A stretch of 64,000 bases of DNA from contig NIVC01001672.1 in the NCBI GenBank assembly GCA_002269645.1, positions 185,071 to 249,070 of the forward strand, written 5' to 3'. The translations under genes and the position numbers were made by a program. Shown piece after piece: positions 1-64,000 of the stretch; within the stretch, counting starts at the first letter, position 1; the number at the start of each line of letters is the position of its first letter. The notes beneath the pieces were generated by a model, which searched no databases, was not told the DNA's origin, and saw only the letters and a list, made by a program, of their open reading frames with translations. This stretch comes from Macrostomum lignano (Eukaryota).

Positions 1-685
1 AGTAACCCCACTGTCTCGTGCGTGGTCCAATCTTGCGAGTGGTAAAGTTGTTCTTTGTAGCCAAAGAGCCAAGGTGAATCTCCGATACAGTTTCCTTTGG
101 TGGGGAGGTCGTGAACGGCGTGGAGGCTTGTTTGGACACGAACTCTTTCACTTGCTTGATCTGGGCAACAAAATCTACGATTTCCTCGACCGACAGCTCC
201 TTGATCTGCATAACTTCTAGAACTTTTTGCTGTGTTGTGGGACAGTGCATGCCAGCGAATAACGCCAATTGAATCATGACCTCTTCTGGGCTTTCTGCCT
301 CTTTCAGCGAATCGAATTTGCAATGTTGGGCGGCCTTTCTTAGGCGCGAGAGGTAATCCGGAAGAGAACTCGTCGTGCTGTTGCTGGATGGTGTAGAAGC
401 GAGTTCGCTCGGCAATGGTGATGCGCTTCTTTGGTTGAAGGTAACTTTGAATGGCGGCCTCGATTGCAGAAAACTCCAATTCGTCGATCTTCTTTGGGGC
501 CACCAGAGATGTTAGCTTTTCAAGTGCTGGCAATCCGCATAGTGCCAGAAATTTATCCGCAATTTCTCTGTTGGTGCCTTCATCTTTCCATTCTTGGCTC
601 GAGCGAGCGCACGGAATGCTTTTAGCCACGTCAGGGCGCGCTCAGGTTCTGAAATTTCGATGCGTCCAAGTGCTCGCGACGCCAT
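1..685 (-). mobile_element. Ty3/gypsy-type LTR retrotransposon gag, frameshifted, running off the window start
   Basis: Minus-strand translation from ATG at 685: MASRALGRIEISEPERALTWLKAFRALARAK / WKDEGTNREIADKFLALCGLPALEKLTSLVAPKKIDELEFSAIEAAIQSYLQPKKRITIAERTRFY / DYLSRLRKAAQHCKF. This matches the retrotransposon gag pattern. It needs two single-base frameshifts (about 594 and 368). It lies in a myosin intron. Confidence 0.8.
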
Positions 686-887
686 TGTGATGCTCAGATG
701 GCAACTCTAGTGCTTGATGAATAACGAAGCTCGTATCTTGCTTTGCTTGTTTATTTGGCTTTAGGACCACAAATGATAGCGGGGCTTTTAACAAGATTAT
801 TAAGCTAGGACACATATATTAGGAAGGGATGAGAGAGGCGGCATTTGGGCGCAGCGGCCATAGACTATTGCACGAGCGTATGTCACA
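686..887 (-). mobile_element. Putative 5' LTR of the gypsy element
   Basis: On the minus strand the segment starts TGTGACA (887) and ends CACA (686). It contains TAATATAT and AATAAA and is followed by A-TGGCGTCGCG, a TGG-starting PBS-like motif overlapping the gag ATG. The partner LTR is outside the window. Confidence 0.55.
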
Positions 888-1110
888 GACACTAAGAGAC
901 AATAAGGCAAAACACTAAGAGACACTAAGACAGACACTAAGAGACAATAAGGCAGACACTAAGAGACACTGATACAGACACAAAGAGACGCTAAGAGAGA
1001 CTCTAAGACAGACGCGAAGACAGACACAAAGAAAATTACTAGGACAAACACTAAGAGAGACACTAAGAAACTAGGACATGCGCTAAGATGCGCTAAGGAC
1101 ACGCTAATAC
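888..1110. repeat. Degenerate GACACTAAGA-type low-complexity repeat
   Basis: Repeated gacactaagagac / cactaaga units next to the LTR. Confidence 0.7.
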
Positions 1111-1288
1111 GGAATTTGAAAGTCTCAAAAGCCAATATGGCCGATAAATTAGGCGCTATTAATCACAATTGAAGGTCAGGGTACATGATGTACTATCAGC
1201 ACAGATGCCGGGCGACCTTTAAATGTTTCTTTTCAGCCTACTAACAGTAGAAATAAAAGAATTTAAACCGCCACACAAATATCTGCAG

Positions 1289-1506
1289 GTTGACGACGAG
1301 CGCAAAGCGTCCGAACAGCTCCGCGGCCAACTGGACCGGATGCAGGCCGAGAAGAAAAAGTCGAAGCGTGAGCAGCAGGATCTAGAGGAGGAGCTGGCCC
1401 AGACCAAGGCCCATCGGCGGCGACTACAGCGGGAGCTCGAGGACCTCGGCGAGGCCAAGGAGGCTCTGGACAGGGAGCTGGCCGTGCTCAGAAAGCAGAA
1501 CCAGCG
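1289..1506 (+). CDS. Non-muscle myosin II heavy chain, penultimate exon (end of coiled-coil rod)
   Basis: ctgcag|GTT ... CAG CG|gtgagt. VDDERKASEQLRGQLDRMQAEKKKSKREQQDLEEELAQTKAHRRRLQRELEDLGEAKEALDRELAVLRKQNQR matches the VDDER...RRxLQRELED end-of-rod signature of non-muscle myosin II. Confidence 0.85.
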
Positions 1507-1639
1507 GTGAGTCCGGCGGGGCGTAATGTCTCTTGGTATCAGGATTTTTTGGCTGTCAGCTGCAGTCTCACAGCAAACTCTCCTTTCTCCATCTGCTTCT
1601 TCCATCTTTCTCTCCCTGTATCGTCTCTCTTCTTGCTTT

Positions 1640-2880
1640 TCCAATCTCCCTCTCCCTCTTCTCCTCTCTCCCCACCTGTCTCCACTCTACTCTCTTCCCA
1701 CTATTCCCCTCTCCTTTTTCTCCCCTCTCCTTTTTATCCCCTCTCCTTTTTCTCCCCTCTCCTTTTCTCCCCTCTCCTTTTTCTCCCCTCTCCTTTTTCT
1801 CCCCTCTCCTTTTCTCCCCTCTCCCTTTTCTCCCCTCTCCTTTTTCTCCCCTCTCCTTTTTCTCCCCTCTCCTTTTTATCCCCTCTCCTTTTTCTCCCCT
1901 CTCCTTTTCTCCCCTCTCCTTTTTCTCCCCTCTCCTTTTCTCCCCTCTCCCTTTTCTCCCCTCTCCTTTTTCTCCCCTCTCCTTTTCTCCCCTCTCCCTT
2001 TTCTCCCCTCTCCTTTTTCTCCCCTCTCCTTTTTCTCCCCTCTCCTTTTCTCCCCTCTCCTTTTTCTCCCCTCTCCTTTTTCTCCCCTCTCCTTTTCTCC
2101 CCTCTCCTTTTTCTCCCCTCTCCTTTTTCTCCCCTCTCCTTTTTCTCCCCTCTCCTCCTCTCTCCACTCTCCCCTCTCCCTTTTCTCCCCTCTCCTCCTC
2201 TCCACTCTCCCCTCTCCTTTTCTCCCCTCTCCTTTTTCTCCCCTCTCCTTTTCTCCCCTCTCCTTTTTCTCCCCTCTCCTTTTTCTCCCCTCTTCTTTTT
2301 CTCCCCTCTCCTTGTTCTCCCCTCTCCTTTTCTCCCCTCTCCTTTTTCTCCCCTCTCCTTTTTCTCCCCTCTCCTTTTTCTCCCCTCTCCTTTTCTCCCC
2401 TCTCCTTTTTCTCCCCTCTCCTTTTTCTCCCCTCTCCTTTTTCTTCCCTCTCCTTTTCTCCCCTCTCCTTTTCTCCCCTCTCCTTTTCTCCCCTCTCCTT
2501 TTTCTCCCCTCTCCTTTTCTCCCCTCTCCCTTTTCTCCCCTCTCCTTTTTCTCCCCTCTCCTTTTCTCCCCTCTCCCTTTTCTCCCCTCTCCTTTTCTCC
2601 CCTCTCCTTTTTCTCCCCTCTCCTTTTTCTCCCTCTCCTTTTTCTCCCCTCTCCTTTGTCTCCCCTCTCCTCTCTCCAATCTCCCCTTTTTTTTCTCCCA
2701 TCTCTTTTTCTCCCATCTCTTTTTCTCCCATCTCTTTTTCTCCCATCTCTTTTTCTCCCATCTCTTATTTTCTCTTCTCTTTCTTCACTCTTCCCATCCT
2801 ATTTTCTTTCTCTCCCTTCTCATCCCCTCTCACCCCCTCTCTCAGCCCTCTGTCGTATTGCACTCTCCTTTGTCCCCTCT
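1640..2880. repeat. Polypyrimidine/polypurine minisatellite (CTCCCCTCTCCTTTT-like units)
   Basis: About 1.2 kb almost entirely C/T on the + strand, inside the myosin last intron. Confidence 0.95.
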
Positions 2881-3256
2881 CCTTACTCTCTCCCCGCACT
2901 GCCCTTCATGTTTCGTATTTAACGCTACCAAATTGTCAATGTAGAATAAGTTTACAATCTTAGTCGAAGATTTAGCCAGGCACAAGCTCACTTACCCAGG
3001 CAATATTTGTGAATGCTTTGTGATTTCACAATGCGTGCTTGCCTGTACTATTTATAACTCAAATGCTTGCAATTTTCCTAAACCATACAACTACCCTAAT
3101 TATAATTGCTCATGCACACCTCTCTAATCCGCCACTGTTTTTCCCAGTCGCATTTTTGGATTGTAAGTTTGCGTACTTCACTTTAAATGTTGTAAATTGC
3201 TTTAAAGCTGACCACTACTTAGCTTTTAAATTCACATTATTTTCCCACTTACTCTG

Positions 3257-5074
3257 GTGTACGACTGCCACTCCCCAGTGTGTTTGTGTGTGTGACCGCC
3301 ACTCCCCAGTGTGATTGTGTGTGTGACCGCCACTCCCCAGTGTGATTGTGTGTGTGACCGCCACTCCCCAGTGTGATTGTGTGTGTGACCGCCACTCCCC
3401 AGTCTGTTTGTGTGTGTGACCGCCACTCCCCAGTGTGTTTCTGTGTGACCGCCACTCTTCAGTCTGTTTGTGTGTGTGACCGCCACTCCCCAGTGTGTTT
3501 GTGTGTGTGACCGCCACTCCCCAGTCTGTTTGTGTGTGTGACCACCACTCCCCAGTGTGTTTGTGTGTGTGACCGCCACTCCCCAGTGTGTTTGTGTGTG
3601 TGACCGCCACTCCCCAGTCTGTTTGTGTGTGTGACCGCCACTCCCCAGTGTGTTTGTGTGTGTGACCGCCACTCCCCAGTCTGTTTGTGTGTGTGACCGC
3701 CACTTCCCAGTGTGATTGTGTGTGTGACCGCCACTCCCCAGTCTGTTTGTGTGTGTAACCGCCACTCCCCAGTGTGTTTGTGTGTGTGACCGCCACTCCC
3801 CAGTCTGTTTGTGTGTGTGACCGCCACTCCCCAGTGTGTTTGTGTGTGTGACCGCCACTCCCCAGTCTGTTTGTGTGTGTGACCGCCACTCCCCAGTGTG
3901 TTTCTGTGTGACCGCCACTCTTCAGTCTGTTTGTGTGTGTGACCGCCACTCCCCAGTGTGTTTGTGTGTGTGACCGCCACTCCCCAGTCTGTTTGTGTGT
4001 GTGACCACCACTCCCCAGTGTGTTTGTGTGTGTGACCGCCACTCCCCAGTCTGTTTGTGTGTGTGACCGCCACTCCCCAGTGTGTTTGTGTGTGTGACCG
4101 CCACTCCCCAGTCTGTTTGTGTGTGTGACCGCCACTTCCCAGTGTGATTGTGTGTGTGACCGCCACTCCCCAGTCTGTTTGTGTGTGTGACCGCCACTCC
4201 CCAGTGTGTTTGTGTGTGTGACCGCCACTCCCCAGTCTGTTTGTGTGTGTGACCGCCACTCCCCAGTGTGTTTGTGTGTGTTACCGCCACTCCCCAGTCT
4301 GTTTGTGTGTTTGACCGCCACTCCCCAGTGTGTTTCTGTGTGTGACCGCCACTCCCCAGTGTGTTTCTGTGTGTGACCGCCACTCCCCAGTGTGTTTCTG
4401 TGTGTGACCGCCACTCCCCAGTGTGTTTCTGTGTGTGACCGCCACTCCCCAGTGTGTTTCTGTGTGTGACCGCCACTCCCCAGTGTGTTTCTGTGTCTGA
4501 CCGCCACTCCCCAGTGTGTTTGTGTGTGTGACCGCCACTCCCCAGTCTGTTTGTGTGTGTGACCGCCACTCCCCAGTGTGTTTGTGTGTGTGACCGCCAC
4601 TCCCCAGTGTGTTTCTGTGTCTGACCGCCACTCCCCAGTGTGTTTGTGTGTGTGACCGCCACTCCCCAGTCTGTTTGTGTGTGTGACCGCCACTCCCCAG
4701 TGTGTTTGTGTGTGTGACCGCCACTCCCCAGTGTGTTTCTGTGTCTGACCGCCACTCCCCAGTCTGTTTGTGTGTGTGACCGCCACTCCCCAGTGTGTTT
4801 GTGTGTGTGACCGCCACTCCCCAGTCTGTTTGTGTGTGTGACCGCCACTCCCCAGTGTGTTTGTGTGTGTTACCGCCACTCCCCAGTCTGTTTGTGTGTT
4901 TGACCGCCACTCCCCAGTGTGTTTCTGTGTGTGACCGCCACTCCCCAGTGTGTTTCTGTGTGTGACCGCCACTCCCCAGTGTGTTTCTGTGTGTGACCGC
5001 CACTCCCCAGTGTGTTTCTGTGTGTGACCGCCACTCCCGAGTCTGTGTGTGTGACCGCCACTCCCGAGTGTGTT
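3257..5074. repeat. 31-bp tandem array (GACCGCCACTCCCCAGTGTGTTTGTGTGTGT)
   Basis: Directly visible, about 58 copies, intronic. Confidence 0.95.
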
Positions 5075-5632
5075 TTAATGCAGTTTGTGTACCTCATTCT
5101 GTAACTTCTGTAACTTATTGTAAATCAATAATAATTACAGTAAGCCTCGCACAAACTGACTAAGCTTATAACCTAATAGACACAGATAAATTGCAATTTT
5201 ATTGTAGCAAAGACTCACCGGCACAAGAATTATTAGTAAGGAGCTGATTCGCCGAGAGTTCTAGTGATAAGACTGTTGTGTGTGACTGCATGCTTGTGCC
5301 ATTAGATATTCATGTATTTGATGTAGTTTTTCCAGCGTCATTCTGTCAATTGAGAAGCTTTTGATAGATAGCTACTATGAGTAGTATGCTCCTTTTTAGT
5401 TGAAAGTCGAAAAGTTTTGTATTGTTGTTGGCAGTATTAAAGCTTTATACTCTTAATGCTATATGATGCATGCGGCAGTGACCCTGGCCAACTCTTGTTA
5501 AACGTGTGTGCCTTTAATTTGTTTCTACTCAGTAAGCCTCCGATTTGCTAGATTTAGAAGTGAGCAGTGTGAATTGCGTGATTTAATGTGCTCTTCCATT
5601 TTTTCATTCTCAATTTTAGTCTCACCGATGAT

Positions 5633-7060
5633 CTAGATTAGCAATACAATCCAATCTCATCCATAGACTCGTCAGTGAGAGCTAGATTAGCAATCCAACC
5701 TCATCTATAGACTCGTCAGTGAGAGCTAGATTAGCAATCCAACCTCATCTATAGACTCGTCAGTGAGAGCTAGATTAGCAATCCAACCTCATCTATAGAC
5801 TCGTCAGTGAGAGCTAGATTAGCAATCCAATCTCATCTATAGACTCGTCAGTGAGAGCTAGATTAGCAATCCAACCTCATCTATAGACTCGTCATTGAGA
5901 GCTAGACTAGCAATCCAATCTCATCCATAGACTCGTCAGTGAGAGCTAGACTAGCAATCCAACCTCATCTATATACTCGCCAGTGAGAGCTAGACTAGCA
6001 ATCCAATCTCATCTATAGACTCGTCAGTGAGAGCTAGATTAGCAATCCAACCTCATCTATAGACTCGTCAGTGAGAGCTAGATTAGCAATCCAACCTCAT
6101 CTATAGACTCGTCAGTGAGAGCTATATTAGCAATCCAATCTCATCCATAGACTCGTCAGTGAGAGCTAGACTAGCAATCCAATCTCATCCATAGACTCGT
6201 CAGTGAGAGCTAGACTAGCAATCCAACCTCATCTATATACTCGCCAGTGAGAGCTAGACTAGCAATCCAATCTCATCTATAGACTCGTCAGTGAGAGCTA
6301 GATTAGCAATCCAACCTCATCTATAGACTCGTCAGTGAGAGCTAGATTAGCAATCCAACCTCATATATAGACTCGTCAGTGAGAGCTATATTAGCAATCC
6401 AATCTCATCTATAGACTCGTCAGTGAGAGCTAGATTAGCAATCCAATCTCATCCATAGACTCGTCAGTGAGAGCTAGACTAGCAATCCAACCTCATCTAT
6501 AGACTCGTCAGTGAGAGCTAGACTAGCAATCCAACCTCATCTATAGACTCGTCAGTGAGAGCTAGATTAGCAATCCAATCTCATCCATAGACTCGTCAGT
6601 GAGAGCTAGATTTGCAATCCAATCTCATCTATAGACTCGTCAGTGAGAGCTAGATTAGCAATCCAACCTCATCTATAGACTCGTCAGTGAGAGCTAGACT
6701 AGCAATCCAATCTCATCCATAGACTCGTCAGTGAGAGCTAGACTAGCAATCCAACCTCATCTATAGACTCGTCAGTGAGAGCTAGATTAGCAATCCAACC
6801 TCATATATAGACTCGTCAGTGAGAGCTAGATTAGCAATCCAATCTCATCTATAGACTCGTCAGTGAGAGCTAGATTAGCAATCCAACCTCATATATAGAC
6901 TCGTCAGTGAGAGCTAGACTAGCAATCCAATCTCATCTATAGACTCGTCAGTGAGAGCTAGACTAGCAATCCAATCTCATCCATAGACTCGTCAGTGAGA
7001 GCTAGATTAGCAATCCAATCTCATCCATAGACTCGTCAGTGAGAGCTAGACTAGCAATCC
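5633..7060. repeat. 44-bp tandem array (GAGAGCTAGATTAGCAATCCAACCTCATCTATAGACTCGTCAGT)
   Basis: Directly visible, about 32 copies, ends about 100 bp before the myosin terminal exon. Confidence 0.95.
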
Positions 7061-7157
7061 ATTTAATTCCAATATTCCTGTTTCCAGTTGCCTGTTGAAT
7101 AACTAAATAAATATCGCTGCTCACACCCGCTAGTCACTACTCGCCACTGTCTCGCAG

Positions 7158-7347
7158 GGATCGGCCGACCAAATCTAAGCGCCAGGGGCCGCATCAGGCG
7201 CGCAGCGATTTAGGCAGCGATTTTGTCGACTTAACACCGGACGACCAATCTCTGGCTGACAATGGCGAGGACCTGCTGAGGTCAATTAGTCCCAGACCGG
7301 GCAGCCAGAGCAGCCACAGTCATGAGCCCAGCGTGGCCAATGAGTAA
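7158..7347 (+). CDS. Non-muscle myosin II terminal exon (non-helical tailpiece)
   Basis: ctcgcag|G GAT CGG; phase matches the CG| donor at 1506. Reads (R)DRPTKSKRQGPHQARSDLGSDFVDLTPDDQSLADNGEDLLRSISPRPGSQSSHSHEPSVANE*. An ATTAAA follows at about 7389. Confidence 0.75.
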
Positions 7348-8477
7348 CTCTGTCTATTTGCTCCCCTGGGTGTCTGTTCTTTTTTTACAATTAAATAGAC
7401 CTTTTTTGCTTGCACTGCTTTTCATATGTTTGCAGTTCTCTTATTATAAGTTAATTATTTATATTATGTATTAATAATCAGGGTCAAGGGCTCAATATCA
7501 AGCAATATTACTCCAGCATCGCTGCATTATTGGAGCTAGCTTATTGGGTCTTCCAGCGAATATATTGTTCTTGTGGCATGAGTAGCTTATTGACATTTTC
7601 TCCGGCTAACTTTACTATGCAACAGAGGTCTTCCTTTCTCTTATGATGGTTGTTGCATTGTTTTACTGTCATTTTTTATTGTTTTTGCTGCAATTACGAT
7701 TGCGTTCTTTTTCTGTTTGCTTTCATTTTTCCCAGTATTTTTCCTTTTTCTTTTTATGATTTATGATTAAATTATAGTATTAGTATTAAAAGTGCAATTG
7801 ACCACTTATTAAAATGTGCGCGCATTTTATCGTGGCTATTTCTAATCTTGTCAAGAGAAAAAAAGTTTTTATGTCGCTTGCCCGAAAAAGTCCTCATTTT
7901 CCCTGCTTCTCTACTTGCAGTAAGTAGTTCAGTTTAGTCAACGCTTTTTATTAAGCTATATTAAATCACTGGAAAAAACTGCTTTTTAAAGCAAGTTAGC
8001 TTCAGTTTTAGTCCGCACTTTTATTTTGTTTTGTTCCTTTTTGTTCCGACTTTAACCGTGACGCTTCTCCGCCTGTACTATTGCTGTGGTAGTCTGCTTC
8101 TCCCTACTTTTTGCTGACAGCGCTAACATTGATAAAGTCATATTGGTTATTCTGTCTACAGAACTTGCGATATCTTAAAGCGAGTCTGCCGACCCGGCCT
8201 CAAACTGTTGCATTAAATAGCTGCCTTGTTAGCCACATCTGTCTGTTTGTCCGTCTGTCTGTCTGTCTGTCTGTCTCACGGATACTAGACTAACTAGATA
8301 TGTAATTCGCAATTTAAGTTGTTAAAAAGTAGATCGTCTACTCTTTATTCAGTAGTTTGTCTGCGCAGTGTCACTTAAATTTAATGTGGCAGCTACAATT
8401 TCCTTTCTTTTGCAGCAGCATATCGGGTTAAGAATGAACAGCAAATATTTAATTGGATGTACACAAGTGTCTAGGGC

Positions 8478-8706
8478 GCAGGCCCAATCTATGCAATAGC
8501 TCTACAATAAGAGAGCAATAAGGAGAGAGGTCGAAGTTGGACGAACGAAACTCTGCCTTAGGGGGGGGGCAGGCCCAATAATTGTTCAGCCAATGAGAGA
8601 GCAGTAAGGAGAGAGGTTAAAAGTTGGACGGACGAAACTCAGCCTTAAGGGGGCAGGCCCAATAATGGTGCAGCCAATGAGAGAGCAGTAAGGTGAGAGG
8701 TCAAAG
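8478..8706. repeat. About 85-90-bp direct repeat, 2.5 copies, with AGCCAATGAG in two copies
   Basis: gcaggcccaat at 8478, 8569 and 8653; shared gagagcagtaaggagagagg and aagttggacg..cgaaactc.gcctta. Confidence 0.8.
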
Positions 8707-9404
8707 TCAGTTTATCGGCCTGGCCGGAGACTGGAGCGACCCCCCTCTTTTCTCTCTTACTCCGCTATGTAGACTTAGGTTTATCAAGTTTTCCTGCAAT
8801 CTTTAGTCTTAAATTAATTTGTTTTTAAGTAATTTCGAGTCTGAGACAATCAGGAGTCGGTGAAGCATGATGAAGATGCAAATTTAATGGGTCTGCTTGT
8901 AAGGCGATGGTTGCAACTTCAAAAACATAAAATGCAAAAAACGCTAATTTTGCTACTAAAAAGAGTAGACAAGCGAGCGCATTTTTTCGAGTGACATATC
9001 TAGTCATTCTAGTGTCTACGAGCGTAAATGTCTGTCTGTCTCCGCTATTTTCTACCTTTGAATTGTGTTTGCTTGAGTTGTTTTTTACTGTTAACTGATA
9101 TTGACCGATATATAATACTATAATTATTATTGTCAAATACAAGTGTATACTATATTATAAATTATATACTTTCACTTATCATTGTTTCAATTCAATTCGC
9201 CCTATAGAACAAATACTATTAAAAAGTTATTTTCTTGAATAATTACAGTTCTTTTTTCTGCTTTAGTAACTAACCTACTCGCTACACTACTGATGCTGGT
9301 AGACTACTCTGTATATAGTCAATTGGTGCATACGGATCTGAGTGTTCTAATTCCTTCCTTAGGGTTGTCGGTTTCTGTCGGCATCACCCACTGCACCAGC
9401 CCGT

Positions 9405-10500
9405 TTTTCAGTCACCCACTGCCCGATTCTTCAGTCACCCACTGGCCCAGGCCGATTCTTCAGTCACCCACTGGCCCAGGCCGATTCTTCAGTCACCCAC
9501 TGGCCCAGGCCGATTCTTCAGTCACCCACTGGCCCAGGCCGATTCTTCAGTCACCCACTGGCCCAGGCCGATTCTTCAGTCACCCACTGGCCCAGGCCGA
9601 TTCTTCAGTCACCCACTGGCCCAGGCCGATTCTTCAGTCACCCACTGGCCCAGGCCGATTCTTCAGTCACCCACTGGCCCAGGCCGATTCTTCAGTCACC
9701 CACTGGCCCAGGCCGATTCTTCAGTCACCCACTGGCCCAGGCCGATTCTTCAGTCACCCACTGGCCCAGGCCGATTCTTCAGTCACCCACTGGCCCAGGC
9801 CGATTCTTCAGTCACCCACTGGCCCAGGCCGATTCTTCAGTCACCCACTGCCCGATTCTTCAGTCACCCACTGGCCCAGGCCGATTCTTCAGTCACCCAC
9901 TGGCCCAGGCCGATTCTTCAGTCACCCACTGCCCGATTCTTCAGTCACCCACTGGCCCAGGCCGATTCTTCAGTCACCCACTGGCCCAGGCCGATTCTTC
10001 AGTCACCCACTGGCCCAGGCCGATTCTTCAGTCACCCACTGCCCGATTCTTCAGTCACCCACTGGCCCAGGCCGATTCTTCAGTCACCCACTGCCCGATT
10101 CTTCAGTCATCCACTGGCCCAGGCCGATTCTTCAGTCACCCACTGCCCGATTCTTCAGTCATCCACTGGCCCAGGCCGATTCTTCAGTCACCCACTGGCC
10201 CAGGCCGATTCTTCAGTCACCCACTGGCCCAGGCCGATTCTTCAGTCACCCACTGGCCCAGGCCGATTCTTCAGTCACCCACTGGCCCAGGCCGATTCTT
10301 CAGTCATCCACTGGCCCAGGCCGATTCTTCAGTCACCCACTGGCCCAGGCCGATTCTTCAGTCACCCACTGGCCCAGGCCGATTATTCAGTCACGCACTG
10401 CCCGATTCTTCAGTCACCCACTGCCCGATTCTTCAGTCACCCACTGCCCGATTCTTCAGTCACCCACTGCCCGATTCTTCAGTCACCCACTGCACGATTC
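9405..10500. repeat. 29-bp tandem array (CCCACTGGCCCAGGCCGATTCTTCAGTCA) with 23-bp deletion variants
   Basis: Directly visible; the same unit reappears at 11806-11853. Confidence 0.95.
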
Positions 10501-10514
10501 TTCTTCTTCTGGCT

Positions 10515-11802
10515 GTCCTGGCTCAGATCAGGCGCGCCGTGGGCACCACCTGAGGGCTCACCCCCAGGAAGCTGTGGTGGATTTACACTGCCATCATCCG
10601 CCCCTCGATCAGTTACGCCAGCCTCGTGTGGGCCAGCGGCCTGAGCGTCAAGAGCAACCTCGACGCTCTCTACAAAACCCAGGGCAGAGCCTGCCGCATG
10701 ACTATGGGCGCTCCACCCTCTACTCCTTTTGAAGGCATGAATGCCTTCCTCTGTGCCCCTCCTCTGGATATTTATATCAAAGGAGAGGCGGCGAAGAGCA
10801 CCCGGCGTCTTCTGGATGCTGGGGTGGCCTTCAAAAAAGTGCGGGCCTTTAAGAAGCGGTCGCTTATCCCGCACTCTGACCTCTGCCTCAAGGCTCTCGA
10901 GGAGTGTGGCGGGCTTAACATCCTCATGGACTCAATCCCAGCCACCCTTCTCCTGAGCCAAAGGTATAAGGTCACTATTCAGCCTCGACACGAGGCGAGC
11001 GACAGCTGGAGCGATTCTGAAGTCCACTGTTACACTGACGGCTCTATGAGGCATGGTCTTTCAGGCTTCGGAGCTTGCGTCTTCTTCAAGGGAGAAGTGG
11101 TGTGGAGCTACTCCCAGCACACTGGGCCCCAACTCCAGTGTTTTTCAGAGCGAGGTGCTTGCCATCAGCTCCTGCGCGGCAGAGCTGCGCCGAAGGCAGC
11201 TCAGCGGTCGGAAATTTATTTTTCACTCTGACAGCCAAGCAGCCCTTCGGGCCCTCTGCCGCAGCACCGCCAGCTCCAGGTCCGTCCTGGACTGCAACAC
11301 CCAGCTCAACGGGCTTGCGCTAGGCAACCAGGTGGAGCTCAGATGGATCCCGGGCCACGCCGGCTTCCTCGGCAACAAGCGCGCTGACCTGCTGGCCAAG
11401 GCTGGCTCCGCCGGCGCGCTGCTGGGGCCAGGCCCGGGAGCCCCCATCCCCGCCTCGGTGATCAACTCCCGCGTTAAGCGCTGGACTGACTCCGAGCATC
11501 TCCGCAGGTGGCACGACACCCAGCCAGGCTCACTCACCTCGGGCCAAACCCGGTTCTCCCCGACGTTTGCAGGCCCGAGAGCATCCCGCTGCTCGCCCGG
11601 TACCTCAAGGACACGGGACGAGCTGATCTCTTCCCCACCGCCGGTGAGGAGGACCGCGCTGCAGGCGAGACCGACGGGTCCCCCTGAGCGCCATCACTTC
11701 GATGGAAGTCTTTGGTCGCCAGGGGCTAGCGGAATGGGCGGTCTCCTCCGCCTCCTCGCTGCATCCGCCGGACGCCCCCTGCAGCTAAGTCAAGTAAGTC
11801 AA
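10515..11802 (+). mobile_element. 5'-truncated non-LTR retrotransposon (R1/LOA-like): RT C-terminus plus RNase H, decayed
   Basis: GLTPRKLWWIYTAIIRPSISYASLVW...QGRACRMTMGAPPSTP, then RNase H motifs YTDGS, SVFQSEVLAI, HSDSQAAL, WIPGHAGFLGNKRADLLAK. One stop and a frameshift near 11130. Ends in a TAAGTCAAGTAAGTCAA tandem tail. Confidence 0.9.
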
Positions 11803-11854
11803 AGCCCCGATTCTTCAGTCACCCACTGCCCCAGGCCGATTCTTCAGTCACCCC

Positions 11855-12050
11855 GAAGAATGGCACCGCCGATCAAATCCGGGGCGTTGGCGCCGGTCAG
11901 CGGCAGTCGACGAAACACCGAGTGCACGACTGTCCTCGCAGTTAATGTGGCTGCAGGGTCAGGTAGTGACACCTCTTGCACCAGCTGCGGGCAGTACGAC
12001 TCGGCGCGGATGATGCGGTTTGCCAGCTGGAGTTACTGTCGATGCAAACA
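11855..12050 (-). mobile_element. Probable RTE-like LINE 3' fragment
   Basis: Minus translation RQ*LQLANRIIRAESYCPQLVQEVSL...GANAPDLIGGAILR resembles the post-RT C-terminus of RTE-type ORFs. Recognised from memory, not aligned. Confidence 0.45.
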
Positions 12051-12279
12051 TGTAGTGATCAGCCTTGGTGCAAGGCAAAATGAAGACTGCGAATGAGATA
12101 GGGCTGTAAAAATTCAGGTATTACGAGCCCCATAAAAAGTGCAAACCGACCAAGCTTGAGCTTATTGTACTTCAACCGCCGGGTACGAACATCAGGGTTG
12201 ACAATCATCTTCTCCGACCCATTCCACTGGTCCTTCCTTTTCACTCATCTACGGTCTGGCTCGCCAACGAGATCGCTAA

Positions 12280-12545
12280 AAACTTTGATAAACTACAAAA
12301 TAAACCAGGCTCTCGCCTGCCCGCATTTACACGGCAACGTAATTTACAGAGCCTCCTGGCTCCCAATAAGTTTAAGTGTCAGCCAGGAAACCATTGAATC
12401 ATTTTAAATGTACATCTCTCATAGGTACAACTACTCATCAATTCTATCAGACTAAGAAAAATAATACTTAAGAGACCAACTTGCTTTGCATTACACACAG
12501 ATTTTTGGCCTGACGAAGAGCCCAGAGGCTTGAAACCGGTTGCCT
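12280..12545 (+). mobile_element. Possible Penelope-like element remnant ending in a hammerhead-like motif
   Basis: PAFTRQRNLQSLL resembles the Penelope RT/endonuclease linker motif. CTGACGA..GAAAC core at 12510-12536. Confidence 0.35.
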
Positions 12546-12576
12546 ATTTTCTAAAATAATATTTTAATACGCCGTG

Positions 12577-12845
<269 letters not shown>

Positions 12846-14176
12846 GCATGCGCGTGGGATCTGCTTCCGCTGCGAGTTTTCAGAAACCGTTCAGGTACGC
12901 GGAGGTGTTATCGGCAGGCTAAGATCTGTCAAAGCTAAAACTGGGCTAAGTTTGTTTTATTATTTCTAGTTTCTAGGGCAGTTCATTCGGTTAAGACTCT
13001 AATTTTTCTTCTCTTATCTAAATTAGCATTCAGACCGACCCAAGGACGATATTTGATAGACAAATCCGAAGCAATTGTTAATTTCTGGGGCCTTGGCTTA
13101 CTCCTACCTTACTAAATGCGATTCGGTTCTGGGTCACGCGGTGCGCCAGGGCTGGCCTAGTCAAGGGTGCATCGTTTTGCGCCCGGGCGCTCAAGCCGCT
13201 CATTGCAGTTTATTAGTAAAAGCTTCGCTTGAGCAGATATTGCACTGTCAGTTTGGTGTGCGTCTGTTTCTGCCGCTCCTAGTGGCGCCGCGCGGCTTCG
13301 TTTTATTGCTGGGTTGGCCTCAAACTAGCTGCTACTAGTTAACTTCTGTTGTTTTTTCAATGCTGCGTACGTCTGTACAAATATAATATAGGTGCCGCTC
13401 GAAGCAGCTCGTTGTTGAGCTCGTTCTTAATCTGCAGTCGGATTCACTTGGGGGGAAGAGCAATTTTAAAAGTATCAGATCGAACCGAATTTTGCAATTA
13501 GGAGTTTTTTCAACTTACGGAGGCAGATTATTTAAGGACAACTGGTGGGGGTGGCGAGCTGCAATTCCGACAATAATGGACTCTTATAATATAATAGTTA
13601 GAGAGCAAAAGAAGTGACTCTGGGGCATTCTGTTTCGAGATAACGCCCGCTGTCACAGACAGCTCTGAGACTGACTGAAAGCGACAGGGCTCTTCAGGTA
13701 ACTATTATTGCGGCCGCCCTGGAGAAGGCTTCGTAGAAAATGCCCTGTGCTGGACCCTACTTTCCTCCATTCATCTGTCCGGGCAAGCTTCAAAGCATAT
13801 TGAAACTGCATGCTGGAGCTAGCCGTCTGTTGTATTTCCACTGCATGAGAATTGTGCAGTGAGTGTCAGATTCTCTCTGTGCATCCAGCATAGGCTTCAT
13901 TCAATTCTCTCTATTTGGCTTTCTGTATGCCAGGCCTGCATGCCTGTGCGATCCTGTGACTGCGTGTCGGAGAGTGCAACTGTGGCTGCATGGGGCGGGC
14001 CGCAGCCTCGGCTGCAGCCAATGAGAATCGGCCGCCAGCCCACCGGGTGTGCACTTTTTTCCTGTCTGGGTTGGGGTTGGAGGGGGCTAGCAGGAGGAGT
14101 CGACACCGGGGCAGAGCAGAAGCGTTTTTGATGTTCTTTCTCTCTTTCTTCTTTTTCCGTCGGAGCCGGAGAGCTC

Positions 14177-14184
14177 TATTTAAA
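14177..14184 (+). promoter_or_regulatory. TATA-like box upstream of the DEG/ENaC gene
   Basis: TATTTAAA about 120 bp upstream of ATG 14305; AGCCAATGAG (NF-Y-like) at about 14016. Confidence 0.35.
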
Positions 14185-14304
14185 TCGGCAATGGAGTAAA
14201 AATGAAAGGCTTGAATTAAGCGGGCTGCGCCTAAGTGCTTGTTTCTCCTGCAGTTTGAGTTGTTTCACGCTGAGACATCTGGCCGCTCTGCTCAATTAGC
14301 CGTC

Positions 14305-15395
14305 ATGGGCGTCCTGCGCATGCTCGCAGAGACGTTCGTCTTCAATACCTCGATGCGTGGCTTCATGAAGCTGTACAAGACTCCGCATAGATTCCTGCGC
14401 TGCCTGTGGGCATTGTACGCCATCTCGATGCTGTCCTTATGGATCACCGCTTGCTATTTCCTTATCGAGCACTATAGCGGCTTTTATGTCACTGTGCAGC
14501 AGAGCGAACGCATCCAGGACATCACGCCGCTGCCGTCAATCACGCTATGCAGTCAGGCCCCAATGGGTGACCACGCGGCCAGCCTGTGGAGCAACGGCAC
14601 CATCATGTCGCCGATGCACCTGCACGCGGCCATGAAACGCAGCATGCGCAACGCGTTCGGCAACGGCACGAGCCGACGATTGTCGCAGTTCTACGCGGCC
14701 AAGGACGTATTCTACGCTGACAAGATATCCACATACTTTCAGAACATTGACATCACCGAGGCCAGGCGAATCGGCATGCGCCCGGAGGACTTGCTCGTGT
14801 TCTGCCTGATGAAGCACACGCCGAATAACAATCCCAGCGTCAGTCACGACGAGATCTGTCGCCTGTCAGTGAAATGGGTTCGTCACCCGCTCTACCTCAA
14901 CTGCTACACTGTCACGGTCGATCAGGAGGACACCCTCGACGTGTCTTCCGTCTCGCTGATCCTTCGCTCCGGAGTTGCGCAGCCTTTGCCGCTGCAGGGC
15001 CATGTGTTCGACTTGTTCAGCCAGTCGCAAGGTCTGAAGATCTCCCTGCACGAGCAGGGCAGCCACCCGAACATCGACGAGAGCGCCATCAGCGTTGGCA
15101 TGGGCCGCAACACGGAGATTCGGTACACTTTGGTGCAGCACAGGCGTCTGAATCTCGGCAATCAGCGAAGCAATTGCCTGGACTCGGAGAAAACTGCCAA
15201 GCAACGGGTGCTCAGAGACTTTGACGAGACCTACAATTACACATTCGACGCGTGCATGAGCCAGGCTATAGGTCAGCTGATCCTTGGCGAGTGCAATTGC
15301 GTGTCCGCCTTCCACTTGGTGACGCAGGTGCCAACGAGGAATACACCATTCTGTCACTATCACGAAGGCGAGAATACTTCCAGCTTGTTATCCAG
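14305..15395 (+). CDS. DEG/ENaC (amiloride-sensitive channel family) subunit, exon 1
   Basis: TSMRG N-terminal motif, TM1 LWALYAISMLSLWITACYFLI, LPSITLC, HPLYLNCYT, GLKISLHEQG, Cys-rich thumb YTFDAC...CNC. Donor TCC AG|gtggga (phase 2). Confidence 0.92.
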
Positions 15396-15599
15396 GTGGG
15401 AAAAGTGCATCAAATTCAGTTATGCATGTCTTATGTCATCCCTTTTTATGACACGAGTCCATCTTTTTCGGTAGCTCAATCTCAGGATCAGGACTTTCCT
15501 GCAATCAATCAAGTAATCTTTCGGGAGCTCATGAGTGCATGAAAAATATCTAAGCAAAACAAGCCCTCATGAGCTCGTACATTGATAGCTTTTTATTAC

Positions 15600-15838
15600 A
15601 CCTGCCCTAATGGGGCTGCATCTGAAGGCTGCGTACGGCTGTTCAGTTCAAGGACTGGGGGGTCGCCACACACACCCTCAATTACCCCAGCTAATGGTGG
15701 CACCCATTTTACAACTGGGTGAACTGAACCAATGCAGAGTTAAGTGTCTTGCTCGGGGACACAAATTGTTCTGAGTGGGTCGAGAATCGAACCCCCGACC
15801 TTTCAGTCGTGAGTCCGAACCACTAGGCTGCAACCCCC
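15600..15838 (-). mobile_element. tRNA-derived CORE-SINE, copy 1 (ENaC intron)
   Basis: 15703-15762 CCCATTTTACAACTGGGTGAACTGAACCAATGCAGAGTTAAGTGTCTTGCTCGGGGACAC matches the reverse complement of the MIR core. B-box GGTTCGATTC on the minus strand. Second copy at 51865-52087. Confidence 0.8.
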
Positions 15839-16471
15839 TTACTTTGATGCTGTATTGTCAAAAGTTTGTCATAGTTTTAACTTGAAATACGTCGGAGAAT
15901 TCGTTTAGCCTAAATCTGAGACCAACTTTACAAAAATCGGCTGATCCCAACTGAAGTTATGATAAATCAAGTAAAACTTTAAGCACAAACTCGCGTATCT
16001 GTTGTGTGTAAAATGAAAACCTGCAGTCAGTTACTGGCGTCTGTAGGTGCGGCTTTGAAAAGATTTGACACCATTGGGTACAAAAGCTACACTCGCAAAA
16101 TCTTGCAAGTTTTTGCTGGAGGCCTGCATGTTTTCGCTGCAAAATGCATTGGCGAGATGAGAATATTTCCATTTTTTTGCTCTAAATTCACAATAATATC
16201 TCACCTGCTAGACTTACAAGCAACATTTTTCAATTTTTTTCTTGTTCGAATTTGTCCATGCAAAACCCCACTCAGCGCGATCTGCTTCAGCTATCCAGGG
16301 TTAGCACTATAGAAATTTGTTCAAGAGCTTCTTGCATGATCTATTTGAGCATCAAAATGAATACCTCATATTCTCGCCAATTAATCATATGATGGTAATT
16401 TTAAGTATATTAATCCATTTCGACAGGTAAATGAATCCGCATCATTGATGTTTATTCCCTTCAATATTCAG

Positions 16472-17333
16472 GCTTGACTGCGTTAGAAACATCAAGCTGC
16501 CGCATCGCATAGCGCAGCTGCGCACCACCACCTGTCTGAGAAGGTGCAACTTCAACCAATTCGATATGCAGGTCAGCTCCGCCCAATGGATGCCGACCCG
16601 ATGGCAGCTCAAACTCGTCCTGCAGCTGGCCCCCGCCTGGGACATCATGATCGATCACCACTCCAGCGAGGCCGAGGTGGCGGAGGCTCGCAGGAGGCTG
16701 ATGAGTTTCATTGATTCGCCAAATGAGCAGCGACAGCTGCTGAGCAACACCAGCGAACCGGACATAAGCCGCCTGACGCTGGTGACCGTCTCCAGGGCAA
16801 CCTACAACACGATATTGAAGACTGAGACTCTGCAGGTGACGCTCTCCACCCTGCTAGCTCAAATTGGCGGTCTGGGCTCGGTGACCATTGGCCTAACCAT
16901 AACGGTGCTATTTGAGGCCTGCGAATACTTCTACCTGACCACTTTCAACATCTACAAACACCTGAGAGACAAGCGACGGAAGCGGAAAAATCCTGCAGCA
17001 CTAGAAGAGGACGAAAAAAGCGACGATGACGGCGGCAGCGGAGCCGGCGAAGGCGTCTGCGACGGCGACTGCGAGGAGGACGCCATCGGCGACGTCTTTG
17101 GCGACGACAATGACGACGACGACGACAACAAATCCGGCGTGAAGCAGGACGATTCGGCCGGTGATCATGCTCACAACAGTGACCAAGGTGAGACGCTGCC
17201 GTTGAATTCACTGAATCGTGCCTCCGGCAGGAACAGCGGCCGACACTCGTTGGGCGACAACGAAGACGAAGACGCCAGTTCAGAGTCGTGGAAAGCGGAG
17301 GCACGAATCCACAGACCCCTGGCGTTGGCGTGA
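16472..17333 (+). CDS. DEG/ENaC subunit, exon 2 (TM2 and acidic C-tail)
   Basis: ttcag|G CTT GAC TGC matches phase. CLRRCNFNQFDMQVSSAQW, then TM2 LLAQIGGLGSVTIGLTITVLFEACEY, then a long Asp/Glu-rich tail and TGA at 17333. Spliced length about 650 aa. Confidence 0.92.
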
Positions 17334-17683
17334 CCTACGGGTTTGGGTGCACGTGCCACCCGGTTTTGTGGATCAAGTACCAAGACCAGCTGCCCTTGAT
17401 TATCTTCAGTGCCATTTATGCGAAGCTTGAACCCAATTGAAACAGATTCCCCTACACCCAACATAAGGAAGCAGAGCTGAACGGGCACTAGAGGGGTGTT
17501 TTGTTTGTTTTACTGTACGTTTTGATACTGTAACGCTGCATCCTGAGAATTCGCCGACTACCTCTTTCATGAATGTCTGCTAAGTTCGCGTGCAGTATCT
17601 GAGCAATGCATTTTGTTGAGCAAAACGGTTCTAAAAAAAATTGTTGAAAGATGTAACAGGTTATATGATTTTGCAATGACTAG

Positions 17684-17751
17684 ATGTTGCTATAGCCGGG
17701 TGTTGCTAGCCGGATGTTGCTAGCCGGATGTTGCTAGCCGGATGTTTAGCC
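17684..17751. repeat. 14-bp tandem repeat (TGTTGCTAGCCGGA) x4-5
   Basis: Directly visible. Confidence 0.85.
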
Positions 17752-18766
17752 AGTTCATTATTTAAAATATTGAACACGGGATAAACTCCTCAGATAAAAT
17801 TTGGACACGGCAGCCACTTTAACTAGGCGACCCGGACCCGCGATTCGGCACCGGATGAGATGCAAATGTCGGCTAAACAAACGGGGAATCTGCCTAATTT
17901 AACGTCCCAAGTAAGCGAGAGGTTGGCAATGAAATACACAATGCAAGAGAAACAATCTTTAGTTATACTCGTATTAATAAAGCAAAATCAACTGTTTTGT
18001 GATCAAATTGCTATACTTTAGGATGCAGCGCTTCAATCTTTTAAAAACGCTCACAAAATAAGGAATTGCAGCTTTCAGAAACGAAAAAGCAAGTTCTTCA
18101 CCAGCTTATTTTACTCGTAAAGTTCATTTTCCATTTCTGCACATCTGGTCGCTCACGCAGCATAGCTGAATTTTATGACAATTTAAACTGACATCGTACA
18201 AGTTCATATCTAGTTAAATTTTGAAACAGTCTTTTTGATGACACTGTTGCATAGGAGTTGCAATTTTGCTTGCGCTGTATTAATCATTCATTAATGTTGA
18301 ATTGTCTGTATGTAAAACGATCATTTGCTATGTATGAAGTATGCGTACTACACTAAATCATCTTGTTCAAGCCCTATGTTTAAGGGCGCACAGCTTTATA
18401 ATATATTTTCAATAATTAGTGTATCTATTGCAATGAAGACTTATGCATCCTTTACAAAGGACAGAAAAATTTCTGTCGATTTCTATAAATTTGTTCTGGT
18501 TGGATGATTTCCTAAAACAAGTGCTTGAGCTGACGTGCTTTGTAAAATTCTTTTTTTTTTTATACAGTGACCTGCATGGTCCTTACCTTCAAATAAGTCA
18601 CCAAAAAGTAAGCGCAGATAGAAACAGCCACAAAGAGGATGTGAACTTAAGCGTGATTTGGAAGCCGTGAGTCCAGCAACCAAACCGCTTCGAAATTCTC
18701 ACTATTCAGACCCAAAATAGACAAGAAAAGCGTAATTGATCTTTCTTCCACCCCGGCCGCTTCCGC

Positions 18767-19037
18767 ATGGGATAAATGGGGAAAATGGGGATTTCATGTG
18801 AACTTAAGGCTATGAAATGGAAGCGGTGGCTGATTGAGCCGGTTTCTCTATCGGATCTCTCTACTGGACCGACAAAATGAGAGAAGAATCGTCGAAAAAA
18901 GCATCTCTCTATCATTTGGTCTCCCTGAATGGGATAAATGGGGAAAATGGGGATTTCATGTGAACTTAAGGCTATGAAATGGAAGCGGTGGCCGATTGAG
19001 CCGGTTTCTCTATCGGATCTCTCTACTGGACCGACAA
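18767..19037. repeat. About 109-bp direct duplication, period 162 bp
   Basis: atgggataaatggggaaaatgggg...ggaccgacaa at 18767-18875 and 18929-19037, nearly identical. Confidence 0.9.
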
Positions 19038-19413
19038 TGAGAATCTGACCGATGAAGCAGGCCGGCAAAGCTGCATGCCTTGAGTCTTTATGTTGAAGAA
19101 TGTTATATGATTTCTGTAATTGTATTTAACGTTAAAGTATCTTTTTAAGTATCTGTATTAGACTTTTTTGAACAGGTTTAATAAAATATTAAAATGCACG
19201 ATTTTAGTACTGTATGAATACCAGTGCATTTGCAAATAATGGGAACCAAAAGTGCATGAGCAAATATTAACAAGCACAAGTATACATGTAACAGAGCAAG
19301 TAGTGGCAAGCAAAAGTTCATAGGTAGGTATAAGTCTTTCGAATGTTGGAGTGCATCGCAAGGAAAAACTATAAACTTGTCTAGCTCTGGTCTACGATCT
19401 GGTGAAAGCACGG

Positions 19414-20085
19414 TCAGTCTTTCTTTTGCACAACTACAGCAACAAAATTTTGTGCATCCCGGAGAAACGGATTGCAGTTGGGCTCAATTCTGGAATCGCC
19501 AATCAACCACCATACATTGTCATGCCAAACACTGGTAGTGTAGTGCCCGCGATGGAGAGATCTGCCATAGTGGCATATCACTATCACAGGACTGCCGAAG
19601 TCGGAATTACTCTCAGATCTTGGTGAGTACCGTATTTGGGTGTTGATTTTTTCGGCGTTATAGTTTTCTGGTGTCCTGCTGAAGTAAATCATTGCAAACT
19701 TCGCCGCTGACAGAATAATCTGCTCTTCAATCAAGCCTTCGCATCCTAATTGGCCGCACTGCGAAATGCGTGGTCGCAGTCGCTCTTCCAAAAGATCGTA
19801 AAGGCTAATCGGAGCCCTGCTGTACTCTGAGAGAGGAACGCAAAGAATTTGTTCACTGATTGTTCCTGTTTGAATCGAGGCTGCGCTGTAGCCACAACGT
19901 CGACAATTACGGAGCGCAGTAACATCTGCAAGGGCGCCATTAGCAACCGAGAGAGTCGAAAGCAGGGCTTCCAAGAACTCCAGAAAGCAGTGCTGCTCAC
20001 CAGCAGCAAATCTGCCGGGCAAAATGCGCCTGATAATTCCTTGTACTTCTGCGGCAGAAGTAAAGAAGCTAAGAAAATTATTAAT
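19414..20085 (-). pseudogene. Intronless ubiquitin-specific protease (USP/C19)-like domain with no clear Cys box
   Basis: EQHCFLEFL (QxDxxEF-like), CRRC and CGQLGC zinc-finger pairs, His box CHYGRSLHRGHYT and WWLIGDSRI. In-frame stops upstream at about 20095-20100. Confidence 0.6.
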
Positions 20086-20164
20086 TTCAGGTCGTTATTA
20101 ACGAAAAATGCAACTTTTCAAACTTGTGTTTACCGTTAAATTTTACGTTACGTTACTTCGACCC

Positions 20165-23100
20165 GGGTCGTTCTCAAAGCTAGGTCACAACTTTTTGTTA
20201 TTGCAAAAAAAGTTTATACATCGACCAATAATCGTACAAAAAAAATTCTTTTGACAATTTCTGTAAGAAGCTGCTACTAAAACCACAAGAAAACTTGAAA
20301 TTGAGAAGAAATCAAGGCTATTTGTTATTCTTTGTTGCGGAAAATAAACGACAAAAATATTAAAGAGAAAATAAAATTTTCTTCCATTTTTATTTTAAAT
20401 ATGCAGTTAAATTTCTTTTGCAAAAATAAAAGAACAAGAAATTGACAAAGGAAATGTTTTTGAGCACAGCATTTTGTTACTCTGCTCCAAATCCCAGACA
20501 TTCAAAATTATCGTGTGCGAAAAAGTGCGAAATTATTATAGCATGCACTCGAAAGAACTTCGATCAGTTTAACTAATCACTGAATTGAGAAGTCTAAATA
20601 AGTCTTGAAAGGTTGAATTAAAAATCAAGTTTTCACTATGTATCTTTTCAAAGGCAAGATGATTCGACAAATAAAGAATGTTCATTTTTACCTTGAATAG
20701 AATTGTTCATTTTTACATTAAATATAATAAAATCTAACTAATAATAGAAAAAGTCAGGGAACTATCCTTGAACACCAAAAAGCACATTGTGGATTTAATA
20801 TCGACTGCATGTTCCTTAATAAAGGAATTCAGATACTAGTATATATTTGATTATTTGTAGCATAATTTCTGAAAACTATAACTTGCTTGATTTTACTTTA
20901 AGTACTCATTACATTAATACTTATACCAAAGCTACATGTACTTAAAATAAAAAATCATAGTTACTTATTAGACATTTTACTCCAATTAACCTAAAATAAT
21001 TCAAATTTATTTTAATTCATTCATTTTTTGAAACTTTTTGGAAAATAGACAAAATTGAATTATTTAAATACCAAAAACCTACTAGCTTAACTAAAATAGC
21101 AATTAGTCTTTAAGAAAATATTTCACTTGTTAATTGAGAAAAATGAGGATGTGCGAGGTGTAAAAATGCGAAAGAGCATGCAGGAAACAGAGACAAACAA
21201 AAATGTAGGTAATAGACACTGCACATGCACATAATATGATAACCAGACATAATGCGCACACTGAAACACCAGTAGCAATGACGCCCAAGCTTTTGATGAT
21301 CACAAGCGAAAAGGCAAAACCCAGCCATCAATCAAAGAAGTAGACTATAGCACACATCTTGAGTGCATCACGCATTTTTTGCAGAGAAGCTCGAAAATTA
21401 ACATTGTATTCTGTGCACAACCACCAACTGCGACAGGGTCTGCCGGGGGATTTGTGGGCACGCGGTCGCGGATACAAATCGGAGGAGTCGCTGACCATTC
21501 TGAAATTACTAGCTAGTACATGTAATTTTGTGTATTAATATATTTAGCCCGCTTTATTTCTATGCTCTCGTCTGCCTCTCGTTAATGCATCCCCAGACTC
21601 ATGCAATAATCAAACTTATGATCGAACTATGCATGGCTTCCGTCCCTCGCTTTGAATCTCTCACCTCCCCATAGTTCCATCAACCTTACCGTAGTGGCTT
21701 CCTATGCAAAAATCATCCCTCCGCATCTTACACAGGCTACTTCAGGCTGTAGACTGTACTACACTATTAATTAGTTGCGCTAAGGAATCTACATGTATTT
21801 GCTCGCAGCGCAGCGCGCTGCTCAAAGAAGTTTAGATCTGTCTAGATATTCTAGTAATTTCAGGTTTGTCCATAGACTAGAGCTCATGAGATGAGAATTC
21901 CATTAACTAGTACGTTTAATGTAGGATTCATACATCGATTTTGCGTGCTTAAATGGTCTATGCACGAGTGCGCGCAGCGTGTGTGTGTGCTGTGCATACA
22001 TATGTATAATATACGAGTAGTTTATGGGCCAAATTATTGTGTGGCACAATTCTTGGCATCACTCAGCAGGCACAAGATGCAGTTAAGCAGCGCACGAAAA
22101 TTCTACAAAAGAAATTGAGCCTGGTTGAGGTGATGCGAGGAGGCAGATCCACACAATCTCAGTGAATACACCAGACTGCACCAGATACGAGTCCAGTCGA
22201 ATGTGCGCACTGGTCTAAGCAGCACACGCATGTCCTCCTGACAATGACGGCACCTAGCTTCGTCCAAGCCTTTGCCAGCGTCACTGACAGCGTCAATACT
22301 ACCATGCAGTGCCACCTGCAGCACCGACAACGGCAATTCCTCCAGTTAGCCCACAACAGTGGCTAAACTGAGGGACAGGGAACCTACCCGCAGAAGACAC
22401 ACACATACACACACAGCACCGGCAGCAGCACTCTGACAGCATAACCTAAAGCTCCATGAGCTCAGTTTTCAAGCATTGAAGAAGCAGAAGCAGTCATCTT
22501 GAATCCAGGGATCAGGAAGAGTGTTGCATGTCCGACATGTGCTGTTTCCGTGGCAAAAGGTGATGGAGCAAATTAATCAACACTTACTATCTAGCTCGTA
22601 TTAAGACTAAAAAACTGAGGCAAGCTGGGATTAAACCAAAGAAAATTTTTTACTATACTTTTTTACCATATACTTTTACTATACTTCTATAGTATAGTAG
22701 AGAGGTACTCTATTTAAATGCAGTAAGAAGTGAAACAAATTTATATATTTAATTATTAAATTAAATTAATTCAAGGTAAATAACTAATTTAACCAATTTA
22801 TTAGGAGTATTTAATATTATAATAAATTGATTTTTATACCTTACACGAAATAAGCTCTACATTCATTTCTTAGCTTGGGGCCCATCTGTATAAGGTCAGT
22901 TTCTTCAAAATGCTGATTAATTAATTAAGGCCTGTTGTCTTTACTTAAATTTATAAGGGCATCTTAGAAGTTAATATTACTATATAATACATGTATAATA
23001 TTATTACTGTATTATAATAATATAGTTGCAATTTTAATGACTATTGAATAAGTCTAAATGCTTCCCCTATTGACTCTAAATACATGGTATCTTTCCCTTC

Positions 23101-24009
23101 AGAAAAAATTAGCATAGAATGACTTGATGAAAACAAAAAAAAATCATTTCGAGATACACATTTGCTGATCATTCAGGTCAAATTTCAAGGTCCAGTTTTG
23201 CACATGTTTCTCTGTAGCTTGGTTACAAGGATTCTAATAAAAATATAATAAATATGTCCAATGAACTAACTGATACATAGCCAAATTGAAGTATTTTCAA
23301 AAACAAAAAAAATCATTTGCTCAGTTTACTTTACTGGATATCTGTGTAAAATTTCAGCTCAAAAGGTGCTCCATGGAGAATGCTAGTGTGGTTACAGGAT
23401 ATGTATTTTGTGCTTCAAAGTAGGAGTTTATTGCGATGCATGGTTGCTTTTAATTATTTTTATCAACAATAGTGCTCTATTTCATAACAATTTTTTACAA
23501 AAAGATAATAAGACATGTTTTTCTAATTATCTGCATCAAAATGTATCATTTTAAGCGCACATTCTAGACGTCAGCTGAAAAATACATTTTGTGAGACGCA
23601 AAGAGGCTATCCCACCGGAAATGCTAGGCGCACAGTTAAGCGTCTATAAAATCATTTATAGTGCAGTTTATTAAGCTTTAAAAAAAATCTTAAATTAAAT
23701 TTATATAAGCTTTCATTTTAAATGTAATATAGCAAGTTTTCAACACAACAACAACTTTTTTTAGCTACAGACATCATAGTGTCAAAAATTAGGACATCGG
23801 TGAAGTGATTGAATTTGAATTTTTTCATCACCTAATATCGCCTAATACCGCAAGACAACTTAAAACACTTTTGCAACATAAATTTCAACCCAAAAATTAT
23901 CTTTATTCACAGATGAAAGTGTCCTATTATTTTCAATACGGCAGTAACAATAGTAAATGTTCCGAAAATTGTTAAAATTTTCGCTCCTCCCAGAATTTGA
24001 GAACGACCC
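20165..24009. mobile_element. Candidate 3.8-kb non-autonomous DNA transposon
   Basis: Perfect 14-bp inverted repeats GGGTCGTTCTCAAA (20165-20178) and TTTGAGAACGACCC (23996-24009), flanked by ACCC on both sides (20161-64, 24010-13). Confidence 0.45.
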
Positions 24010-25171
24010 ACCCGGTGGTTTTGGTTTTATGAGTTCAATACTGAAAAAAAATCTTAATTCGAAATGAATTGAAGTCTTAGGCATTCAAAATTGATTGATG
24101 TTCGTAGTTAAATTTATTTAAACTGTCTAGGCCCTATGATGACTGATTTTTTCTAAATGTAGGCCAATGCCTACTAGAGTCTAGATCAAGATTAGACATA
24201 GCGTTGGCCCTGACCAACTTCTCTTACACAGGACTGTTTTTTTATTTTTAGACTGCATATTCTTTATTGACCCTGCTTATTCATATTTTCAACATTTTTA
24301 TAATACATTTTGCCCATTAGTATTAGGCCTAGGGGCTAGGTACTGTGATCAATTTTGCCCAATACGGCAATAGGCCCTAATGTTAGGCCTAATAAAATTA
24401 GGACCTAATATTACTAATTTACTTAAGCCTTTTTTTGCCATAATGCCTCAGGCGGTAAGCTTGATCTGGCCTAATGCTATGGTCTAGATATATAGTATAG
24501 CCTAGTAGGCCCTATATATACAATAATATAGGCCAAGGCTATGTTATAATTATATTCAAACCTAGCCTTGTTACTATTAGTATTAGTTCTATTAATATAT
24601 TATTATTATTATCGTTATTGTTAGATTCTATTATTATATTATAATAGTAGGCCTAGGGCCTTTTTATTGAGTTTAATACCATAGTTAGAGATTGCAAATC
24701 TCAGCTGTTTTATGATCCTAGGATCCTGGACAAAGCAATGACTCAATCCTAGGATCCCGGACCCAATCCCAGGATTGACATTTTAAATATTTTTGCTGAT
24801 AGAATGCTAGACAACCCATTTTTTAAAACATTTTTTTAAAAGTAATAACTTTTCTATTTGATTTTACAAAAAATGAGAATACAAATGTTGAATGTGTAAA
24901 GTAAATACATTTTATGTTTCTCAACTGAACAGAATTACCAAGTATCTATTATCTAATATAATAATGGTTTCTTTTCTTGTTTTGTTATTTTCTACACTTG
25001 TAATTGTAACTTACAAGCTCGTAATATATGTATGCAAATATAAGTTCATGATCACAATCATGCCCTATTGCAGCGCATGGCTTAAGTACGCCAGACGCCT
25101 ATACAACCTGCGCCACACTGTGAAATGACTTACTTGTGAAAGAAACCCTAAAGCAAAATTAACGCAGTTCT

Positions 25172-25235
25172 GGGTAAACGGCAGGAGTAACTATGACTGT
25201 CTTATCAAGCCTAAATGCCTCGGCATCTAATTAGT
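25172..25235 (+). pseudogene. Degenerate 28S rRNA fragment spanning the R2 target site
   Basis: GGGTAAACGGCAGGAGTAACTATGACTGTCTTATCAAGCCTAAATGCCTCGGCATCTAATTAGT versus conserved 28S GGGTAAACGGCGGGAGTAACTATGACTCTCTTAAGGTAGCCAAATGCCTCGTCATCTAATTAGT. Confidence 0.85.
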
Positions 25236-25751
25236 ACTGCGCCGCGCTGTACTAATTGCCGTGCGCTGTACGCGCCGCGCCGCACCGTATTAGATCCGCG
25301 CCGGACGCCGTCCGCCAAAATGCCCATGCGCTGCAATCAGGCAATCATGCCTAACTTTGAAAATTTCACAAAATTTCACACCCAACCAAAATTTTCTGCT
25401 TGTCCAACTCTGACCTCTAGTTTGTTTTACAAATTGCCTTTGGCTCAAGGTCCAATGCCCAAGGCAGTTAGGCATGCTTTTGTTTCTTTCCAAAGCTTGT
25501 AGAAGCACATGTACATGTAGGCTGATTTCAATAAAGGCATTGAACACCTAGCAGACATCAACAAGCCTGCAAGCTTATAGGTTGCAACAGAGCTAGCAGT
25601 TAATGGCTGCGCTGTCTTTTCCCCTCTTGTTGTCTATGAAAAAAGCTAAAATGCAACTAAATGCATCAAAGTCACCTTGGCAGCTTCTTAAAGATATTTT
25701 ACAAAAGAAAACAAAAGTAAAATGTTTTTATTTATGTAAAATTATGTAAAA

Positions 25752-26112
25752 TGCATCAGGTAGATGCCTCACTGCTATCTTTCACTTGCAGCCAGAGCTG
25801 CAACTGGCAACTCGCATAGAGACAAAGGAAAAACTAAAAACTAAAACTGAATAACACAAAAATTATTAAAACAAACCCCAAAAATTTTTTTAAATAGTAG
25901 GATAATTGTTTTCCACTAATAATTTCTGTGTTTCCTTTAAAAAAATTAGCTATACCCATTAAGAAAAAATTACTATGAAATGCATCAGGCAAATGCCTAA
26001 CTGGCATCTTTCACCTGCAGCCAGAGCTGCAGCTGGCAACTTGTATGAAGACAAAAGAAAAACTAAAATGCATTAGGCAGATGCCTCAGTGGCAAAGCTG
26101 CAGCTGGCAATC
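25752..26112. repeat. About 90-bp direct repeats (atgcatcagg..gatgcct...gccagagctgca.ctggcaa)
   Basis: Copies at about 25752 and 25980, partial third at about 26068. Confidence 0.7.
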
Positions 26113-28695
26113 TTCACAATCAGCTCTTTGCAAAATATGCCCTGAGCAATAGGGGCTTTGACAGTATGCCATCATTTAGCCTAGATCTGACCTTGGTCAG
26201 AAACACACCAGCTGCAGAGAATGCAGCTTTACAATTACAATTATTTTAGGTTATTCTTATTATACATGTTCTTACTTATCTCAAAGTGCAAAAAAGTATC
26301 TTAAGCTCTGATGAATCCTCTACCTAATTGCAATCCCTACTATCTATGTTGTATCATTGCATGCAAAATTGATCATCTTGGCCTATCTTATAGAAGAAAT
26401 ATATGGTATGGTCTATAATAGACTTCTAGTATGTTATATAAATAAAATATAAATACATGCATGCAAAATTATCTCCCAGCCATTTTTCAACGTTTTTATG
26501 TACATAACACAAGTTACACAACTTCATAAGTAAGTAACACAAGTAGTCAAATACACAAACACACACACAACACAAGTTTAAGACTCACGTCGCATATATT
26601 TTGTATCATATGTTTTGTATAATTTGTATTTGTATCACAATTCACAATTCACAATTTGTCTTCGAGAATCAAGATTCAAGAGTTATATCACGATCATGAC
26701 TCACAACACAATTTCATGAATGATCACAAGTCACGAGTCTTGACACACAAATGCTATTTACTTGTGTAATGTATTTAAAATACAAACATTTTGATATTTC
26801 CTGGAATATCACCCACTTTATCAAAAAAGTGTCCAATCCTGGGATCCCAAGCCCCTAATCCTGGGATTCCTTTAGGCCAAAAAGTGTCTAGGATCCTGGG
26901 ATTACAATTCCTAGCCATAGTCCATTTTATGCTTAGAGTTATGCCAAAGGAAAAATGATGAAATTTTATCATTTACGCCAGGCTTATGCATCACATGCTA
27001 GGCATAATGCCTAGACTAGGGGGGAGTGCGAGGTGCCCATTTATACAAAAAAATTCATTTAAAAAATATTTATTTATGTTTCCGTTTGTATAATATAATT
27101 AAAACTTTATAAACATATAAGTATTAATAAAGATAAAAATGTTGTTGCATTGCAGCATGAAAATTTTACTTTAAACTTTGTTTTACTTTTTACAAATACT
27201 AAAAAATGTAGTTATTTAAATTCTCTGTTGTATTCAAATACTTGAAATAAGCTACAGTCTTTAATGACCACAATCAACCACAGTCAACATTTATTTCCTT
27301 TTAGGGAAATGTGCCAAAAGATCATCTATAATTGTTTTTACACCAGCCATTTATACCAATCCAATTTTCTATTAATTCTTATGCCAAGCATTTACGCCAA
27401 GGCTAATTTTTGTCTAGAATTATGCTGGGGATTTCTGGCATAATTGTAATGAAACGGACTATGGCCTAGGCGGTTTCTATGCTTTTTAGTACCTATGATT
27501 TTTGGTATGTTTTACTTGTATAAAGTATGATAAACTTTTCAAAACTAAAGAACCAAAGGGACCTTTCAACTTAAGTAATATAAATAATATTTTAGTTAAC
27601 TTTAAATAAAAGTGCTGCAAAGCATTTATTAATAGATTAGGACCTATTTTCAATTTTTGAGATCCAGCTCTAGGTCTAGTTTTAATTTAAAATTTGGGCA
27701 CTAAAAATAAACTAGGCCAGTATACTAATATACTAGATATAGAAAAGAAAGGTATAAATATTGAAAATTTAGATATTTTATTAGGCTTAACTATTATAGT
27801 TTTGCCTTTAGCTTTGATAGAACATGCTTGGGCACAATCTAGGGATTCACCTGGCTGTTTCTATTGGCAACACATCCACCTAAGTTGCTATTGTTGCCAA
27901 TAGAAATGGCAAGTGATTCCCAAGGTTGTGCATGTATCGATAGAATATTAGGCTCAGTTTATTAGAAAGATGATAGTTAGGCCTACTTTGTTTTTATCAG
28001 TTTGGATATCATTCTCCATAGGGAAAAATGGCCAGCAGTTATGCTGGCTACACATGGGGCCAGTGAGACGTTGCAATAATAAAAGTTTTTTATAGTTGCA
28101 ATAACTATATGCACTACATATGGATTCTTTAAATTTACAAATATTATTGCATTATAAAACAGTGGCACATCTAGGAATTCTGTTTGGGGGGGGGCAGACT
28201 ATCAGGGAGATACCAATGATAATCACAGATAGGGACGCCAGAAGGTACAAATAAGCCTTTTAATAATAGCTTTTTATTTTAGTATTTTGGATATATAACA
28301 AAGTGTACACTGTTATTTTTCAAGTGTACACTCTAGCATAGAATTTAGTATCTTATTGTAATGTATATTTTGCATTTTATACTTACAAAAACATGATTTT
28401 TATGACAGATAGACAGGAATTTAGAAAATTTTAGGTAAAGTAAAACAAATAAAGAATTAAGTGCAAAGCTCATAAATTTAGATGAATCCTAAGAGACAAT
28501 TTTGAATAGCTTCTAGCAACCCCTAACTATCTATCCAAGGTCTATCCAAGTATGTCCTCTGGTTGCTTAATGGATCAACCAGGGAAGAAAGAGAGAGAAA
28601 AAAGCAATTCAGTGCACATGGAAAAGCATTAGAGCAACAGAGAAAAACTGAGAGTCAGAGTCAATTACAGTAACAGAGTCACATGGGGGCAAAAT

Positions 28696-29275
28696 TTACA
28701 CTGCAAAATCCATGTAGCAGTTACTCATGCAAAATGGATTGATAACCCAATCTGGATCGACTGCAACATTGGAATGGATATACAGCAAAGCCAAGCCAAC
28801 TAGCCTTGATTGGTCACAGGTACATCTTTAGCAAGCAAAGGCTGGAGAATGATCTCTCCATGGTGGCAGTTGTGATTGGCAGTGTTACGGAAATTTTCAG
28901 CAGTGCAAAAATGTTTAGAAAGAAATTTGCATTGCAGTTGGCCAGGGCACTGATTGCCATGTCTGCCTTTGGGATTGATTTTTGGCCTTTCCCCAGGTTC
29001 CTCTAGCAGTTGAACTCACTAGCAACAATGTTGTTGCCTTCCAAATAGCTGCCAAACTGCTCAACAATGGGCTTCAAATCTTTAAAATTGTATGGCTGGA
29101 TGTACTTTGGAAGTAGACATACCAGGTATCAGTTGTAGAAGCATAGAATTCTGTTCATTAAAGTGGCAGTTGAACTGAGCCAGGATCTGCTGCAGAAATG
29201 GACAGTAAGTGCTAAGCTGAAAGTGATCTTTAGGTGTTTCGCTGTGATGTGGCTGCCTACCTTGGCCTTGTACAA
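28696..29275 (-). mobile_element. Decayed hAT transposase C-terminus (dimerisation domain)
   Basis: GRQPHHSETPKDHFQLSTYCPFLQQILAQFNCHF ... FLNIFALLKISVTLPITTATMERSFSSLCLLKMYL* ... VGLALLYIH, i.e. the hAT LPxTTAxxERSFS and GLALLxIH motifs. Confidence 0.85.
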
Positions 29276-29279
29276 CACA

Positions 29280-30380
29280 GTGTGGCCATGAATGATTTTT
29301 TCATTGGTCTGAAGAGGTGATAGATACTAGGTGCCAAATCTAGTCATAGGCAAGATATAGAAGCAGTTCCTAGTGTAGATCGCCAACTATTCTCATAGTG
29401 TACCTGGCAATATGAGGCCTAAAATTGTTGTGCTAAAGGAGTAGCCAAGAGTGCAGCTTTTTAGGCCATTTTTAGAAAGTTTATTATAGCAAAGCAGCCC
29501 ACTTAGTAGGTCAATGTACTAAGCAGCATTGATTGTGTGGCTTGACGTAAGGAAATCAATATAGATCACGCCTTTGGTGTCCCAAAAAAGTGACCTTTGT
29601 CTTACCTGAATATTGAGCAATACAAGCCTTGACTAGGTTACCCTCTAGCCTGAACCATTCACGTGACTGCTCTTTGGTTTTTGGATTATAATATAGAAGC
29701 CAGGTCTTGTCCATAGTGATGATGCATTGCCAGAATGCCTTGCCATACTTCTTAACTAGAGTCTGCACTCAAGCAGGTGCTTGTATAGGTCAGCCTGCTT
29801 ATGCTTCTAGTGAATGCCCAATAGCCAAGGTACCCATCTGGCTAACAGCTTGCTTAGCTGTAGCTTGTGCTTGTTATAAATGCATGCCACATTGATGCCA
29901 CAGAAGTCAGCTAGCTATCTTGCAAACTATGACTTGCATGTCCTCTATCATCATGTTAGTTACTAGATGAATTTTTCCATGGAAAGTGATATGTGTGATT
30001 TGCCACATCTTGTATTGTATTTTAGGGACTCCTGGCCAGACTTAAAGCAATCTACATATATATAAACAATAGCTTGTGATTTGGAATCATTACCAAAGAT
30101 AGCTTGTAGGTGATGGGCAATTTTGGCTAGCTTTGTCCCTTCCTTTTGGAGGAAGAATATGATTGCTTGTTGGGAATTTTTATCAGTTTGTATCTTAGCT
30201 AAAAAGGTAGCTTACAGAATTTAGCATAGCTAGGCAGCTGCTGTTTCAAACTAGTTGATTCACTTGATTGATAAAAAGTACAATGGTATATTGATGTATA
30301 AATGTGTAAAGTTTCAAAGCAATGGCACAAAGCATCTGAATTCTATGCCAAAAAGTCTTGGAACTTTTGGAACACCTCTC
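29280..30380 (-). mobile_element. Decayed mariner transposase with one TIR
   Basis: IITMDKTWLLYYNPKTKEQSREW, FWDTKGVIYIDFL, HNNFRPH, DLAPSIYHLF (decayed DETW, HDNARPH, SPDLAPSDYHLF). TIR-like GAGAGGTGTTCCAAAAGTTCC at 30380-30360. Confidence 0.85.
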
Positions 30381-31822
30381 ATTTTATGATAAACACAATT
30401 ATATATTGGAAAATGATCTCATTATAACTCTTCACACAATAAAAATAGGCTTTACAATGTAATATTATTTCATAATTTTATTTGCTAGCAGTCATTTTAT
30501 TTGCATTTCATTTGCTAGCAAATAAAAGGTAGCAAACAAAATGACTATACTAGTAAAAAAAATACTAGGCTTTGGCATAGCTTTTTTGATAATAACCTGT
30601 TTTACCAAAAACCCAGCTTATTGTTTTTTATTGGTAAATAAAATCTAAAATAAAATTTTAATAGGCAATTGCCTTTTATTTTCATCCAAGATTAAATTAT
30701 TGCATTTTGCATATCTTTTTTAAAGGCCTATTGCAAATTTTAGGCCCTAAAATCTTGAGTATAGTAAGTTAAAAATTTATTAGATCATTTAAAAGAATAG
30801 TTAATACTTTGCCAGCCACATAGTGCTTTTTGTAGTAAAGGTGCTTAGTTCTTATATAGTTAGGTTGAAGTTGAAAAAATTAGCCAGTGGATACATTTCT
30901 CTAAGAAAGATAGTAGTTGTAAGTATAGCTGATTTCTTTATCATTTGTATTTAATGGCTGACAAATTTAAGTCATTTACAAACAATTAAAAAAAATAAAC
31001 AAAAATCATGAATCAATTTGTTTTGCTTTTAATAACTTGGCTTTACCCAATAGATGAGCTACTGAAACTAGTAGTTTCCAGGAAAATTTGAGATATCATC
31101 TTTGTTGTGGTTTTAACAAATTATTCATCTAAGTAGTATATTGCTTATATGTTTATGTTATGATTTTTTCTTTTAATCCTTAGTGTACTAAGATTATAGG
31201 GTGTCTTGCTTTAATGTCTATTTAAGTATTATATCTAAAAGATATATCTAAGATATATTATATTTATATATTATATTAGAACACTTAAAGTCATTTTTAT
31301 TACTTTTAAACCATTCTTTATACATTTTCCAATCTATTTTAAATGACTAACACGTTAATTCATTTTCAAATTGAGATTTTTTTATCATTTTAAACCTATA
31401 TAAACTTTGTATCAAGGTTGTTTGCATATTTATTCACTCAGGAATTGATCCTATGTATTGGGCTTGGTCAATCTCTAATTCACCAAAAGATTTCCAAGAT
31501 ATTTCTAATAGTAAAAAAAGATTGCCTAGAATAAAACTTTATAGACTTAAACATTTAAATTTAATGTAAGATACTTATTACCTTGTGGGTATTTAAAGTT
31601 AAGAATTTATTTCAGGGGCACTACATTGTTGCATGCTTTTGTAAATACTTATAATTATGCTTTATATATAATGACTACTTAATAAAAGGGTTGGAAACTA
31701 AATTTCTTAGAAAATGTTTAAAGCATGTAGCTTTTCATTCAGAAAATTAGAATTCTATATTAATTTTTTTTTCTATGTATAATTGTACTTGTACATGTAT
31801 TATGCCTGAAAACCATTAACAT

Positions 31823-31921
31823 GCATAGCTTAGCTCATTGGTTTTATGAATCTATTTTATTAGCTGATTGTGTAACAAAGATGATAAAATAGATCCATAA
31901 AACCAATGAGTTAAGCTGTGC
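31823..31921. repeat. 38-bp inverted repeat with 23-nt spacer
   Basis: 31823-31860 and 31884-31921 are reverse complements with 3 transition differences. Confidence 0.85.
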
Positions 31922-32614
31922 TCCATTTTTTTTATTCTTAGGTACAGGAAATGTACATAGAATAATAAATTGACATGTAGAATTCATTTTTAAAACAAAA
32001 AGCTTTATGAATATCAATTAAGCTATAAAAAAGGCAAAACATATAAAAAGATAAAGATTGGATCTGCCTCTGATCAAAACCAATAACAACTTTTTGTGCT
32101 GAAAAATGAAAACTTCCTATGTAATGTATTTTTGGCGAAAACCAGCGTCATAAACATTATCTAAGAAATGTAGTTTCCCGTCCCGTATAATTTTACTTCG
32201 AGCTACTATTGAGTAGTGTAACACGAGTAGAAAATCGTTTTTATTTTGTTTCAATGTACAGTGTCTGTCAATGTGGAGGGGGGGGTAGGTCGTCTGGCTG
32301 TACACGAAAAACGGTTGGACAGAAAAATAAACCCCACCAACCCCCCTCCCCTCCCCCCTTTATATTCCGTGCGATTGTCACCTCTCTTACCTCTTTTACG
32401 AGCGTATTATTAAAACCCTAGCTGTCGTGGGTTTGCGGTTTATTTTAGTTGAAGTTAGAAAGTGGAGCGGAGCAGCTAGGACAAAGTTTATTCAGTCAGG
32501 AGCGCGCTTGTTCTATTGTTTGCGTCTGCCACCGTCGTTTGTTGTCACTTTCTGCGCTTTTACTTTCAGCTGCAAGGCTTTTTTTAATTTCAAGCAAACT
32601 TTTAAGCTTCTTCA

Positions 32615-32737
32615 ATGGCAAAACTAATTGGCACCTTCCGCGACCTGCCGCACAAGTTGCATCTGTCTAGCGGTGGCCAAGCCAAGGCTAGCGACAAGCA
32701 GTTGAAACAGTTCAAAGAATTCTTCGATCTTGGCGAG
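32615..32737 (+). CDS. LLGL: Lethal giant larvae homologue, exon 1
   Basis: MAKLIGTFRDLPHKLHLSSGGQAKASDKQLKQFKEFFDLGE|gtaaga (phase 0). Confidence 0.8.
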
Positions 32738-34218
32738 GTAAGAATTCTAAGTTTATATTATTCTCTTCCTTTTAATTTTCCTGTTTCTTGCAGCCTGCTT
32801 CTGTAAAGTTACTTTAAACAGAAACTGGGGATTGTTTAGTGAATAGCTAAAATATAATATAACATTTGTCTTTTTTGTATGTGTCGGAATGTGTGCATTA
32901 AATTTCTATTCGGTAATAGCAATTGTAACGAAGATTGTACTAAGTAATACTTTTACTTTTATAACGGTAGTTCTGTATGTGCCGTAATTTCTTTATTTGT
33001 TTATTATTTATTCTCATAAAGTATCGTGGTGTTATAGATAAAGACTTTCAGTTAAAAAAGTGCAGAATGAACAATTCCATATATTTCGTAGTTACAATAA
33101 CATTTGCTCAACCAAGCGGACAATACATTTGGAATTTTAGTTACATTTTTTGCAATCTAGAGACTAGATATCGCTTTTGCAGACATTCGGGCATTGAAAA
33201 AAGAATTGTATGAATATTATAAGCTTGCTTAACAATTACTCAGTAATACAGTCTACCACGACTAATAGAATTGAAAGCCTACTCATCTATAATCCACTCA
33301 GACTGGTCATTAATGCCAAACTAAAATAGTCGCGGTAATGATGGTGATGGTGAGTGGGTGACTAATGCGCTGCTTTGAGGAATGACGCCCCACCCCCTAA
33401 AATTTCTCTCGCTGAGTCATGTAGCAGTTTCCCCTCTCGCTCCTTCGCAAGCTCACACTAAAGCCTAAAGTCTCCCCCTCCACGTCTGGCCTGGTTGAGG
33501 TTGCAGGATTTTTGTCCTGCGCTTTTTCCAGGGTTTTCCTCCGTTCGCGGGCTTCCAGTCCCACCCAATGCTTAGAAGCCCTCTCTTTCTCTGGACACTT
33601 TCTTTCTCCTGGCCTGCTCCTTCCCCAGTCCAGTCCCCGAAACAACAACCCCCACTCCATGCAAAACAGAGGGAGGGCCAATTGCAATGACACGCCAGGG
33701 CTCGCTTGTCCTCTCTATCACAACACCCACCCCTACTCCCACCCCCGTCTGCCTTATCTATCCCAGGGTTAGTATAGATAGAAGCGCACGCGCCAAGGGT
33801 TTAGGGTGGCGGGTTGAATGAGTGTGCGTCTGTCTGTTTGTGCTAAAAATAGAATGCTGAATCATTGCTTGGGCTGGGGAGAGCGCACATTGTACGCTGT
33901 ACAGTGAAGCAGCGAAAGAGAGAAAATTTAGCTTGGGGCCAGAGGGTGTTCCTAGAGAAAGGGCATTTCTCTGTCGCTACGACGGCATGTTTTGGAACTC
34001 ATGAACTTAAGCTGTTAATGTTATGCTTTAACTATAAAAATGTTTACACCAGAATTTCAACAAAAAAATAACCAATTTTAAGACTATTTTTCCTAATCTT
34101 TCCAACTCTTTTAAGGCAAGGCTTTAATGATTTTAAGCTATCGTGTCCACTTTTCACTATACAGACACTACACAAACATTTACTATCGTCCCTCCTTAAC
34201 GATGTGCTTATATTTTAG

Positions 34219-34316
34219 CTGTGCAAAATCGGATTTCCGGACAATGCGACAACAATTGCTCACGATCCTCAGCTCAACTTGCTGGCCATTGGTACAAAGA
34301 CTGGAGAAATTCTCAT
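34219..34316 (+). CDS. LLGL: Lgl exon 2
   Basis: ttttag|LCKIGFPDNATTIAHDPQLNLLAIGTKTGEIL..|gtaagt; matches the Lgl/tomosyn GFP..A.DP..LAIGT motif. Confidence 0.9.
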
Positions 34317-34424
34317 GTAAGTTTTTTTGCCTTTGTCTTTGGGCAGTTTTTAATCTGGTCAATCTAGTATGTTTACTCTGCCGCACTTTTAAGCTACCGT
34401 TATTAAAATGTCTAATTCTTTCAG

Positions 34425-34506
34425 TTACGGCGCGCCGGGTCACGAGTTCTCCGCCTGTCATAAAGACGCTTGCGAGATTAAACAACTACTGTTCCTGCCA
34501 GAGGAG
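34425..34506 (+). CDS. LLGL: Lgl exon 3
   Basis: ttcag|T YGAPGHEFSACHKDACEIKQLLFLPEE|gtaagg; YGAPG.EF motif, phases consistent. Confidence 0.9.
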
Positions 34507-35052
34507 GTAAGGGCCTGCTTTATTTCTGCATATCAAAGGAAAACACGGCAGAGTTTTCTCCTTGTTATTTATATATTACCCGAGGTCGAAAACTCGGAAG
34601 GTTATAGGATTAGTGGGATAACGATGATTTATATCTTTTGTCGTTATATCAATAGTTGACTTCTTTCCTTTTCCAGCCAGAATGACCGAGGCCGGGGGGA
34701 GGTATGCCATTTTTTAAGCCGCAAATATTGACCACGTCCGGGGCTAAGGCCAAGACGCTCTCCAACTGGGATCAGTAAAATTTATTGCTGCCCCCCTTGG
34801 CTTGGCTAATAAAATACCCCCCATTAATATTCATTATTTCATTATTATGAACGTCCGTTGGGATTTTTTATAATATTATCTCTCTATTAAATCAGCTAGG
34901 CTTTCTTAGAGATTTCAATTATAAGTATTAAAAAAGGGTCTCTAGTCGAGTTAAGCAGAGTTGGTTGCGGTTAGTACGACGTAGCTTAATCAGTAATTTA
35001 GCTAGGACCGCTGCATTACTAATGAGTTAAAACTCTTGCCTCCATCGCTCAG

Positions 35053-35327
35053 GGCCGGCTTGTTAGCCTCACTTCCGACAATCGACTGCACAAATGGGAA
35101 CTCAATGAGAACACTAGCGGTTCCCATAGCAACTGGCGCCTCGAGCACGCCGCCGATCTGCTAGCCGGCCCGGCCGACGGAGCCGATGGACAGACGGCAA
35201 CAACAATGGGCCTGATTGGCGGGGACAGGCTCTGCCTAGGCTACGCCAGCGGCTCTGTGCGCCTAGTTGAAGTCAAGGATTGGAAATTTGCCGAGTCTGC
35301 CACATCTGGGGAGGCCATCGATAAAGG
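35053..35327 (+). CDS. LLGL: Lgl exon 4
   Basis: ctcag|GRLVSLTSDNRLHKWEL...LCLGYASGSVRLVEV...DK GG|gtgagt (phase 2). Confidence 0.88.
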
Positions 35328-35373
35328 GTGAGTGCGGCAAATCTGCTTGTTTAAATTGTCTGCCTGTCCAGAT

Positions 35374-35539
35374 CAGGGGTCGGCAAACTGGGGCCCGCGA
35401 AGCCTCTGTATCCTTTGAAACTTCCACAAATCACAATAGCAATCCCGTCCGCTCAAGGTTTGTCTCTTCTCTTCTAAGACTCTTCTCTCCCGCTAGAATC
35501 TATCTGGCCCATTGAGGTAGAAAGGTTGGCCGGCACATG
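35374..35539. mobile_element. hAT (Charlie-like) MITE
   Basis: Starts CAGGGGTCGGCAAAC and ends in degenerate GTTGGCCGGCACATG. 8-bp TSD GTCCAGAT / GTCTAGAT fits the NTCTAGAN preference. Confidence 0.75.
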
Positions 35540-35578
35540 GTCTAGATTGAGATTCAATTAGTTTATTAACATTTTTTT

Positions 35579-35988
35579 AGTATTGGTTTTGTCAGCCTAA
35601 CTGGGAGTGGGGCCATCCAAAGTGAGAATCCTGCCTACGCTGACTGCGAAGGGCCTGGCTGTGTGCAGCCTTAGTCTATGGGCCATAGACTATAAAGGAC
35701 AAGCAAAGTGATAAAAAGCCATCCAATGTGAGAATCGATTGGTCTTTTAAAACTTTGCTTCTCCTTTATGGTCTATGGCCCATAGACTAAAGCTGCACGC
35801 AGCCAGGCCCTTCGCAGTCAGCGTAGGCAGGAATCTCACATTTGATGGTTTTTTATCACTTTGCTTGTCCTTTATAGTCTATGGCCCATAGACTAAGGCT
35901 GCACGCAGCCGGGCCCTTCGCGGTCAGCGTAGGCGGGATTCTCACTTTGGGTGGCTTTATTCTGAGTTGGGCTGACAAAACCAATACT
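35579..35988. mobile_element. Foldback (palindromic) MITE, about 410 bp
   Basis: AGTATTGGTTTTGTCAGCCTAACT ... AGTTGGGCTGACAAAACCAATACT. The left arm (about 35579-35744) is mirrored by the right arm, and part of the right arm is duplicated. Confidence 0.85.
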
Positions 35989-37840
35989 TAATAATTCATT
36001 TCGGGACCCACCTATGTGAGGTCGTTGTCAATACATGCAGTTTGCAAAATCTGTTTTTTGTGTTATCCGGATGCCAAGATTTCATGTTAGCTGCCGCCCC
36101 CCCCCCCTAAAGAAATCTTACCTGTGGCGTTAAATTATTAATTACCTAGGATGCTTCCTGGAATTTCTAGTTTCTAGAATTGTTTTAGGCTAACCTGGAA
36201 TGCCACATAGCAGCATGGTCCTGCCCAAGAGATTTGAAGTATATCCAAGATTGCAGAGAACCTACTTATTCATAATTCATCAACTATCCAATGGAATGGC
36301 TGCACCTGTATCGAAATCCTAAGAATCCCAATAATTAAGTTCATGTCATGACACTAAACTTCTGCTTTGACTGTGATTTACTCATATTTATATCGTTAAA
36401 AAATTGCTTTACAGTTCGGCTCGGTTATTTTAAATGTTTTCATTACAGTAAGCTCTATATTGAACTATGCATATAATCTACCAGTTTGTGTTTATCTGGC
36501 ACTCAGCCGGGCTGAGTCTGATCTACTAGCGCGTTTAATTAAATAATTGCCTGCTTTATATCAAATGCCGTGCAATCTCAATGATCAATTGTTGGTCGGC
36601 TTGCTCTAGTTCAATTTTAATTATTGATTGATTTTTCAAGTTAAGATTGAAATTACTTCACTGTAAATAACAAAAGCAATCGTATCTTTGTCTGCTGCAA
36701 GGCCTACTTAAGTAGAAGGATGGGGAACTACGTTTATAGTGAAAACCTCTGTAAGGTATTTTTACAATAGAACCTGCCTCCTGAGTTTCCAAGAAATGAA
36801 GTTTTCCCGTCCTACTTAAATAGTCCTTGGTTTTGGTCTGGTTTTGGTTTTTTTAGAAATCTCTAAGCCCCGATCCCAATTCCTAAGAACGCTGGGAACC
36901 TCTAATTTCTAGCAGTGAGTCAGCATTGAACTAGAGATATGAGACGGATATATATGCATTTGATTTCCAGTTCTTTCTGGCCCAACACTAAGCCCGGGTC
37001 GCAAGGTCAAGAGCAACACTTTATTATCTGTGGGCCATCGTGGGTGGAAGGGAACGGGTCAAAGCCACAAAGTGTTTATGTTTGCCTATTCTAGCTGGGG
37101 CAGTTTACATTGGATGCCTGATTGCGCAACAGTTAAGAGAAATTCAACGGAAGGTCACGAGGTCTGGGGCTTATCTTCCCAACTGCTTAGATCTCTACAG
37201 ATTTCATTCAGAGGCCTATAGTTTCCCACGGTAGCTTTTCTCTTTCCCTGTCTCTCTGACTTCCAAGTGTCTTCATTCACTAAACCGGTTCTTGTTTGCT
37301 TTCCATAATTTGCTCTTCTATAATCCGCGCCTGACTTAATTGCGTCATAGCGCTTTAGAGGTTTATTATATAATATTTGCAACAGTCTCAGGCAACTGCG
37401 CCAAAGATGGGGTCCCGATAAAGGGTGCAAGTTTCCCATCGCCTTCGGTGTTTGTTTAACTTGCTTGATGAATAAATGCATACAAGTTATTTTATAGGCG
37501 GCCATGAAAGGTTGCAGCGCAAATGTAACCAGATGCTATTTCCAATCGGCTACAACTGCAATTTGTTCTCGAGTCCAATATTTGGGTCTTTTTTATTCTT
37601 GCCTGCTATTTGCCAAGACTGTTAGTTTACTCCCCATCCCAGTTTCAGGATATTTGCTGGCTTCAACTTTATGACTTAGCATATCAGATTGCCAGTAGCA
37701 TTCATTCATATTTGCTGCGCTTAACTATATAAATTAACCGATGATGCAGTTGATTTTATTACATAAAAATATTATATTCTTTTCTTTCTACTGTACAGTA
37801 GTCTAACTCGAATGTATATTCGTATTTGTTTTATTCCCAG

Positions 37841-40807
37841 CCTAACCGAAGAGGCCCGCAGCCAGCTGCACGGCTGGGGCTCCGTTGTGTCTATCGAGGC
37901 CAGCCCGACCACCGGCAAGCAGATCGCCATCGGCTTCAGCTCCGGCACAGTGGCCGTGCTGAATAGCTCCGATTGCAGCCTGCACAGTGTGGCTCCCGGC
38001 GCCGCCGAGCTGCGCTGCCTGAGCTGGCAAACCGACGCCAGCGCCATCTACACCGGCCACTCGGACGGTAGCTACGCCGTTTGGCGGGCCGACGAGCCAG
38101 CCGAGGCTAGTCGCCTATTGAAAACTGCCGACAACCCGCAGACTGTCTATGGCCCGTTCCCCTGCCTGCCAGTCACGCACCTGGTGCACCGCACCGCTAA
38201 ACTAGGCAGCATCACCGTGCTAGCCGGCGGCATGGCTAAGAACACTCACGCCGATCGGCACACCGTCACTCTGCTTCGCGAGCAAGAGCACGTCTGCTTG
38301 GACCTGTGCTCGCCAGTTGTCGACTTGGCGCTGCTGTGCTCGCCAGGCGATGGCAATACTGGCCAGGCTGGCTATGACGAGCCACACACTTTGCTAGTGC
38401 TGTGCGAGTCCCAGCTGGTGGCCTTGGACCTGTACGGTGCCCAGTGGCCGGAGTTCCGGCTGCCTTATCTTTCGGCAGTTAGTGCCACTGGTGCCCCAAT
38501 CACGGCCGCTCGAATCTACGGCGCCGAGACTGCCGGCACAGAGCAGATCCGGGCCGCTTTGTTGGCCGCCGCTTCTGATAGCAGCAGCTCCGGCTATTCA
38601 ACTCGCGCTTGGCCAATCAACGGCGGCAAAACGCTGGTGCGCCCAGCCGCCGAGGAGTCGGAGAAGCCACCAGCCACTGAGCCGGCTGCCGCTAATCAGG
38701 AGGCCACCACGTCTGCTGGCGGCGACAGCGAAGCGAAGCAGGCCATCTGGGACCTGCTGGTCACCGGGCACGGCGACGGCTCCGTAGCCTTCTGGCAGAT
38801 TGGCCAAACCGGCTCCGGCACCTCGGCCGCTCTGCTGTACACTCTCAACACTGCCGACGTGTTCTCCGACGCCCCGGCTGCCGAAGCTGCCGAGCCGACC
38901 GACGTCGGTGGATTTCCGCCATTCCGCGCTGTTGGACAACGCTGGCGACGCTCGGAGATGGTAGACGATCGGTTCGCTGTGACTGTCATAGACCTGGCCA
39001 GCGATTGCCTGCTTGTTGGCGGCGCCGCTGGTCAGGCTACGCTGTGGCGCCTTGCCGCTGCCGGTGCCGCCGCCGCCCCGGTGGAAGTTGACGTGCGCAC
39101 CGTGAACGCGGACATTGTGTCGCCGGGCAAGGACAGCCCCTACGCCTGGGAGGGTCAGGCGCCGTTGCGCGTCCGCGAGGAGCCCTGGCAACCGCCTGCC
39201 GGCCGTCTGTTCGAGCCGGCCAGCATTATTTCGGCCTTCCCGCCTGACCGAATCTGCTCGCTAACGCTGGACGTTGGCCGCGGCCTGGCCGCTGTTGGCA
39301 CCGGCTTCGGATTGGCGCTTATCGACACCGGCGCTAATCGCTGCTTGACAACCCACTGCACTCTGGCCGTCGCCAGCCAGACTGGCGCCGCCGCCGCTCC
39401 GCCGGCCACCCCGGCCAAGGGCAGCGGCTCGGCTGCCGCCGCTCCATCGCACAGCAGCGCCGGCTCCTCCATCACTAAGAGCCTGCGCCAGAGTTTCCGC
39501 CGGCTAAAGAAACTACGCGGCGGCAAGCGTCAGGAGTACACCGTCACCACCGAGGAGGCCGCTGAGGCCGCCGCCGCCGCCGGGCCGTCAACTTCCGCCG
39601 AGACGCAGCCGGAGGCGGCTTCCGAAGAGCCAGCAGCCGGTACCCCTGCGGAAAAAAAGAAAGAGAAAAAAGAGAAGGAAAAGAAAGAGAAAGAGAAGAA
39701 GGACAAGAAAGATAAGAAAGAGAAAAAAGAAGAGAAAGCCGAGGAAAAGAAAGAGGAAAAGCCGGAGGAGAAGAAAGAGGAGAAGGCCGAAGAGGCTAAG
39801 ACTGAATCCAAGACGGCCGAAGCAGAGCCCACGGAATCGGCTACTCCAGCAGCCGAGTCAGCGCCCGAAGCCGCCGCTGCGGTCCCAGAGAAGCCGAAGC
39901 AGCAGCCGCTAACCACGGAGTTGGCCTCCGAGAGTCCTGGCCGCATCCGCTGCCTGCTGATTGCCGATGCCCACCTGGTAGCCGCCGGTGTCAGCACTCC
40001 GGCTCTGTTTGCCGGCGATCGCTCCGGTCGGGTGTACGCCTTCCAGGTGAGCGTGACAGACACTGCCGCCGCCACTGGCGAGGCCGCTGCTGCCGCCCCA
40101 TCCAAGCAGGCCAACCTAGTTAAGGAGCTGCACCTGCGCCACGGCGCTCCTGTGGTTGCTATGCACGTCACCGGGGAGCAGCAGCAGCTTCTAGTAACCT
40201 CCGAACAGCAGGTGAAACTGTTCTCCCTGCCCAGCCTTCGGCCAAGGTGCAAAGCTAGAATCCTGCCGGCCGAAGCTCCGGCCAAGCTGCGTGCCTGCGG
40301 CCTGGCCCAGTTCCGACCCGCTCCGGGCAGCAGCCAGCAGCCGCTGACCGGCCTGGCAGTTGAGGACAGCCTCGGCCGCCTCATGGTGCTGGGCCTGCCC
40401 CAGCTGAAGATCCTCGCCCAGCTTGATCGCAACGACGCCGCTTTTGGAAGCCTCGCCTATCAGCCCGCCGGCGCCGTCAATCCTCTGGCCGTGGCCGTGG
40501 CCGGCCGGTCTCGCGTCCGTCTGGTCCACCTGTCCCCGGCCGCTGACGGTCGCTACGTGGCTCCGGCCGGCCTGGACCTGCCCGATTGGGCCCGCCCGGT
40601 CAAGGCGGCGCCCGCTCAGCAGGCCAGCCCGGCCGCAGCCGCTGTTGCCGCCTCCGCTAGTCCGGCTGAATCCGCCGAGGCCGACACACCGGCCGCCGTC
40701 GGCGCCGAGCAGCAGCAGGAGCCCGAGGCCGAGGCCGCCGATCGAAGCCATCACCAGGTGGCCGCCGACATCACCATGGACGACATTAAGGAGTACGCAG
40801 CCGCCGC
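37841..40807 (+). CDS. LLGL: Lgl exon 5 (WD40 propellers, aPKC phospho-site region)
   Basis: cccag|C CTA ACC. Motifs YGPFPC, LPYL, LLVTGHGDGSVAFW, FPPFRAVG, the Lgl polybasic site SITKSLRQSFRRLKK, and LVKELHLRHGAPVV. No tomosyn R-SNARE visible. Donor GC|gtaagt. Confidence 0.92.
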
Positions 40808-41288
40808 GTAAGTGTTAAGGCTAACTACTCGTGTGTGCGTTTTTTGTTAATCGCCCTATAATCTTTAAAGAATCGACTCAAGAATAGCTCACTAATAATC
40901 CTGTCGAAAATCGCCTATTAATCCCCTTAATTATCGCCTTCTGATCCTCTCAAGAAGCGCATATTAATCTCCTAAAAGTGGCTATTAATCCTCAACTAAA
41001 TAGGCTACTCCGCACATTTTCATGCAAGCTACTTCAGTTCAGTAGTAGTAGTTAAATTGAAGCATTTTAATGTATTTTTATAAAGACAAACCTCATTTAT
41101 TGGCTCTTACCCCCCAAATCTACCCCAGAGTGGCCCAATAGCCCATTCTACAATTGTACATTAATCCTGTAAGAGTCGCTTATTTACGAGTATTCACCGA
41201 AAAGATCCGGCAGCGTGTAGATCCGCTTATTCACTAATATGCGCTTAAATATCAAGGTGCTAACCCAACTCGCCCTGCTCCGTTGCAG

Positions 41289-41548
41289 TCCCCTGCCACC
41301 AACCGAGACAATCCCGGAGACCACAGACGAGAAATCCGAGCCAGCCGCTGTTACTGTTGAAGCCGCCGCGGAGGAGGCACAGCAGGAGCAGGAGGAGAAG
41401 CCAGCCCCAGCTGCCGTCGAGGTGGTTGTCGAGCCGGCCGCCAAAGAGGACGCCAAGATTGAGGAGGCCCCTGCGGTGTCCCCTGCCGAGATCAAAGCGG
41501 CCATTGTCAACGATGGGCAGGAGGCTCCGGACGCCTCTGCCGCCGCTG
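41289..41548 (+). CDS. LLGL: Lgl exon 6 (Ala/Glu-rich tail)
   Basis: ttgcag|T CCC CTG matches phase 2; PLPPTETIPETTDEK...DASAAA G|gtgagt. Confidence 0.75.
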
Positions 41549-41805
41549 GTGAGTTAAAATCCGGTTCAAATCTTGATGAAGCAAAAGTAAATCAGCACAG
41601 ATCCTTTCATAACTAAATAGGTTGTGCCTTGGAGGCTGTGCCTTGCAGGCTGTGCCTTGCAGGCTGTGCCTTGGAGGTCTAAATCGCAGGACAACCCCCT
41701 TGGCCATTTTTCGTGCACACAAACCAAAAAAGAACAAATAAAATGCTGTTCATTTTGTTTCTACTAAGAGTAGTTTATTCAATTGTGGTATTAATCTGTT
41801 TCCAG

Positions 41806-41831
41806 GCGACACCGTGGCTGCCGAACAGTGA
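41806..41831 (+). CDS. LLGL: Lgl terminal micro-exon
   Basis: tttccag|GC GAC ACC GTG GCT GCC GAA CAG TGA (GDTVAAEQ*), phase 1 consistent. Total CDS 3831 nt. Confidence 0.7.
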
Positions 41832-43364
41832 TCGGGGGAGGCTGGCTAGGATTGCAATGTGAAATTCGGACTGTTCGTGTTAGCCCGTTGCGGATCAGCT
41901 TGAACTTTTATTCGTCACTATATAAAGTTTATATTAAACACAACAATTTTATTGTGCGCGAGTGTGACCATTAACTTATTATGGTTGAGAATGGGCCAGT
42001 TATATCATCGTTGTTTTCTTATCGACCAAGCGGTAATATTAGAGACTAAAAGTCTATTGCTGTTGCTATTTATCCAAGCCGTAATGTTTTTATCTGACCG
42101 CGTGTGTACATGTTCAGCCTTTTCCCGCGTCCATTTCTGTTTTTAAAACTAAAATTCCGTTTTATAATTACATAATAATAGTTGCAATTCTCTCTCCTTA
42201 GCAGGGGCCCAGCAATTGCTTGCGTTTTATTTAGTCAATTTTTATTTTAGAAGGCTTGATCTCAACCAAATTTTTTTTTTTTAAATAAACTAATAATATA
42301 AATTTCAATATAAATTAGAATTTCTATAATGTAACAATCTCGCTTTGCAGCAAATTCGGCCTGCCATAGCCTATTAATACTACTGACACTGATGATCTCC
42401 CAGTAGACAGTCGCGTCTATTTTTGTCCATTCTCTACCCCTCGCATTGTGCTTGCCGCCCGAATTCATTAAAAACGTAATTATAATTATCACCAATACGA
42501 CCCTCGGTTTTATCCAAATATACTTTGCGCCGGCTTAACCTAATTGCACTAAACTGTTATTTTTCAATTATATGTCTCGCACACTACTACTATAGCTTAT
42601 TATAAGTAGCATTGTCTCACCATTTACTTGGCTTTAAATATTCGCTGTAACTATAATAATCATAGCCATCTCGACCCGTCTGAGAGTAAAACAGTTTGGT
42701 GTGTCTGAGCTTATTAATATATTTTATGCTATAATTATCGCTTTTCCAACTATTTCGGGCTATGGAATTTTTATCTATAATCTCTGCACCGCGAGCATTG
42801 CGGCAACCGGTCAGTACAATCAGCAATGCATAACCCCCTTCCTTTTTACTGTTTTTATTACGTAAGTTATTATTTATTATTATTTCGCTTCTATGAAAAC
42901 AACCGGTTCATTTTCCGCGCGACTTTTGTGCAGCATATGGAACGCAATTTTTCTACCTATACAGATATAAACCAGTAAGGGACAAGTGCTTCAAACTGCT
43001 ATTCTTGTTGTTTATTATTAACATTTAATATTGTATTGATATTTAATAATTATTTATTGCATCCTCCATAGTATTTTTATTATTTTCCTAAATCTACACA
43101 ACTATAACCGGTATTTGTTAAGCTTTTCCCGCATTCTGTTTTTTAATTGATAATTAGCTAAGCTTAATTAAAATTATCTGTCGATTCGCTTTGCAATTTT
43201 TGCTGTCCACGTTATCAATAATAATAATTAATAATAATCATAATACCAATTCTATAAATATTTTGTGACAGTGTTGGAAAACAAAGCGCGTTAGCAACTC
43301 CATTAAACATGCTTGTGCCTGTTTGTGCCTACGTTTTTTCAGTTGAAATAGCAAATTTACACCC

Positions 43365-44770
43365 CGTGACCCCAGTTCACATACATGTAGTGAATCAGGC
43401 CCAATGACCCCTGTTTACATACATGTAGTGAATCAGGCCCAATGACCCCAGTTCACTTACATGTAGTGAATCAGGCCCAATGACCCCTGTTCACATATAT
43501 GTAGTGAATCAGGCCCAATGACTCCAGTTCACTTACATGTAGTGAATCATAGCCCAATGACTCCAGTTCACATACATGTAGTGAACCATAGCCCAATGAC
43601 TCCAGTTCACATACATGTAGTGAACCATAGCCCAATGACCCCTGTTAACATACATGTAGTGAATCAGGCCCAATGACTCCAGTTCACTTACATGTAGTGA
43701 ATCATAGCCCAATGACTCCAGTTCACATACATGTAGTGAACCATAGCCCAATGACCCCTGTTCACATACATGTAGTGAACCATAGCCCAATGACCCCTGT
43801 TAACATACATGTAGTGAATCAGGCCTAATGACTCCAGTTCACTTACATGTAGTGAACCATAGCCCAATGACCATTGTTCACATACATGTAGTGAACCATA
43901 GCCCAATGACCCCTGTTAACATACATGTAGTGAACCATAGCCCAATGACCCCTGTTAACATACATGTAGTGAATCAGGCCTAATGACTCCAGTTCACTTA
44001 CATGTAGTGAACCATAGCCCAATGACTCCAGTTCACATACATGTAGTGAACCATAGCCCAATGACCCCTGTTAACATACATGTAGTGAACCATAGCCCAA
44101 TGACCCCTGTTAACATACATGTAGTGAATCAGGCCCAATGACTCCAGTTCACTTACATGTAGTGAATCATAGCCCAATGACTCCAGTTCACATACGTGTA
44201 GTGAACCATAGCCCAATGACTCCAGTTCACATACATGTAGTGAACCATAGCCCAATGACCCCTGTTAACATACATGTAGTGAATCAGGCCTAATGACTCC
44301 AGTTCACTTACGTGTAGTGAATCATAGCCCAATGACTCCAGTTCACATACATGTAGTGAACAATTAGCCCAATGACCCCTGTTCACATACATGTAGTGAA
44401 CAATTAGCCTAATGACCCCTGTTCACATACATGTAGTGAATCAGGCCCAATGACTCCAGTTCACATACATGTAGTGAACAATTAGCCCAATGACCCCTGT
44501 TCACATACATGTAGTGAATCAGGCCCAATGACCCCTGTTCACATACATGTAGTGAATCAGGCCCAATGACTCCAGTTCACATACATGTAGTGAACAATTA
44601 GCCCAATGACCCCTGTTCACATACATGTAGTGAATCAGGCCCAATGACCCCTGTTCACATACATGTAGTGAATCAGGCCCAATGACTCCAATTCACTTAC
44701 GTGTAGTGAATCATAGCCCAATGACTCCAGTTCAATTACATAGTGAACCATAGCCTAGTGACCCCAGTTC
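43365..44770. repeat. 38/39-bp tandem array (GACCCCTGTTCACATACATGTAGTGAATCAGGCCCAAT and variants)
   Basis: Directly visible, about 36 copies, alternating variants. Confidence 0.95.
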
Positions 44771-45273
44771 ACGTGATAAGCCGCAGCTCTGTGACAACTA
44801 CATGTGTACATGTATTAGATTAATTTGGGTCGCATAGATGGTCAACTCCGCACCAACTTCCAAACAGTAATAAACTTTGCAGTTGATATTCCTGCCAGCT
44901 CTGGGATTGCATGGCTGGCATGACAGGTTGATAACTGTGTAGTGTTTACAGGACTTCAAAATGTTGACATGTTTCGGCTTAAACTCGATTGATAAGGGGT
45001 CTGTTGGCTGATTGATATTTTTGCTGACTGAGATGATTTATTAGCTCGTACTGGTAGTTGGAACTACAGAGCTTCATATCGTATCAGATTTCGAATGATT
45101 GTTGAAGTCCTACGGTCCTGAGCGAGTGTAATAAATTTCCGGGTATACGAGCATATATTGAGAGAATTGCTACCAAAGCCCCATGGCGACCACCCGGAAA
45201 TAATAAACGGCCTGGAGGGCTCGAGAACCCGGAGTCCCTGGTTCGATTTTGTGCGCGACCACATTCATATGGG

Positions 45274-46524
45274 CAGGGGCGTCGCCATGGATTTTACCGT
45301 AGGGGGGGGGGACAAAGTCAAGAATTCTACATAACATGAATAAATTATTATATGTACAATATATTTCGTGACCGGTGTCATCACTCATTTTGTCGCTGCA
45401 GACACTCATTTTAGCGCTGCAGACACTCATTTTGTCGCTGCAGACACTCATTTTGGCGCTGCAGACACTCATTTTGGCGCTGCAGACACTCATTTTGTCG
45501 CTGCAGACACTCATTTTGGCGCTGCAGACACTCATTTTGTCGCTGCAGACACTCATTTTGTCGCTGCAGACACTCATTTTGTCGCTGCAGACACTCATTT
45601 TGTCGCTGCAGACACTCATTTTGTCGCTGCAGACACTCATTTTGGCGCTGCAGACACTCATTTTGTCGCTGCAGACACTCATTTTGTCGCTGCAGACACT
45701 CATTTTGGCGCTGCAGACACTCATTTTAGCGCTGCAGACACTCATTTTGTCGCTGCAGACACTCATTTTGTCGCTGCAGACACTCATTTTGGCGCTGCAG
45801 ACACTCATTTTAGCGCTGCAGACACTCATTTTGGCGCTGCAGACACTCATTTTGTCGCTGCAGACACTCATTTTGTCGCTGCAGACACTCATTTTGTCGC
45901 TGCAGACACTCATTTTGTCGCTGCAGACACTCATTTTGGCGCTGCAGACACTCATTTTGTCGCTGCAGACACTCATTTTGTCGCTGCAGACACTCATTTT
46001 GTCGCTGCAGACACTCATTTTGTCGCTGCAGACACTCATTTTGTCGCTGCAGACACTCATTTTGTCGCTGCAGACACTCATTTTGTCGCTGCAGACACTC
46101 ATTTTGTCGCTGCAGACACTCATTTTGGCGCTGCAGACACTCATTTTGTCGCTGCAGACACTCATTTTGTCGCTGCAGACACTCATTTTGGCGCTGCAGA
46201 CACTCATTTTAGCGCTGCAGACACTCATTTTGTCGCTGCAGACACTCATTTTGGCGCTGCAGACACTCATTTTGGCGCTGCAGACACTCATTTTGTCGCT
46301 GCAGACACAATTTTGGCGCTGCAGACACAATTTTGCCGCTGCAGACACTCATTTTAGCGCTGCAGACACAATTTTGGCGCCTAAGGCATTTTGACATCCT
46401 GAAGCAAAATTTCTGATTTTCACAACGGGTCAGTCACAAGGTGGGGTGGGTCAAGCATGGCGTCCCCCATAGCTTTTACTGGGGGGGGGCATTCCCCCCT
46501 GTCCCCCCGGTGGCGACGCCCCTG
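45274..46524. mobile_element. Non-autonomous hAT-type element carrying a 21-bp satellite
   Basis: Perfect 14-bp TIRs CAGGGGCGTCGCCA / TGGCGACGCCCCTG; 8-bp TSD CATATGGG / TATATGGG. Confidence 0.88.
45381..46380. repeat. 21-bp tandem array (CACTCATTTTGTCGCTGCAGA)
   Basis: About 47 copies inside the hAT element. Confidence 0.95.
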
Positions 46525-48120
46525 TATATGGGGCTTGGGAGCACGATAATTGGCCGGGTGGCTGTCGTACGATTCACTGCAGCCATGAGGGCCAACCCCA
46601 AGGCGCAGAGAGTGTTCATGCCAGACGATTGGGAAAGTCAGTGCCGTTGTTGTACACCCTGTTTGAGCATAACATGAGCGCTTGCAGGTCCATCAAAGGA
46701 CCACTGGTAGTAAAAGGATGTTGAAAATTTAGAAAAAATGGATTTGAAGGCCCCGTTTCATTTTTATAAAAATGATTCATTCATGTAAATTTAGCAATTT
46801 CAAATAAAAGAGCAAACTATTGAAGTCGGGAAGCGATGTCAGTTGGCTCGTGATGTCGAGAGCGAGAAGAGAAGACGAAATTAGTAGCTGTATATCAAAT
46901 GTATATGAGGGACCTCATGTAGGTGCATAAAAAACAAAGGTGAAAATAAGTGTGCAGGGCGAATCCAAGTAACAATGATTGCCAGTCAGCAAATAACGTA
47001 TCCGTGTGTGTTGCTCAGAACGGAGGGCCACTTCCAGTCTCTACATCTCCGTCTCTCTCTCCTGTCTCCTATTCCTCTCTCCCTCTATCGAACCCTTTAT
47101 CTCACTCTGCTTCTGAAGCCTGCAGTTCTGCCCGAATTCAGTTGTCCTTTACAAAAGTTGTTTACAGCGCAGAAAATTCCAGAATGTATTGCTGCTCGGA
47201 TCTCTATAAACATAGTAGTTTCAGTCTCTACCCTACCGTCTGCGATCCAGCTACTCACCAGTGTGTATGCATTATTTTTCTTTTCATTCTGTCTAGCTGT
47301 ATCTGCTGGAAGAAAATACCGAAAAAACGTGACTCGAGCCTCACGTGTGCGCTCGGGACCACTTGCTGAGTGGGAGGGGGGCTCTTATTGTCCAGATGCG
47401 ATGCAGCAGGGGTTTACAGAGGCAATAAGATTTAGACAGAATTCTAGCACAATAGAATAGAGACTGGCCTATTGCATAGCCTGGCGGCTCTTATCGCTGC
47501 TGCACGTTTCTGATGGACCCCGTGCGAGACTCACCCGATTCGAGGGACCCGTGCCGATCCCCCCGCAGTGGCTGTATGGTTGCCGTGGTCTCACCCTACC
47601 TATCATGGTTTTCAGTGCTGCATAAATAAAGGCTAGCCATAGCTCTAAGCAGCGAGTCGACTTGACCTTCTCTCAGTCTGTTTTCGGTTCAAGCAAATAA
47701 CTATAATTTTTGACAAAGAGAAGATTTTCACTGCTCCCTGCTTTATTGCAACGTCATGAGGCTGGGCGGCATCGCTGTGAGTCAAAGGGGATCTCATTGG
47801 ATTTGCCCCATACTTCATGCTCCCTTCATTTCCCATCAACCCGAACCACATGGCTACTTCTCTTTGAGTTCGAGCACAGAGGACGACACAGAGACACTTC
47901 TAGATGCGGCCTCTAGCTTTGAAATTGTAGCCAACTTGTACCCTAACACCTGCAGCCTAAGTCCAATACCTAACAGTACCGCCTGCTGAGTGAATTCAGT
48001 ATCATTTAGAGTGGCTTAGTCGGTGGCATTATCTGGGAGGAGATTGCTTAATTAACCTATCATTTATTAATGCATTGGGTATATAGTGGCGCGAGCCTCA
48101 GAAAAATTCAAAATTCAGAT

Positions 48121-51100
48121 ACATGGGGCTGCCAACCTCAGAGATATGGGGGCGCCAACCTCTCAGAGATATGGGAGCGCCAACCTCAGAGATATGGGAG
48201 CGCCAACCTCAGAGATATGGGGGCGCCAACCTCTCAGAGATATGGGAGCGCCAACCTCAGAGATATGGGGGTGCCAACCTCAGAGATATGGGGAGCGCCA
48301 ACCTCAAAGATATGGGGGTGCCAACCTCAGAGATATGGGGAGCGCCAACCTCAGAGATATGGGGGTGCCAACCTCAGAGATATGGGGAGCGCCAACCTCA
48401 GAGATATGGGGGTGCCAACCTCAGAGATATGGGGAGCGCCAACCTCAAAGATATGGGGGTGCCAACCTCAGAGATATGGGAGCGCCAACCTCAGAGATAT
48501 GGCAGCGCCAACCTCAGAGATATGGCAGCGCCAACCTCAGAGATATGGGAGCGCCAACCTCAGAGATATGGCAGCGCCAACCTCAGAGATATGGGAGCGC
48601 CAACCTCAGAGATATGGCAGCGCCAACCTCAGAGATATGGGAGCGCCAACCTCAGAGATATGGCAGCGCCAACCTCAGAGATATGGGAGCGCCAACCTCA
48701 GAGATATGGCAGCGCCAACCTCAGAGATATGGGAGCGCCAACCTCAGAGATATGGGAGTGCCAACCTCAGAGATATGGGGAGCGCCAACCTAGATATATG
48801 GGAGCGCCAACCTCAGAGATATGGGAGCGCCAGCCTCAGAGATATGGGAGCGCCAACCTCAGAGATATGGGGGCGCCAACCTCAGAGATATGGGGGCGCC
48901 AACCTCAGTGATATGGGAGCGCCAACCTCAGAGATATGGCAGCGCCAACCTCAGAGATATGGCAGCGCCAACCTCAGTGATATGGGAGCGCCAACCTCAG
49001 AGACATGGCAGCGCCAACCTCAGAGATATGGGGGTGCCAACCTCAGTGATATGGGGGTGCCAACCTCAGAGATATGGGAGTGCCAACCTCAGAGATATGG
49101 GAGCGCCAACCTCAGAGATATCTGAGCACCAGCCCCAGAGATATGGGCGCGCTAACCTCAGAGATATGTGAGCACCAGCCCCAGAGATATGGGCGCGCTA
49201 ACCTCAGAGATATGGGGGTGCCAACCTCAGAGATATGGGGGCGCCAACCTCAGAGATATGGGGAGCGCCAACCTCAGAGATATGGCAGCGCCAACCTCAG
49301 AGATATGTGAGCACCAGCCTCAGAGATATGGGAGCGCCAACCTCAGAGATATGGGGAGCGCCAACCTCAGAGATATGGGGGTGCCAACCTCAGAGATATG
49401 GGAGTGCCAACCTCAGAGATATGGGAGTGCCAACCTCAGAGATATGGCAGCGCCAACCTCAGTGATATGGGAGCGCCAACCTCAGAGATATGGGGGCGCC
49501 AACCTCAGTGATATGGGGGTGCCAACCTCAGAGATATGGGGGTGCCAACCTCAGAGATATGGGAGCGCCAACCTAGATATATGGGAGCGCCAACCTCAGA
49601 GATATGTGAGCACCAACCTCAGAGATATGGGAACGCCAAGCTCAGAGATATGGGGAGCGCCAACCTCAGAGATATGGGCGCGCCAACCTCAGTGATATGG
49701 GAGTGCCAACCTCAGAGATATGGGAGCGCCAACCTCAGTGATATGGGAGCGCCAAACTCAGAGATATGGTGAGCGCCAACCTCAGAGATATGGGGGTGCC
49801 AACTTCAGAGATATGTGAGCACCAGCCTCAGAGATATGGCAGCGCCAACCTCAGAGATATGGGGGCGCCAACCCCAGAGATATGGGGAGTGCCAACCTAG
49901 ATATATGGGAGCGCCAACCTCAGAGATATGGGGAGCGCCAACCTCAGAGATATGGGGGTGCCAACCTCAGAGATATGGGGAGCGCCAACCTCAGAGATAT
50001 GGGGGTGCCAACCTCAGAGATATGTGAGCACCAGCCTCAGAGATATGGGAGCGCCAACCTCAGAGATATGGGAGCGCCAACCTCAGAGATATGGGGGTGC
50101 CAACCTCAGAGATATGGGAGTGCCAACCTCAGAGATATGGGAGCGCCAACCTCAGAGATATGGCAGCGCCAACCTCAGTGATATGGGAGCGCCAACCTCA
50201 GAGATATGGGGAGTGCCAACCTCAGTGAAATGGGAGCGCCAACCTTAGAGATATGGGTAGTGCCAACCTCAGAGATATGGGAGCGCCAACCTTAGAGATA
50301 TGGCAGCGCCAACCTCAGTGATATGGGAGCGCCAACCTCAAAGATATGGGGAGTGCCAACCTCAGAGATATGGGAGCGCCAACCTCAGTGATATGGGAGC
50401 GCCAACCTCAGAGATATGGGGGCGCCAACCTCAGAGATATGGGGGTGCCAACCTCAGAGATATGGGAGCGCCAACCTCAGAGATATGGGGGTGCCAACCT
50501 CAGAGATATGGGGAGCGCCAACCTAGATATATGGCAGCGCCAACCTCAGAGATATGGGAGCGCCAACCTCAGAGATATGGGAGCGCCAACCTCAGTGATA
50601 TGGGGGTGCCAACCTCAGAGATATGGGGGTGCCAACCTCAGAGATATGGGAGCGCCAACCTCAGAGATATGGGAGCGCCAACCTCAGAGATATGGGAGCG
50701 CCAGCCTCAGAGATATGGGAGCGCCAACCTCAGAGATATGGGAGCGCCAACCTCAGAGATATGGGGGTGCCAACCTCAGAGATATGGGGGTGCCAACCTC
50801 AGAGATATGGGGAGCGCCAACCTAGATATATGGGAGCGCTAACCTCAGAGATATGGGAGCGCCAGCCTCAGAGATATGGGAGCGCCAACCTCAGAGATAT
50901 GGGGGTGCCAACCTCAGAGATATGGGGAGCGCCAACCTAGATATATGGCAGCGCCAACCTCAGAGATATGGGGGTGCCAACCTCAGAGATATGGGAGCGC
51001 CAACCTCAGAGATATGGGGGTGCCAACCTCAGAGATATGGGAGTGCCAACCTCAGAGATATGGGGGTGCCAACCTCAGAGATATGGGGAGCGCCAACCTC

Positions 51101-51412
51101 AGAGATATGGGGGTGCCAACCTCAGAGATATGGGGGTGCCAACCTCAGAGATATGGGAGCGCCAACCTCAGAGATATGGGAGCGCCAGCCTCAGTGATAT
51201 GGGGGTGCCAACCTCAGAGATATGGGAGCGCCAACCTCAGAGATATGGGGGTGCCAACCTCAGAGATATGGGGAGCGCCAACCTAGATATATGGGAGCGC
51301 CAACCTCAGAGATATGGGAGCGCCAACCTCAGAGATATGGGAGCGCCAACCTCAGAGATATGGGAGCGCCAACCTAGATATATGGGAGCGCCAACCTCAG
51401 AGATATTGGGAG
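48121..51412. repeat. 23/24-bp tandem array (ATGGGAGCGCCAACCTCAGAGAT)
   Basis: About 3.3 kb, about 140 copies, ending about 60 bp before the signal-peptide coding sequence. Confidence 0.95.
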
Positions 51413-51474
51413 CCAGCTAGGAATCAAACTCAAGGACTCAAAGCTCAAAGCTGTTGTCTCGGTCACTCCCTCAG

Positions 51475-51680
51475 CCGCTGTATGCGACGGCAGTCCTCCT
51501 CCTGATAGTGGCGTTGGCGCCCACCGCGACGGCCAAGCGCGAGACGAAGACCTACACAGTCAACACCGGTGACGGGCCGGTCACGGTGACAGAGACTCAC
51601 GTGTCCGAGACCTCTTCGTCCTCGTCTTCACCGTCCGAATACAGCAGCAGCTCGGAGGTGGTTGAAACCAGCGGCTGGAG
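51475..51680 (+). CDS. Giant secreted vWA / cationic-aromatic repeat protein, exon A (signal peptide and Ser/Thr-rich N-terminus); start uncertain
   Basis: PLYATAVLLLIVALAPTATA|KRETKTYTVNTGDG...ETSGW AG|gtaaga. No in-frame ATG after the TAG at 51418-20; in-frame acceptor ctccctcag| at 51474. Confidence 0.7.
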
Positions 51681-51864
51681 GTAAGATCGGCCTATTAATT
51701 CTAGAAGGACGTTTTAATGTCAAATGCGAATTTCGCAAATAAAGTGCAAATTTCGTTGGAAGCCGGTTCCTGTTTAGTCTGGTTTTTCTCTACCGAATAT
51801 GTCTATGGTCAAACCCCATTCAGCGCCTTTAAAATGCAACGGTATTTTCAGCGTTACTATTTTT

Positions 51865-52087
51865 TATTGCCTTAATGGGCAGATGCCCGGCGCATCTCTG
51901 AAGGCTGCGTACGGCTGTTCAGTCCAAGGACTGGGGGGTCGCCACACAGCCTCAATTACCCCAGCTAATGCTGGCACCCATTTTACAGCTGGGTGAACTG
52001 AAGCAATGCAGGGTTAAGTGTCTTGCTTGAGGACACAAATTGTTCTCAGTGGGTTGAGAATCGAACTCCTGACCTTTCAGTCGTGAC
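51865..52087 (-). mobile_element. tRNA-derived CORE-SINE, copy 2
   Basis: Same family as 15600-15838; MIR-core-like stretch at 51977-52036. Confidence 0.8.
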
Positions 52088-52373
52088 AGTAATTTTAATT
52101 TTTCCTTAATAATTTTCCCGCCATAGTTTTTTCTCAAATTTTTCTCGGATACAAAATAGTGCATCAAACTAATACGACAGAAAAGCTTGCTCGAGTTTTA
52201 ATTCGATAGTCCAGAAGGAGAAACATTGGGAGTTCAGTGCTAAAAAACTGAAACTCCCCATCTTGCCAATGCATATTTTGTAGCGAACTCTGCCCTATTT
52301 GACATTGTAGCGTCCTTCTACTTGAGTTTTCTCTCTTTAAAAAACCCATCGATCATTGCCCCCCCCCCCCCAG

Positions 52374-52596
52374 CTCGAGCGCCAAGGAGCTGCTGAAGGA
52401 TTCGAAGGTCAGCGACATGTCCGCTGGGGACCTAAGCGGCAGTCTGGTGCTGGCAATCGACAAAAACGCCATCTCCAAAGGTCTGAAAAAGTACATCATG
52501 GACGCTTTGAAGAAGCTACCGGTGAAGACCAAGAAGATTAAAATTGGCTTCGTGGAGTACACGGATCGTCCTTATACGATTGTGTCGCTGAAGCAG
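52374..52596 (+). CDS. Exon B: N-terminal half of a vWA-like domain
   Basis: ccccag|C TCG AGC matches phase. SLVLAIDKNAISKGLKKYIMDALKKLPVKTKKIKIGFVEYTDRPYTIVSLKQ|gtgagg follows the vWA beta1-alpha1-beta2 pattern. Confidence 0.75.
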
Positions 52597-52617
52597 GTGA
52601 GGACGGCTGAGATCCCG

Positions 52618-53365
52618 GCACCTGACCCTGACATCCACCCTGAACCTGGAACCTGACCGACACCCACCCTGAACCTGGCACCTGACCCTGACAACCATTC
52701 TGAACCCGGTACCTGACCTTGACAACCATTCTGAACCCGGTACCTGACCCTGACACCCTGTCCTGAACCCGGTACCTGACCCTGACACCCTGTCCTGAAC
52801 CCGGTACCTGACCCTGACACCCTGTCCTGAACCCGGTACCTGACCTTGACAACCATTCTGAACCCGGTACCTGACCCTGACACCCTGTCCTGAACCCGGT
52901 ACCTGACCCTGACAACCATTCTGAACCCGGTACTTGACGCTGACACCCTACCCTAAACCCGGTACCTGACCCTGACAACCATTCTGAACCCGGTACCTGA
53001 CCGAAACCCATTCTGAACCCGGTACCTGACCTTGACAACCATTCTGAACCCGGTACCTGACCTTGACAACCATTCTGAACCCGGTACCTGACATTGACAA
53101 CCATTCTGAACCCGGTACCTGACCTTGACAACCATTCTGAATCCGGTACCTGACCTTGACAACCATTCTGAACCCGGTACCTGACATTGACAACCATTCT
53201 GAACCCGGTACCTGACCTTGACAACCATTCTGAATCCGGTACCTGACCTTGACAACCATTCTGAACCCGGTACCTGACCGACACCCATTCTGAACCCGGT
53301 ACCTGACCTTGACACCCTACTCCAAACCTGGTAGCTGACCCTGACATCCTACTCCGAACCCGGTA
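52618..53365. repeat. 31-bp tandem array (GACAACCATTCTGAACCCGGTACCTGACCTT)
   Basis: Intronic; related to the reverse complement of the 53809-54583 array. Confidence 0.92.
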
Positions 53366-53538
53366 CTGGACCCAAAAACTTACATGAACTCTAACACACA
53401 GAAACCAATTAATCAGCATCAAATTCATGAATAGTGAGGTTTATAGACAGTCTTATAAGCTGTCCAGCAGCCCGATGTACTGCATGCAGCTGTACACCGC
53501 TGGCTAAGTGAAGCTCACTGATTCAAATCGCTCTCCAG

Positions 53539-53804
53539 GGCTGGTCGCTTGACCGGATCTTGGCCAGGCTCCAAATCGAGCTATCCAAGAGTCGCCACGC
53601 CAAGCGGAGCGGCAAAGTTTACGATTACGTCGGCATCCAGGCGGCCTACAACGAGTTGCAAAAGTTCGGCAAGTCCTCCGGACCGAGGATTGTCATGCTG
53701 CTGAGCTCCGGGCGGGACGCCAACACGGCCAAGACAGAGCAGTGGCGGCACAAACTCATGAAAGAGTGGATTAGCCTTTCCGAGATTGTTGTGGACTCGT
53801 CTTC
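53539..53804 (+). CDS. Exon C: C-terminal half of the vWA-like domain
   Basis: ctccag|GWSLDRILARL...GIQAAYNELQKFGKSSGPRIVMLLSSGRDAN...VVDSS TC|gtgagt. RIVMLLSSG corresponds to the vWA KVxILITDG strand. Confidence 0.75.
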
Positions 53805-53808
53805 GTGA

Positions 53809-54583
53809 GTACCGGGTTCAGGGTAGGGTGTCAGGGTCAGCTACCGGGTTCGGGGTAGGGTGTCAGGGTCAGCTACCGGGTTCGGGGTAGGGTGTCAGGG
53901 TCAGCTACCGGGTTCGGAGTAGGGTGTCAGGGTCAGCTACCGGGTTCGGGGTAGGGTGTCAGGGTCAGCTACCGGGTTCGGGGTAGGGTGTCAGGGTCAG
54001 CTACCGGGTTCGGAGTAGGGTGTCAGGGTCAGCTACCGGGTTCGGGGTAGGGTGTCAGGGTCAGCTACCGGGTTCGGGGTAGGATGTCAGGGTCAGGTAC
54101 CGGGTTCGGGGTAGGGTGGCAGGGTCAGCTACCGGGTTCGGGTAGGGTGGCAGGGTCAGCCACCGGGTTCGGGGTAGGGGTCAGGGTCAGCTACTGGGTT
54201 CGGGGTAGGGTGTCAGGGTCAGCTACCGGGTTTGGGGTAGGGTGTCAGGGTCAGCTACTGGGTTCGGGGTAGGGTGGCAGGGTCAGCTACCGGGTTCGGG
54301 TAGGGTGTCAGGGTCAGCTACCGGGTTCGGGGTAGGGGTCAGGGTCAGCTACCGGGTTCGGGTAGGGTGTCAGGGTCAGCTACCGGGTTCGGAGTAGGGT
54401 GTCAGGGTCAGCTACCGGGTTCGGGGTAGGGTGTCAGGGTCAGCTACCGGGTTCGGGGTAGGGTGTCAGGGTCAGCTACCGGGTTCGGGGTAGGGTGTCA
54501 GGGTCAGCTACCGGGTTCGGGGTAGGGTGTCAGGGTCAGCTACCGGGTTCGGGGTAGGGTGGCAGGGTCAGCTACCGGGTTCG
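53809..54583. repeat. 32-bp G-rich tandem array (CAGGGTCAGCTACCGGGTTCGGGGTAGGGTGT)
   Basis: About 24 copies, intronic. Confidence 0.95.
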
Positions 54584-55016
54584 GATTTTCGCTGTGTTCG
54601 AGCAAACATGAAATGAAACGTTTCCCTGAATTTTGTTTCTACAAACGGTAATTTTTAAACTGGTAGTGATCGATGACGTCAAGTTATTCAACTATTCCTT
54701 CAGACAGAATGTAGATTTTTTCTGCACTAAAATTTCTGAGTATTTCCTATTTACCAAAATCGATTTTTTCTCGGCCCATCGGAAATCAAAGGGATGATGT
54801 AAAATTTTATTCAAAATTCCGAATTTAAAATTCCAATTCCAACCTTATGCGCATGAGGGGGGCTGTGGGCACCGCAGTCAAGGTCAATTCTAAAGGGTGC
54901 CTGCTATCACGCTAAGCACACGCTCTCAAAGGCTGCACACAAGGACTGCTTAAGCACAATTCCAATTCCCCTATCCGAGATCCAGATTACTGTGGCCGCA
55001 CATGAAACCTTTTTAG

Positions 55017-55111
55017 GGGCATCTTCAACGTGAAAGAAGGCGGCAAGGAGACATCCACGGACAAAACCTTGGAGCACACGACATTCCTGACTACCCTGCT
55101 TAAGTCGTACA
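55017..55111 (+). CDS. Exon D (linker)
   Basis: tttttag|G GGC ATC...GIFNVKEGGKETSTDKTLEHTTFLTTLLKSY A|gtaagg. It is the candidate I found that joins the phase-2 donor at 53804 to the phase-1 acceptor at 55195. Confidence 0.7.
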
Positions 55112-55194
55112 GTAAGGATATAAGCATTTATTTGCTGTTCAATAATGCCTACATGTGCTGTCAGCAAATAAAAATCCAATATTGATCTCTTTAG

Positions 55195-58100
55195 GCCACT
55201 CAACTATCCAGTACTACAAGAAGATCTATGGCGAAGCGTGGGAGTTCTACATAGTCCTCAAGCACTACAAGACTCTTTACCCCGGCAGCTGGCAGACGCA
55301 TTTGAAGACCTGGTTTACCAATAAATATGGCGACTCTACCAAGTTCGAGACCTACTTGCACCGGACCGAGAGCAAGACTGGCTCCCCGGTTTCTCCGGAA
55401 GACAGAATGCGAGCTACTTTCAAGAAGAAGTTCGGCTCAGCTTGGGAGAAGCACTTCCTAATTTGGAAGTACAAGAAGCTCTACGGTTTGAAGTGGAAAA
55501 TCCACTACGAGCAGCATTTGATGAAGAAGAAGTACGGCAAGGACTGGTTCTCGGAATGGGAGAAGTTGCGATTTAAGAAGAAATACGGGAAGAAGTGGGA
55601 GCCCCACTATGTGAAGTGGTATTTCAGGAAATACCGAGGGGCCACCTGGATTTACAGCTGGAAGAAGTGGCAGTTTAGACAAAAGCACAAAGAGGGCAGC
55701 AAGGCGTACGTTGACGAGTTCATGAGGTGGTACTTCAAGTACACTAAAAAGGGTGACAAAGCGCTTGAGGCGTGGAAATCCGCTACCAAAGACCTGTCTG
55801 AGGACGAAGGCGAGAAGAAGTTCCGCTGGTTTTACTACAATTTAGTATTCCAGAAAAAGCAGGCACTGATCAAATACACCAAGTGGTTCTACAGGAAGCG
55901 GTTCGGCAAAAAGTTCCTACCAAAGTACAAGTTGTGGCTGAACAGGTTTAATACAAACAAGCACTGGATGAAATATTACAAACTGATGGAAACGCAACTA
56001 GCCTACACTACTACCAGTTCTGTGACTGTTCATGTACACAGCATTCGCTGGTTTAAAAAGAAGTTCGGTTCGAAGTGGAGAACGCACTACGAGAAATATC
56101 AAATGAAGAAAAAATACGGCAAAAACTGGTTCTCCGAGTGGGAGAAGTTGCCATTCAAGAAAAAGTACGGCAAGAAATGGGAGCCGCACTATGTAAAGTG
56201 GTATTTTAAAAAATACCGACCTACGACTTGGATTTACAGCTGGATGAAATGGAAGATCAAGCAAAAGCATAAGGAAGGAAGCCAGGCCTATGTTAATGAG
56301 TTTATGCGATGGTACTTCCGGTACAAAAAGGCAGGAAGCAGTGCTTTATCAGAGTGGAAAGCTTTAAACAAGGATCTGTCGGCTGACAAGAAGGAAATGA
56401 TGTTCCGCTGGTTTTACTATAACCTAGTCTTCAAAAAGAAGAAAGCTCTGATAAAGTACACGAAATGGCACTACAGAAAAATATACGGAAAAACGTTTCT
56501 AACGAAGTTCAAGGAATGGGAAAAGAAAATCAACTCTGGTAAAGCCTGGATTCCGTTATACCAAAAAACTAACCATCAACTCCAATACCAGGTCGAGTGC
56601 GGGAGGGGAAACCACATGTTAAAACTGCAACCTGGTACAAGAGACACTACGGTCACAAGTGGCGCTGGTACTACACCCGAGTGGTCTACCGTCGACGCTA
56701 CGGTCGCAAGTGGCGCGTGCACTTTAGGAAGTGGCTGAAGCGAGTGTGGAAGAAGCCGTCACCGAAGCGTCGCGTCCTGCACAAGGTCACCTGGTACAAG
56801 AGACACTACGGTCGCAAGTGGCGCTGGTACTACACCCGAGTGGTCTACCGTCGACGCTACGGTCGCAAGTGGCGCGTGCACTTTAGGAAGTGGCTGAAGC
56901 GAGTGTGGAAGAAGCCGTCACCGAAGCGTCGCGTCCTGCACAAGGTCACCTGGTACAAGAGACACTACGGTCGCAAGTGGCGCTGGTACTACACCCGAGT
57001 GGTCTACCGTCGACGCTACGGTCGCAAGTGGCGCGTGCACTTTAGGAAGTGGCTGAAGCGAGTGTGGAAGAAGCCGTCACCGAAGCGTCGCGTCCTGCAC
57101 AAGGTCACCTGGTACAAGAGACACTACGGTCGCAAGTGGCGCTGGTACTACACCCGAGTGGTCTACCGTCGACGCTACGGTCGCAAGTGGCGCGTGCACT
57201 TTAGGAAGTGGCTGAAGCGAGTGTGGAAGAAGCCGTCACCGAAGCGTCGCGTCCTGCACAAGGTCACCTGGTACAAGAGACACTACGGTCGCAAGTGGCG
57301 CTGGTACTACACCCGAGTGGTCTACCGTCGACGCTACGGTCGCAAGTGGCGCGTGCACTTTAGGAAGTGGCTGAAGCGAGTGTGGAAGAAGCCGTCACCG
57401 AAGCGTCGCGTCCTGCACAAGGTCACCTGGTACAAGAGACACTACGGTCGCAAGTGGCGCTGGTACTACACCCGAGTGGTCTACCGTCGACGCTACGGTC
57501 GCAAGTGGCGCGTGCACTTTAGGAAGTGGCTGAAGCGAGTGTGGAAGAAGCCGTCACCGAAGCGTCGCGTCCTGCACAAGGTCACCTGGTACAAGAGACA
57601 CTACGGTCGCAAGTGGCGCTGGTACTACACCCGAGTGGTCTACCGTCGACGCTACGGTCGCAAGTGGCGCGTGCACTTTAGGAAGTGGCTGAAGCGAGTG
57701 TGGAAGAAGCCGTCACCGAAGCGTCGCGTCCTGCACAAGGTCACCTGGTACAAGAGACACTACGGTCGCAAGTGGCGCTGGTACTACACCCGAGTGGTCT
57801 ACCGTCGACGCTACGGTCGCAAGTGGCGCGTGCACTTTAGGAAGTGGCTGAAGCGAGTGTGGAAGAAGCCGTCACCGAAGCGTCGCGTCCTGCACAAGGT
57901 CACCTGGTACAAGAGACACTACGGTCGCAAGTGGCGCTGGTACTACACCCGAGTGGTCTACCGTCGACGCTACGGTCGCAAGTGGCGCGTGCACTTTAGG
58001 AAGTGGCTGAAGCGAGTGTGGAAGAAGCCGTCACCGAAGCGTCGCGTCCTGCACAAGGTCACCTGGTACAAGAGACACTACGGTCGCAAGTGGCGCTGGT

Positions 58101-61100
58101 ACTACACCCGAGTGGTCTACCGTCGACGCTACGGTCGCAAGTGGCGCGTGCACTTTAGGAAGTGGCTGAAGCGAGTGTGGAAGAAGCCGTCACCGAAGCG
58201 TCGCGTCCTGCACAAGGTCACCTGGTACAAGAGACACTACGGTCGCAAGTGGCGCTGGTACTACACCCGAGTGGTCTACCGTCGACGCTACGGTCGCAAG
58301 TGGCGCGTGCACTTTAGGAAGTGGCTGAAGCGAGTGTGGAAGAAGCCGTCACCGAAGCGTCGCGTCCTGCACAAGGTCACCTGGTACAAGAGACACTACG
58401 GTCGCAAGTGGCGCTGGTACTACACCGAGTGGTCTACCGTCGACGCTACGGTCGCAAGTGGCGCGTGCACTTTAGGAAGTGGCTGAAGCGAGTGTGGAAG
58501 AAGCCGTCACCGAAGCGTCGCGTCCTGCACAAGGTCACCTGGTACAAGAGACACTACGGTCGCAAGTGGCGCTGGTACTACACCCGAGTGGTCTACCGTC
58601 GACGCTACGGTCGCAAGTGGCGCGTGCACTTTAGGAAGTGGCTGAAGCGAGTGTGGAAGAAGCCGTCACCGAAGCGTCGCGTCCTGCACAAGGTCACCTG
58701 GTACAAGAGACACTACGGTCGCAAGTGGCGCTGGTACTACACCCGAGTGGTCTACCGTCGACGCTACGGTCGCAAGTGGCGCGTGCACTTTAGGAAGTGG
58801 CTGAAGAGAGTGTGGAAGAAGCCGTCACCGAAGCGTCGCGTCCTGCACAAGGTCACCTGGTACAAGAGACACTACGGTCGCAAGTGGCGCTGGTACTACA
58901 CCGAGTGGTCTACCATCGACGCTACGGTCGCAAGTGGCGCGTGCACTTTAGGAAGTGGCTGAAGCGAGTGTGGAAGAAGCCGTCACCGAAGCGTCGCGTC
59001 CTGCACAAGGTCACCTGGTACAAGAGACACTACGGTCGCAAGTGGCGCTGGTACTACACCGAGTGGTCTACCGTCGACGCTACGGTCGCAAGTGGCGCGT
59101 GCACTTTAGGAAGTGGCTGAAGCGAGTGTGGAAGAAGCCGTCACCGAAGCGTCGCGTCCTGCACAAGGTCACCTGGTACAAGAGACACTACGGTCGCAAG
59201 TGGCGCTGGTACTACACCCGAGTGGTCTACCGTCGACGCTACGGTCGCAAGTGGCGCGTGCACTTTAGGAAGTGGCTGAAGCGAGTGTGGAAGAAGCCGT
59301 CACCGAAGCGTCGCGTCCTGCACAAGGTCACCTGGTACAAGAGACACTACGGTCGCAAGTGGCGCTGGTACTACACCCGAGTGGTCTACCGTCGACGCTA
59401 CGGTCGCAAGTGGCGCGTGCACTTTAGGAAGTGGCTGAAGCGAGTGTGGAAGAAGCCGTCACCGAAGCGTCGCGTCCTGCACAAGGTCACCTGGTACAAG
59501 AGACACTACGGTCGCAAGTGGCGCTGGTACTACACCCGAGTGGTCTACCGTCGACGCTACGGTCGCAAGTGGCGCGTGCACTTTAGGAAGTGGCTGAAGC
59601 GAGTGTGGAAGAAGCCGTCACCGAAGCGTCGCGTCCTGCACAAGGTCACCTGGTACAAGAGACACTACGGTCGCAAGTGGCGCTGGTACTACACCCGAGT
59701 GGTCTACCGTCGACGCTACGGTCGCAAGTGGCGCGTGCACTTTAGGAAGTGGCTGAAGAGAGTGTGGAAGAAGCCGTCACCGAAGCGTCGCGTCCTGCAC
59801 AAGGTCACCTGGTACAAGAGACACTACGGTCGCAAGTGGCGCTGGTACTACACCCGAGTGGTCTACCGTCGACGCTACGGTCGCAAGTGGCGCGTGCACT
59901 TTAGGAAGTGGCTGAAGAGAGTGTGGAAGAAGCCGTCACCGAAGCGTCGCGTCCTGCACAAGGTCACCTGGTACAAGAGACACTACGGTCGCAAGTGGCG
60001 CTGGTACTACACCCGAGTGGTCTACCGTCGACGCTACGGTCGCAAGTGGCGCGTGCACTTTAGGAAGTGGCTGAAGCGAGTGTGGAAGAAGCCGTCACCG
60101 AAGCGTCGCGTCCTGCACAAGGTCACCTGGTACAAGAGACACTACGGTCGCAAGTGGCGCTGGTACTACACCGAGTGGTCTACCGTCGACGCTACGGTCG
60201 CAAGTGGCGCGTGCACTTTAGGAAGTGGCTGAAGAGAGTGTGGAAGAAGCCGTCACCGAAGCGTCGCGTCCTGCACAAGGTCACCTGGTACAAGAGACAC
60301 TACGGTCGCAAGTGGCGCTGGTACTACACCCGAGTGGTCTACCGTCGACGCTACGGTCGCAAGTGGCGCGTGCACTTTAGGAAGTGGCTGAAGAGAGTGT
60401 GGAAGAAGCCGTCACCGAAGCGTCGCGTCCTGCACAAGGTCACCTGGTACAAGAGACACTACGGTCGCAAGTGGCGCTGGTACTACACCCGAGTGGTCTA
60501 CCGTCGACGCTACGGTCGCAAGTGGCGCGTGCACTTTAGGAAGTGGCTGAAGCGAGTGTGGAAGAAGCCGTCACCGAAGCGTCGCGTCCTGCACAAGGTC
60601 ACCTGGTACAAGAGACACTACGGTCGCAAGTGGCGCTGGTACTACACCCGAGTGGTCTACCGTCGACGCTACGGTCGCAAGTGGCGCGTGCACTTTAGGA
60701 AGTGGCTGAAGAGAGTGTGGAAGAAGCCGTCACCGAAGCGTCGCGTCCTGCACAAGGTCACCTGGTACAAGAGACACTACGGTCGCAAGTGGCGCTGGTA
60801 CTACACCCGAGTGGTCTACCGTCGACGCTACGGTCGCAAGTGGCGCGTGCACTTTAGGAAGTGGCTGAAGAGAGTGTGGAAGAAGCCGTCACCGAAGCGT
60901 CGCGTCCTGCACAAGGTCACCTGGTACAAGAGACACTACGGTCGCAAGTGGCGCTGGTACTACACCCGAGTGGTCTACCGTCGACGCTACGGTCGCAAGT
61001 GGCGCGTGCACTTTAGGAAGTGGCTGAAGAGAGTGTGGAAGAAGCCGTCACCGAAGCGTCGCGTCCTGCACAAGGTCACCTGGTACAAGAGACACTACGG

Positions 61101-64000
61101 TCGCAAGTGGCGCTGGTACTACACCCGAGTGGTCTACCGTCGACGCTACGGTCGCAAGTGGCGCGTGCACTTTAGGAAGTGGCTGAAGAGAGTGTGGAAG
61201 AAGCCGTCACCGAAGCGTCGCGTCCTGCACAAGGTCACCTGGTACAAGAGACACTACGGTCGCAAGTGGCGCTGGTACTACACCGAGTGGTCTACCGTCG
61301 ACGCTACGGTCGCAAGTGGCGCGTGCACTTTAGGAAGTGGCTGAAGCGAGTGTGGAAGAAGCCGTCACCGAAGCGTCGCGTCCTGCACAAGGTCACCTGG
61401 TACAAGAGACACTACGGTCGCAAGTGGCGCTGGTACTACACCCGAGTGGTCTACCGTCGACGCTACGGTCGCAAGTGGCGCGTGCACTTTAGGAAGTGGC
61501 TGAAGAGAGTGTGGAAGAAGCCGTCACCGAAGCGTCGCGTCCTGCACAAGGTCACCTGGTACAAGAGACACTACGGTCGCAAGTGGCGCTGGTACTACAC
61601 CCGAGTGGTCTACCGTCGACGCTACGGTCGCAAGTGGCGCGTGCACTTTAGGAAGTGGCTGAAGAGAGTGTGGAAGAAGCCGTCACCGAAGCGTCGCGTC
61701 CTGCACAAGGTCACCTGGTACAAGAGACACTACGGTCGCAAGTGGCGCTGGTACTACACCCGAGTGGTCTACCGTCGACGCTACGGTCGCAAGTGGCGCG
61801 TGCACTTTAGGAAGTGGCTGAAGAGAGTGTGGAAGAAGCCGTCACCGAAGCGTCGCGTCCTGCACAAGGTCACCTGGTACAAGAGACACTACGGTCGCAA
61901 GTGGCGCTGGTACTACACCCGAGTGGTCTACCGTCGACGCTACGGTCGCAAGTGGCGCGTGCACTTTAGGAAGTGGCTGAAGCGAGTGTGGAAGAAGCCG
62001 TCACCGAAGCGTCGCGTCCTGCACAAGGTCACCTGGTACAAGAGACACTACGGTCGCAAGTGGCGCTGGTACTACACCCGAGTGGTCTACCGTCGACGCT
62101 ACGGTCGCAAGTGGCGCGTGCACTTTAGGAAGTGGCTGAAGAGAGTGTGGAAGAAGCCGTCACCGAAGCGTCGCGTCCTGCACAAGGTCACCTGGTACAA
62201 GAGACACTACGGTCGCAAGTGGCGCTGGTACTACACCCGAGTGGTCTACCGTCGACGCTACGGTCGCAAGTGGCGCGTGCACTTTAGGAAGTGGCTGAAG
62301 CGAGTGTGGAAGAAGCCGTCACCGAAGCGTCGCGTCCTGCACAAGGTCACCTGGTACAAGAGACACTACGGTCGCAAGTGGCGCTGGTACTACACCCGAG
62401 TGGTCTACCGTCGACGCTACGGTCGCAAGTGGCGCGTGCACTTTAGGAAGTGGCTGAAGAGAGTGTGGAAGAAGCCGTCACCGAAGCGTCGCGTCCTGCA
62501 CAAGGTCACCTGGTACAAGAGACACTACGGTCGCAAGTGGCGCTGGTACTACACCCGAGTGGTCTACCATCGACGCTACGGTCGCAAGTGGCGCGTGCAC
62601 TTTAGGAAGTGGCTGAAGAGAGTGTGGAAGAAGCCGTCACCGAAGCGTCGCGTCCTGCACAAGGTCACCTGGTACAAGAGACACTACGGTCGCAAGTGGC
62701 GCTGGTACTACACCCGAGTGGTCTACCGTCGACGCTACGGTCGCAAGTGGCGCGTGCACTTTAGGAAGTGGCTGAAGCGAGTGTGGAAGAAGCCGTCACC
62801 GAAGCGTCGCGTCCTGCACAAGGTCACCTGGTACAAGAGACACTACGGTCGCAAGTGGCGCTGGTACTACACCCGAGTGGTCTACCGTCGACGCTACGGT
62901 CGCAAGTGGCGCGTGCACTTTAGGAAGTGGCTGAAGAGAGTGTGGAAGAAGCCGTCACCGAAGCGTCGCGTCCTGCACAAGGTTGGTTGGTTCAAGCGAC
63001 GTTATGGAACAAACTGGCGTTGGTACTACACTCGAGTTGTTTATCAGCATCGATTTGGTCGGAAGTGGAGGGTGCATTTTAAACTATGGGAAAAGCACAC
63101 GTGGAAGCGTCCGGCTCCAAAACGTCCGCACGTTATAGTGCACACTTTGAGATGGTTTAAAAAGCATTATCCTAAGAATTGGAGGTGGTATTACACTCGC
63201 TGGTTTATCATCGAAAATTTGGAATTAAATGGAGATCTCACTTCCGAAGGTGGGTGAAAACGGTCTGGAAGAAGCCGTCGCCGAAGCGTCGCGTCCTGCA
63301 CAAGGTCACCTGGTACAAGAGACACTACGGTCGCAAGTGGCGCTGGTACTACACCCGAGTGGTCTACCGTCGACGCTACGGTCGCAAGTGGCGCGTGCAC
63401 TTTAGGAAGTGGCTGAAGCGAGTGTGGAAGAAGCCGTCACCGAAGCGTCGCGTCCTGCACAAGGTCACCTGGTACAAGAGACACTACGGTCGCAAGTGGC
63501 GCTGGTACTACACCCGAGTGGTCTACCGTCGACGCTACGGTCGCAAGTGGCGCGTGCACTTTAAGGAAGTGGCTGAAGCGAGTGTGGAAGAAGCCGTCAC
63601 CGAAGCGTCGCGTCCTGCACAAGGTCACCTGGTACAAGAGACACTACGGTCGCAAGTGGCGCTGGTACTACACCCGAGTGGTCTACCGTCGACGCTACGG
63701 TCGCAAGTGCGCGCGTGCACTTTAGGAAGTGGCTGAAGCGAGTGTGAAGAAGCCGTCACCCGAAGCGTCGCGTCCTGCACAAGGTTGGTTGGTTCAAGCG
63801 ACGTTATGGAACAAACTGGCGTTGGTAGCTACACTCGAGTTGTTTGATCAGCATCGATTTGGTCGGAAGTGGAGGGTGCATTTTAAACTATGGGAAAAGC
63901 ACACGTGGAAGCGTCCGGCTCCAAAACGTCCGCACGTTATAGTGCACACTTTGAGATGGTTTAAAAAAGCATTATCCTAAGAATTGGAGGTGGTATTACA
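55195..64000 (+). CDS. Exon E: two Lys/Trp/Tyr-rich modules, then more than 40 copies of a 159-bp (53-aa) Arg/Lys/Trp/Tyr repeat; open at window end; several single-base frameshifts as assembled
   Basis: ctttag|GC CAC TCA. Non-repetitive stop-free frame to about 56600, then unit HKVTWYKRHYGRKWRWYYTRVVYRRRYGRKWRVHFRKWLKRVWKKPSPKRRVL. The common variant CGA/AGA is synonymous. Diverged units at 62980-63260 and 63783-64000 keep the protein motif despite many nucleotide changes. Confidence 0.8.

What the first reader, a model, noticed from the sequence alone, without database searches (positions are those of the whole stretch)
51475..64000. Giant secreted protein: vWA-like head plus more than 40 tandem 53-aa Arg/Lys/Trp/Tyr repeats (candidate cation-pi adhesive, coacervate or antimicrobial secretion)
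Seen: five phase-consistent exons join a signal peptide, a vWA-like domain and a giant exon, about 3200 aa so far and still open at 64000. Each 53-aa unit has 13 R, 9 K, 6 W, 6 Y, 3 H, 1 F and no D/E. Coding status is supported by a synonymous common variant and by diverged units that keep the W/Y/G/K pattern. Established: Arg plus Trp/Tyr richness typifies mussel foot protein Mfp-3 and Trp/Arg antimicrobial peptides; cation-pi contacts drive coacervation; Macrostomum adhesive protein Mlig-ap1 has K/R-rich repeats; vWA domains are common in invertebrate glues and matrices. Inference: a gland product (adhesive, rhabdite/mucus, eggshell or reproductive secretion) with an architecture I do not recognise.
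Basis: partly seen in the sequence, partly recalled or inferred. Interest (0 to 1): 0.92.

Follow-up and report, generated by a model that had tools for sequence, protein, structure and literature searches.

The report
Giant basic Trp-rich secreted repeat protein
This is a real gene of the flatworm Macrostomum lignano for a secreted protein of about 3,100-3,400 residues, with a vWA-like head and about 45-50 near-identical 53-residue Arg/Lys/Trp/Tyr repeats; public annotation leaves out the repeats, the function is untested, and in this window the frame is broken by 14 single-base indels that are probably assembly errors.

Summary
The window is Macrostomum lignano assembly Mlig_3_7, contig NIVC01001672.1. 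The gene is BOX15_Mlig034012g1, annotated as "hypothetical protein, partial".

One more exon upstream, at 47756-47776, supplies the ATG.

The claim of a single ORF "still open at 64000" is not literally true. Exon E carries 14 frame-breaking single-base indels in the window.

A sister copy on contig NIVC01002152.1 carries the same exon as one uninterrupted ORF of 2,862 codons. That gives a 3,133-aa protein of about 412 kDa with net charge about +1,080. Coding constraint is strong: pN about 0.2 against pS of 0.75 or more in diverged units and modules. So the giant protein is real. The public 958-aa model omits exactly 41 units.

Outside M. lignano, 1.84 billion representative proteins gave only weak vWA matches. 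The architecture differs from Mlig-ap1 and Mlig-ap2.

No expression or functional data exist. The most likely role, by inference only, is a gland-secreted polycationic, aromatic-rich matrix or glue component that binds polyanions. I rate it a new variant of a known kind, of moderate to high interest.

The parts
47756..47776 (+). Exon 0: start codon and the first 7 residues (MRLGGIA). The donor GTGAGT is at 47777.
   Evidence: Pattern search. Matches the N-terminus of GenBank proteins P0001 and P0007.
48115..51413 (.). 23-bp minisatellite filling most of intron 1 (47777-51474).
   Evidence: TRF. The sister copy L004 has only 163 bp of it.
51475..51680 (+). Exon 1: the rest of the signal peptide (PLYATAVLLLIVALAPTATA|KRE) and an acidic Ser/Thr/Glu-rich linker. 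It ends in phase 2.
   Evidence: Sequence read. Splice phase. Identical to P0001. The cleavage site is judged by eye with the -3/-1 rule, not by a predictor.
52374..52596 (+). Exon 2: N-terminal part of the vWA-like domain (DLSGSLVLAIDKN...KIGFVEYTDRPYTIVSLKQ).
52614..53373 (.). 31-bp minisatellite in intron 2. It is the reverse complement of the 32-bp array in intron 3.
   Evidence: TRF. Inverted repeats up to 228 nt, 80-89% complementary.
53539..53804 (+). Exon 3: central part of the vWA-like domain (...GPRIVMLLSSGRDAN...).
53810..54584 (.). 32-bp minisatellite in intron 3, the inverted partner of the array at 52614-53373.
55017..55111 (+). Exon 4: C-terminal part of the vWA-like region (GIFNVKEGGKETSTDKTLEHTTFLTTLLKSY).
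55195..56632 (+). Exon E, first part: about 479 residues of Lys/Tyr/Trp/Phe-rich modules. They include a tandem duplication of about 200 aa and are built from the same roughly 17-aa [KR][KR][YF]G-x-x-W motif as the 53-aa unit.
   Evidence: No stops in 465 codons against 24 and 18 in the other frames. The two duplicates are 66% identical, with pN 0.196, pS 0.91 and codon-position differences of 41/42/88. An HMM built from the units matches 13 places in this region. AF2 predicts it all-helical, with pLDDT 70-90 in part.
56604..56604 (+). Missing G in a G-run, which shifts the frame between the modules and the array in this copy only.
   Evidence: It is the only difference from copy L002 across about 1,520 aligned nt here. 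L002 and L004 read through in frame (...QYQVECGRGKPHVKTATWYKRHYG...).
56633..62828 (+). 39 homogenised 159-bp (53-aa) units. Five of them are 158 bp because CCC became CC at unit position 44 (window 58424, 58900, 59058, 60170, 61282).
62829..64000 (+). Distal array: [U, A, B], U, U, then [U, A, part of B]. A and B are diverged units. Eight more single-base indels fall here (63198, 63563, 63710, 63745, 63759, 63828, 63846, 63963). The window ends inside the gene.
   Evidence: The same U-A-B block is an intact 483 nt in L002 and in L004. The tail aligns to L003 4959-5952, and the stop codon there lies about 585 nt further on.

Best explanation
SHOWN
- This is a transcribed six-exon gene of Macrostomum lignano (BOX15_Mlig034012g1), known so far only from this species.
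- Its product reads, in order: a signal peptide; an acidic Ser/Thr-rich linker; one diverged vWA-like domain, probably without a working metal site; about 480 residues of Lys/Tyr/Trp/Phe-rich helical modules; about 45-50 near-identical 53-residue units (42% Arg+Lys, 23% Trp+Tyr, no acidic residues, +22 charge per unit); two degenerate terminal units; and a stop.
- An intact sister copy gives 3,133 aa, about 412 kDa and about +1,080 net charge.
- The array is kept uniform by concerted evolution. The diverged units show that the protein frame is under purifying selection.

STRONGLY SUPPORTED, NOT PROVEN
- The 14 frame breaks in the window copy are mostly uncorrected homopolymer errors. The assembly is PacBio CLR assembled with Canu and polished only with Pilon.

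INFERRED ONLY
- A gland cell secretes the protein as a polycationic, aromatic-rich scaffold.
- It must be packed with a polyanion, such as a sulfated or acidic glycan or an acidic protein.
- After release it forms or reinforces an extracellular material such as glue, cement, eggshell, rhabdite or mucus.
- Binding would be multivalent: electrostatic, cation-pi and pi-pi contacts, possibly with Tyr oxidation.
- The vWA head would serve to dock or multimerise the protein.
For: IDENTITY
- The spliced model is 100% identical to PAA61749.1/PAA65232.1.
- The window equals NIVC01001672.1.
- The annotation is RNA-seq guided.

INTACT ORF
- Sister copy L004 has exon E as 8,589 nt with a single terminal stop and no indels in 39 scanned units.
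- The full product is 3,133 aa.

CODING CONSTRAINT
- Unit U against B: pS 0.745, pN 0.181. Unit U against A: pS 0.78, pN 0.207.
- Module duplicates: pS 0.91, pN 0.196.
- Window against L004 unique CDS: 8 synonymous and 6 non-synonymous differences in 2,220 nt.

ASSEMBLY ERRORS
- Of the 8 deletions, 7 fall in G or C runs of two or more bases; the 6 insertions are in mixed contexts.
- One U-A-B block is 483, 482 or 481 nt in three places, with the deletions at different sites.
- The L002 copy of the LLGL ORF has four 1-bp deletions, three of them in C4 runs.
- The assembly was made with Canu and polished with Pilon only (PMC5730564).

SECRETION AND vWA
- The hydrophobic N-terminus reads ...LLLIVALAPTATA|KRE.

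HELICITY
- AF2 models each unit as one helix of about 50 residues, broken at PSP.
- The hydrophobic moment is 0.365 against 0.18+-0.09 for shuffles.

ANALOGY
- Flatworm cohesive proteins use polycationic repeats that bind anionic partners (PMC6410801; PMC9229212).
Against: - I found no expression site, secretion product or phenotype for this gene.
- Public transcript-based models contain at most two units (P0007), so an mRNA spanning the whole array has not been seen.
- All five array deletions in the homogenised part of the window copy sit at the same unit position. One is at the same unit index (11) in copy L002. That could mean a real frameshifted unit variant and a truncated product from this copy.
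- The signal peptide was judged by eye.
- The AF2 models are single-sequence and of low confidence (pTM 0.20-0.26).
- The vWA match is below Pfam's cut-off.
Confidence: 0.55

Rival explanations
1. The window's own copy, and perhaps L002, is a truncated allele or a young pseudogene. On this view the CCC-to-CC deletions are real unit variants spread by unequal exchange. Translation would stop at 58483 after about 11 units, giving about 1,370 aa. The full-length protein would then come only from the copy on NIVC01002152.1.
For: All five deletions in the 39 homogenised units are at unit position 44. L002 also has this deletion in unit 11. The sister copy L004, produced by the same pipeline, has no indels in 39 units.
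Against: - CCC is the only G/C run of three or more bases in the unit, so errors would be expected to pile up there.
- The deletion sits on three different unit backgrounds: plain, with G59A and with C109A.
- C-run deletions also break a conserved LLGL ORF in L002.
- Frame-disrupting indels are about as many as substitution-type variants among the near-identical units, which is unlike real decay.
- A shared deletion at unit 11 is expected by chance about 17% of the time.
- Pilon cannot polish multi-mapping repeats.
Confidence: 0.3
2. The protein is a polyprotein precursor of defensive Trp/Arg-rich peptides. On this view, about 50 copies of a 53-residue cationic amphipathic helix are released by cleavage at basic sites, for example PKRR|V in the linker. 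The peptides would act on microbial or prey membranes in mucus or rhabdite secretion.
For: - The Trp+Arg-rich, acid-free composition is the hallmark of Trp/Arg antimicrobial peptides (own knowledge: indolicidin, tritrpticin, lactoferricin).
- Each unit is predicted as one helix bounded by PSP.
- Amphipathicity is moderate, with only 3.6% of shuffles reaching the observed moment.
- Near-identical multi-copy precursors are typical where peptide dosage matters.
Against: - Basic residues are everywhere, so no distinct processing site stands out.
- The best 18-residue hydrophobic moment is not significant (7% of shuffles reach it).
- The vWA head and the 480-aa modules have no role in such a precursor.
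- No peptide evidence exists.
Confidence: 0.12
3. The protein is an eggshell or cement precursor hardened by quinone tanning. On this view Tyr (10%) is oxidised to DOPA/quinone and cross-linked to Lys (17%) and His (5%), as in trematode vitelline eggshell proteins. Expression would be in oocyte shell granules or cement glands.
For: The Tyr/Lys/His-rich basic composition. Tyr is frequently next to Lys or Arg (the YGRK, YKR and YRRR motifs). A tyrosinase is reported in flatworm adhesive glands (PMC9229212). Knowledge of fluke vitelline proteins vpB and vpC is my own.
Against: - There is no sequence similarity to any eggshell protein.
- Gly is low (4%), unlike fluke eggshell proteins.
- Trp at 10% has no known role in tanning.
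- No expression data exist.
Confidence: 0.15
4. The 159-bp array is non-coding satellite DNA whose open frame is fortuitous, and the gene ends before it.
For: - A 159-bp unit with one open frame out of six is not unlikely by chance.
- The public 'partial' model stops at 56510, before the array.
- The genome is rich in minisatellites.
Against: - Diverged units A and B, the terminal units and the modules keep the amino-acid pattern while synonymous sites are saturated.
- The array is in frame with the upstream modules and with a proper terminal stop in L004 and in P0007.
- The modules are made of the same motif as the units.
Confidence: 0.02

Closest known systems
Mlig-ap1 (M. lignano cohesive adhesion protein) and the GRK-repeat proteins Mile-ap3 and Tmed-ap3
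   Same: Same species or phylum. Secreted, several thousand residues long, with huge extremely basic repetitive regions that are thought to bind anionic partners (PMC6410801; PMC9229212).
   Different: Mlig-ap1 repeats are Gly/Arg/Lys low-complexity sequence (for example SRKPRRKNRKSRKP), with no Trp or Tyr in the one repeat peptide quoted. They flank a C-type lectin, vWD, C8, TIL and 17-EGF core that is rich in Cys. The protein here has a vWA (not vWD) head, a single Cys, 20% Trp+Tyr, 4% Gly, and predicted long helices. No sequence similarity was found.
Mussel foot proteins Mfp-3 and Mfp-5, and other Lys/Arg plus aromatic wet adhesives
   Same: Cationic residues are interleaved with aromatic ones. 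Cation-pi contacts, aromatic-Lys synergy and coacervation form a plausible shared physical principle (own knowledge; reviews located).
   Different: Mfps are 5-10 kDa, Gly/Asn-rich, disordered and dependent on DOPA. This protein is about 412 kDa, has 53-aa helical repeats, and has Trp as abundant as Tyr. There is no homology.
Trp/Arg-rich antimicrobial peptides and their multi-copy precursors
   Same: Trp+Arg richness, no acidic residues, and a helical amphipathic tendency.
   Different: Those peptides are 13-25 residues long and are released from small precursors. Here no processing sites can be singled out, and a vWA head is attached.
vWA-domain matrix proteins (collagen VI, matrilins, von Willebrand factor A domains)
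   Same: The N-terminal domain aligns with collagen VI-type vWA domains at 24% identity over 119 residues (BLASTP E=9e-7; PDB 9han_C E=9.4e-7). The link to extracellular matrix is shared.
   Different: There is a single, very diverged domain, below Pfam's gathering score. The conserved Thr and Asp of the metal site appear to be replaced. The rest of the protein is unrelated.

Membership tests
vWA domain (Pfam PF00092) | Match to the family profile at or above the curated gathering score | tested here: not met
   22.0 bits against a cut-off of 23.8, E=2e-4, residues 113-217 on profile positions 20-121 of 174.
vWA domain (Pfam PF00092) | Significant pairwise similarity to bona fide vWA domains | tested here: met
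   Collagen VI alpha-3 (9han_C) E=9.4e-7 and vWF A1 E about 0.04. Collagen-VI-like proteins give E=5e-5 and 4e-4 against 1.84e9 sequences. BLASTP gives 9e-7.
vWA domain (Pfam PF00092) | MIDAS metal site (DxSxS ... T ... D) | tested here: inconclusive
   A DLSGS string aligns with DGSGS only if a 5-residue gap is introduced. The later Thr and the Asp of 'TDG' align with non-conserved residues (SSG). The site is probably degenerate.
vWA domain (Pfam PF00092) | Rossmann-like alpha/beta fold | tested here: inconclusive
   The single-sequence AF2 model has pLDDT below 50 over most of residues 49-259. Foldseek found nothing with E <= 0.001.
Mlig-ap1-type flatworm cohesive protein | Gly/Arg/Lys low-complexity flanks around a C-lectin, vWD, C8, TIL and EGF core | tested here: not met
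   Pfam finds only the weak VWA match and nothing in the modules or repeats. The composition is W 9.9%, Y 10.1%, G 4.2%, with 1 Cys. The Mlig-ap1 architecture comes from PMC6410801.
Mlig-ap1-type flatworm cohesive protein | Expression in adhesive gland cells and a non-adhesive RNAi phenotype | not testable with these tools
   No expression data could be retrieved for Mlig034012, Mlig004350 or Mlig020758.
Non-coding satellite or minisatellite DNA | No constraint on any reading frame | tested here: not met
   pN 0.18-0.21 against pS 0.75-0.78 between units. An intact 8,589-nt ORF exists in L004.
Trp/Arg antimicrobial peptide precursor | Defined processing sites that release short amphipathic peptides with membrane activity | not testable with these tools
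   Only indirect evidence: one helix per unit and a moderate hydrophobic moment.

The most novel reading that the evidence does not exclude
The 53-residue Arg/Lys/Trp/Tyr helix may be a previously undescribed material-forming module. On this reading, a protein of about 412 kDa and about +1,080 charge condenses in seawater through cation-pi and pi-pi contacts, either alone (like-charge coacervation) or with a gland polyanion. It would be a third, unrecognised class of flatworm secretion protein (glue, cement or protective coat), distinct from the ap1 and ap2 system, with copy number tuned by rapid array turnover.
Probability: 0.2. Interest if true: 0.8.

Novelty: new variant of a known kind. 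Interest (0 to 1): 0.55.

Why it matters
The case shows that a 7-kb stretch treated as a tandem repeat is in fact three quarters of a protein of about 400 kDa. The public gene models are a 709-aa 'partial' and a 958-aa 'complete' entry, and they miss about 2,200-2,700 residues. Studies of M. lignano by expression, proteomics (especially tryptic) or RNAi will therefore have under-counted or overlooked this protein.

The protein itself is an extreme polycation with about 10% Trp and 10% Tyr and no relatives. It comes from an animal that is the main model for reversible underwater adhesion. If it proves to be a gland product, it adds a new sequence solution to wet adhesion, coacervation or surface defence, and it offers a simple repeat to copy in synthetic materials.

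It is also a clean example of concerted evolution with a GC3 shift inside a coding array.

Tried and rejected
- Sequence beyond 64000: the window's own contig is masked with N there (L001). I inferred the 3' end from L003 and L004 instead.
- Foldseek of the 709-aa AF2 model against the PDB gave no match with E <= 0.001. The model is too poor in the vWA part.
- Pfam found nothing for the modules or the repeats.
- Homologue searches found only M. lignano self-models plus weak vWA hits. These were two word-index searches and one exhaustive phmmer search. P0002 and P0004 are mis-predicted versions of the same gene, not paralogues.
- Searches for the gene IDs, or for unit peptides, found nothing in full texts or in the supplements of the genome paper, the adhesion paper, the three-species RNA-seq paper and the sex-limited evolution paper. 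The adhesion paper's held supplements do not contain the Mlig-ap1 sequence either. Non-identity with Mlig-ap1 and ap2 therefore rests on their published domain architecture, not on an alignment.
- I first considered a missing base after an out-of-frame ATG at 51482 as the start. I rejected this once the upstream exon was found.
- I considered in-array splicing using the AAG|GTCACC and TTTAG|G sites. I rejected it because it would break the frame. Also, the annotated 958-aa model omits exactly 6,525 nt, equal to 39 U + A + B, which is the signature of a collapsed repeat.
- A literature search on rhabdite histochemistry gave nothing usable.
- A search for a catalogued 159-bp satellite in M. lignano gave nothing.
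Full report
WHERE THE WINDOW COMES FROM

A protein search with my spliced model returned a 100% identical GenBank entry. It is [quoted passage not shown] (P0001, 709 aa; accessions PAA61749.1 and PAA65232.1). Its contig, NIVC01001672.1 of assembly GCA_002269645.1 (Mlig_3_7), matches window 37756-64000 base for base. The contig sequence beyond 64000 is masked in the copy I could fetch.

CHECKING THE OBSERVATION

Tandem Repeats Finder reports a 159-bp array of 45.0 copies at 56630-63785, with 96% matches and score 13326. The consensus unit translates in one frame only, to WYKRHYGRKWRWYYTRVVYRRRYGRKWRVHFRKWLKRVWKKPSPKRRVLHKVT. The frequent C>A variant at unit position 109 changes CGA to AGA and is synonymous.

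The exons are 51475-51680, 52374-52596, 53539-53804, 55017-55111 and 55195 onwards. All have GT-AG borders and matching phases, and they reproduce P0001 exactly.

Two points need correction.

- Exon 1 has no in-frame ATG. The start codon is in a further exon at 47756-47776 (MRLGGIA|GTGAGT). It is separated from exon 1 by a 3.7-kb intron that is mostly a 23-bp minisatellite.
- The array is not one open frame in the window. All three forward frames carry periodic stops, and the coding frame moves 14 times.

The frame breaks are as follows:
- a missing G at 56604;
- five CCC-to-CC deletions at unit position 44 (58424, 58900, 59058, 60170, 61282);
- a missing G at 63198;
- seven more single-base indels between 63563 and 63963.

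IS THE REGION CODING, AND ARE THE FRAME BREAKS REAL?

Four independent lines show that it is coding.

1. The non-repetitive first 1.4 kb of exon E has no stops in 465 codons, against 24 and 18 in the other two frames. Its two internal duplicates of about 200 aa are 66% identical. Differences at codon positions 1, 2 and 3 number 41, 42 and 88, with pN 0.196 and pS 0.91.

2. The diverged units A and B, embedded in the distal array, keep every Trp and the Y/F-G-x-x-W pattern. Their synonymous sites are saturated: pS 0.745-0.78 against pN 0.18-0.21.

3. An HMM built from the units matches 13 places in the upstream modules. The whole C-terminal region of about 2,860 residues is therefore built from one motif of about 17 residues.

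4. This line is decisive. The cluster of P0001 contains a third GenBank protein, PAA60436.1 (BOX15_Mlig004350g1, 958 aa). It lies on contig NIVC01002152.1 (L004), where the complete gene sits on one contig. There exon E is a single uninterrupted ORF of 8,589 nt. It holds 40 canonical units, then A, B and one more unit, then two degenerate terminal units and TAA. No indel occurs in 39 scanned units.

The conceptual product of that copy is 3,133 aa. The mature protein is about 412 kDa with net charge about +1,080. Its composition is R 19.4%, K 17.1%, Y 10.1%, W 9.9%, V 9.5% and H 5.2%, with a single Cys. The window copy and L004 differ at 14 of 2,220 unique coding positions, 8 synonymous and 6 non-synonymous.

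The annotated 958-aa model omits exactly 6,525 nt, which equals 39 U + A + B. This is what results when a short-read transcript with collapsed repeats is laid on the genome.

The annotation was built from RNA-seq with StringTie/TACO plus a de novo assembly. That may explain why the window's own model stops at 56510 as "partial".

For the frame breaks in the window copy, I favour assembly error (about 0.65-0.7), for these reasons:

- Across about 1,520 aligned nt spanning the modules, the window differs from the second copy L002 by a single G in a G-run and nothing else. L002 reads through in frame, as do L004 and P0007.
- The same U-A-B block is 483 nt (intact), 482 nt or 481 nt in three places. 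The single-base deletions are at different sites and the sequence is otherwise almost identical.
- In the conserved LLGL ORF, L002 has four 1-bp deletions relative to the window, three of them in C4 runs.
- CCC at unit position 44 is the only G/C run of three or more bases in the unit. The deletion there occurs on three different unit backgrounds.
- The assembly is PacBio CLR assembled with Canu 1.4 and polished only with Pilon from short reads. Short reads cannot be placed uniquely in a 7-kb array of identical units or in duplicated regions.

Against this view:

- All five deletions in the homogenised part of the window hit the same position.
- L002 has that deletion at the same unit index, 11. 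Chance alone would give such a coincidence about 17% of the time.

A real frameshifted unit variant, and hence a product of about 1,370 aa from this copy, therefore remains possible (about 0.3).

THE END OF THE GENE

A search with units U, A and B found one more model, P0003. It lies at the very start of contig NIVC01000087.1 (L003). That contig carries 39 units, then two terminal units, then TAA at 6534. The window tail 62988-64000 aligns to L003 4959-5952 at 96.9% identity. The window copy should therefore terminate about 585 nt beyond 64000, at roughly 3,400 codons after frame correction. This is an inference. No further domain follows the repeats.

THE PARTS OF THE PROTEIN

The N-terminus, MRLGGIAPLYATAVLLLIVALAPTATA|KRE, has the n-, h- and c-regions of a signal peptide, with Ala at positions -3 and -1. 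This was read by eye; no predictor was available.

An acidic Ser/Thr/Glu-rich stretch of about 60 residues follows.

The next roughly 170 residues are vWA-like:
- Pfam VWA gives E=2e-4 at 22.0 bits, just under the 23.8-bit gathering score.
- Collagen VI alpha-3 in the PDB gives E=9.4e-7, and vWF A1 gives about 0.04.
- Collagen-VI-like proteins are the only non-self hits among 1.84 billion representatives (E=5e-5 and 4e-4).
- The metal-site residues are not clearly conserved.

AlphaFold2 without an alignment models the modules as helices, with pLDDT 70-90 in part. It models each 53-aa unit as one helix of about 50 residues broken at K-K-P-S-P. Mean pLDDT is 67 and pTM is 0.20, so no tertiary packing can be trusted. 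The hydrophobic moment of that helix is 0.365, against 0.18+-0.09 for shuffles; 3.6% of shuffles reach it. This is a moderate amphipathic tendency and not decisive.

COMPARISON WITH WHAT IS KNOWN

According to the original paper, Mlig-ap1 has Lys/Arg regions (peptide SRKPRRKNRKSRKP) flanking a core of C-type lectin, vWD, C8, TIL and 17 EGF modules. Mlig-ap2 has vWD, TIL, LDL-receptor and TSP-1 domains, plus repeats of 255 and 221 aa (PMC6410801). Later work describes the flanks as Gly/Arg/Lys repeats (PMC9229212).

The present protein shares none of this architecture. It has 20% Trp+Tyr, 4% Gly and one Cys.

No homologue of the modules or repeats was found outside M. lignano. A caveat applies: other Macrostomum species are probably poorly represented in these protein libraries.

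No paper or held supplement mentions Mlig034012, Mlig004350 or Mlig020758.

HOW IT MOST LIKELY WORKS (INFERENCE)

A secreted chain carrying about +22 charge per 53 residues, with no acidic residues, cannot be stored or act without polyanionic partners. Binding to polyanions such as acidic or sulfated glycans, acidic proteins, or microbial or substrate surfaces is therefore close to unavoidable.

The regular interleaving of Arg/Lys with Trp/Tyr favours cation-pi and pi-pi contacts. These are known to drive condensation and wet cohesion in mussel-type systems (own knowledge; reviews located).

The high copy number of identical units fits a material or dosage role. A vWA head fits docking to matrix or multimerisation.

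I therefore put a gland-secreted polycationic matrix, glue or coat component first. A quinone-tanned eggshell or cement precursor, and a multi-copy precursor of Trp/Arg defensive peptides, are the main functional rivals. None of these can be separated without expression data.

VERDICT

The claim of a continuous ORF in this window is wrong as stated, and the function is open. The gene's existence is already recorded in public databases, but its true architecture is not. I rate it a new variant of a known kind (giant repetitive polycationic secretion proteins), with interest 0.55.

Noticed in passing
window 885-51413 (arrays at 1705-2774, 3263-5075, 5647-7061, 9384-10492, 12579-12844, 43367-44772, 45382-46380, 48115-51413): About 32% of the window is tandem repeat, or 21% without the coding 159-bp array. 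The minisatellites have periods of 16, 21, 23, 29, 31, 44 and 155 bp, and there is a perfect (CT)133. Array lengths differ strongly between gene copies: the 23-bp intron array is 3.3 kb here and 163 bp in L004.
   Followed up: partly
window 52614-53373 and 53810-54584: The 31-bp and 32-bp minisatellites in introns 2 and 3 are reverse complements of each other and bracket exon 3. The arms reach 228 nt at 80-89% complementarity. In the pre-mRNA they could pair and loop out exon 3, giving exon skipping or a circular RNA.
   Followed up: partly
window 56633-62828 compared with 62988-63310: GC3 is 0.81 in the homogenised units, against 0.49-0.59 in diverged units A and B and 0.67 in the modules. 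Arg codons shift towards CGC. This is consistent with GC-biased gene conversion acting during concerted evolution of the array.
   Followed up: no
L004 6001-18034 (NIVC01002152.1); GenBank PAA60436.1 / UniProt A0A267EG50: The public 'complete' 958-aa model of the sister gene omits exactly 6,525 nt (39 U + A + B) of an uninterrupted 8,589-nt exon. This is a collapsed-repeat annotation artefact that hides 2,175 residues.
   Followed up: yes
window 37812-40811 (+); L002 1-2910: This is a 999-codon ORF without introns that carries an LLGL (lethal giant larvae) domain (Pfam E=7e-21). Its copy on contig NIVC01002000.1 has four 1-bp deletions, three of them in C4 runs. These are either assembly errors or a decaying duplicate.
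   Followed up: partly
window 14239-15474 and 16566-17333 (+): Two ORFs match the amiloride-sensitive sodium channel family (ASC; E=6e-30 and 0.018). They are probably exons of one DEG/ENaC-type channel gene.
   Followed up: no
window 11053-12096 (+) and 19414-20022 (-): One ORF contains an RNase H match (E=2e-6) and is probably a retroelement remnant. The other is a UCH-type ubiquitin hydrolase-like ORF (E=7e-6) on the minus strand.
   Followed up: no
window 52360-52371: An uninterrupted run of 12 C lies two bases upstream of the AG acceptor of exon 2 (exon start 52374). This is an unusual polypyrimidine tract.
   Followed up: no
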